A stretch of 58,523 nt of DNA, the filler included, from Sluysia triapertura (taxonomy: Eukaryota): assembly GCA_046118255.1 (NCBI GenBank). It is 4 parts of 4 records of this genome, joined end to end, with 100 filler letters (N's around TTAATTAATTAA, not from the genome) between each part and the next. Parts side by side here need not be neighbours in the genome. Positions count along the whole stretch, not along the records: positions 24,621 to 37,724 come from JBJNIA010051781.1; 3 more parts are not named here. One strand, 5' to 3'. The notes under the pieces are model-generated. The model worked only from the letters and a program-made list of their open reading frames with translations. It searched no databases and was not told the origin of the DNA. Every line of letters starts with the position of its first letter. The first letter of the stretch is position 1. The position numbers were made by a program, and so were the translations under genes. Shown in pieces: positions 1 through 58,523 of the stretch.

Positions 1-2429
1 TTATTAATTGTTAATTCGGGCATTAAGCCCTTTTTGTTAATGTCTAAACTCGTTAATCGTTTTAAATTAAAATTTTTTAACCCTTATAAAGAAAAAAAAT
101 ATAAAATTGTTAATTATAAATCAAAGAATCTAAAGCATTCACCCACTGCTCTTCATTCACATTTACACTAATTAAATTTAAATTAAAATAATTTTAATCA
201 TACATTTATTAATTTTCTCGTTGCACACAAACAGAGTCAGTGACGATATTATTATTATTATCATTATAAAATTAATACGCAAAAACCCTTAAATTATATC
301 CATTCATCATAATATTTCTAAAAGACTAAGACTTTTGTTTTAAATATTTTATAATTTTCCAGTAATTTGACAACGGTTTGTAGAATTTTAAACACAAAAA
401 TGTATAAATATATCACTGAATGTTAAGTGTATCTAATTTCCAATATCGCAGTTCTAATAATTTCCAAGTCATATCAATTTCAGAACGTCATCATGATTAT
501 GAAATGAGATAAGAATACAAATCAGTTAGAAAGTATACTTTTTATATTTATTGATACATTTTATTCGTATAACTCGTTTCAATTCTTTGATTGTTTAATG
601 CCATTAATGTTACATTAAATATATAACTTTATACTTTATTATTTAAAGTGATTTATTTTAGAAATGCCAAATATTAAATCAAGTTATTTTTAACAAAATA
701 TTCTGTGACTAAAAAATTAAAAATGCTTATACTGTTTAGTGATTTCAAAATTGTTAGAATATTAAGTAATTAAATTAAGTAATTAATAAATGCCAATAAT
801 AATTCGTCAATTACAACACAGAAATCATCATGGTAGTTAATATAAAATTCCAAATTAATTCATTCGTATAAATTAAAATAAACAACTAAATATTTTAGTT
901 ATCTTAAGTTTTATTGGTCAAGTACTCAAATGTATAAAAGTTTGAGCAAGTATTAGTTTAAGATGTCTGTTGAAATAATAAATGTTTTATTTAAATAGAA
1001 ATATATTTAGAGTTCAGTTGTACCTTTCATAGTTTGATAAATAATTAATTGAAGCACATTTTTCGATGTTAAATTATTTTTATATTATTAATAACATATG
1101 TTGCTAATCTGTTACTGAGATTTATGACAAGAAAATTTTTAGAAATAGTACAGTAATTTATTAAATAATTACATTTTTAAATAATAAAGTGGCACATAAC
1201 CTTTTTAATAATACTGCGACACTATTATTATAATTAATTATTATTTATTAATTATTAATTATTATTAATAAATAGTTCTTTACATAGCTAATTTTATTAA
1301 GCGCCCTCCAATATATTATGTTTATATTAACTTTATCAGTTCACTTTATGTATGCAGTCACATTACTTTTATTGTTTTATTTTGCTTTTAACTTTTTATC
1401 TATTTCACTAAATTTTTATCATTTTTGTTACCAAAATGATAATTTAATATTTTTGTTTTGTTTTTTAAAACATTGCATAAAATCATGTCCGTCTGAGGGT
1501 TGCTTACTATTATATTTTTTAATATAAGTTTTACGAATATTTTGATGTGTTTTCATTGACATTTTTAGGTTCGGAGTTCAGTTGCATTTTTCAGTAAATA
1601 CTGATATATAAATGTCAAGTGTAATGTAAACACTTTTTTCTGAAATTTAATTATTTATAATGTACTAGGAAATTACTTTTTTCGCATTGAATACGCACTA
1701 CTTGTTCACCATTCAGGAGAATAACACAGTAGACAGAAAGCTTTCTGATTTAGTGGGTTAAATAAATATAAGTCAGCATGTCAATGTGGAATTAAGAGAT
1801 AAGAAATGTTTACATAATTAGTAAAACTTCACAGTCCATTAATTTATTAAATACATTTGAAAATCTAAAATCGGCTGGAAATAAATTAGAATCTTAAAAA
1901 TGAATAAAACATTTTATCGAATAGGATTCGATATTGATATCGAAGGAGAAAAAGAATGAAGCAGAAATGTGAATAGAATATTTTGTTTGTATTTTTGAAT
2001 ATACATTTTTTATAAAATCGAACCTGAACTTAGTAATAATGTAACTTAATTTTACACAGGAAAGTAGTTTTTATATTTTGTAAATCAAACTTTTTCTCAG
2101 TGTTTGAAATCTAACTATAAATTAAATTAAATTATAAAATACTGAGACTGTAAAAGAAGTTGGTAAAAATAAGTGTCTACTTAAAATCTAATTACTAGTG
2201 AAACACATCGTCAATAAACTAAACTAAATAGGTATTAGAAAAAATTTATCAAATTTTAATATCATCAGGTTAACATAATTCAAATAAATGTTAACATATT
2301 ATACAATATTTTGTAAAATAATTTTTACCAAAAATTTATAAATCATGTATTTGACATTTCATAAAGTTTCTTTGAGTTTTTATAATCGTGTATGATATGA
2401 TGAAGACTAAAGCGCTTTCTATTGTTAAT

Positions 2430-3939
2430 GAGTTCTCCCATTTCGGTGATTTTTATTTTCAACAAGATGATCGACAATTCCTTGAAACATTTTCTGGACG
2501 TTGGATTGGATGCCGAGGACCAATCGAATGGCCTGCCTGATTTTTTCTGTAGGGAGTTCTAAAGATTAAAAAACCTAGGACAATTAATCAAAATGTAGGA
2601 ATAAAAGGTGTATATAATTTGCTATTAGTTTATTATTTAAACGTTATCCATTATTTATTTTGCTTTCAAATATTTTTATCAATTATTGTAAATAATTTTA
2701 GTTTTTAATTTTTTGATTTTTCTATAAAACAAATATATTCTTAATTATAAATACTGTAAATAATTTTAGTTTAGTTTATAAAACAAATAAATGCTGCTAA
2801 AATAATCTAGAAAATTATTGCTATTTAATGTTGCTGAAAAATAATAAAGTAGTAGTAAATCAAATAATAAAAACAAAATAAAATATTATAATAGAATCAG
2901 TTTGCTGTGAAGGATAAATAAGAAGACACTGACTCTTAAAAGCCGCACAAGTTTTTACGAAAATACTTGCAAGAAATTTGTTCATAAACTACGTCGAAAT
3001 CTATATCTCTTAGAGACTTTGGAAGGATTAGTACACAATCGATTTTGTTTTCTTGTAGCAACGAGATCTTCTCTATCACAATCTATTTTCCTAGATTTTA
3101 TTTGTAAAGGTAAGTTAATAATTGCTAGGTTAAAATTTGTTAAACTTAGCTTCAAAATCCTACTTAAAATATTGTCAAGATATTAAAATCCAAATATTCC
3201 ACCTGGTTTAAACCATTTTTAAAATCTGAAAGTAAATATAGAAGTTGAATTCTTTATTTTTTAATTGTTGGATATTCAGTTGTTTATGTATATTTTTATA
3301 TACGTTTGTTTAATATTTGTTTGATTAATAAAACTTGGTTATTTATTCTTTTATTCTTATAGTTTAAAGATTTAGAATAATAGTATAATAACCTTTAATT
3401 TAAAAAATTGTTTGATAACGTGTAATTTAAAGATTTAAAAAGATAATCCATTAACGAGTAATTTGAAGATTTAGAAAATCGTTTGCTGGGAGAGTTAATA
3501 TCAAAAGTTTGTAGAGAAAATAGGACAATTAATAGTGAAAAGCATTATTTCTATTATTAAAGTTTTTTATACCAAGTTTGTAGTAAATCCTTCTTTCGTA
3601 GAATTATTCCTTAAATCAGTCCTGTAATTGCGTTCTCTTCACGATATAAAAAGCAATATACAGGCGAATCCGAATAATAATCATATTCAAATTCATAATT
3701 GTTCGTAAAGGGAGTAAATTACCAACAAAAACAAAGTATTCATCTCGAATGGAACCAAATTTCAGAGGAAACTTGCTAGAAAGTGTGTTGCAGTGTTGTC
3801 AAAAGATATCGTGCTTGCATTGAAGTTCAAAGTAGACATTTTGAACATTTGTAAATACTAAATATACCTTTTAAATTTGCCGTTTTTGATATCTAATTTT
3901 TATTTAAGTTTGCGGTTCGTTAACTTTTAGGACAACCTG
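2430..3939 (+). mobile_element. Decayed Tc1/mariner-superfamily transposon (rosa/DD41D-like), 3' part, interrupted by about 1.1 kb of unrelated sequence
   Basis: 2445-2585 reads GDFYFQQD-RQFLETFSGRWIGCRGPIEWPA-DFFL*GVLK..KPRT; the family motif is FQQDGAP..FPGRWIGRRGPIEWPARSPDLTPLDFFLWG. About 3765-3854 reads EETC*KVCCSVVKRYRACIEVQSRHFEHL*, the typical C-terminus. The element ends TTTTAGGACAACCTG followed by TA, i.e. a CAGGTTGTCC-type TIR with a TA target site. Confidence 0.8.
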
Positions 3940-5688
3940 TATAATAACTTAAAGCTTAAATCATGAAAATAAATTATTTATTATGGACAAATCATTTATA
4001 AAATATTTATTAATAAACTGTTCAACAAAAATTACATCGTATATATTCGGAATTACTGAAGCGATTATGCATTCTTCATTTCGGTGTACTTTGTAACCAA
4101 AATATTTTCCATTATATTTAGAAGCCAATCCAATAAGATAACATTTTTACTGGATAGCAATTCATCGCTTATTTCGAAGTATGAATTGGAACATTAAGTT
4201 GAAAAACTTTGCTATTGCAAATTGAGAGAATAGTACTTTTTTATCGTCACTATTACTGTATTAGTAAGTTTCTATTACATTATCCCATTAATGCTTGTAA
4301 TTTTGCATAAATATGTGCATATTCGAGAAAACTTTTAAATAATATATTGTGAGTCCTCTATGATGTTGGGCTTACACAATTCAAGGCCAACTCATAGGTG
4401 TCAGCGAAAAGATAATGTTGCAATTTTTTTGGAGGTCAATAAAGACAAAATGCTCAGTTTATGTAACTGATTCGAGTCCGCTGCCATGGCGAGATTCGTT
4501 TATGTAAGATCCGTTTATGAGGATCTTGAATTATTTCAATTATTTCAGATTTTGTAAAACGTTATAACTATAGAATTTAATGATTCTTCGGGAGGATTGA
4601 TTGCGTGCGGGAGAATTTTTTATGAATATGCTAAAAGTCCGGGATGAAATGCGTAGTATGTTTTGGGGGGAAACAATGAAAATGGTTATGATTAACACTA
4701 ATTGTTATATAACGTAATTTTGATCAAAAAAATAAAAATAAAAACTGATACTGATATCTCTACAACTGCTCTCAATAAATGCGTAAAGTATACTAACCTA
4801 CAGAAGCATCTTCGCATTATCGATACAAAACAAGAAAAGTGCTATCGCGCTGCACATACGACAAATGAAGCGCGACAGCGCTTCGCCGGACTCACACGGT
4901 TAATTAAAAGGATACTTGTAACAACTAAAAATTTATTGATCAAAGCGAATAAATATAAATGATGGATATCGATTTATAATACAGAACGTTTTTGCAAATA
5001 ATAAAATTCAATTAATGTATAAGTATTATTATTAATAAAATTTGCATTATGGTTATTATATCGACTTACAACGAGGTGAGATATAAAGAGATTTGATAAA
5101 AATAATATTGACAAAATTATTGATAAATATTGATAAAATTATTGACTCTTACAATAATAATTTTTGTGGGATAATTTAAATTATAAAATTTGAGTTTGTA
5201 ATTTACTTAAAGTTTGCTAACACATTTACTAAACGATTCTGAAATACAAAAAATTAAATTAAATTATAGAAATTAAAAAAATTATAGGGCACTAACGTTT
5301 ACTAGATCCTTCGTTCAAAAAGTATTTTTATGTGAGCTATCCAAATTCGTCAATAGCAAATTTTGGTTGACATCCTTGAAAATTTTTTAAAATATACCAA
5401 TAGCAGATTAACAATTGATCTAAACTTCTCAACAAATTTATAAAATTATTTTTTCATTGATTTTTTGTTGAAAACAATGTTCTCTTTATAGTTGTATTAT
5501 AGGGTAATTGACCTTGAAATTAAATTTAAATGTTGAATATAAAAAAAATAATTTTTGGAATAATAATAACAATTTTTAATAATATTAATAAACAATTTAA
5601 AAGTAATAAAATAATTTCATATTATTATTTTAATATTTTACAAATTTTTTACACATAACATAATAAATTAATAATTTACACAAAATGT

Positions 5689-5750
5689 GTAGTAATATTG
5701 CTGGGTGTTTTTCTTAATCTAAAAACCTAACCTACAGCAAAATAATTAAT
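5689..5750 (+). repeat. Dispersed repeat family C (probable LTR 5' end)
   Basis: The motif GCTG(T)G..TTTTCT..A..CTAA.CCTAC.GCAAAATA recurs at about 5700, 37515, 44695 and 56231. The copies at 5689 and 37504 start with TGT. Confidence 0.55.
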
Positions 5751-7019
5751 TATTATGAGTCCGTTTACAGTATACGACTTACTAATGGCTACTAATGGCG
5801 TACCTGTAAAATTACGTGAAATCAACTATCAAAATTAATAGTACAAAAAATATTCCTTGTCTTAACTTGACAATAATGGGTAAAATCGTCGTTTGTGTCA
5901 ACTAAATCTAAATCGCTTAAAAAATAATCAAGACCAACACTAGTTTATGAAAAATCAAATGATAAACAATGGCGATGTCTTTATGTCTCCAAATCCTAAT
6001 ATAATGATCGCGAAACATTATAGTTCTTATCAAAATCTAAGGATTTATTATTGAAATCAATGTAATTTTTTCATACAATGAATATATATTTATACATTAA
6101 TTACGAATAACTATTAAAATAAAATGGCTATGAGTTCTACTTGAGTTATAGGTGTATATTAGAAAAAATTCAAAAATTTTCCAATAACTTTTATTATACA
6201 AAGACAAAGATAAAATACAATTGCTACAAATTAATATGATAAAGTTATAATTATTGAATAATATATAAAATAAGACAAAAATTGTAATAAAGATAGTATT
6301 TAAATTATAATAAGAGTCTAGCTGAAAGACTCTACCCTACGATATCTATTTTATAATTGACCTTAATGGCCAACTAAAGGTCTAAGATTTTATATCTTAA
6401 TGTGATTTTATGATTGGCCTTAATGACCAACCGTCAAAAATAGTATTTTACGTACATTTTATATCTCTATGTGAGTTTAGGACTTACATAAATCAAACTT
6501 ACGATTAATCAATAATAAACGTTGATGATTGCTAATTGTTTTTCCTTTCGAATGAATTGTGTTCTGGAAGATGAAAAATCGTTCCCTCTAATCGTAGATG
6601 CGGGACACGATATAACTAAATGAAGTGTTGATTTGGAAATTTGTAGAGATGTTGAATTGTTGATTTTCTACCAATACTGATTGAATTATAATATTTCTAC
6701 CGCAAACCTAATTGAATAATTAGAATATGGCGAAGTATTGACTAATAACTTCTTTGTTTTTCAATTATGGCGTCTTCTTTATTTATACGTCTTTATATAC
6801 AGATAAAAACATTTTAAAGATTTTTATTTTAATTAAATAAAAATACTTCTAGATGTTTCTTTTGTAATGTTTTTTAATTTATAATAATAATAATTTTAAT
6901 TTTATTATAATTAAATTAATAATTTTTAAATTTTTTAATAATTTTAATAATAATTTAATAATATTTTTTATAATTATTTTCATAAAATTACAAAGACATA
7001 AAAATAAAATTTTATATAC

Positions 7020-7200
7020 ATTTACATAAGTAAGAGTAAACTTCCCAACGAACATTAACATTCGACAGTAAATAAATTATATCAATAATTATTTGTTATA
7101 ACTAAAACCCAAAATAACATTAATATTGTTCTCTCTTTACGAATATAATAATAATATTGGTTTTTATTCTTTTATTCTCATCATTTCCTTTTTTATTTGT
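7020..7200 (+). repeat. LTR family A copy (partial), inverted relative to 8500-8814
   Basis: AACGAACATTAACATTCGACA..ATATCAATAATTA..TAACTAAAACCCAAAATAAC is the reverse complement of about 8665-8735. 7150-7200 matches the reverse complement of 8500-8550. Confidence 0.75.
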
Positions 7201-8499
7201 TTTTTTTTGTATTACTCGTTTTTTATTCATCATCACATATTTTCCAGTTCGCGCAAAGCTAAAAATTAATTGAACGCAGTAATGCACAAAATTCTTAGAA
7301 GATCTGGTTTATTTGAACATTTATTATTGTAAAAATCTTTTCAAGTTCGTAGTACAACAGCACTAGGTGATGGTAATTGCGGCCTACGCAGTAGAACAAC
7401 TTCTACTTTTTGTACTGTTGTCTCTGGGATATCATAGCCTTTATAAAACGAAATTGTCGATTTTTTCTTTTATGCCATTTAAGTGTTTTAATAATTTTAT
7501 TTAATTTTTGTAAAAAATTCTACTTTCTATTGAATATTTTTTCAGTCTGTTTTGAGTTTTATCTAAAGTCTTTTAGTTCTATAAACTCCTCAGTTTGAAT
7601 TTATTGTATTTGAAAATTTTAGCTTAAAAAATTAAACAATAGCTATTTGTTTAAATAAATGTTTTAATCTTACTTCGGGAAGCAGATGCATAATACACTG
7701 TTTCCATAGTTGGAAGCTACAATCAACAAACCATTTCGAGACAAACAATTATAACTATCAAATGTGCTTTTGCACACCACGAACATGTACTTTTCAAAAC
7801 ACCGAACAACTCTCAAGCCGGTTGAATAACAAGTTAATACATTAATGTAATTTTGTAATTATGCCGTCTCAAATTAAACAAAAATCTGAATTAAAAGCCA
7901 CAATTGATTCCTCTTCCAAAATTAATAAAATAATTAAATCTAAGAATTTAGTAAAATCGACTGAAATTGCCTTTGAGTATTTCAAATATTGTGCTTTAAT
8001 GCTGATACACTGAATTTAGTCATGCGGAATTTAGTCATGAAAGATACTCCAGCTGGAATTAAACCTGAGAATCCTGAAAGTTTTCTAAAAAGACAAATCA
8101 ATGCTACTAATGAGATACATGACTGGATAAAGCTTAATGCTAATAAATTAGTTGATGTAATTCAGCCACATTCTAAAAATAAGATTGTACTATTCATTTC
8201 GGATTATGGTGTGTTATGGTCGACACAACTATCTTCCAGAAAAACCCATTGGGTCATTATTTTACCTTGATCATTATATGAGGTTTCATGCAAATGCAAA
8301 TGATTACAATAAACAGATATTTTTATTGTCAACGCGTCACTTTTAATGCTAGCTGGAAATGCAACTCATCATACCCTAGTGATAACATTTGTACAGAATG
8401 TCTTAGTAATTTACCCTTTTTTAAACGTGCTTTTTATTTATATTAAGAATTTTACGTCTTTGGTACAGTAATAGTACGTAATAAATTAAGTGTAGTGTG

Positions 8500-8814
8500 A
8501 AAAGAATAAATAAAGAAAATGACGAGAATAAAACAATAAAAACAATATTAGTATTACTCTTATTATTATAGGCGTAAGGTTTTGAAAGGAATAAATTTTT
8601 ATGCATGAATAAATAAAGACTGAATGAGTGAGAATAAACAATGTTAATGTTTTTGTAGAAGGTAAGTTATTTTGGGTTTTAGTTACGAGTAATTATTGAT
8701 ATAAATTATTTATTTGTCGAATGTTAATGTTCGTTGCGAATCTTATTCTTACTTATATTTTAATTTTGTATGAATGTAGAGCTTAAAATTTAAATTATTG
8801 GACGAACCACTACA
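8500..8814 (-). repeat. LTR family A copy (probable solo LTR starting TGTAGTGG on the minus strand)
   Basis: Ends AAAATTTAAATTATTGGACGAACCACTACA, the same terminus as 32830-32860 (..GGACCACTACA). The internal part matches 31382-31458. Confidence 0.7.
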
Positions 8815-9431
8815 GTTATAATCAATAAATAATAATGTAAAGTAATAATAATATAATAATATTAATAATATATTTGTGGTGAACTCAAGACCAAAACACA
8901 TTAATCTTAAAACAAATCACAGTCGAACATCAACACATTCCATCGAACTTCAATGTAGTCTAACACAAAATATCGAATCAGCAAACATACATAAAACACA
9001 ATTTTTATAATATTACACACTTTAACAACCGTAAAAAATTTTACAATCACAATTTAACAGCATAAAATTTAATGTTATTATTAAAATTATTGTTAACATT
9101 ACAGTTTTTTGTCAAATTTTATTATTTATTAATTTTCTAGTTGTTTTAAGTAATGTAGTTGCTTGCTTATAGTGTATTCTTGTATTTTCTTTTGTTTTAT
9201 GAAACTTCCCAATTTAAGATATAAAAATGGATAGTGTAAAGAATAGTTATGCTAATTTCTTTGAGTCACGTTTGAACATTCAATCGAAAGACATAATTTA
9301 TTTATAAATATTAATTAAGGACAAATACTGAGGTAATATTTATAAATCTCTATTTGATAATATAATTAATGTTATTCTAGAATAAAGTTTCCGTTCTGAA
9401 TCGAATTATTTATTTTCGCCTATAATAATAG

Positions 9432-10860
9432 TTGCGATGTTATGAATTTGCGATCACGGATTGTTCAAGATTAACTGTCATTCTTTGTAAAAGTATTATT
9501 CATGAACTTAATTCATGGTTTAATTATCATTCAACAATTAAATTAGTTAATGAAGAATTTTATGAATTTATTAATGGTTGGATCATAAAGATAGTATTCA
9601 TTAGGAAAAATTGTATGAGTGATTAATGTTAACATTACATTCTCGAAATGTTGTCTATGGCAATTCACATCGTGCTTATACTGTTTTGATAACATTTTTA
9701 TTAACTAAAGAAACGTGGTATGTTAATGTTGGTTTTGTTGCTACTTCTCTCATAGCTATTGTTCCTGGTTATTTAAGTCTAAGTACATCTGCGAGTTATG
9801 ACAATGAAAATGTGGCTATTGTTGCTATTTTATTAAAATTTTATTTATGGACTAAGACTTTAAAATCTGATCATATTTTGGCTGCTTTTTTGTTTATTTT
9901 TGCGTGTCATCTACTTGGGGTAGTTATGTTTCTATTATTAGTGTTTTCTCTATTCACGTAGTTTGTTTAATGACTTTTCAAAGATTTTTATATCGTCCTT
10001 ACGTTGGTTTTTCTGTATCTAATTTATTTTATTGATTATTTTCAATGCAAATACCATTTGCATCTATCAGAAGTAATTAACACATTTCAGCAGCTTGTGT
10101 CTTAGTTATTTTACAAGGTTATTATGTTTACATTATATTCAACAAAAAATAAGGAAGTACAATCATGGGAAACATCTTACATTTCTTCAATATTTATTAT
10201 GATTGTAATTTATGTTTAATTCATCATAACTAAAGCTTGAATAGTTTCACCATTGAGTGGTCCGTTTTAATCATTACGTGGTTTAATTTACCTGGTACTA
10301 CGTCTGCAACGGAACATCATTTAGCTCCTTGGTCGCCAAAAGTTTTGATTTTTTAATGTTCTTATCCGGATAGAGTTTCGAATTGTTTTTGTGAGTTATA
10401 AGACAAAAATAATTTATTCGGTTGTTATTACGTATTTTTCGGGTATTATATTGCGACACGTTTTAACTTTAACATTTGTAGTAGTATTTTTATTTTTATC
10501 CTATTTCTGTCATTCATTCCAGTGATGATTTAGAAAATCTAAAACTTATTGAAGACTACTATCGGCTTAAACGTAATACAAAATCAGATGTTCGTATCAA
10601 ATAACTGGGTTTGGAAACAGAAGCACAATTATAGACAATAGTAAATTGAATAATAAGTTAGTTAGTTAGTCATTCATTGAACGCGAAAAATGGAAATAGT
10701 ACTTGATGCAGATTATGTACTTGTAATATTTATTGGTTTTTAACTGTTAAACTGGCGACGTGCTTCAGATGGCGAACATCCCAAGACTGTTTTGAATGTC
10801 ACTATTATACATTCAACACAGATTATATAAGTGATAGTTTAGTAACACCAAGAATGTGTG
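9432..10860 (+). pseudogene. STT3: STT3 oligosaccharyltransferase catalytic subunit pseudogene (STT3B-like)
   Basis: Colinear STT3 motifs across shifting frames: SIIHELNSWFNYHST..FYEFING; FLLTKETW..IAIVPGYLSLS..SYDNENVAI; STWGSYVSII; SMQIPF..IRSN*HISAA; SPLSGPF*SL; YFSGIILRHVLTLT; YYRLKRNTKSDVR-YQITGFGNRSTIIDN; LDADYVLVIFIG; GEHPKD. There are many stops, frameshifts and deletions, and the WWDYG motif is missing. Confidence 0.92.
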
Positions 10861-11207
10861 ATATTTTGATTTTGCATGTCAAGCGTAAATGTTACACATG
10901 ATATGTTATTTCTGTTTTTTGAATTTATATTTTTTGTTAAGTCATCTGACCATTAAATTGTAGATAATTGTTTGCCAGGCTTCAAGCCACCTTTATATTT
11001 TAAAATAAAAAGAAAAAAACAAAATATAGAAAAATTGAAGCTAAGATCATATGAAAAAAGGATCGTAAACTAAAAAATTTAGGATTAAACAAAAAGTGAA
11101 TACATTCTTATAAAGTAAGCTAAAATTAAAACATTTTCAGAGCAAAATTTTTAATTCATTACAGCATCCCTCAAAATAATAATGTATAAAAATAATTTTT
11201 ATCCAGA

Positions 11208-11208
<1 letters not shown>

Positions 11209-11281
<73 letters not shown>
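11209..11281. repeat. (AAT)n microsatellite at contig end
   Basis: Perfect TAA run abutting the gap. Confidence 0.98.
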
Positions 11282-11381
11282 NNNNNNNNNNNNNNNNNNN
11301 NNNNNNNNNNNNNNNNNNNNNNNNNTTAATTAATTAANNNNNNNNNNNNNNNNNNNNNNNNNNNNNNNNNNNNNNNNNNNN
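11282..11381. other. Assembly gap spacer
   Basis: 44 N + TTAATTAATTAA + 44 N; the 12-mer puts stops in all six frames. Confidence 0.98.
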
Positions 11382-12329
11382 TTTATTTTATTTTTATTTA
11401 ATTTATTAATTTATTCTTAAATTATTTATTTAATTTATTTAAATTTATTAATTTTATTAATTTTTTTATAATAGTTATATTAATTTTTAAAAAATACGCA
11501 AAACAACATAAAAATTAGTTCAAAAACATAACTTAAAAACATAAAAATTAACTTTACACTGGCGATCCAAATAGATATAATTTCTGACGAAACATTTTCC
11601 ATCAATGTGAAAGAGAAAAATTATTTTTGCCGAAAATTATTATCGTTTTGTTATTATTGATTTTGTGAAAATCAACTGTTGTTTCCACTAAGATAATTTA
11701 AATATTAAATAATTTTTTCTTCACAATTACTTTAGTATCACGAATCGATAATTATTGGCACAGCATAATTTTTTAGTCCATTCATAATGTATATCTCGAT
11801 TTACGTTTAATTGATGCAACTAATTTGTAGTTTATTTTATAATGAATTTGATTAACTTTACTATAACTACATATAAGTATAATGTAACCTACAAAATCTT
11901 AAATATATTTATCTGCTTTATATGACTATTACAAATCGAAATAAAAAGGGAATTTTAAAAATGTATATTGCATATCTTACAAAATAACTGGACATCTAAG
12001 AACATAATAAATATATTAACACTAATTTCCACTAAGTCCTAAGTATACAAATATTATATTTAATAATAATAAAGATTAAACCGACCATAATGCCTTAGAC
12101 ATTTATACGGTATAACCTGTCAAGCAGAACATAAAAATTCGATTAACAAAATTCAATCATTTTCTATTCTACTCTACTCGATCTATTTTTTCGTGAATCA
12201 CTTATTCCGTTTAAATAACAATTGTTTTTATTGCTGACATACTTAAAAATGATGAATTTAAATTCCGTCTTTGCAATTTAATTAATTTTCAATCCCATTC
12301 ATTTCCATTGCTTTTTATAACTATTATCA

Positions 12330-12729
12330 CCACTCTGATTTCTTTTTCTACTTTTTTATTTTAATTATTAATGTATCAAGTTTATATTTAATGTCATTAA
12401 CAATGATTTTAATCGTTGAACATTTTAAAGGTTCCAACATTTTACAAAGTTAATAGAATGTTTTAAAAGTTTATTAAGGTCTCGAAAGTCTTCAAAGGTT
12501 CTAAAATATCAACAAGATCTCAAATGATCGCAAGGTTCAAAAGTTCAAATGTATTTTCATACTTTCAAATCCTTCTTAAGCCCTCATAAGGGTCTTAACA
12601 CCATACAAAAGTCTTTGGAACTCCAAGGTATTCTTCGGTTTCAGAATGATTGTAAACATTTTATTGTCCATTGTTCTAGCTCTAGCAATATTTAATTATA
12701 CTTATATTATTATATTTCAGGTATTTTAA
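12330..12729 (+). repeat. Dispersed repeat family D copy 1, ending in a short hydrophobic ORF (12646-12729)
   Basis: Matches 13565-13740 directly and about 58025-58385 in reverse complement, e.g. GAACTCCAAGGTATTCTTCGGTTTCAGAATGATT and AGATCTCAAATGATCGCAAGGTTCA. Confidence 0.8.
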
Positions 12730-13564
12730 TTGTTTCGATTATTAGTAATGGAATCGATAGTTTATATTTTGTAAGGAATTGTATTTTTAATAAATACCCA
12801 TAAAATACTACTTAAATTTGTTATCATTTTTCTATTGATCGTTTAAATTGATCAAGTTTAAAATACATTTTAAAAAAATTTACAGATTAACTAATTATTA
12901 CTGGAAAGTAATAATCAAACAAAATCATATTATTTTTATCATATTCTCAATTTTAATAAGATTGTAAAGAAATTTTTAGTTTTAGTTAACTTACATATTG
13001 AAATAGTGTAAAAAATTTTATTGCTTATCAAATATATTGAGGTTTAATTTGATAGTTTCTTTAAATCATCTTTAGAACATCCACAGTATTCTAAAATAAT
13101 AATATTTTAGGATAATTAAGGAATTAAATTAATTAATCTAGAAGAAAATAGTGTGGAATTTACTCCTTGTTAAATAAAAATTCTCTAATTATAATTCTTG
13201 CGTAGAGGAGACGACCTACAATCTTGTTATTTGACAAAACGCCAATGATAAAATTATACATTTGTAAATTTTTAAAATTGATCGTTTTTATATAAAAACC
13301 GATTTTACGATTCATTAGTAAATTTATTTTTACAAGATCCTTTTTAATTTGGATCGCATTTAAAATATTCTCTTAATATAAGCGAAAAACTAAATCATTG
13401 AACAGCATTATCAATTAGTCCTGGACATATACATTCTTTATCATTTAAAGTTTAGAGAACAAAAAAATCTATAGAGGAAAAAGAATTATTAAACCTCAGC
13501 TAACGCTTTCAAGAGTTATCGAACCTCCATTAATTTATTTAAATTTTTCTTCAAATCCACCGAC

Positions 13565-13804
13565 AAATACATCTTTCCAAACCCTTCTTAAGCCTTTGTA
13601 GGGGTCTCAATACCTTACAAATGTTTTTGGAACTTCAAGGTATACTTCAGTTTCAAAATGATTATAAAAATTTTGTCCTTAATCATTCTTTCGTTAGCAA
13701 TATTTACATATGACTATATTATTACGTTTCAGATAATTTATATTACTTTATCCTGCATTTTCTACTCACTGTTTTGGCATTTCCAACAATATAATCACTC
13801 ATAG
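13565..13804 (+). repeat. Dispersed repeat family D copy 2 (ORF 13658-13804)
   Basis: CTTCTTAAGCC..GGGTCT.AA.ACC.TACAAA.GT.TTTGGAACT.CAAGGTAT.CTTC.GTTTCA.AATGATT is shared with copy 1. Confidence 0.75.
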
Positions 13805-14305
13805 AATTTGAACAAATTGATATAAAAAATAATTTGTCACATTTTTATGTATATATTAGCACCAAAAATAATAATCACAATTTAATAATAATAATCATCA
13901 TCATCATTTTAATAACAATAATATCAGCAATAATAGAAATAATGGTTTAACAATGATAAAAGTATGAATAATAATATTAACAACAACAATAATAATCATC
14001 TGAAATATTTTTATCGAAATGATCATATTTTTGTATTAGTTTCTCGCCATTTTTAAATAAACGATTCATTCAGAAAAATTTTTTTAAAATAATTCTTGTT
14101 TGAAATGAACAATGTAAAATAAATTTATGTAGCATAAATTTATGTAACATGCATTTAGAAATGTAATATATCGATGTTTATTAGTTGAATATATAAATAT
14201 ATAAATTAAAATTTTTTGCAAATCACTAAATATATTGAATTATGTTATTTTATATTTTTTAAATATTTTATAGTGAATATTGAAAGATTTATTGCCTTGT
14301 AGGTC

Positions 14306-15107
14306 ATGTTCAGAAGAGTTCTTCAGAATCCTTATTCATTTCGTTATCGTTTCTTTAAAACTAAGTCTGACAATAAAATACCAAACAAAACACATTTTGA
14401 AATTATGAAAGATACTATTTACGAGAATTTACGTAAAGCACAAACCACAGTTTCAAGTAAAAAAATCGCAATATTTCTTGGAATTTCTTTTACTTTGTTT
14501 TGCATTTCTAGTATGTATAGCACTACATTTATTTATTTATATTTAGAAATTAAAAAATATTTAGATAACCATGTTATTATGAAAATGTTGATGAATCCAA
14601 AAATTGAATTTTATGATCCATTGCGTTCAAATGTTTTCTTTGATGATGTCGTAGGAGTTAGATATATTTATATTTATTTAAAAATTTCAGTGTGATGAAG
14701 CAAAGGAACAACTTAAAGATATTGTTGATTTCTTAAAACATCCAAAGGAATATGCTGAAATTGGAGCCAAATTACCAAAGGGTGTGTTATTATTTGGTGA
14801 TCCCGGAGTTGGAAAAACTCTTTTAGCAAAAGCTGTAGCGAATGAAGCTGGAGTACCTTTTATTGCAACAACTGGTAGTTCTTTTGATAAGGTTAATATT
14901 TTAATGTGAGTTATTTATTATTAGATGTTTGTTGGAACCGGGGCAAATTTCACAAGAAGTTTATTTCGAACAGCAAGACAACATGCTCCTTGTGTTATTT
15001 TTATTGATGAAGTAGATTCCTTATGCCAAACACGTAGTGATAGTTATTTATATCCATATGCGAATAATACAACTAATCAATTTTTAACGGAAATGGACGG
15101 ATTTCAG
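14306..15107 (+). CDS. YME1L1: Mitochondrial i-AAA/FtsH-family protease (YME1L-like), 5' four exons only: 14306-14510, 14547-14656, 14691-14891, 14925-15107
   Basis: Basic presequence-like N-terminus and a TM segment; VFFDDVVG|[54 protein letters not shown] (Walker A); [13 protein letters not shown] (Walker B); [21 protein letters not shown] introns of 36, 34 and 33 nt restore one frame, and there is a donor at 15108. SRH and M41 protease exons were not found. Confidence 0.88.
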
Positions 15108-15739
15108 GTAATAAATCAAAACATTTAAACAGAAAATTTCTACAGTTTAAATCATTAATGCTGTTTCTATACTATGTAGGATTAATTATTTGCTTGGCTT
15201 TATTTTAAATTTGCTCAAGCAAAGTATGAAAGCATCTGCTTATAGTAATTGTCTTACAGCGTTAATTAGTTACCATTAGAGGATATATTTAATTGAGTAG
15301 ATTTACACTTGAAATTTTGTATTAATTCTGGCAGAACTAAAGATATTTTAACTAAAATATCTATTTTGTCTTGTTTTTGTTTAACTGTAACTTAGTACGT
15401 CTTTTAATTCAACTATTTAGCAACAAATACGCATCATGCAAAATTTAGATTATAGAGAATTTATATTAATCTTGTAATAAATTTAAAGTTTATTTTCTAA
15501 TTATTCAAAAAAGGATCCGAAAATTCAGATTAATGAGGTTAGACTTGCGGTGCAAGCAATTTTCTAAAATTTATTCATATTAGCGATAATATAAAATAAT
15601 TTTGATCAGTGAAAGATTTTCTAGTTCTGAATTTTATAACTTGTTATTTACCAAATTTGGAACTTGTACCGATTTAAGAAAAATCAAAAATGAAAACTTG
15701 AAACACTTTTATGTACTCTAAAATCTTGTTTATAAGCCG

Positions 15740-16830
15740 TGTCTTACAATAATAATACATTAATTTATATTGCGCTCATATCTACTGCAAAATAAGTACT
15801 TAAAATAAATCTATCGTTTTTATTTTCGTATCTTATTAGACTCTTACTCCTATTCTTATTAAAGTTAGAACTCGGTGGCATCATAATTATTTGTTCTATT
15901 GCTTTGGAATCCTCTATCTCTTATTATTTCCTCTGTAATAATTATTTGAGTTATCCCTGTAATTACTTGAATTACTTCTGTAGTTATTTGAGTTACTTCT
16001 ATAATTGTTCGGATTACCTCTAAAATTATTCGAATTACATTGCCTCTATGTGGGCTATTACAGTTACTATCATTATGTCCTTCATAATTCTGGGAGTTAT
16101 ATTTATTATCATAATTATTTATATTTCTTCTTAATTTTGGACTTTTATCTCCTTTTATCTCATTGTCACTTATATAATCAATATTATTCTTATTCTTTTT
16201 ATACTTATAGGAACGTTCAATGCTTCTTAATTTCTTAATTACTTCTTTAAAGGGTTTCCTTCTATTAAGGTAACATATGCTATTAATTCTGGTCGTAATC
16301 CAGTTTTTAGTTTATCTATTAATGTTATTTCTTGTTTATATTCAGGGATTTTAGCTCTATCAACAAGGCTTTTAAGAGCACAAGCATATTCATATGCAGA
16401 TTCATTTAGTTTTTGTATTCTAGAGTTTAACATTTTGATATAATATTTACCAATGTCATCAAGTACTATTTCTTCTGTGAAGACGTTAACAAATTCATTC
16501 CAAGTCCGTTTATTATTATTACTTATTTCCTTATAGGTCTGGATCGCGACTCCAGTTAAATAATTTTGGATTCGTTTTATTTTTTTCGGTTTCATTTCAG
16601 CCGTTTGCTTCTGCTATGCTTTCATATTCAAATAAGAAATCGCAGAGATCTTCCTCTACTCCGTCAAATTTTTTTCATTTCGGGTAATACCATTATTGAA
16701 CACATTTCTTCGGCTAATTGAGCCATACATTCCTTAAAATCCTTAGATAAAGCCATATAATTTCTTAATTTTGATCTATAATCTTCGTAAAGTACAATTT
16801 GTTTATCTACTTTTCTTAAAACTTACTTAA
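15740..16830 (-). mobile_element. Ty3/gypsy-type gag remnant
   Basis: Reads FDGVEEDLCDFLFEYESIAEANG*..YLTGVAIQTY..TWNEFVNVF..RIQKLNESAYEYACALKSLV..KLKTGLRPEL (retrotransposon capsid). This is followed by an N/R-rich linker and a degenerate zinc-knuckle-like segment at about 15750-15800. Contains stops and frameshifts; no pol follows. Confidence 0.8.
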
Positions 16831-17036
16831 TCTATTAATAATCAACTTATGGAATAATAATTTTGCTTAAAATTAACTTATTCTTAATGAAATCGTAATT
16901 CAATTAGTCTAAAGCTTCTACTTAAATGCTTAAATCTTAATATTGATTCTTAAATTCTTTAATTTTATATTGTCAATATTGATTCTTAAATTCAATATTG
17001 ATTCTTAATCTTTGTCTTTATATTATTTCAATACTG

Positions 17037-17055
17037 GTCCTCTCTCTGGGCACCA
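17037..17055 (-). promoter_or_regulatory. Primer-binding site of the gag-bearing LTR element
   Basis: The minus strand reads TGGTGCCCAGAGAGAGGAC, complementary to a CCA-ending tRNA 3' end and resembling tRNA-Lys PBSs (TGGCGCCC..). It lies 10 nt inside the LTR end at 17066 and upstream of gag. Confidence 0.7.
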
Positions 17056-17065
17056 GTTTATTCTA

Positions 17066-17330
17066 TGTGGGAATTTAAAAGAATAAAGAGAGAGTCAAGT
17101 TATGGCTAGCCGTTGGATTTTTTGCAATTAAAAAGATTAATAATAGGACTTAATACTTGCATAAATGCGTGGTGAAGTTAAGTTAAAATTCTGGAGGTAT
17201 TTCAAATTTTAACTGAAAAAATAATAGTTAAATTATTTAAGTAGTTTTCGTAAATCCTATGAAAAGGATTTATAATAAATATATTTTACGTGATCAGAAC
17301 TAAATTATGATAAAGTTTTTGATACACGTG
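17066..17330 (-). repeat. LTR family B, 5' LTR of the gag element (far boundary not determined)
   Basis: Begins TGTGGGAAT on the plus strand, like 33176. Shares GCTAGCCGTTGG..TTTTTGCAAT.AAAAAGATT with the reverse complement of 51280-51320. Shares TTCTG.AGGTATTT and ATCCTATGAAAAGGAT.TATAA..ATTTTACGT with 33385-33545. Confidence 0.75.
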
Positions 17331-18529
17331 TGATTTTTTGATTTTGAAACTATGTAAATTATTTATTATACAAAATAACAAGACGTTTTTACTCTAATGT
17401 ATATTAATCAAAATTATAAAAAAAATTCAGTACTTATAATTTAAGGAATAAAATTGTTACATAGATTAACTACTGGAGTTAATTCTTTACTTTATAATAA
17501 ATTTTAAATTGATTTTTCGTTGGAACCGTTAAAAGGTTCCGTATATCTTTAAAATAGATTTTAGTCGATTTTGCGTACGATACTTATAAGTATTAAAACC
17601 TTACAAAAATAAACTAAATTACTCAATTTAAATAAAAAGGAATTTTCAATTAGTAGTGTTCCTTGAGAAGAGATATTGAAGGTTATGATTCCAAACGGAG
17701 AGAAGTTTGTAAACAGCAAAACACTGTTGAAATTTTTGAAACTCTTTTATTGTGTGTGTTGTAAAAAATTTTTCATGTATTTATGTGTTTTGTAGTGACG
17801 TTGAAGCCATTTAAAACAAAAATGAAAAAAATGGAATAATTTAGAACTATTATTTTATAAATTAATAATTACTTATGTTAGTTTATTTCCACAGATATTA
17901 ACAATTATAATAATCCACAAGTATTAAAGTAATTTGAAAAAATCGAAATCAATAATATTACAGAAATTACTAATAAATAATCAATATTAAAACAATTATG
18001 TCTGTTAAAATATGAACAATTATGTCTGCATAATAAATAATATCACGTATCTACACAAACAATAATCATATGTGTCATCATTATTCACATTACTATGAAT
18101 TCTGTATAGATTATTATGTTTTAATGAAATATTCATATTGGTTTCCAAATTGTTTATTATTTCTAAGAGATATTCAGGACTTCCGTAATGTAAGCACTTG
18201 TAAATTATTATGATTTTGAATTCTCTTCTTGCCTTTATTGCAACGAATTTACTTCTTTAAGATAAGGTGTTTTTTAAAGATATATTTCTTCCCACTTGGA
18301 GAATTAGTCGTGCAACTTGATTAATTTTTAATTGTAATTTTTTTACTTTTCTATATGAAATTGAGTACAATAAACCATTGTTAAAATCTGTGTTATACAA
18401 ATAAAAAAATAGAAAAATCAAAGAAAATTATGATGCAGCTTATGCTCGAGTAGTTGAAAAATAATAAGAAACGAAACTTTATTCAAAACCTTTAAAATCC
18501 TGAATTTTCGAATTCAAACTCTCACTTAT

Positions 18530-18985
18530 TGAGGAGCTCTGGAAATTTTACCAAATGTTGTAAAAGAATTTCTTCCTTCTTTTCATTCACAAATGCCTTA
18601 AAAACTTCACATTTATCCTCCCAACCCTCAGATAACTTTGTCCCTACTGATGTTACAGTTCTCAACGATAATTGATTTTTTTTATTAAAAACACGGACTC
18701 AACAATCACTTCCCTTAAATTCACTTATTTCTAGTCTTTTTACAATTTTGTAGCTTCGAATAGATATACTTTCTTTCCGTTGATTTAAAATGTAATTTTT
18801 AAATTCAATCTCAGGTTCGAACCAATGTGAATTGTTATTCATCCTTGCACTTTTATCTTGTCTTTATAACCCTCACATCCGATATATTTGCTCTTCATCT
18901 TCTCAAATTAGCTTCATCTATCCTATAATATCTACTGTATTTCCATTGATCGCTGCAATTTCCAATTTTTTCTTGGGTGTACTGA
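18530..18985 (-). mobile_element. Heavily decayed retrotransposon-like coding fragments
   Basis: KLEIAAINGNTVDIIG resembles a retropepsin flap region and is followed by broken coding-like sequence. Confidence 0.3.
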
Positions 18986-21160
18986 GTTTCTTTTAGTCAT
19001 TATTAAAACAAAGGATAAAATAAAATTTTAATATTAAAATGGAAATGTGTCTTATCTAAATAAAAAAATAGAAATTTTGCAAAAAAAGTCAATGCGGGTT
19101 ATATTAGTGGGCTTATATAACTTTATAATTTTTGTGCCTCGATGCTTAATTTAGTTAAGCTTTTTATATATCTTAAATTTAATTAAAGTTATATGCTACA
19201 TCGTGCAATTTTAAAATAAATTGTATAAGCTTAAAAGCTTATTTTTATAATTTAGTCTATTATTATATTTTATTCAAATTATTGTATATATATAATCTTA
19301 AATGAAGTAAAGGAATTTGAAATTGTTGCTCAAGAACCCTTATAACCTCAAACCTTAGAAATTTGAAAATGGAAGAAATATTTCCGAAAATATAGAAAAA
19401 CGAGAGAAAAAATTAGAATAACGTGAATGAGAATGGCATTTGCCATAATTAATTAGCTGGGAAAAGATCTACAAAAACACCGCATAAACTTAGTTATAAT
19501 GTAGAATAAAATGGAGGCCAATCTAAATTTAGCTGTAGCATATATAACTATAGAAAATAAATAAATAAAGCAAATAAAATATAACCAGAATTATAATATA
19601 AAATGTAATTAATTATTGTTTGGAGAAAATTGGCCACACAACATGTGGAATAAGAATAAAAATATATTTTATTGCAAAGTAATATTTTCTGTATGGTAAA
19701 GTTAATTACAGAGAAAAATTGATTCTGAAGAAGTTAGATTATAATCACAAAAATTTCTGTCTGTAATGTAATACCCGTAGAAAATACTGTAGAAGTGTGG
19801 TTGCCAACCTTTCACCTTTAATAAATTTTATTAAAACTTTTTCCTTAAAAAACGCAACATAACCAAAATCATATCTTTTTAACATCTTCACCCGTCAAAA
19901 TTCACACCTTACAAATCTATTTCATTTAACAAACTCATGCTGCAGATCATCTAACTGCCAGCACATTCTCAATTCACATTTTTATTTTAAATTACAAATA
20001 TATGTAAATATATGTAAGATTATGTATAATAAAAAAGAGATTTAAAGAAGAATATGTAACATAATTATGAAACTTAGATTATTTACAATAAAATAAAACA
20101 ATTTAAAAATAATGATAATAACACTGAACCTACGGCAATATAAAATTAACCATGGCCCGCTTACAGTAAACGACTTATGACGTAACTATAAATTAACAAA
20201 TCTTAATTTAAAATGTCTTTAGCTGAATGTTTTTCCTTTTACTTATGCAATTTAACTTGCATTGTTCCTTTAATAATTATTATTAGAGGGTCTTTTTAAA
20301 TTACAAATCCAAAATGCTTATGTTCAAGATGCACTATGTTACTTTACAAAATAAGTCAAACAACGAAAATATAACAAAACTTTTATTCTAAACAATGCAA
20401 ATTTATAATAAAAGAAAATCAGATACAGCAATAAAAATAAATTTAAAACTAAAACTTATTGAGGTATTTAATTTATAATAATAACGAATTTTAAAATTAT
20501 GTTTATCCCTCAATATATCGGGAAATAAAATGTATGAATTAAAATTTAAGTAGATTATTTTCAAAAAATTAATATCAACTTAAAAAATAACTCATGGAAT
20601 TGATAAATATAATAAACTAAATGGATTCCAATTGAGTGTTGTAGAATATGATTAACACTTTTCCAGATGGAATTGATGTTGATAAACTAAAAACATTCAA
20701 ACGACTAAAACCAAAATTGCTGCTAAGATTGTGAAAAATAACAATGGCTGAAAATATTGGCGACTTTGTGATTCAGCTATGGTTTTTTATGTAGGTTGAA
20801 AGGGGATAAAATTCAAGAATGCTCTAGAACATTGGTTTTTTAATGATTTTAGAGGGTTGTGATGACAATCCAACAGATGTGATTGTTTGTTACGCCATCG
20901 GATTACTTCGTCTGATTACTTGTTTTTACAGTTCCAAAAACTGATTTGGACCACTAAAAATAAAAATGTAATTAATAAAATTAGGCAACAAATAAAAGTA
21001 AAGTAATGTGTAAGATTTAGGTGATTACATATAAATGTGGTAAAAATAAAAAAGGATGTGAATAATGAAAAAATTTTAGGTGATAATGGTCAATGTGTAT
21101 AAGCAAAAACTGTTAGAATTAAAAATGAAATTTTATATATAATTGGCAAAATAATAATAT

Positions 21161-21370
21161 ATTAATTTATATTGCGCTCATATAAACTGCGTAAGTACTC
21201 AAAAGTTCGTGAGGTAAATCGTTCACCATGATATTTCTGAGACAGAAAAAACTTTGCCTTTTTCTTAAATATTTCATAATCTTCCAGTAATTTGACATTC
21301 TCTGGTAACTGGTTGTTATCACTGTGGATTCTGTATAGGTTATTATGTCTCAGTAAAATATTCATCTTGG
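21161..21370 (-). mobile_element. Internally deleted gag relative of the 15.7-16.8 kb element
   Basis: 21161-21200 (ATTAATTTATATTGCGCTCATAT..ACTGC..TAAGTACT) matches 15759-15800. VKLLEDYE resembles the gag N-terminal IVLYEDYR, and the capsid domain is absent. Confidence 0.5.
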
Positions 21371-22599
21371 TTATAATATTAAATATATAATATATGATAT
21401 TCCAATATATTAAAATTGAGATATACGATAAATACGATTTCTGGCAGAACAATAGAGCATATGATTTAAAAGTTCTTGTTATAGATAAACTTATAAACGT
21501 CACTTATAAGTTGCTTCTAAGTTATGATCATAAGGATAATAATACATTAAATAAGAATACTTCTAATAATAATAGTATAGACTTAAACTTATATTTTATG
21601 TTCCTTTTGTAAAGTTTTAGTTTTTATTTGCTTGTAAATGGTTGAATAATTTGAATTTAAAGCTTTAAATCAAATAATTAATATTTCAAATTTTTTAAAT
21701 ATTTTAAAGAAATTAAATAATTATTTTCAATGCTCCAATTATTATGAATGCTTGCAAATTTGAATAGTAAAAACATTTTAAAATTGAGGCATAGAGTTAA
21801 GGAAACTTACAACATAGCAACTCGTGATGAACAAGTTTCTGCTTATGTATTTTGTGTATATGGACTTCAATGATATGTTGAATTCACCAAACATGTAATA
21901 TTTTATCATGGTCACTTTTCATTTAATGACATCCATATAGTGACTCCTTAAAGAAAGTGATGCTTTTGTTGTTTTTTTATTAGCAATTATATGATTATCT
22001 ATTGGTTTGTTGTGTAGTAAGTGCCTTAGAACATGCCGAAGGCAATTGTATATGATTGTGATTACTTATTAATGTTACTAATATCAATTCAATAGCAATA
22101 CAGTTAAATTTAAGTTATATTTGTAGTGAGTCAAAACACTAGAAGGTGAATTCACAAAGTAAAATCACATCCAAACATCTATGCATCACGTAAAATATTC
22201 ATTATCATTACATTCCCAAATTCTCACATTCTTATGTCACAATAATGTCTTATGCTTTTGCTGTCATAACTTCATTCAAAGATATTTACTACTCAATCTT
22301 ACTCCTTTTAATTTCCACTCTAGTGTTAAATTAACTAGAATCCAAACACTGTATTTTGTTCCTTTTCGAAATAATTTTAAATTACATAACCAAGTACAAA
22401 GAAACTTAATATAATAATAATAAACTATTATACTATTTTATTAGTTTATTGTACTTACTTTGTTTACATGTATGCTTGAAGCACAATTACATGCGATTTT
22501 AAAAAATTTCAAATGATAAAAAGGTTGAAAAAAACTATATCTATAATTTTCTTAAAAGAAATCACTGAAAATTCTATTTTAAGTAACACAAAATAGTGC

Positions 22600-23740
22600 A
22601 TGTAATACAGATTTTGTAGAGATTTAGTTTAAAAGCGGTGGAATTATTGTGTACACCTGATATATCATGGATATAGGTAATAAAGAAAATAATTCTTATT
22701 ATGCTCTCAAAATTTTAGTAATCGTCGATATTCGTACGAATCGAGTAGAATATGTTAAAAATAAAAAAATCAATTTTCGAAGCAATTCAGTAATCATTTA
22801 TTGACAGATTAGCTGGGTTATGCTAATAAGAAACATTTACTACGATTTAAAAATGTTATTGGAAAGTCAAAAAGTAAGAGAGATGGTTTTATAGTTGGAG
22901 ATTTTAGAAGTAAATTTAAGTATGTACTTGATAAAAATGCAGTTAATTTTGAAGTTCAAGAATCTGTTTTTAATTATGCTAAATCAAATGGGTTAAAAAG
23001 TCACTTTGTAATCCAAATATGTATATATCAGGTGTCACAATTATTGATAGAGTGCCATAGTATTCCAATTTTAATATATGTTGATGGTCCATATAATTTG
23101 GAATCATACGCGAGTAATTCATGCATTATCAATTTGAAATTTAAAATTCAACCAATCATTTGTACAGGAAACATGATATAAAAGTTCATTTATCTGAATT
23201 TCCTGTGACTAGTCATTCTAATAATGTCGCTAAATTATCTTTTGTGTTTTATAAAAACGATAAATTTGGTTGTGTTCTTTACAGATAATACTTTTAAATG
23301 TGAAGAAAACCGAAAATTTATATTTACAACATTCATAATGAATCCATTTGAGAAATGAGGAATTAAAATAGTATTAATCTAATAATGAAATTAGTTTGAA
23401 GTGTTTAACGTATGAATATATTTCATTTAAAACTAATAATAATGATGCAACCCAAGATTTCACTCGGTTAGGCGAAAGTAATCGTGTTCATTTTCTTATG
23501 AAGTGTTTTCATTGCCGTCAAAGAATTTGTGCAGGTGCTACATCTCAATCTAAATATATCCTGCATTCTACAGAAAATGTTTTATCAACATCACTTGTAA
23601 TTTATCTCTTTACAAAAGGAACTAGTATCCTGAAATATGCGCTAAGTGATAAAAAAACTTAGATTTTGGATTAGAGTTGATAATTTGGATTCATTTTGTT
23701 CGAGCTGGGTATCTTAATCGTGTCATTTTCGGCGCCAATT
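22600..23740 (+). mobile_element. Tentative decayed protein-primed DNA polymerase B (Polinton/Maverick-like) remnant
   Basis: Weak motifs in the expected order: VAKL..DKFG (about 23226-23270), ICAGATSQSKYILH (about 23525-23566), DFGLE..FVRAG (about 23662-23709). No intact DTD motif. Confidence 0.25.
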
Positions 23741-24448
23741 TTTTAAATTTAAAATTCATTTAAGAAATTATTAACGTTTTAAGCATACTTACAAGTTATT
23801 TTCACAGATTATAATAATGCAAAAGAATGTCTTTAACATACTAATGAAGCTTCGTAAAAAATAATTTTGAAGGCTTTAAGCTTTATTACACAAATTATTA
23901 GGTAAATATTGGGTAAATTAAAATTGAATTCTGTTATGGAATTTTAAAAGAGAAACCCGTAAAACCAGAAATTTCACCACAATTACCAATATTAAATTCT
24001 AGAAATATAGATAGTACTGATGATATTATCAACAATATTTCAACCAATTTAAAAGCAAATTTGCAACCTAAAGTTTCAAAATTAACAGATGAATCATTTT
24101 TTAAAACTAATAGTAAAAATTATTTGAAACGAAAATTCATTGATATGTCAACAATTAAAAAAGTAACAGTTTCATTCAATATCTTATGAAAAAAATTTAC
24201 TCAATATATTAAGTACAAATCATATGAAATTAATAATAGATATGTTGAATCATTTTTTGACATATATAAAGATGAAAATGTCAAGATTGATTGTTAAATT
24301 TATGTGTAAGAATAATTAATTGTTAAATAATTATGTAAGTAAAATATATATTCTAAAACTAACATAAATAACTTTCTGATACAAATTATCGATTTTAAAT
24401 TTATGTCAATATGTAAAATAATTGTACGTACCTAATTATTTTCTAATG

Positions 24449-24450
<2 letters not shown>

Positions 24451-24520
<70 letters not shown>
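24451..24520. repeat. (ATT)n microsatellite at contig end
   Basis: Perfect ATT run abutting the gap. Confidence 0.98.
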
Positions 24521-24620
24521 NNNNNNNNNNNNNNNNNNNNNNNNNNNNNNNNNNNNNNNNNNNNTTAATTAATTAANNNNNNNNNNNNNNNNNNNNNNNN
24601 NNNNNNNNNNNNNNNNNNNN
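24521..24620. other. Assembly gap spacer
   Basis: 44 N + TTAATTAATTAA + 44 N. Confidence 0.98.
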
Positions 24621-27299
24621 GTTGTTTGGATATGAAATAGTTATGGAAAAGTTCACAATTTACTTCAATGACATTTTCCGTAGAGTTTTCCTTTTCCTTG
24701 ATACCAGTTTATTTGAGAGTTGTATTAATTATTCATAATTATTATTAATATGAAATTTGATCAATAACAATTATTCTTCATACATTCTAACAGTTTTCTG
24801 GTATACATTTCAATAAATCAAACTCACAACATTTAATTAATAAAATTTATATTAAAAAATTTTAAATAATTTTCACTAAATAATAAAAACATCATTACTA
24901 TTTTTAACTTTATATAAATGACGATAATTTGTTTAATATAAACTAATATAAACGAATTCATGTTTTTTTAATTTTTAACCAAGTTTATTAGAAATTTCAA
25001 CATAATAAAATCTATTGACAGTACATTTTACTTATCGATGTATTTACATAACAATGAATTAAAATTATGATATAAAACTGTCAAATTATGTGTGTATATG
25101 AAATTCAAATACATTATGAAAACTGCACAATAGTAATAGTTCAAATAAAATATAGAAAATATTTTAGATATTTTCAAGATTTCCAGTTTGTAAAGTATAG
25201 TTTTATTTTTTTTTCAAGTAACTTAATATGTATTCCTGAGAATTTTAATTAATTTTTATCTTAAATTTGTTTTAAATTTTTATTTAGGTATTTAATTATT
25301 TAACAAGTTATAAAATATTATGTGTAATAGAGGTGCATCAGAGCTCACGATTTTTGATATGAAAAATGTAAGGTAATGGAAAAAGCATATTTTTTGAAGT
25401 GATAGATAAGAAAAAGAAGCTGAAAGTGCTTTAAAGAATGCTATCCTAAATTGTAAGTTTGATAAAATCCTTCAATGATGTTTGTTCGTTATCATGAGGT
25501 TCAAAAATATTTATAAAGGCATGCTATGAAGAAATAGGACCTAAAACGATATTTCTTGTGGTAGACTATCACACAGCCTACAATTTTATTCTTGATAAAA
25601 TAGAAAATTGTTTAAAACCACTCATTAAACAAAGCAGTCAAACAATCAAAACTATAAGACAATTCAGTTACAACCTAGAAACATTGTACAAATTTTACAT
25701 TTTATACACGTAGGACTACGTTATTCTTTGTGAATTCCACTTCAGTCAGACAACATCTGTCTCTTGCATTCAAAAAAATCAAATCATATCTACAATCTCA
25801 AACATGACTCAATTCTTCTAACCTTTTTACTTATCATTTTTAATATCTCATACTACATTTAATATCATGCGAATTTTTAACAACATCATCTTCAATTTTA
25901 GCATTACCTGCGATAATAACATCATCATTGTAATTCTTTAAGATAAAATGTTGTAAGATCACCTTTTGTTAAAATTACAACAAATATAATGTCAATAATA
26001 TACGACTAATAATAATCAAAATCATGACAGTAAATATTAATTAAATAAATTTTATCATTACTGCATGGTAACTCTTTTATTTGCCCAATGATAAGTGAGT
26101 TGATTACACTACCTCCCAATTCATATTTCATGAGGATTAAGCATAGAATGAATAAAAAATAGAATTTGGTTAAAAGGTTAGTTTACTAACATTGATTTTT
26201 GAAATTTGATTTAGTGTATTAATTGCTTTGACGAGTGATTTATTGGCATGGACAAAAATGGATTCTATATTCAATTTTATTCTTTAGTTAAAATTGTAAA
26301 TTGTAACTGGACGTAAAAATTGTATAATAAAGCAGTTGAATTCTATCTGTGGAAGTTTGATGTGTAAATGGTAATAACCCGATTTCATTAGATAAATTAG
26401 TTGATCAAATTGCTTATCGAAACCGAACAAATTATTGTCAATTGTTAAGTTCATTGTTTACTAGTTGTTATGAATGTCACATTAGTTGTTTATATTTCAG
26501 TGAACAAACTCTTTTACTTAATTGTACTAATCAACAAGCACGTGACAATTGAAATTTATCATCAGATTCTTAATAAATTGAGACATTTTAGTAAGTATTT
26601 TGCTATCTTTAATTTTATTTAAATCTTTCATCTAAAAGTCTCTATTTGCGAAAGAATAGTCATATTTGTTTTTATATTTTTATTCAATAATTGGATATAT
26701 TATTTTTCCTTAATTTTACGCCTTTTTGCATTTAATAATCAGAATAAATTTAAGTTTAGAACGATAATGATAGTGTTAAAGATTAATTATAGGAATGATG
26801 TATATTCATGTCAAGTTCGATTAAATGATATTAATGTTGATAAGAACCTTAGCCATACTTGAAAACTATTTAATTTTTGAATTTTCAAACTATTATAAAT
26901 ATTTTATCACAACTTTTCTATATAAAGACAGAGAATGAACTGACAAGTATTACTTAGAATATGATTTCAATACAACTCAAAAAATTGATTTCCTACTAAG
27001 AGAGAAAAATCCCGTATAGTTTCCAACGAATAATAAGTAAAATTCTTTATTAAAAGGGTGTCAACCATTATTGCTAATTGTACCAAAGATACGTTACAAG
27101 TGTCGCGGAACCAAAGAAGTAAAAATAATCAAATCAATTTGAGAACAAACATCACCTGTTGTTGCTTAATATTTATAATGAATTACCTAAATATAAAATT
27201 TTAGTTTGGATCCTATTTTGATAGATCAGATTTTAATAAGCTTTAATATATTATATTTAAATATATTATATTTAATATATTATATTTAAACATGGTTAT

Positions 27300-28520
27300 A
27301 TTAGTTTGTCCAGAAGAATGAGATGTAAAATGCCGAGTGGTAGGGAAAAATGATGAAATTTTCAAGAACAAAAGATAAGTGAAAATTGATTATTTAAAAT
27401 TTAGACTGTATCTATTGGTTTTGATAAAGATAAAACATAAGTAATGAGATTTAGTAAGATTAAGAATTTCCAAGGATCCATATAAGGAATGCTTGGAGTA
27501 AAATCGTATTATACGACAAGTTTGATGAGGAATAAAGTAAAAATTATTCACAAAAATTAGCTGTGTGGTCTGTGTTTATTAGTCTGATAATTAAAAGCTA
27601 AATTATCAAAAATTCTACAATGAAAACTTTTAATTTCATTATTTGTCTTTTTACTTTTAAAATTAACGAAAATAAAATTACTTTTAAAATTATATTTTCT
27701 TGAATTAATTTTATTTACCATTACGTTATTATACATTGAAGTCTTAAGAATTATGAGAAAATTATAAATTAGTTTAAAGGAACAAAAACAATTAATACAA
27801 TCTATGTTATACAAACTAATGATAAAAATCTTTTAAAGACGACGAAAACCTAAAAATTGATCCATAAAAATGATTTAAACGAAGTGTTTGTGAACAAAAC
27901 TAACTTGCTAACCTTTGGATCAGCCAGACTATCTTGGTAATAATTTTGTGTAAGCATTTTGTCTAAGCCGTAATGGTTGATAGTTCTCAAGACGAATTCA
28001 TAATTAGTAAATTCTTTATATTTCTTTTTGATACAAAGCATTTCATTGTGATCCGACACTCTATGTAACCGCATATTTTCTTTAATTGACATTGTTTTAT
28101 ACTTTGAATACAATTCTTAGCAATATTTCTTAACGTATATGAGAAACATTAATTAACAATTTCAGTTCTACAAGTGAAGCATACAAATTAATTACAAAGA
28201 ATAATGTTAGATTATAATTTGAAGAGTTTTAATTTGTTTTTTTTGTGAATAAAACTTTAGCATTACGTTTAGTAGTTCGTATGATTACGAGTTTGATTAA
28301 TGGTATTGTTTTCAATTTAATACTTACTGCAATATCATAATGTTCGTTAAGAATATTAAGAGCAAACATATCTAGTTTTATAACTTTTTGAATAGTAACA
28401 TTATATTTAAAAACTACTAAGTCTTCCAATAAAATCCGATCTTACATCAAAAATACTTTAAACTATGCCCCATATAATAACATTCGATTTCCTGAATGAG
28501 ACAGAATTTCCATTGGGGAT
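27300..28520 (-). mobile_element. Tentative decayed protein-primed DNA polymerase B remnant
   Basis: LYGSLEILNLTKSHYLCF (about 27435-27490) resembles the Polinton polB motif IYVGFSILELSKLHMY and is followed by GATACAG (DT, possibly an eroded DTDS). Upstream lies VTIQKVIKL..TTKRNAKVLF. Many stops. Confidence 0.3.
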
Positions 28521-28648
28521 AATCACAACTAAAGTAGAATGAGTCTGAGTTAAAACATTTCTAGTACAATTAATTGTTGTACCAGTTAATTTGAATGTTG
28601 CGAAATTATTTTTAGCATGTAACAGATTCATATAAACTAATTTATTAA

Positions 28649-28720
28649 CACATTATGAGCGGGTATTCTTAAGTGACAGTACATAAAACGGGTAATAATA
28701 CCCGCCCCGCTCATAATGTG
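28649..28720. mobile_element. 72-bp piggyBac-type MITE
   Basis: Perfect 15-bp TIRs CACATTATGAGCGGG / CCCGCTCATAATGTG, flanked by TTAA on both sides (28645-28648 and 28721-28724). Confidence 0.85.
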
Positions 28721-31381
28721 TTAATATCAAGTTTTATCCTGTCATAAAATTATTCAAACAAAAATTATTTATTGACTTGTTTTATTTTTTTATACCTTTA
28801 TTTTTTCATTAATCATAATACATTAGTATTTTAAATTTTGAAATAAAATTTACAATCACAATTAAGAATAGTAAATTTAATGAAAGTTAATATAAATTAA
28901 AATTAAATGAATGAGTTTAGAATCATTTTAATTTGTGAAAAATTACATCAAGTCACCAAACTTTAACAAAATGTATACATAAATTTACATATTTTGATTG
29001 ATAATTTTTTTGTATGAATAACTTAATGTGAATTTCAAATGCCTAAATTAAATTAATTCCAGCAAAATGAAGTTTGATCATCGATGAACATTACAAGCAA
29101 TGTCTACAAAATATTTTTTAGTGAAGTCGCAAAACAAATAGTATGATAAAGCGATTTAATTTTGACGATTTGCAACTCAAAATAAGTACTTCATAAACTT
29201 AAGAAATAATTATTGATAATGTAATTGTTAACCAGGTTGTAATGTAAAGAAATCTGCACTACCACGTCTAGAACATAACGATTCAATATAATCACAAAAA
29301 TTTGTATGTCATTAGTTTTTTTAGTGCATAATAAATTATATAAATCACGTGATATTACTCATTCACACGTAGGATTTTAAATTCATGTTCATAAATATAT
29401 TCATTTTTTCCAATTTATTAATATCAATATGACTAAATGTTTTTTATGTCTTCAATAACTAGGAACATTTTTGTGATACAAAATGACTTGCTGTTTCAGT
29501 TCTCAATGACAAAATGAAAGTCAAAAATTTCACTTCACTTTATCCAGTGGATAATAAATCATTTCAAAAGCATCTCTTGTAATTTTATGAAAAGTAAAAC
29601 ACATTTACTTATTCGCGCAACACAAAATAGTGTTGGTGATATAGTACATTACTACTAAATTACTAAATTACCTATAGATACAGAACGAAATAGATTATTT
29701 TCCATTTGAAATGAGCATTCCGTTGACATAATTTTAAGATGAATATATAAAATGTAATAAATGAAAATAAAAGAAAAACGTAAAGAATTAATGAAAATAT
29801 TATTATAATTATTGTAAAATTTAAAAATTTTGTTGTATTCTTATTAATAATTCTTTAATATCTTCAAACGCTTTTTATTCTTTATGTGTTTATAGTTAAA
29901 ATAACTTTCTTAATATGCTCCCTTTATTAAACTCTTTAATGTGAACTTTATCGAATATTAATACTTTGAACTGTTTGCAAGGAATTCTCAAATACTATCA
30001 AATGCATTTTCAAACTTCAATAATTGTATGAATTATTGCTCCTAATACTAGTTTAAAGTCTTAATAATTATTCTATCTTATATACTCTTTATCGTCTTAT
30101 TTTATGAATAATCTTTGCGTTTTAGATTTATATTATATATAAAAACATGAGCTCAGATACTCGTTCCGATAACCTGGAATGGAAACTCAAGTAAGTTTTT
30201 ACTTCGAAGTCCAATTTTGTGTCACTTAATAAATAATATTCAAGCGAGTTACTTTCGAATAAACGTTATTATCACAATGTGGTATATATTTTACTTATTA
30301 ATAGGATTACGATTCAACTTCAACTGTAATTAAAATTATTCCCTTTGGGGCACTATTTTCGATTTTCCCTAAAGTTTAATTAAGCGCAAATAAAAGAAAT
30401 AAGTTTAGTCAAATTTATTATTGACATTTATTTTCAAAAACATATATATGTTTGTTGTGAGTCCAAATTATTTTTTCTGACTATTTATAGTGTTTTTATT
30501 GTATGTAATTTAATTTTTAAATATAATTTTAATATGTAATCAAAACGATAATTCTATTAATAATATATAATAACACCAATATTTTATCAAATATAGTTTC
30601 GCCAATTAATGTTTCATAGAGTAAATATTTTGCTAATCACTACAATAAATAATAATAATAGTAATAATAATAATTAATAATAATAATAATTTTGAATGAC
30701 AAATATCATCTTCCATCTAAATAATATGTTACTAAATTTTGATTACATATACATTGTACTTATTCTCATTTTAATATAATTTTTCTCGATTATAATGCCT
30801 TTAAATTTAGTATAACATTATTCTCTCCATTCTGCCTAATCTTTAATTTAAATTAATTCTAATCGAGAATAATGCTACTAATTTTAATTACTTACAAGTT
30901 TTATTCAATCTTAATTTAACATGATTTTATTTGATTTTATGTTTTTAAACATTATCTTTATGGATTCTCAATTTAAGATGATTATTTATTTAATTTCAAT
31001 TTAAAATTAGTTGCTACTTGTTATTAAATTTTGAATTTGTATTAAATCTATTAAATCTCATTTTAAATTGATATAAAGCATTATAATCTCAATGATAATA
31101 ATTTTAATTTTATTTTAAAAATAATTTTATTTTAGATAGATTTAAATTAAATAAATTTTAAATTGAAAATTGAAAAAATAAATGAATGTTATGAAATTTA
31201 AATTAAATGAATTTTATGTTTTAAAAATTGAAACAGATTTAAAAATTAAAAAATTAAAAAACAGATTTAAAAAATGAATATTATGTCACATTATATTATT
31301 ATTTTTATTATTATTTCTTTTAATTATTTGTCTAAAGTTTCGGGGGAAAGAAGTTTTATGCGTGGGTAAAGAAAAGGCGAA

Positions 31382-31628
31382 GAGGTGAGAATGAACAATG
31401 TTAATGTTTTTTGTAAAAGGTACGTTATTTTAGGCTTTAGTTATAACGAACAGTTATTGTGTCAATATGTGTAGTCAAAATTACAAAGTGTTCATCTAAA
31501 AATAACAACAAATAAATATTAAATGTTAAATCTAATTTGTCATAAATTTAAGTCTAAAAATAAATTTAATAATAAAATCGATTTTTGGTATTATTATTAA
31601 AAATTATTATTGGTATTATTATTATTGG

Positions 31629-31674
<46 letters not shown>

Positions 31675-32860
31675 GGTATTATTATTATTATTATTATCAA
31701 TTTATTATCAATTATTATTTCAAAAAATTCTTTGATAAATTATGATTTCCAGAATTCTTTATTTTAATAAATTAAATTCTTGGTCAAGGACAAATTATAA
31801 ATATATATAAACTTGAAACATTCACAATAAATCACACAACTCTTGTCACACAACAGTATAATTACAAGCTCTCAACTGTTATTAAAGATTATCACAATTT
31901 TATCAAGCATATTTTTCAAGTTCCTTATAAACATTCAACAACAAGAATTGTTATAAAAGGATTATCACAGCTGTATCAAGTGTTTTTGTAAAATTCAATA
32001 TTCAAATTACATATTCGATCTTCTCGGCAACTCAGTCTATCTACGCACCATAATTTTCTTTAACAAATTTCATTCACTTAACCGTTAGTTTGAATTCAAT
32101 AAGTTTTTAAAAATCACTTTTAATTGATTGTAAATTTCATATACTCAATTTAATTTTTAATTATTTTTATCCCCCTTTTTAAGAGGTGAGGAAACTTTTA
32201 ATAACCTATACATTACAGATTATACATTAATCTAATTAAAATCATTATTATTTATATTATTATATTCTTTATAAAAAGTGTATTAATATATTATTATAAA
32301 TTTGTCATTTCGTTAATATATCATTCTAAAAGATTTTTTCGTTGAGTTTTTTATTACTAAAATAAGGTCGCCGATTTTAATTGGAAGTAAAATAGAGGTA
32401 ATTTATAGTTAAAAAATAGATTTGTATTTAAGGCTCAGCGCTTTTGAAATACGGTTGAAAAATATAACTTAAAATAACATTTGCATTTAAATTAAACATC
32501 ATAAAAGTTTTTAACTGTAGTTTAAACATTTTTGATTAGCATTAATAAATTCTTAAAAAGAGCCAAAATTAACATCGCATAAACCACAACAGATTTTGCC
32601 CAAAAATATAATCGATTTAACATAAACCTACTTATACCTTCGTATAAGTTTTTCTAAAATACTGCTTACAACGTAGCCCTTAAGTGAGTAAGTCTAAGAT
32701 TGTAAGGGACTCACAGCGTAAATTAAATTTAGCATTAACATCTCGATTATTAGAATAAATTATTTATTTGACAGAGTTTGCTGCGAAGTTTTCTTTATTA
32801 ATGTTTTTGTTTCGTGAGAGTGTAGGATCTAAAATTTAAATTATGGAGAGGACCACTACA
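31382..32860 (-). repeat. LTR family A copy split by a nested insertion of about 1.3 kb (about 31459-32745)
   Basis: 31382-31458 matches 8626-8699. Homology resumes at about 32746 (ATTATTAGAATAAATTATTTATTTGAC) and runs to the CCACTACA terminus. Confidence 0.65.
31587..31697. repeat. Interrupted (ATT)n microsatellite
   Basis: ATT runs punctuated by GGT/GGC; this accounts for the poly-Ile ORF 31585-31767. Confidence 0.9.
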
Positions 32861-33175
32861 AAAATAAAGAATTAACAGAAATAATTAAAAAGTTACATCT
32901 GTTTATCTAAATTAGTAAATAAATAATAAATGCAAAAAATAAATACTTACAATTGATTTTAGAAATTAAGTAATTAATTTGAATATTCACAAATGCTGAA
33001 TTGGAAGAAACTGTATATGAACTCAATTTATAAGAAAAATGCTCACAAAAAACTTCTCAAGACTTTATGCTAGAATTTTGCGATTATTCTTGACGAGATT
33101 ATGTCCATTATGTCAAATAGGCACAGTTCAATATTTTGAGGGAATCACTTTTAAACGATACGGTTCAATTACAAG

Positions 33176-34200
33176 TGTGGGAATATGTAGAGATAAGATA
33201 GAATAAAGTAGAATTTTAATGTGAGTCCACCAATGTACTAGGCTTACCAGTTAGGGTTAGCTGTTGAATTTGTAGATAAAAGATTTTTAAGTAAAAGTTA
33301 GAATAACTTTCTAAAGCGTGCGTGGTTTTACTAGGGTATTCTTGGCTTAATGAATTTGCTGTTAATTTAGTAAATCAGACTAAGTTCTGAAGGTATTTTT
33401 AATAAATGAAAATCAATACAAACTGTTTCTAGTATTAGTAATAAAGATAAATATCTAACTGCAGAAATATTAATAGAAATAATTTACATAGTAATTTACG
33501 AAGATCCTATGAAAAGGATCTATAAAAGTGATTTTACGTTATAAGAATTAAATTCTAATAGATGAAAGCTTTACTCCAGTGGGAATTTTATAATTAAAAC
33601 TATAAAATTTAATAATGAAAAAATGAATTCTTAGAAATTTTTATTAGACACTGGATAAATTAAACAAGATTATAAATATAATAAAATAAATAAGTTAATT
33701 TGAATTAATCAAATTTAATTCTCAAATTGGTGATATTTTATTAATTAGTTTACGAAAAATCTATTATAAGATTTTTAGAAATAATTACGAAAGTGATTTT
33801 GAGTTTATTTTTTCGAGGATATATATTGTATATCCGTAACTTAATATAATAAACTAACGTATTTATTAAAAACAGGAATTTAGTAAAAACCTTCTTAGCA
33901 GGAATCCTTTAAAATTAATTTCTCTGGTTACTTCGCTGAGAAAAGCTCGATGAAGATTCGATTAACAAGGCCTTGTTAAAAATTATGTTTTCAATATTGT
34001 GCTAACAAAATTGAGTGTTATTTAATAAATCTTGCAACTATTTATAGTCGATTTAGCTGGCCTTGGCCAGATCAAAACAAAATATTTTATTTAATTTACT
34101 AAAACAAGATTTTTAAAGATATTAAAATAGTTTAAAATTTTACGTATAATTAATATAATTACTTACGTTAGTTTACATTAAGAATAATAATAATCCAAAA
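33176..34200 (-). repeat. LTR family B, probable 3' LTR of the protease-protease-membrane element (inner boundary approximate)
   Basis: Terminus TGTGGGAAT. GTGAGTCCACCAATGTACTAGGCTTACCAGTTAGG nearly matches the reverse complement of about 51316-51350. Blocks are shared with 17066-17330. There is a minus-strand TATA-like CTATAAATAG at about 34038-34047. Confidence 0.65.
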
Positions 34201-34369
34201 AATTAATTCGATAAATTAATCCGATCAAAAACAAAATTATAAATCAATAAATTGTGAATAATCAATAAATAGTTTTACAGTATGTGTACAATATGTATGT
34301 ATCAATATGTATAAAAATCAATAATTTGTTAAATTGTCACAAAATGTATGTTCATAACATATAGCATTT

Positions 34370-37300
34370 GTTAAATTATTACAATATGTATGTTCATTAC
34401 AGTAATATTCATAATACTACATTTTGAAGTATATTCAAAACTAAATTTAGTTGTCTTACTTAATGATTTCGTAATTACGGGAACAAAAATATCATACAGC
34501 CCAAAATGTGACCACTGGTTCAACATAACACAAATTTCTCTGCTACGTAAAATAGAAATCTAAATAATTGGTAAAATTGAGTTTGTGACATAATGTAAAA
34601 GTATACTCGAATTTGGGGGCAATCGAGCAAAACGATGGCTGCTCATTTCTAAGTAATTCAGAAGTACAACATGACGTTCTAATGGATTGTTTAGTCGTAC
34701 TTTGTTATTATGTAGTCTTATAGCCGATATCGGACATGTAGAAAATTTAGACTCGTCTTTATTGTGAAATAACGAACGTATACTAATTTTGCATCATCTA
34801 CTAATAGTGTTAGAGTGACAGTAACATTAAATGACTGATTCTCGAACAAGTCATAACACGAGACGCTCCAACGACTGTGAAATCTATTAGTGGAATTAGT
34901 AAATTTACACCATTTACCGATACAACATTCTAATTGGGTGTTACTTAGTCTATTATTACGTAGTACGATTTTGGTGTATGTTTCCTGTCGATCAGCTCTT
35001 ACACTAACTTGAGGTTGGATATTATGAAAATATCTATAGTGGTATTCGTTCGAAGGATGTCTAAAAGAATCAGTGTGGAAATACATACCAAAGAAATACA
35101 AGTTAATAAAGTTTATTGTAGTTGAGTCATCTGGACTCCCTGAAGAAATGGACTATAGTTGTTCAATGCATACTTATAATGTGGTGATGAAATTGAATAA
35201 GGCTCCAATGGTAATTGAGAATCAAAATGATAAGGTATCGAATAATGACCATTATCTGTATTAGAATGAAAATTGGTAGGAGTGTCTTTGTTTCGAGTGA
35301 AAATACAAATTACCAATAAAAAGATTACCAACACCAGAATAATAATTATTGTAAAGATTATCAGAAATATTGCAAAAGGATGATTTTTAAGAATTTCGAT
35401 GATATTAATATTTGTACTCCTTCCCTTAATTGAAAAGTGCAACTGTTCTATGTATTTATCGTTTAAATGAACGCGAGCAATCATGTGTCAATCTTCACAT
35501 GGTAATAAATCTGAACAAATCGTAAAAGAATGTATTATATTATTTATAAGTAATTCATGAATTATCCAAACACTGAAATTAAGTCTCGCCGGTAGGAGAC
35601 AAGCAAATTTTGCACAAATATTATTGTATAGAATCTTAACTCTTACTTCACTATCTAAATTATGAAATTCGAAATATTCTGACCTAAAAGTTTGTTCACA
35701 GTTAGCTGATGAAATCATTATGATTAAAACTAATAAATGTAGCAATTTCTTATTAGCTAATAATTTTACATTTCGCCCAACTGTAAAGATGTAGTATAAT
35801 GTCCATAATACATAACATATAATAAACACTAATCATAAGAAAGTAACCTTACTTATTAACTTATATTCCGTTAAAGAGTATTTTACTTAATGAATTATTA
35901 CTAAGAGTTTTAGTCTAGATCTCAGGAGATTTTGAAACAGTTGTATGACCCTTAAGAGACTGGTAAAAGTCCTCCACGAAAGATTTATCGTGAATGTCTA
36001 CTAAAGAAAGTGTTATTGACATAATGAAGGCATTAGTAATGGTTTAAGATAGATACAATATATCAGTAATGAATGTTTAGGAATTTCCATCATAGGATTT
36101 ATTGTCCAATATTGATTGTAAAAATTTTTAAGTATAACTGTTTGTTCAACACCATATCGTAATGCATTTCTAGTATTTCGCAGTTAATCTTCGATTTCAG
36201 CTACATATGTAAAACCCGTAATTCTAATACATAATAGCAGAATTAAGAAAAGTAAACTTAAAACAGTGAGTGATTTTATCCTGAATGTTGTATCTCTATT
36301 ACGTGTTGAAAACAGCATTATATTCGGATGATCGGATACAATTCCTGAAGAAACAGATGTTACATCTGAATTATCTATATTATCTGATGAAGATTCGGAT
36401 GTCAGGTCTGGTGTAGGAACAACTGGTAGATGTATATGATGTGGAGTAATGTGTGGTGCTATAAAATCATGTACTACAACCAGTGTTTGATTTGGTTGAA
36501 CGTCTACAGGTTGAGGTCAGATTATACGTGAGCCTACTGGTAATATCACAAATCCGTGTCTACTATGAATTACTATATCTTCTAAGTGTTTAATTACAAC
36601 TAAACCTACAATTATTTCATAAGGACATTTATCCCATACTAATATTGGAATACAAACATTCGTATCTAAGATTGTAATTTGACATTGCAGTACTCCATTT
36701 ATGTCAATGGGAGTGTAATTGACATTATAGGGAATTAATGCTGGTTGATGCATCATAGAAATTTCTAAAGTACTTAACATAATGTAATTAACGATAGAGT
36801 TACTTGCACCAGTATCAATAACGGCTCTTATCCATCTACGATTTATTTGAACGCTTTGCATTATGTGATTAATTAAATTTAAATTCAGTGACGAGTTTAG
36901 TATCATAATTATTTGTTTTGCAGTATGTGATTTATCTCCATTTTTTAATGTAACCTTGTCAAAGTCAAAAATAAAACCTTTAAGCTGTGATAACATCCAT
37001 TCCCACAATCATAACTTCGGCGCAATTTCTCATAACATTTAGTTTTGTTTCAAATTTATTTTTTCCTAATTCACATTGAACTTTTATTACTCCTGCTATT
37101 TTTATAGCATCTCCTGTTACGCCTGCGAGATTGGAAACATGGTCCTTTAAATTTTGAAGTTCTTCACTTGTTAAGGAAGATTCATTTATTAAAGAAGCTA
37201 CCGCTCTTGTGTCAATTAGAGCTGAAATTATTCGACCATTAATTCTTATTTTAACCATTGGTCTTTTCGCACCGTAATAGTTATAGTCACATAAACTAGA

Positions 37301-37503
37301 TTCTTTGGCTGTGAATGTATAAAATGGGTAAAATTGGAATAAATTGGAATTGAATATAAAAGAGGTTTAATGTCTTTTAGTTCTTCTTTACTTTCTTCGA
37401 CATCTTCTGTGCTTTCTTCCTGAACTTCGTTATTTTGATTCGTATTTGTGTTTAGTATTGTTTGTAATAAAATGTTTTCACTAATGTTTGTACATTCCTT
37501 TTT
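34370..37503 (-). pseudogene. Decayed retroelement polyprotein: two tandem retropepsin domains followed by multiple signal/TM segments and small beta-rich domains; no RT/RNase H/integrase
   Basis: PR1 reads RPMVKIRINGRIISALIDTRAVASLI..MIVGMDVI and PR2 reads VQINRRWIRAVIDTGASNSIV..IIVGLVVI. Coding-like sequence continues through isolated stops and frameshifts: a P/S/D-rich linker, LTVLSLLFLILLLC, LLHLLVLIIMISSANC, FAIFLIIFTIIIILVLVIFLLVICIF, and ORFs 35488-35829, 35113-35484 and 34718-35101. Confidence 0.75.
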
Positions 37504-37724
37504 TGTTGCATTTGCTGTGGTTTTTCTAACACTAAACTTACGGCAAAATATTTTTTAGCAGGGTTCGGTTACAGTAAGCGTTTTACAACGTATCGTTGGC
37601 ACTCCTCTAACTAATAAGTTAAAGATTACTTAAAAATAATGTCTCTACTAAATAAATTAACTTAGGAGGGTCTTCAACTACTAAATAAACTCAATAATTT
37701 ACTAATTAATTAACACGAAAAATC
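37504..37724 (+). repeat. Repeat family C copy inserted at the 5' side of the polyprotein, truncated by the gap
   Basis: TGTTGCATTTGCTGTGGTTTTTCTAACACTAAACTTACGGCAAAATA matches the motif at 5700, 44695 and 56231. Confidence 0.55.
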
Positions 37725-37824
37725 NNNNNNNNNNNNNNNNNNNNNNNNNNNNNNNNNNNNNNNNNNNNTTAATTAATTAANNNNNNNNNNNNNNNNNNNN
37801 NNNNNNNNNNNNNNNNNNNNNNNN
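37725..37824. other. Assembly gap spacer
   Basis: 44 N + TTAATTAATTAA + 44 N. Confidence 0.98.
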
Positions 37825-37971
37825 CACACACACGAACAATACAGATTCATTTACCATTCGTATTCTCATAAACTTATATCACATTAATCTCCTTTACAGA
37901 ATCTACATGCACGATATTGTAAATAATAATATTTTTAAGTAATAAATGTGTAAATAATATGGATTTTTAAT

Positions 37972-38170
37972 ACTTAGAATGATGAAATTGAATATGATAG
38001 CTATGAAAGAGAAGAATCTAGAAGTAAATTTGAAATGTCTGTAGAATGATTTGTGTGAGAATAAGAACCTTAAACATTTTTCATTAGAAAATTGAGTATG
38101 AAAAACTGAAAATCAATTAAATTCTGAAAACAAAAATTAAATTTATTATTTTTCTGTATGTTAACAATAC
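37972..38170 (+). repeat. Dispersed repeat family E (second copy at about 54393-54590)
   Basis: Shared TACTTAGAATGATG..AATTGAATATGA..GAATCT.GAAGT.AATTTGA..TGAGAATAAGAA.CTTAAACATT.TTCA..TGTATGTTAACA. Confidence 0.75.
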
Positions 38171-39036
38171 TAAGTAATTTAAGGTTGACAATATTATGAA
38201 ATTCAATTAAGATTATTAAAAATTTATTTACTTTATTAAAATTTAATTTTATCTTACAAAATTGAAAATTAAGTTTATATTTTGTTATTATCTTCATCAA
38301 ATACAATGTTTTCAGTTTATTCAAAAGGAACAACAATTTGTACACGGAAAACGATTTATTTATATTACTAAAACTAAAAATGTTAATGTTTGTAAAATTT
38401 AATTTTTGAATATGCCTCCTTCTGATAAAAAGATAAAATTAATTTATCATCATTATAATTATATTCAATGTTTACTTTAATGTTGTTAGGATGAAGTTCA
38501 TCTGATCGTAGAGCTGCGAATTGTTGGTAGTAGCTTTGATATCTTTTGTATATGAATATAATGTTGGAGAAAAATTATTAAGATCTACCAATAAGTCATC
38601 TATTCTGCTGTAGTTTGTCATGAAAACTGTTGGATCGATTCCAAGCTCTTTAAATTCATTGATTGAGTGAAATTACTTACATTTTGTAGCATATCTTGTG
38701 CACTTTTCATTCTGAATTGCCGTTTTGTAATGTATTTTAAAGTTTGTTGAACTATAACTAATTCTATGACGATAAACATGAACATTTTCTGCAACATTGA
38801 AATTGAAATTCATAACAATATCTTCGAAATCTAATACTCTGCTAGTAAACGGATGAACGAACATGTTATGCGCATTACTTGATTCGGAAAGGTTCACGTT
38901 TTCCTTTTGTTTTTGGCGAAGCGTTCGTGGTTTCGAGCATATTGCCAGCTACACCAGCATTGTGTAAACTTTTATCATGTTTTATGTACAATGAAACCAA
39001 TAAACATTATATTCACCAACTTTACGGAAATGTGTT

Positions 39037-42000
39037 TTGAGTAATTTAACAGTAAATGAGTCTTACAATAGAAAAAGAGCTACATATTGGTTTAAAAAAT
39101 TATCAAATTGTTTTATGGAAGAGGATAAAACTGAGTTAAACATTTCTATTAATGATGAAAAACTCATTTTTAATTTTAAAGATTGTTTTAAAAATATACC
39201 TTTACTCTTGGATTCACTCGAAGAAAATCAAACTCATATTATTATTCCTATGCTTAAGCTATTTAATCATGTTATATCAGACTTTGAATCAGGACGATTA
39301 TCTCATCATTGGATTTATATTTTGCTTATTCGTAGTTTTATGCATGATAGTATTATTATTAAAAAATGGAGTTTTTGCGAGTTTTTAAAATTAGGAAAAT
39401 TGTTAATTTTAGAACCACATAATAAATTCGTTAATTTATTTTCGCTTATGATTAATACAACGGTTTTGTATTGTTCAACCGATTCTATTAATGATAAAAC
39501 CGGTTTTTTTGTTACAAAATTAATGGTTACTTTTCTAAATGTAATTTTCCAACAATTAAATACGCCAAATTCAGATATTGTATTTCTTTTTTTACATCGA
39601 TTAACTGAAATTCAATGGAATTCACAAGCCTTATTATATTTTTCAGAATCATTTTATCAAATTGATATAAATATTCATTTGCCATTTTTTGTATTACAAC
39701 AACTATTACGAATTTGTCGAATTAATTTTGATACGTTACACATTATATATCGGCAATGTATAGTTTCGTTTTTCTTGGGAAGATTTTTACATCTTAACAA
39801 TATCAATGAAGATCATTTATTGAATTTTATCAATTTGATTGTATATGAAATTGATTTTTCTAATTCAATACTGACAGATAAGATATTATTATCACAAATA
39901 AAAAATCTATATCAAAATTGGACATATGAAATCGATTTTATGAAAGAAATTAATAATTTGAATATTAGTATTGATGACAATGATAGATTGGATAATGGTA
40001 CATTGACTCATGTGTATTTTTTAATGAATATGATAAGTTTAACTGGTTTTAAAATGATATTAAATTCAATAACTGTAATAGTTAATTCATATGGACCGTA
40101 TTCAAACAATTTAGAAGTTTTAAAATGGATTATAGTATTACACAAAATGAAAATTATTAAAAATAATCTATATGAAGAAGAGATTAATATTTGTATACGA
40201 AATTGTTTAAAAAATATATTTCAATGTTTATCAATTGAAATCGAATTAAATTACCAAAATAAACATCAGCAGCATATTGAGCGAGTTTTGAATAATTTGA
40301 AATATTTTCTAAGCCAATTTCCATCAGAATCGGTAAATATTTTTCGAAATTGTAAAAATTCAATATTAAAAGTATTGATTGTTAATTATGTAAATGAACA
40401 AGTATTAGAATCTAATGTAACTACGGATTATTGTTTAAATGAATTGAAACAGTTAAATTTTTATCAATTATGGGATTTAGAAATATTACTATTTCATGCT
40501 AAATTAATAAAATCTGGAAGATGCATTATAACGAATTTATTGAGACAATTTATTGATTTAGTAATTGATTGTTTAGATAAATCCAATTCAAATAGTTTGA
40601 TTAATCTATTTTATTATCTGAAGCAGTTTTACAAGTTATTGATAGTAGTAGTAGTAGTAATGATAATTTAATGAATTGTAAAATTTTATTAAAACGTACT
40701 TGGTCTAATGTGAAAGAAGAATTGAAAAATAATCAAAAATTTTGGTTGATTTTTGAGCAGTTTTTAAAAAGTATTTTTCTGAAAATCTTAATACTAATAT
40801 CATCATCAACTGAACAACAATTTAAAGATGATATTATTGAAATATCAAATGAGATATTTGTGTTAGGTGATAAAAAATTAGGCTTAGTTGGTTTATATGG
40901 TCAAATAATATTTGAATTTTTAATAGAAAATCAATTCGAATGTATTAATAGTAGCAGCGGATTTAAAAGAGAGTTTTTGTTAGAAACTATATCCTTAATA
41001 ACTATTTATAATTCATGTTTCCGTAATCGAAATACTTTGAAATACATTGCTAAAACTGGACGATATTTAGATGAAAAATATAATTGTACTGATCGTTGGA
41101 TGATGATGAAATTTGTTGAAACTTCTGAACGTGCTATTGGTATTTTATTAATTGCTCATAAAGAATTTAAACAATATATTGAACTAATAAGTATATTTTA
41201 TAAATTAGATAATAAATTAAATTCAAATACGAAAAAAATTAAAAGTTACAATAACAACAAAATTTATCGTGAAAGGAATCGTATTTTTACTAATTTATTG
41301 ATCGTAGTTTTTATTGGTTGTCAAAGAAATATGTTAACTGATTTTAATTTACAAGTTTGTTTTGATTGGATGATAAATATAATACAAAATGAAACGTTTA
41401 CATCATTACGTCATTGGGCAGAATGGATTTTATTGATTATAATAAAATTTGATTTGAAATTAAATAATAAATTAAATTTTTTGATAAATTTAATTGAAGA
41501 TCTTAAAGATTCTAAACCAGCTTATGTAAGTTCATTATTAATAATAATAAAACATACTTTCAAATTTATAAAATATGATGAAAGTAAATTAAAGCGTTTA
41601 TTTTATTTAATATTGCCATTAATTTCGGCGCAAAATTATAATATTCGTTTATATTCGTGCTGCTTTTTAATCGAACTGTCCAAATTAATCAATTGTTCAA
41701 CAATAGAACAAATAATGTCTAATTATGAATCATTTTTAAATCGTTCTGTTACCAAACGTAATGTTCTGAAATTATCGAATAATTTCTGGTGGACTGATTT
41801 CGAATATCAATTAGATTTTAACTTGGAAATGATTTATGATTATGTGCAAAATTATTTTGATATTGTTTCAGAGGAATTAATTTGCTGCAAACATTTCGAA
41901 AATAAGTTAAATAGTGGATTTTTGCTAAATAAAATCGATGATTTTCTTGTATCATTTCGAGCAGATTCGAGTAGGTTAAACTTGATGCATGACAAAGTTT

Positions 42001-43126
42001 GGAGAGTTAAATTTGAAATAGATTTTGAAGATGATAATAATAATAATAATAGTGATGTAAATAATGATTTTCAAAAGAAAATCCAGCCATGGCTAATAAA
42101 ACGTCCAGATGAATATGAAATTGAAGAATTAATTAATTCTATTAATAACAAACATATAGAAAATAATCAAAATAATAATTTGAATTTGATATTAGTGTGT
42201 TCGTTATTATCAAAAGCAACTAATATTGGTGGTTTAATGAGGTCTAGTAATGCTTTTGGTGTTCGACAAATTGTAGTGGATAATTTATTGATTTTACAAG
42301 ATAATAATTTCAAGCAATTGTCAGTAACGGCAGAAAAATGGATGAATATTATTGAAGTTCGTCATTATGATTTGGAGAATTATTTGAAAGATATGAAATT
42401 GAATGGTTATCAAATTGTTGGTATTGAACAAACGGGCCAAAGTGTTTCCTTGGAATCGGTTACTTTCCAGAAAAATTCTGTTTTTGTATTAGGGTTAGTG
42501 AAATTTTTTATTTTATACGATTTAGTAATTGCAAAGTGTGTAACGGCACAACTTGATAGGCGTGTTGAATGTTTATTATATTTTATCCTAATAATAAAAT
42601 TACTCAACAGTTTGCGTAACAAAATTTTCAATACATTGGAAAAAATGCAACACATTTGAAAAGATAAAATGTAAATATTAAAAGCTATGAAGAAGCCACC
42701 GCATTTTGTAATGTTAACGGTGATACAAAGGGACTAGTAACCTTTAATCATTACAAACTATTTCTGGAATAATTGAAATTGAATCAGAAAATCATATTAA
42801 GAAACTACAAGAAAACCCAAAAAGTTACAAAGACATAATTAAAAATTTAAATTTTTTTATTTGAATACCAGGTTGTAATAGGTTTTATATTTTAAATAAA
42901 ATCAATTTCTTAATATTTTAATCATAAATAATTTAATCAAATCATTTATTTTAGTAATGAACGAGAAGGTATACCAGTTCATTTGATTAATCAATTGGAT
43001 GTTTGTATAGAAATTCCACAAATTGGTCAAATTCGATCTCTTAATGTACATGTTTCAGGTGCAATTCTTATGTGGGAGTATATGAAACAAATGTATTTTG
43101 ACACAAGAGCAAATAATAACATTTAG
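39037..43126 (+). CDS. TARBP1: TARBP1/Trm3 tRNA (guanosine-18) 2'-O-methyltransferase; 5'-incomplete; one frame break at 40605-40671; intron 42494-42954; last exon 42955-43126
   Basis: Long helical N-terminal region starting with RKRATY, then DFQKKIQPW. The SpoU domain reads [46 protein letters not shown]|[36 protein letters not shown], and the GT-AG intron restores LGNE in frame. Confidence 0.92.
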
Positions 43127-43503
43127 TATTTTATTATTAATACCTTCCAGTTTTTTGGATTTGTTTTTGAAGTTTATTTGAATAAATTTATCTTGGTTTT
43201 AATATTTTTGATACATTTTTCACATTTAAAAGCGTTGATGTTAAGTAATAACCAGTAATTTTTAATTAAAAATCGGAATTCTAAAATATGCAATAATTTT
43301 TTTGAATTGTTTAAATATGTATTGTTTAGGTGACTAAAAATAGTAATACGTTTCACATATTTGCACGACAAATTTTAAAACTTAATTGCAATATTAAAAT
43401 TTTAATAATTTTTTTAGTAATAATAGTTTTCATAAATTTTTGTTAATTTAATATTTTTGGTAGTATTAAAAATTTTAAAAGTAATTAATTCAATTTCGAA
43501 AAC

Positions 43504-43900
43504 ATGGCAACAACTAAAATAAATGAAGAAATTCAGAGTTTTGAACTGAACATGAAAGAAATGCAAAAATGCATTGAAAATCATAAAATACTGTTAAGTC
43601 AGTTTAGTGAGAATGAAAATGTTCTACAAGAGCTAAATCTTCTTAATAACAACAATACAATTTATAAATTAATTGGTCCAGTTTTAGTCAAGCAAGATTT
43701 AGATGATGCCAAGAATACAGTTAAAAGTCGCTTGGAGTATATAAATACTGAGAAGTAATTTCATTTAAATATTATTTAAAATTTTTAGAAAAAATTTGGA
43801 AGATAAAATTAAATTGTTAAAAGAAAAGGAAGTGCAAATTAGACTCAATTTAAGTAAGTATCAGACGGAAATGTCTCAAACGCAAATTAAAGCATCGTGA
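43504..43900 (+). CDS. PFDN6: Prefoldin subunit 6 (beta type); exons 43504-43754 and 43789-43900
   Basis: SQFSENENVLQEL..IYKLIGPVLVKQDLDDAKNTVKSRLEYI. A 34-nt GT-AG intron gives the in-frame end KKNLEDKIKLLKEKEVQIR..IKAS*. Confidence 0.95.
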
Positions 43901-46900
43901 ATTGTTTTTAATATAATTTGAGGTTTAATTTTTTCTTGTTCAGAAGTATTTTAAATAATATGTCTTAATTTTAATCGTTTTGATGCAATTAATTTTAAGA
44001 CTGCTGCGTACTTCATAATCAGATTGTAGTTGAATGAGTATTATTTTGTACTTTGAGTTTATTGTCCTGAAAATTATTATAAACATCAAAAATTAAATTC
44101 CAAGCTATGCTTATTTAAAAACATTAATCCATCTCATAATATTTTAATGTGTACTAATTAGAATATTTTCAAAAATGTAAAAGTTTTCAAGAACCTAAGT
44201 TTTTCTTTAATTTAACTTAAACCAGCAGAGCCAAATTTTTTATTAGATAAACAATTTGTCGATTTAATAACTTACTAGGTATATTTCACTAAGACACGAA
44301 AAAAATTTACAAGTCTATCATTTAGATTTTTTAGAATGTAAAAAAATATTTTATTTTTATATCGACGCTCTCCCGGCTTTATCCGGCGTTGATCAGATCA
44401 AAGTTAACGGTTTCAAAGAATTAAAAGTAAATATTTGATAAAGTTTAGAATTGCATTAGGTTCACGAATAATCTTAATAATTATTAAAAAGCACAGTCTA
44501 CGTTTAAAGTTTGATAAACTTATTCTAATTTATTTATAAGCGACAAATTTTATTAGATAATAAAACAATACATAAGTTGAGCTTTCACCGTCAAGAATTG
44601 AATAAGGAATGTGTCTTCGTAAAGAAATTCAATTTCCGTTTTTTTCGGCGATATGTTAATTCGCAAAAGCCAATTTTAAACTTAGATGGATTTGCTGTGA
44701 TTTTTCTTAATACTAAACCTATGGCAAAATAAAATTGGGCAGGGTCCAGCGTCTTACAACTATTAGTTGGCACATCTGTAACTTATAAGTGAAAAATCTT
44801 ACTTAACTTGCTTAAAAATGTTAAGAGGGTCTTAAAATATCACAATGAATAAAAACTCAGTTAAATCCGTGAAATTTATTAAATTAATTATACAAATGTT
44901 ATTACAAATGAACTAGAATAAAAAATAAAAGTGAAACGTAATAGGAAAATATGTATGTTACGATCTAAATCCTCTTGGGATATTCGATCAAATGGTAGTG
45001 TAAAGGATAATTTTATGTTTTTATGTGTAAATTTTGTTATATGTTTTATCCTTAAAATTAATATTATTATAAAATTTTTAATAATTAAATAAAGTTTTTA
45101 AAATGAATTTAAATAAAATTTCTAATTTTAATAACAAAATTAAAAATAATAATTAATAATTTTAAAGTATCAAAAAATTCATTTGTTTAAATACTGGAAA
45201 ATTCTTGAAAATATTTTTGTTTATATCTATCAGAAGCCATATTGCAAAAATATTTCTATAAATAGGTAAGCTTTATATAAAATTTTCACAACGAATTTTT
45301 AGATAGCAGATAGTCAAATTTTGGATTTTAGATTTAGAATCGAAGATTTTAGGAAAAAAGATTTAAAAATTTAGAGACGAAGACCTTAAGAAAAAATATC
45401 ATTTGAAGAATCGACTTATTCAATTTCCATGTTACAAAAGTAATTTTTTATCATATAAGTTACTGTATCACCTTAAACAGGGATACCTAAATTTTAACTT
45501 AAATTAAAAGTAATTATTTTTATCAATACCTTAATAAAGGATTGAGAAATTTTTATCTAAAATTTACTTTACTATTAACATAGGGTTAAATTGTTAATTT
45601 TCTTATTATTATTATACAAATTTATTTTTTGTACGCGTTTAGTTTTCTTTTTATATAATAAACCTTTAGAGGTTTTGACGAATTTTGTTTTTAAAACTTG
45701 AGTAAATTGTACAATTAGACAAAGCCTTAAAATTATTTTATTTAACAACACCTTAATCCAGAGAAGGGTTGTGTAAAATCCTAAAATAACATTTTTTATA
45801 CAACATCTCATTAAGGGAGTTGTGTAATCTATTTTTATCCAACAACACCTTAATAAAAGGGTTGTGAAACCTAATTAAAATATAACGACTCAGATAGTCG
45901 AGTTAAGTTTTATCTAATTGTATTTAAATTTCGATTTAGTGTGAGTTAAACATTAAATATATAATTTAAGTGTAGTAATTCGAACTAGTTAATTAGACTT
46001 CAAGTTAAGTTTTAATATTTTCAAAACCTAAAACTACGTCTCCAAGTTTTGTGTAAAACGTATATATTAGGCGAACTAGCAATTTTGTTATTCAATATTT
46101 CGTTATGACAAGGTTAAATATACTTGTTTAATTTATATAATCTTTTTCATTAATTTAATGTAAGAACATAACATATTGTACAATTTCCGAGGAACTCCAC
46201 ATTTTGACTTTCTCATTTGATTAAAACTATTTGTTTAATTTCTTTTAATTAATATTCAACCATTCTGTTGCATTATTTGAATAAGTATTATATTAAAAGC
46301 AGCATATTTTTGTTGCGACTAAAACTATTTAAGAAAATAATTTGTTTTGAACTTAGGGATTTCTGTTGAATGATCAGTTCTGCCTCAAACCGATACACCG
46401 CTGATAATTGTAAAAATGTAGTTTCATTCATTGGTGATTATAAAACCTTCATACTGTTTCATAGTCAATTTTTTTTAAATTTAATTCAGTATAAAAATTA
46501 GATGAAATATATTTGAATTATATGATTTTTAAGTTGTTTATATCTTGAACAATTCTAATTTCTAGGTTGTATAAAGTCTATATAGTTCAAAGTCAGTTAA
46601 TATTTCAAAATTGAATTTACATTTTTGAAATATTAATATTTCAGTCTATAACAAAATTTTCTTTTATGATTTTTAATTGGTTTTGAATATACATTTTGTA
46701 TGATTAGTGTTTTTGAATATTTTGTTTCAAGTATAATTACTAATAATAAAGGCTCGGTAATAAAACCACGGAAGTGTTTAATTACTGAAAAATGCGATAT
46801 AATCTTTTACAGTGAAGTATTTTAATATAATTTATATTTTTATTTTAGGAAGATATTATTTTACCAAAATATTGTAAATTAATCGATAGTAATTGTATAA

Positions 46901-48747
46901 ATTGTTTTTAATATATTTCTAGAAAGCAACAGATTTTATAATGTCAAAATAGAAAGAGAATTTGTTTTTAGTTCTTTGTCATCATTTGAAATAGTTAATA
47001 ATTTAAAGAAGGAATTGATAGTTGATTCTGAATTTCCGCATAACTTATGGCAATTATGTACTCTAAATTTAAATGAATATTTAAATAGGTTTCTATATTT
47101 ATCTATTTATTTTATCTTAGAAAAGATATTGAAATGCACCATTTCAATATATGTGGAAATATTATTACCTATTATGAGAGTGTTTATGAACGTATACAGA
47201 AAATATATTTTCTAAAATATCAAGATTCATCAAGTATTTCATTTATTAATGTTTTATGAATTTAGTTCTCAATAGTCGTAAGTTATCAACCAATATATTA
47301 ATTTTTGAATTTTTACGCGTTAAACCAAAAGTAATTTTTTTTCATTTAATTGAGATATTTAGAAAATAGTTAAATTAGTCGCAGGTTTCAAAGGTACAGC
47401 TGCAGCTGATTTATTATTTATATTTTACAATTATTCAAGAATTTGTTCACTTATTAAATCGTTTGATTCCAAATTAATAGTGAAAGAAATTAATACTTGC
47501 TATGAAATGATTTCTGATGTAATATATTTATTAAGAAAATATTTTTTAGGAAGTGTGGAGTATTATTTGGAATGATATTGATGATTTTCCTTTGGTTCTT
47601 CAATCGCTGATTTACGAAAACAATATTTTTTCCTTAAATAAAGTATGTTGTCTTTAAAAATGTTTCAAAGTAATTATGTAGATTTGTTATTATCTTATTC
47701 GAATTAGCCATTCATTCAGTAAATTTTACAATCACAAGAAGTTTATATATGTAAGTATTATTTTATCTACTTTTGAGAAAATTTTTTTTTCATATTTGTC
47801 TTTGTGAGATCATGCATATTTTAAAATTTGTTTTTCCAATAGCTTTTGAATTAAAACATACTACAAAGTACATATTTGTAGATCAATAAATATTTGAATG
47901 AATAAATTTAGTAGCACTAACCACATTTATTTTAAGTTATATTGACTTTATTGCATTTCAGTATCATTAACATTTTAATATTCATAACTATTGGTATTAA
48001 CGTTGACAATTACAATTTTCAATAATAAAATAACAATTGAAAGTGCTTTCTTTAAAAGTTTTAACGTTTATTTTTGTCTTACGCTTACAAAATATCTGGG
48101 ACCATTCACCTAATAAAAATGATTAAGTGTCACAAAAGAAAGTTGCTCATAAGCAGAAATGCTTGTCTCGAGCGTAGCTGCACCCTATATATACCTATGC
48201 AACAGTGTTTTATAATCCTCATTTACTGAGTCTTTTGGCAGTAGTATAATGAAAATTTTATATTTATTATAGAAATTGTTTGCTGTTAACTTCATTAAAT
48301 ACTTTAAAATACTTTCTTGATTAAAAAATGGTGCTTAAAAGGCACTTAAACTTACGATGATATTTAAAACTGAAAATACATTCATAAAAATTTATTCTAC
48401 ACGTATTAAAATTTATATGGTTTGATCTCGTAATTACAATGTCTAGTGGCGGACCCTGCAGCAACACAACCAAGTCTCGTCGAGATTTTAAACTAAATAA
48501 CATAAATATTGTAATTAAAGTTATAATATAATACTAAAATACGCACGACTATCATCCGGAATCCATGGTCTTCGAAATCGACCGCGATGACAAAAAACAA
48601 CTCGCTCTTGGTTCAGCATTTCGAAAGTTTTCAAAATATTGGCTCCTGAAGGAGAATACTGGATATTGGTCGAGGCTGTAGGCGATGATACGATGCTTAT
48701 TTTGAGATCGATTTCGTGCCAAGGCCTCTGGGCCTTGGTGCATCAGA

Positions 48748-48996
48748 TTATGTAGTCACTTCTTTAAGTTCATCATCATTTTCCAAATTTGAAGCTTTTG
48801 TAGAATAATCTAAAACTACATCAAAATCATCGGTACAATCTAGTCTGTCCTGGCCAAAACTGCGTTTTAAATGTACACCGTAAAAATATTCATATGCACA
48901 TTGAACTATATTTTTAGATTCTTTTTGCACTACTGAGACTGTAAATTTTTGAAAGAATTCAGCTAGTCCTTCCGGTACTTGGATTTTTGAAGTTAT
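48748..48996 (-). pseudogene. PKA type II regulatory subunit-like dimerisation/docking (RIIa) domain fragment
   Basis: IQVPEGLAEFFQKFTVSVVQKESKNIVQCAYEYF matches the RIIa pattern [34 protein letters not shown]. ATA stands at the expected start position, there is a stop after the acidic linker, and no cAMP-binding domains are seen. Confidence 0.7.
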
Positions 48997-49469
48997 TTGG
49001 TTTGAAAATTTACTCAGATTGGTAACATGTATTAAATTGCAAAGCTTAAAATAATAGATTATCATATAACCTCTAGACTACAATTAGGATTGACTATCCA
49101 TAAATAACATTAACTTTTGCAGTATTTTGGGAAAATTCATGATTCAACATAAATGATATTCAAGTATTTTAGAATTGTAATTTTGTTTTAATGAGTCTTA
49201 TTTTGTGATTTAAATGGTGCATCACTCTCACTTACATTAAAAGATTTATTGATATGTCTTGCTATCATGAATTTCTAGGTAATTCCGATTTACATAAAAA
49301 ACCTATCTTTATGTGTACATGTTATAAACCCTAAACAGTAGCATTGTTTATGTAAGAGTTTTCAAATACCACGAAATCTTGTTACTACCCACATATTTAT
49401 GAATAGTTTATGTATGTGTATTCATACTTTTTTAATTTGTTCAAAATTTTTTATTACTCTTTAAGTTTC

Positions 49470-49590
49470 TTGTTGCATCCGCTTTATTTATTTCAACTAG
49501 GAATGGATATCCCGTTTACAAATCTATGGCACTTAAAAATATATAATTTGTACCGAATGGTCCATTGAGTCTGTTGAAAATGCTTCATTT
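49470..49590 (-). mobile_element. Retroviral-type integrase core remnant
   Basis: FSTD/LNGPFGTNYIFLSAIDL*TGYPFLVEIIK (one frameshift, one stop) fits the D..GP..Y..ID..T.Y integrase pattern. Confidence 0.5.
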
Positions 49591-51279
49591 ATTTTGCTCA
49601 GGTTCAATAGTTTTTTTTATGTATAGTGACTTTTTTGTGTGGTGTCAGAATCAAAAATTTATCTTTAGCTTTATTAGTTATGAATGATCGGAGGTTTTAG
49701 TGGATTTTCAGTAATAGGTATGTACATTTTTGCAGACAGTCGAAAATTATGAACATTTATGTGATTGTTAATTAAGAACGAAATTGACGGAATGGAGAAT
49801 GGACAATCAGTTAGAACAGTCCAAACAAAAATCAAACAAATTATTTGACTATTTAATGCTTTATTATTTAGAATAAAAGTAAAATAATTTATTTTTGTGT
49901 GACAAATTTTATGAAAAAGCACTTCTTTACTCTTTATAGCCTTAAGGGAAGTTAAACTAATTGGGCACTAATTTATGAAAATAAAATAAACAATTAATTC
50001 AAAAAACAAACAACAAATACGTTTAAAAAAGGACAAGGTCTCATAAACTTATGAATATTAAGCGATACTGTTTCACACTTCCAAATAACATGAAAAATTT
50101 CAAGCGAAACGTATTGACGATTGAACAAAAATTGTTATTGAAATGACACGCATTTATGTGAAACCTCATATCATGATTAAGGTGAAATGACGACCCAAGG
50201 GATTTATTTAAAAGTGTTCAGTATTTTGTTTTATTCTAGCTAACAATTATAATTATCTTACTGGGTTCGCCTATAATCTAAGATTTATATCGCGGAAGAC
50301 TTAGTTATAGGAATGTCGGTCAACATATTCTACGAAAAGAAAATCTTATTCTTGATGCCCAATTCACTAGTTCAAGTTTAATAATTGCTAGAGGGTCTAT
50401 CAATCTATTAGTACAAAATATTTTGCTTAGTTACTAATTACTGTCTTAATCCAAATTAATGAAAACTCAATTAACTCTCCAATATATGTATTATAGAAAA
50501 CAAGTAAAAATTAAGTACAAAATTAAATATAAACAATATATAATAATATAAATACCAGGATTTCTCCAAGGTTTAATAAAAGCAAAATTTAGATCAGATT
50601 TTGACCCAGGCGAATGCTTGGGTTCAGAAAATTAATTGATTTTGAGTGGGATTTTGATACAAATATTATTGTATGAAAACTTAATAGAAAAGCTTACTAA
50701 TTTTGGGACATTACAATCAGAAAGATCCGTTAAATTGATATAATTTTAATTTCAAGGATTCCAAATAACTTCGATAAGTTTATCTCCGATGACCAATATA
50801 ATTCTTCAACAGGTTTAACTCCGATTTGTAATTTTCCAACTCGCGTAACTCCTTTAAAAAATGTTGCTTAGATTTACAAAATATTTATTTTCTCTTGTGT
50901 GTTTTGTTTTTTAATGTGACTCTATTTATATTAAATCTTTTCTTTCATTTACGCCATAGAATACGTAGAATATGATAAAAATGTGTCAATTAGCCTATTA
51001 ATTGACATATTAATTTTTTTAATTTATACCGAAGTTACTTGTTTAATTTTAATATTTTGATATTATTTTGATAAAAATTAATTGAATTATTTATTTGATT
51101 TGTGCCGAAAATTTGTACATTTTTACTTTTTGATTAAACAATTAATTGATAAAAATTAATCTTTTTAATTAAACAATTAATTTTTTGTATTAATAAATTT
51201 GTACTTTTAATTGATCAATATTTTCTAAATTATTTTAACATTTACGACACAAAATTTTAATATTTACATAGTCATATCT

Positions 51280-51402
51280 TTAATCTTTTTGATTGCAAAA
51301 ACCCAACGGCTAGTCCTAACTGGTAAGCCTAGTACGTTGGTGGACTCACGTTAAAATCCTATTTTATTCTAAGAATCTTATTTCACAATATATTCTCTCA
51401 CA
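51280..51402 (+). repeat. LTR family B copy (3' end), opposite orientation to 17066 and 33176
   Basis: CCCAACGGCTAGTCCTAACTGGTAAGCCTAGTACGTTGGTGGACTCAC, ending ..CTCACA. Confidence 0.75.
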
Positions 51403-51862
51403 AAATAACATTAAATTAAATCAAATCAAGTACATTAAATTTTTATTCGAATTTTAAACGTTTAACTTTAATTACGAACTTTTATTAATTTTCTTTAAAA
51501 ATTTCAAACCTTTACTAATCATTTTATTTGTAGTGTCTCTTTTTATAGTAAATCCTTTTAACTCGTGTCATTAAATACTGGAATGTGAATTTTTACAATT
51601 TTGAATTTGTAAATTCATTCACTGAAAGAATCAAAGACTTAGTTTAAAGTTTATTAATACCAAATGATGTAATATGCATCGCTTTGATTAATAAATATTA
51701 TAAATATATGGCCGCAAGTAATTTTATAATTTAGTAACAGTATTAAAATTAATTTTATTTTACTATATTTATTTGATTTATATATTTATAATTTTATATA
51801 TTTACACACTCGATATTCAACTTAAAAAATCGTTTCGATAATGGTTCCAAATTTAATTGTAC

Positions 51863-53217
51863 TTCAATAATTTTGTCACACTTTATTAAAATCTTAATAT
51901 TAAAATATTGATTTTATTGGATTGATTTAAATTAAATAATTTTAGCAACAACCAAAACCTTATTATTTACCTAATCCACATAATTTAATGATTTACTTAC
52001 AAAAATTAGCTGAACATGAATTTAACGATCCAGTGAAAAAATTGAATGAGTATATATATCGAAAAGTGGATGTTATACCTCCAATATGTAATGATACGAA
52101 TACTACTGAAGAAGAAGAATACGTATTTAAAAAACAAAATACAAAAGATATGGATATTCATCGACTTAGATTTTTATCTAATAATTATACTACTTACGAT
52201 GATTGGTATAATTTGAATAACAAGTGTTAATAAATAACACAGTCCTAATTTTAGATGAAACAAAAATGTTTTCAATATATTTTTTCTAAAATATATTTAG
52301 TACTTGTTTTGATTTAAATATACATAACTTTTAAATAAATTATATTTTGTCAATTTCATTGAAAAAATCTCAAACTTAAAATATAATTAAATTTCATATC
52401 GTTATAATTAATAAATAGATGATTTAAAATTAAAACGACATATATTTTTACCACTTCAAAGTAAAGTAATATTATTTTCTTTTCAAGAAAGTTTATTAAT
52501 ACCAAGTGTTGCGGTTTTATAAATCTTGTGTGCAAATGATCTTAATTGGGTTCGTCTAAAATATATGGTGTATAACATTCAGTTGGTATATCTGTTTATA
52601 TGAGACAATCTAAACATAATTAAAATTTAAGGGTCTGCTATAAATATTTTATAATTTTTATTTTATTTTAGTTTTACTTCTGACTTTTACTTATTTATTA
52701 CTGACTTTTTATTCTTTTACTTAAAATTGTCAAAGTTAATCTGAAAGTTAGTCTCTACTCGTGTCTGATGTACGAGATGGAAGTGCTGTAATTTTTTTAT
52801 AAATTTCAAATTTTCTCATTTTCTGAACTTAAACGAAATAAAAAGAATTATTTAAAACTCAAAACTATATATAAAAAAATTTAAAGTTAAAAGCAGCACG
52901 CCTAATTTAATGGTGGTTTTGAATACTATTTTATATTAATTTATTCAATAAGTTTATTGTTGAATTCTCTTCTCAATTAAATTAAATATAATTTAAAGTT
53001 GTAATTCAAGAAACTTAAAAATAGTCTTTCGACAGATTTACTACAAATCTTCAATTATTGTTACAAGTCTTCAATATCTTCAATAATTTTTGTTTGTCAC
53101 ATTTTATTAAAATCTCAATATTGAAATATTGCTTTTATTTGATTAATTTTAAATAAAATAATTTTAGCAACAACCAAAACCTTATTATTTATCTAGTCCT
53201 CATAATTTAATGATTTA
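51863..53217 (+). repeat. Pair of direct repeats of about 135 bp (51863-51996 and about 53079-53217)
   Basis: Both contain TTTGTCACA.TTTATTAAAATCT.AATATT.AAATATTG..ATAATTTTAGCAACAACCAAAACCTTATTATTTA.CTA.TCC.CATAATTTAATGATTTA. Confidence 0.85.
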
Positions 53218-56200
53218 ATTATATATTGTTGTTTGAATTAGTTTAATTTAGATAATTAAACTCCGGAGGCATTACATTTGAGCAGTGCATTGGTTTTGGT
53301 TTTATTCCATTATTTGGAAATAACACTCCAGTAATTAAATTATGTATTTAATTTTACGTTTTTCGGGTCTCTTCCTTTCTTTGCTTGTAATATTATTTGT
53401 TCTGAGATATAAATACTCTAATAATTTTTTTCATTTATTTCTTTACCACACCGTATGATGGTTCCCTTCGATATAAGTATGAGTTCGTTTCGGCCTCTGT
53501 TAATTTTTCTTTTTGTATGGAATCTATGTTTTCTCTTTTAATTGGTTTTCTGTTTAATTCTTCTACGGGAAATCCTTAGTTAATAATTTAGCTTTGGCGC
53601 ATTGGAATACGACATATGCTAAAATTGTTTAACTCTTTCATTGCTATTCCAGCATTAAATTGTTAGTTTGTTATTAGTTTGTAATATCCTGTATCTATGT
53701 AATCACTAACATCCTTATCTTTGTATTTTTCCACTACTGTTTTATTATTTTTATTATAGATATTCTGTATTCTTTTATTTTCAATAATACCTTTTTAGAT
53801 TTATCAAAGTTCGTAAACTTATCCGATAGTAATGCATAAATTATACTTTTGGTATCCAAAACAACTTTGTCAGGAGTCTCACAATTTATTTTTGTTAAGT
53901 CAATCATATTTTTATGTACTAGGTTTAGTGCCGTTATTTTATTATCATATTCTGTCTTTCTTGGTCTTCCCGAACCTCTCTTAACGTATTAGTCTCTCTA
54001 TCACTTGTTGTCACATGAGATTTAGTGTTAAGGTCGACTATATATTCTGGTTTTTTTCATTATTTCATTTACTGTAATCATTGTTTCGTTCGAGAATATT
54101 TCCATATTATTTTCCATTAATTGTTTCATAAAAGAATGTGGGATTTTATTTAAATCAACATCATCATTATTTTGTTTTGAACTATGTATTCGACAAATGC
54201 TTTTAATGTTTCACTATAATTTTCTGTGTGACATTCGTAATCATTTAAATATTCATCTGATACCAAATTTCTAACATGAAAAAATATTTGTGCATTTACT
54301 ATTGATTTCTGCTACTAATGTTGTTACTGGAAGCTCCTTAAAAATATTTATTGATACATTGATCAGCACATTAATTTTTGTTGAATCTTTTATACTTAGA
54401 ATGATGCAAATATAATGAATTGAATATGAGTTTATTGCTGTGGAGAATCTGGAAGTGAATTTGAGGTGTTTGTAGCATGGTTTGTTTGAGAATAAGAAAC
54501 TTAAACATTATTCAATGGAAAATTGTGAGAGAAAAATAGAAAATTAATTAAATGATAGAAAGTGAAATTATTTTTATGTATGTTAACAGTATTGCTGATT
54601 GTTATTTTAATGTGAGAAGTAATAGATTAGACTTTTATTTTTATCTATTCCTAAGTTAATTCTGTGGAAGATACTCTGACCAGTTTATTTTTTAAAAAAT
54701 ATTTGATTTTGATTTTGTTTTGCATCATTTGGGAAGAATATAAATAGTATTATTTGTCAAATCTTAATTTTTGTTGCGTCACCTCTGGTTTTCTTTTTGC
54801 ACTGGTTATCGTGTACTTAACATTATTAAAAAGTTATTGTTAACTTTCTTTTAACTGTTTATTATTTTTAGTTGTCTCGTTTACATTATTGTTAAAGTGG
54901 AGATTTACTATAGTAATTTTTATTTAATGTTTTTGTAATTATTATAGCATTGAGTTTTGTTGTTAATTTGAATTAAAGAATCTAACTTCTGTTGGGGTTG
55001 AATAGTTATCGTTACTAAACTAATAGAATTTGAGACAATTTAAATTTATTTTGATAATTATTGAAAATATTAGGATTCCGTTTAAGTAAATTAAACTTAT
55101 ACTGACGTATTTCAAAGGCGCAACATTATTATTAGGCCTTATACTTGCAACCTTAGCAACCTTACAAATATAATAAAGTCACAAAGGTCTTAAACACTTG
55201 TACATTTACTTGTAATCACGTGCTTTCAATTAATAGAATTAAAATTAAAAATTATTATTATTGTTATAAAAAATAAATTAATAAAAATAAAAAATTAATA
55301 AATTAAAATTCTTATTAATTCTAATTTATTCATTTAAAATTCAAGGTTATGCAAGTAGCTATATACGTTTTTTTACATTCACACAAGTCTAATTTTTACA
55401 TTTTTACTTTTACATCATTTTCAAGTTTGCTATTTCTATAACATTTTCAATCTAGTTTGGATCATTCACAATTTTGTTTTTGGATTGTTCTGAATTTCTG
55501 TCATTCGGATTGCTCTCTTGGATTCTCTTTGATACAGATTTTTATAATTATTCGTTAGTTTAATTTTTATAAGGATCTTTTTTAACATAAGATCGTAAAA
55601 TCTACTTTAAATTTATTTAAAATTTTATTCTCTTTTTAATAGAGTAGGAAAATTACCATTTTAAATTAAAATTTAAAAAGATTATAAATTAATCTAATAA
55701 TATATTATTATTTTACTCACATTATATTTTGTTTTTCATAATATATTTATATTAAATTTATTATTCACTATAACATTATATGATACTCCTTTTTTCAAAT
55801 ACGGTCGCTAATTACACTTAAAGTTATTATTAAAGGAAGTTTGTTGATAATCGTAAGGTACCATTTTTATAATATGGTTGTTTCAGTTGTTTAGAAAAAT
55901 GTCATTTGATACCTATTATTAAAAAGAAAGATTTTAATACACCATTTTTATAGGATAACAACCTTTTATTATTATCGAATTATTTTCCAAGAAAGGAATC
56001 AACTCTATTTTAAAATAATTAACGTTTAAAAAATCTTAATTACCTCCAATTTTTTACTTCTTTTGATTGCTACTTATAACTTAACCCTTAAGTGCGTAAG
56101 ACTACGATTGTAAGGGACAACCAATAGCACAAACACTTCAACCTTATTATTATTTCAATTTAAAATGGTTTTGTTCACGTAATCAATCATAATATTGAAG

Positions 56201-58024
56201 TTTAATGTTTATAAATATAAGTTTCATACCGCTGTGGTTTTCTTAAATCTAATCCTACAGCAAAATAAAAATCGGTTATGGTAAACGATTTATAATCAAT
56301 ATATTTATTTAAGAAACGCTTCTAATAAGTCTATAAAGCTATATTTAAATACATAATCAAAAATGCTTACAAAGATCTTAAAAATTATAACTTATGTAAC
56401 CGAATGAAATCCACTTAAACATTTAATAAAAGATCGATATCAATTTTATTAAAATAATACTAAATATTTTATTTACAATAACTAAAAATGTAGTTTGAAG
56501 ATTAGGAACAAAAATCTTTAATCAAATGTTCTCTGATTTTAATATAAAATTTTTTTCCTTAGTAGATCGGGTTTTTAAAGTAATATAATCGAGATTTTAC
56601 GTGGATTTTAGTATTTTAGTATTTTGATTATTAAAATCAAAACGCCTTAACAATAAAAAAGTTTACTCATTGAACAAAAGCTGGAACAAAATGGATGCTG
56701 GAACGAATAAATGACCAAAAGCTAACTGAATGATACCATAATAAATAAAATATGGCATCAAGAGAACACAGATTAAATAACGTTTAAAGTAGTGTTTTAA
56801 GTTGTTTAAAACTGTGATTGATTGTTATTAGCTATGGCCATTTATACAAACCCACAGCCAATCATAGACGAGTCGAATTCTAGAATGTTCGAAAAGTTCT
56901 AGAATGTTGGAAAATAATTTTCTATTAAGGAATTTAATGATTTTAATTGCTTTTCTGAATTAAGCTTAATGATTTTAAAGGATTGTGATGACAAACTAAC
57001 AATACTATTTCTACATAATCTCAATTTAAAGTGATTCTTTCAAGCATTCGATTATTATAACATTCGAGCAAAATCAAACATTTATTAAAGAATTCAACAT
57101 AATTCAATTATATAAATCATTGATTTATTATCTTCAGAACTTATTTTTCATGTAATATCCAAATTTTTAAACATGTATGAGCATTCAAATATTTTATTTG
57201 ATATTATTGTTGAGTATAATGTTGGTGCTGAAAATTATTTTAGCTATCAAATTCAATACGATTTTATTAAGATGACAGATCAAAAATAAATATTTTGAAG
57301 CTAAGGTTAACTTATCTAGTAGATGCAGATTGATTTTAACTCATCAGTAAGAAAGAGTGTAATCACTTAAGTCTCGACCATCGCGTTATTTTTAATAGAT
57401 AATGTAACCTTATTCAAAAAAATTAATAGATATATTAGATTATTTACCTATTATCAAATTATATTTTGGTGAGATTTTGAAGCTAGATATAAATTAGTTG
57501 AACGTTTGTGTATTTTAAGTGTGTAGTTTAACTCTTCCTTTAAAGAAGAGGAAAAAATCTATTTAATTAAAACGTACTACTTAACAGAAAAGGCTATACA
57601 TTTGAATAAATTCCAAATCCTTAATGTCCTTAATTTTTGTGCCATCTCTTCTTGATACTTGCGAAGCTTCTTGTATATGATCCCTAAGAATCCTCTCTTT
57701 GTATTCCTTCAAAATTCGCTAGAGTATTTTTGTTTGACATGCGGATTTCTTTAAGTTTTACATATGTCAAGGTTGATAGCTCTCTTACTGTAATTAAATA
57801 AATTAAATTATTATTTTCATTACAAATTAAATAAAAGTTTATTTCACTTAAAATTGCTCTTTACAGTATGCAATATTTAAGTTATAAAATATTCATAATT
57901 TTTGAATTTCGATATAAAATAATCATAAAAATGATTTTGTCAATGATGATCACAATATCGCAAGTTTTATAATGTTGGGATTGCCCAGTTAGTGCATAGA
58001 AAATAAAATATATAAGAAAAAGTG

Positions 58025-58385
58025 ATATTAAACATAATTCAATATTTCTAGAGCAAGAATAATGTACAGTAAAATATTTGTATTCATTTTGAAACCGAAG
58101 AATACCTTGGAGCTCCTAGACCTTTGTAGGGTATTGAAACCCTTTTGAAGACTTAAGTAAGGTGTCGTGAGATATGAAGATATCTTTGAACTTCTGAACC
58201 TTGGGATCATTTGAGACTTTTTGATTTTTTCGAATCTTTGAAGACATTCGAGACCTTCGAGTAACCTTGTAAAATGTTTGGAACCTTTGAAATGTTCAAG
58301 AATTAAAATCATGATTCATAATATTAACGATAAATTTAAGACAATAATTGAAATAAAAAGTATAAAAAGGCATCAGAGTGGCGAA
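58025..58385 (-). repeat. Dispersed repeat family D copy 3
   Basis: Reverse complement of 12330-12710; this accounts for ORF 58028-58312. Confidence 0.8.
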
Positions 58386-58523
58386 GGTGAAAACGTCTAA
58401 AGCCTCCTGAGTACCTTATAAAGTATTTAACAAATTTATAACCATAATAAAACCTTTAAACTTAAAATAAAATAAGTTAAAATAAATAATTAATTAATTA
58501 AAATCTTAATTAACTTAATTAAG

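Follow-up and report, generated by a model that had tools for sequence, protein, structure and literature searches.

The window, meaning the whole 58,523-nucleotide stretch of joined Sluysia triapertura sequence that was analysed, contains at positions 37503-34470 of the minus strand a decayed coding region that reads linker, retropepsin 1 (PR1), retropepsin 2 (PR2), linker and signal/transmembrane (TM) modules with ectodomains of approximately 100 aa each, followed by a 3' long terminal repeat (LTR). The locus is the decayed back end of an LTR retrotransposon in an animal genome, with two retropepsins and small membrane proteins. Its features, and those that truncate it, are as follows.

37725..37824, no strand: gap (N44, a 12-nt linker and N44), following the contig end and the family C repeat
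37502..37724, no strand: family C repeat, a separate element that interrupts the open reading frame (ORF) and reaches the contig end (nhmmer, alignment)
37268..37503, minus: KKEC and an N/E-rich acidic linker, with one frame switch inside
36950..37267, minus: PR1 (Pfam RVP, E 3e-9; Atlas retropepsin clusters, 0.94-0.95)
36520..36860, minus: PR2, starting about 27 aa past the end of PR1, motif DTGAS
36274..36519, minus: P/H/S/D-rich linker, which keeps the PR2 frame beyond a TGA at 36519
35785..36273, minus: membrane module 1, with a signal-like segment (36273-36214), ectodomain E1 and a TM segment (about 35845-35785)
35116..35745, minus: membrane module 2, with a signal-like segment (35745-35698), ectodomain E2, a TM segment (35376-35296) and a 60-aa tail
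34528..35112, minus: module 3, with a signal-like segment (35112-35053), ectodomain E3 and then a Cys-rich region, E4, reaching the LTR
33176..34532, minus: 3' LTR of about 1.3 kb, with a CCCACA end at 33176

Because the family C repeat and the gap cut the element, its gag and all of its 5' sequence are unseen; upstream of the ORF, about 220 nt of contig are left. Other family C copies were located in the window by nhmmer at 44685-44842 (E 3e-13) and 20119-20185 (E 1.5e-4), and the window holds no further internal copies of the element. The original prediction described coding-like sequence broken by isolated stops and frameshifts, and this was borne out. The best reading path on the minus strand of 37503-34370 cost 16 (10 stops, 4 frameshifts), compared with 46.4±4.3 (minimum 36) for 100 Markov shuffles and 47.5 for the plus strand, and a hand-traced path crossed 8 in-frame stops and switched frame 6 times. 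A single reading path, showing no indication of introns, connects PR2 with the boundary of the LTR. The predicted order from linker through both proteases, second linker and membrane region to LTR was recovered by Pfam protease matches, hydropathy and LTR homology. KKEC is present at the start of the acidic linker, as four residues that are too few for a zinc-knuckle assignment. The order KKEC, acidic run, LYSI and protease presumably resembles a gag-protease junction; the linker may be the end of gag, or it may be a post-integrase tail.

The retropepsin expected of a Ty3/gypsy element was found here as two domains, which align without gaps at 30% identity over 90 aa. The catalytic motif of PR1 is altered to DTRA in this copy, and a frame switch near 36980 sits within the C-terminal part of this domain and not at the domain junction. 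PR2 matched the Pfam families gag-asp_proteas (E 1.1e-4, short of the curated threshold) and Asp_protease (E 2.3e-4). The linker that follows PR2 is 82 aa long, and the TGA at 36519 is the single stop that separates PR2 from the first hydrophobic segment, with the frame unchanged; a TAA comes next at 36186. Word-seeded searches among longer proteins recovered neither the PR1+PR2 profile (0/868) nor the read-through from PR2 to E1 (0/2221 candidates).

An exhaustive phmmer search, in which the query was the 668-aa frame-0 read-through excluding PR1, E3 and E4, returned one match among 1.84 billion proteins (E 1.3e-4), which arose through summed protease matches. This sole match, hereafter P0003, is an unnamed 2855-aa polyprotein in ENA, a singleton cluster and an intact protein of Ty3/gypsy type. 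It carries a fusion protein of gB/chuvirus type at its N terminus (about 680 aa; PF24664, E 1.6e-84), three proteases and an intact reverse transcriptase (RT)-RNase H-integrase. One protease follows the integrase, the tail of which ends about 40 aa before it, and leads into a signal-ectodomain-TM-tail module. The assumption of one protease per element of this kind is therefore not upheld. Like the element, P0003 has several retropepsins in a gypsy-type polyprotein and, at its C terminus, a protease followed after roughly 165-185 aa by a signal, a small ectodomain, a TM segment and a cytosolic tail; protease motif and signal segment are 185 aa apart in the element and 165 aa apart in P0003. Unlike the element, P0003 possesses RT-RNase H-integrase and the fusion protein, its proteases are not adjacent, and it has one membrane module and not three. 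Its proteases are only 23-31% identical to PR1 and PR2. Since P0003 has multiple proteases, protease-to-membrane continuity and pol, the first two are compatible with the third. The original prediction had also taken the continuity of PR2 with the membrane region as an argument against a random deletion junction. The continuity itself, in the same frame across the TGA, stood, but the argument did not, because P0003 indicates that such continuity can be inherited.

The membrane cassette contains four strongly hydrophobic segments on the reading path; a fifth (35745-35698) is shorter, signal-like, called by eye and under threshold. E1 is about 110 aa and broken, and module 1 has hydropathy maxima of 2.44 and 2.24. 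In module 2 (hydropathy 3.82), E2 comprises 100 aa with 4 Cys and 1 sequon, and the tail bears one Yxx-hydrophobic motif. E3 comprises 107 aa with 4 Cys and 3 sequons and is predicted to be all-beta; E4 comprises 59 aa, and module 3 retains no clear TM anchor. The ectodomains may be internally repeated, as is weakly supported by their alignments: 0/1000 shuffles aligned as well as E1b-E2 locally, and p was 0.008 for E2-E3 (global) and 0.02 for E1-E2 (local), values taken from 10 pairs each tested two ways. Leave-one-out HMMs recovered neither any left-out ectodomain nor the P0003 domain. Global comparison with the latter gave p 0.02 for E2 and p 0.38 for E3, hhalign of the cassette with the P0003 module gave a probability of 0.1, and a word-seeded search with P0003 residues 2280-2855 among shorter proteins found 0/7281.

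The cassette had been called an envelope, a description that was not upheld, as the ectodomains are of about 100 aa and matched no F-type or gB-type fusogen. Pfam detected no fusogen family in six frames of the window or in the ectodomains, while the same library detects PF24664 in P0003, and the P0003 env gave no tblastn match in the window. Accessory cargo is the more likely identity of the cassette than an envelope fusogen. No relatives were detected among retroelement proteins; Atlas gave no usable match for E3, PDB sequence searches with the cassette gave 0 matches and 1 chance match, and NCBIfam gave generic membrane and clan AA rows only. A likeness to the fibronectin type III (FN3) or Ig-like fold, a seven-stranded beta-sandwich, was spotted by eye as a motif. 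Its pattern occurs 19 times in six frames of the window, 2 of these in E2 and E3, and the ectodomains had no Pfam fn3 match and no PDB profile match. The AlphaFold model of module 2 was unusable (pLDDT 49). Fold searches were run on the E3 model only (7 strands, pLDDT 50), and their results do not make the fold new: Foldseek against the PDB returned nothing at E 0.001 or better, and the best match in VIA (Z 6.9, rmsd 2.6, 79 aligned) lies in a range the tool calls common. A weak structural lead for the cassette points to small viral proteins.

The LTR was confirmed to end at 33176, with a CACA end common to three copies (33176, 17066 and about 51402). Its start was misplaced at 34370 and lies instead near 34470-34532, the candidates being a TGTG at 34532, which follows a purine-rich run, and the start of homology at about 34470. 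Of the TG...CA termini, the 3' CA is thus present in three copies and the TGTG is a candidate 5' start. Positions 34465-33449 are collinear with 18190-17204 (score 318, compared with 105±24 and a maximum of 160 for 56 other window segments). This second LTR belongs to a sibling insertion with the following features.

17066..18190, minus: sibling 5' LTR, a separate insertion, 60% identical over 1068 columns
17038..17055, minus: sibling primer-binding site, 18 nt starting TGG, 10 nt past the LTR end
16242..16613, minus: sibling gag piece (Pfam Retrotrans_gag, 1.2e-4, below cut-off), broken and cut off near 15865

The primer-binding site resembles, we assume, the 3' end of elongator tRNA-Met. Matches of the sibling gag to PPR were rejected as summed repeat artefacts, and tblastn found no pol after this gag in the window. 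The other two LTRs are not recent siblings, being only 60% and about 78-82% identical. The probable Ty3/gypsy assignment draws on the sibling Retrotrans_gag match and on P0003. Troyka, which is defined by CG...CG LTR termini (PMC12440569), was rejected, as the LTR ends in CA.

The original prediction had named an independent LTR insertion, with its own target-site duplication (TSD), as an outcome that would undermine it. No TSD was found at TG sites in 34200-34900, around the candidate starts, and the nearest approach was a one-mismatch 5-mer at 34668, within the coding region. No primer site was found after the 3' LTR. The lack of a TSD supports the LTR at 33176 being the element's own 3' LTR. 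It also bears on a chimera, in which an LTR-element protease fragment is fused to captured host or viral membrane-protein sequence and the LTR is an unrelated later insertion. Such an origin would suit a cassette without detectable relatives among retroelement proteins, and the weak lead to small viral proteins, but we regard it as quite improbable given the one reading path from PR2 to the LTR boundary, the lack of a TSD and the purine-rich run before the TGTG.

RT and integrase are absent over the 3.1 kb visible between the LTR and the cut. A six-frame Pfam scan of 33176-37722 for RT, RNase H and integrase returned protease families only, plus one chance row (E 0.06), and all 5 tblastn matches of P0003 in the whole window were proteases. 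The predicted lack of RT, RNase H and integrase therefore applies to 33176-37722 and not to the element as a whole, the 5' half of which is cut off; an original pol could have been placed between the two proteases or ahead of PR1 on its 5' side. All six flank comparisons intended to place pol were non-significant, among them those of the acidic linker with three pre-protease flanks of P0003 (p 0.35-0.97), and no integrase-tail remnant was found in the 80 aa or so that precede PR1 (p 0.97).

We consider the most likely reading, with a probability of about 0.4, to be that the element is a pol-less, helper-dependent derivative of a multi-protease Ty3/gypsy-type lineage. In its favour, six frames hold no trace of pol, and the junction linkers are short and lie on one reading path. 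The order around KKEC would suit a gag-protease junction, and clean chance loss of pol was rare in the toy deletion model described below. An integrase tail of the P0003 type appears to be absent upstream of PR1, the LTR family looks to be real, tRNA-primed and gag-bearing in this genome, and pol-less families known elsewhere, namely TelKA2n (PMC5408684), TR-GAG (PMC4350172) and grouse LTR-gag-env-LTR elements (PMC10820513), offer possible analogies. Against it, the window holds one copy with internal sequence, for which gag is unseen, and no autonomous helper with pol. The bipartite system originally proposed, which requires several copies and a helper, was accordingly not sustained within the window.

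The protease comparisons also weigh against a pol-less element, as they may be read as pointing to an autonomous P0003-like one, ordered pol-linker-PR-PR-cassette-LTR, with RT-RNase H-integrase 5' of PR1 behind the repeat and gap. Its post-integrase proteases would free the membrane cassette from Pol. The best P0003 match of PR1 is the post-integrase protease (31% identity, z 20.9; pre-RT protease z 15.1), which in P0003 likewise precedes a signal-ectodomain-TM-tail module at a similar motif-to-signal distance. When aligned with this protease, both PR1 and PR2 have the same Cys ahead of the C-terminal hydrophobic-Gly motif, and PR2 also has its Trp in front of the catalytic strand. The contig ends just upstream, and no deletion needs to be assumed. 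Nevertheless, PR2 scores about alike against the pre-RT protease (z 12.8) and the post-integrase one (z 13.4), a five-sequence tree leaves placement unsettled (support 16/44), KKEC with the acidic run would fit the end of gag, and the sequence upstream of PR1 lacks an integrase-tail remnant. We hold an upstream pol to be possible, if on balance unlikely.

Deletion derivatives are common, and this copy might have lost RT-RNase H-integrase in a one-off event from an autonomous gag-PR-PR-pol-cassette or gag-PR-pol-PR-cassette element, with no replicating pol-less family. The order PR-[pol]-PR-membrane has its collinear counterpart in P0003, and the reading path switches frame close to where PR1 and PR2 meet. 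However, that switch, near 36980, is inside PR1, and a motif after PR2 resembling the P0003 post-protease region was non-significant (p 0.875). In a toy deletion model that uses P0003 coordinates and assumes a P0003-like parent, 4.1% of the random deletions removing the RT and integrase cores left at most 90 aa in frame, and trace-free in-frame removal made up 0.2% of all deletions. Clean in-frame loss of pol by chance is unlikely under this model, and a one-off deletion is, in our estimation, an unlikely origin of this copy.

If the element is a pol-less derivative, the dead genomic copy would be the last 4.3 kb, at the 3' end, of an LTR element of Ty3/gypsy type that was non-autonomous and came from a lineage with polyproteins combining several retropepsins with a C-terminal cassette of small membrane proteins. 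Gag would lie directly upstream of the acidic linker, and pol would have been lost cleanly before the last copying rounds of the element. A host tRNA would prime the element RNA, which Pol of an autonomous relative would reverse-transcribe and integrate. PR1 and PR2 would cleave the cytosolic portion of the polyprotein, while internal signal and TM segments would thread the remainder into the ER, where signal peptidase would free about three small glycoproteins, their ectodomains being some 100 aa long. An accessory surface role (adhesion, sorting or host modulation) would be likelier for these than fusion, because P0003 has such a module besides its separate gB/chuvirus-type fusion protein.

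In the literature searched, no multi-protease and membrane-cassette layout of this kind was found. Errantiviruses, surveyed with GAG-ENV-POL forms of nematodes, bryozoans and flatworms (PMC13524379), are similarly Ty3/gypsy-type LTR elements with membrane glycoprotein genes, and LTRs of 1-1.4 kb occur in supplement rows of that survey. Unlike the element, they have full RT and integrase by the paper's criteria and F- or gB-type fusogens, neither of which env types the cassette matches by sequence; the only mention of "protease" in the paper concerns a single PRO domain. Because full RT and integrase were required, the survey would miss pol-less forms. TelKA2n, a non-autonomous LTR family of the rotifer Adineta vaga, likewise lacks most of pol and keeps an env-like membrane gene in an invertebrate, but has lost part of gag, and the env of the TelKA clade is of paramyxovirus F type; the available text of this source (PMC5408684) discusses microhomology-mediated partial copies and makes no mention of tandem proteases. 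TR-GAG of plants, for which mobilisation in trans is proposed (PMC4350172), and the alpharetroviral LTR-gag-env-LTR ERVs of grouse (PMC10820513) are also pol-less with coding capacity kept. The former has gag only and the latter a retroviral env, and both lack two proteases and a multi-module cassette. Lack of pol is by itself less new, because rotifers, plants and birds are already known to have helper-dependent LTR families.

On every surviving reading, the element and P0003 point to a kind of LTR element in which two or three retropepsins are combined with small membrane proteins that are not fusogens, arranged as a C-terminal cassette. Accessory membrane genes mark complex viruses, and their presence in invertebrate retrotransposons therefore bears on retrotransposon infectiousness. 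A stronger claim, which we think doubtful, is that the element was under selection and replicated as the pol-less partner of a two-component system. Such a partner would have given up RT and integrase and kept two ancient paralogous retropepsins adjacent, possibly folded like pepsin into a single-chain pseudo-dimer. Its small glycoproteins, an array with internal repetition that signal peptidase releases and that is unlike known env, would be delivered to particles of an undescribed autonomous multi-protease Ty3/gypsy lineage. It is an old idea that single-chain pepsins derive from fused retropepsin dimers, and adjacent proteases such as PR1 and PR2 would offer a natural test of this origin.

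A reading path could be traced along the minus strand from 37503 to 34370 at a cost of 16, for 10 stops and 4 frameshifts, whereas 100 shuffles cost 46.4 ± 4.3 (minimum, 36) and the plus strand cost 47.5. These values identify the stretch as decayed coding sequence, in agreement with the original prediction. The two retropepsins claimed for it, PR1 (36950-37267) and PR2 (36520-36860), matched Pfam RVP (3e-9) and gag-asp_proteas (1.1e-4), respectively, and gave a gapless alignment with each other (30% over 90 aa). The catalytic motif of PR1 is altered in the copy analysed. Since a frame switch at ~36980 falls within the C-terminal part of PR1, the proteases probably lie adjacent in one path, ~27 aa apart. 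PR2 continues in the same frame to the first hydrophobic segment, across a TGA at 36519 and an 82-aa P/H/S/D-rich linker. It is close to certain that the element is the remnant of an LTR element carrying two real retropepsins; what was noticed is thus both genuine and out of the ordinary. In its workings, the element resembles a Ty3/gypsy LTR element to which a membrane cassette has been added, and its membership of that family is putative.

The segment 34465-33449 was collinear with 18190-17204 (score of 318, against 105 ± 24 and a maximum of 160 for 56 control segments), and a CACA terminus was common to the ends at 33176, 17066, and ~51402. The copy at 17066 is followed by 10 nt, an 18-nt primer site, and then gag (Retrotrans_gag, 1.2e-4), which marks it as a 5' LTR from a related family. 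The copy at 33176 starts at 34532 (TGTG behind a purine-rich run) or at ~34470, and coding sequence reaches this start. With this coding sequence before it, no primer site after it, and no target-site duplication at it, this copy is the element's own 3' LTR, as claimed at the outset, and the alternative of an independent insertion with its own target-site duplication finds no support.

Families of RT, RNase H, and integrase were absent from a six-frame Pfam scan of the element, from 17 of the 19 window ORFs of at least 100 aa (all except 38070-38438 and 42410-42733), and from all of the 103 ORFs of 58 to 99 aa outside the element. An intact gypsy polyprotein, used as a query against the whole window, matched the two proteases only. 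The claimed absence of pol domains was therefore borne out for the visible part of the element. On the 5' side, the ORF is broken at 37502 by a family C repeat (37502-37724), which extends to the contig end at 37724 and has two more copies in the window (44685-44842 and 20119-20185), so that the element can be read from the acidic linker onward. On the minus strand, two of the family C copies have an identical terminus, CAGCAAAT.CA, which may be a further LTR end. The gaps at 11282-11381, 24521-24620, and 37725-37824 each consist of N44, a 12-nt all-frame-stop linker, and N44, and the adjoining contigs are perhaps not contiguous in the genome. We take KKEC, the acidic run, and LYSI to resemble a gag-protease junction.

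When 1.84 billion proteins were searched exhaustively, one match was obtained (E value of 1.3e-4), P0003, an unnamed singleton of 2855 aa. Its order is signal, gB/chuvirus-type fusion protein, TM, PR, C2H2 fingers, PR, RT, RNase H, integrase, PR, signal, ectodomain, stalk, TM, and tail; the final module (signal-ectodomain-stalk-TM-tail; type I) was read from sequence. P0003 is distant from the element (proteases at 23-31%) and was retrieved because several protease matches sum. The acidic-linker stretch matched none of its three pre-protease flanks, and profile alignment detected no homology between the cassette and its final module. The combination of three retropepsins with an intact pol in P0003 contradicts the premise of a single protease per element. 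Moreover, such an element ordinarily can end, at its C terminus, in a protease that leads into a membrane module, so the continuity of PR2 with the membrane region, which had been taken to argue against a random deletion junction, is uninformative on the position of pol.

PR1 scored best against the post-integrase protease of P0003 (z score of 20.9), followed by the pre-RT protease of P0003 (15.1) and PR2 (13.1); a five-sequence protease tree placed PR1 and PR2 without resolution. By this ranking, PR1 and PR2 are not recent mutual duplicates, and the window could hold the tail of an autonomous element with pol upstream of PR1, for which no loss would be required if integrase lay upstream. However, the integrase tail of P0003 stops ~40 aa before the last protease, and none was seen in the ~80 aa before PR1. 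We regard an upstream pol as somewhat less likely than the main reading. The main reading, to which we give a probability of about 0.4, is a pol-less non-autonomous derivative. If gag lay directly upstream, pol would have been lost without trace and in frame. In a toy model on P0003 coordinates, such traceless, in-frame loss made up 4.1% of random deletions removing the RT and integrase cores, which makes a loss filtered by selection, in a non-autonomous form that replicates, more plausible than a one-off deletion of pol. The latter is accordingly improbable, and a chimera is more doubtful still. The bipartite system originally proposed, with the element as its pol-less partner, is one among three live readings.

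Excerpts of PMC13524379 describe Ty3/gypsy elements from across the animals with env of the F and gB types, GAG-ENV-POL orders included, in a survey that required full RT and integrase for inclusion; one protease is mentioned in them, and further supplements could hold multi-protease sequences. The available portion of PMC5408684 describes TelKA2n, a non-autonomous family that is without most of pol and retains an env-like ORF, as well as small ORF3s that carry a TM and have no clear homology to env. In parts of their respective sources, TR-GAG elements have gag only and are thought to move in trans (PMC4350172), grouse ERVs have the layout LTR-gag-env-LTR (PMC10820513), and Tor env is dealt with (PMC4402516). 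Troyka, as defined in an extract of PMC12440569, does not fit the element. No description of the P0003 layout was found in the literature searched, and searches for duplicated, additional, or post-integrase retrotransposon proteases brought up none of the element's layout, as judged from titles and abstract starts in a collection with few subscription papers, reports in Repbase, or supplements to preprints.

Hydropathy and the traced path divide the membrane cassette, with its ectodomains E1 to E4, as follows.

Module 1: signal-like segment, E1 (~110 aa), TM
Module 2: signal-like segment (by eye), E2 (100 aa, 4 Cys), TM, 60-aa tail
Module 3: signal-like segment, E3 (107 aa, 4 Cys, 3 sequons), E4 (59 aa, 5 Cys)

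From this topology and general membrane biology, signal peptidase would be expected to cut the polyprotein into small type I membrane proteins. Among curated families, the fusogens of Pfam included, the cassette had no match; nor did it match any PDB sequence, and E3, searched alone, matched no Atlas cluster. The label "envelope" is therefore not upheld, and the cassette likely differs from known fusogens; by env homology, the element is not an errantivirus. The size of the cassette and the separate fusogen of P0003 suggest that it may be accessory cargo. The E3 model (34730-35050, minus strand) has seven beta strands at a pLDDT of 50, and its matches to PDB folds were unremarkable. In the viral library, the best row for this weak model was an unnamed 152-aa protein, A0A894ZXT3 (E value of 0.01, TM of 0.66), and row 4 was protein 4 of Northern cereal mosaic virus, a plant rhabdovirus (probability of 0.90, TM of 0.46); these model-based matches may serve as a lead only. 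Pair tests of the ectodomains (E1b-E2, 0/1000 shuffles; E2-E3, P = 0.008) hint that E1 to E3 may be ancient repeats. FN3-like spacing was seen by eye; leave-one-out profiles recovered none of the domains left out, and both likenesses are tentative.

The window is AT-rich (~24% GC), its genes indicate an animal host, and it contains the following other features.

9432-9958, plus strand: STT3-like (oligosaccharyltransferase) pieces (Pfam, 8e-12 and 2e-3), degenerate in appearance and perhaps a pseudogene
14303-15125, plus strand: AAA ATPase
28232-28441, minus strand: BICC1-type (Bicaudal-C-type) KH domain
39004-43123, plus strand: long-exon gene with a SpoU methylase at its end, presumably TARBP1-like
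43489-43755, plus strand: prefoldin subunit

Directly downstream of the AAA ATPase exons sits the 5' half of the related LTR element (15865-18190, minus strand), cut off at ~15865, with a broken gag that includes an N/R-rich 21-nt repeat. A third LTR in the group is represented by its 3' end (51282-51402, plus strand), which is ~78-82% identical to 33175-33285 and has no primer site after it. Dispersed repeats, 73-84% identical, link 12327-12731, 13575-13740, and 58001-58384; 37960-38169 and 54382-54591; and 51827-51999 and 53045-53221.
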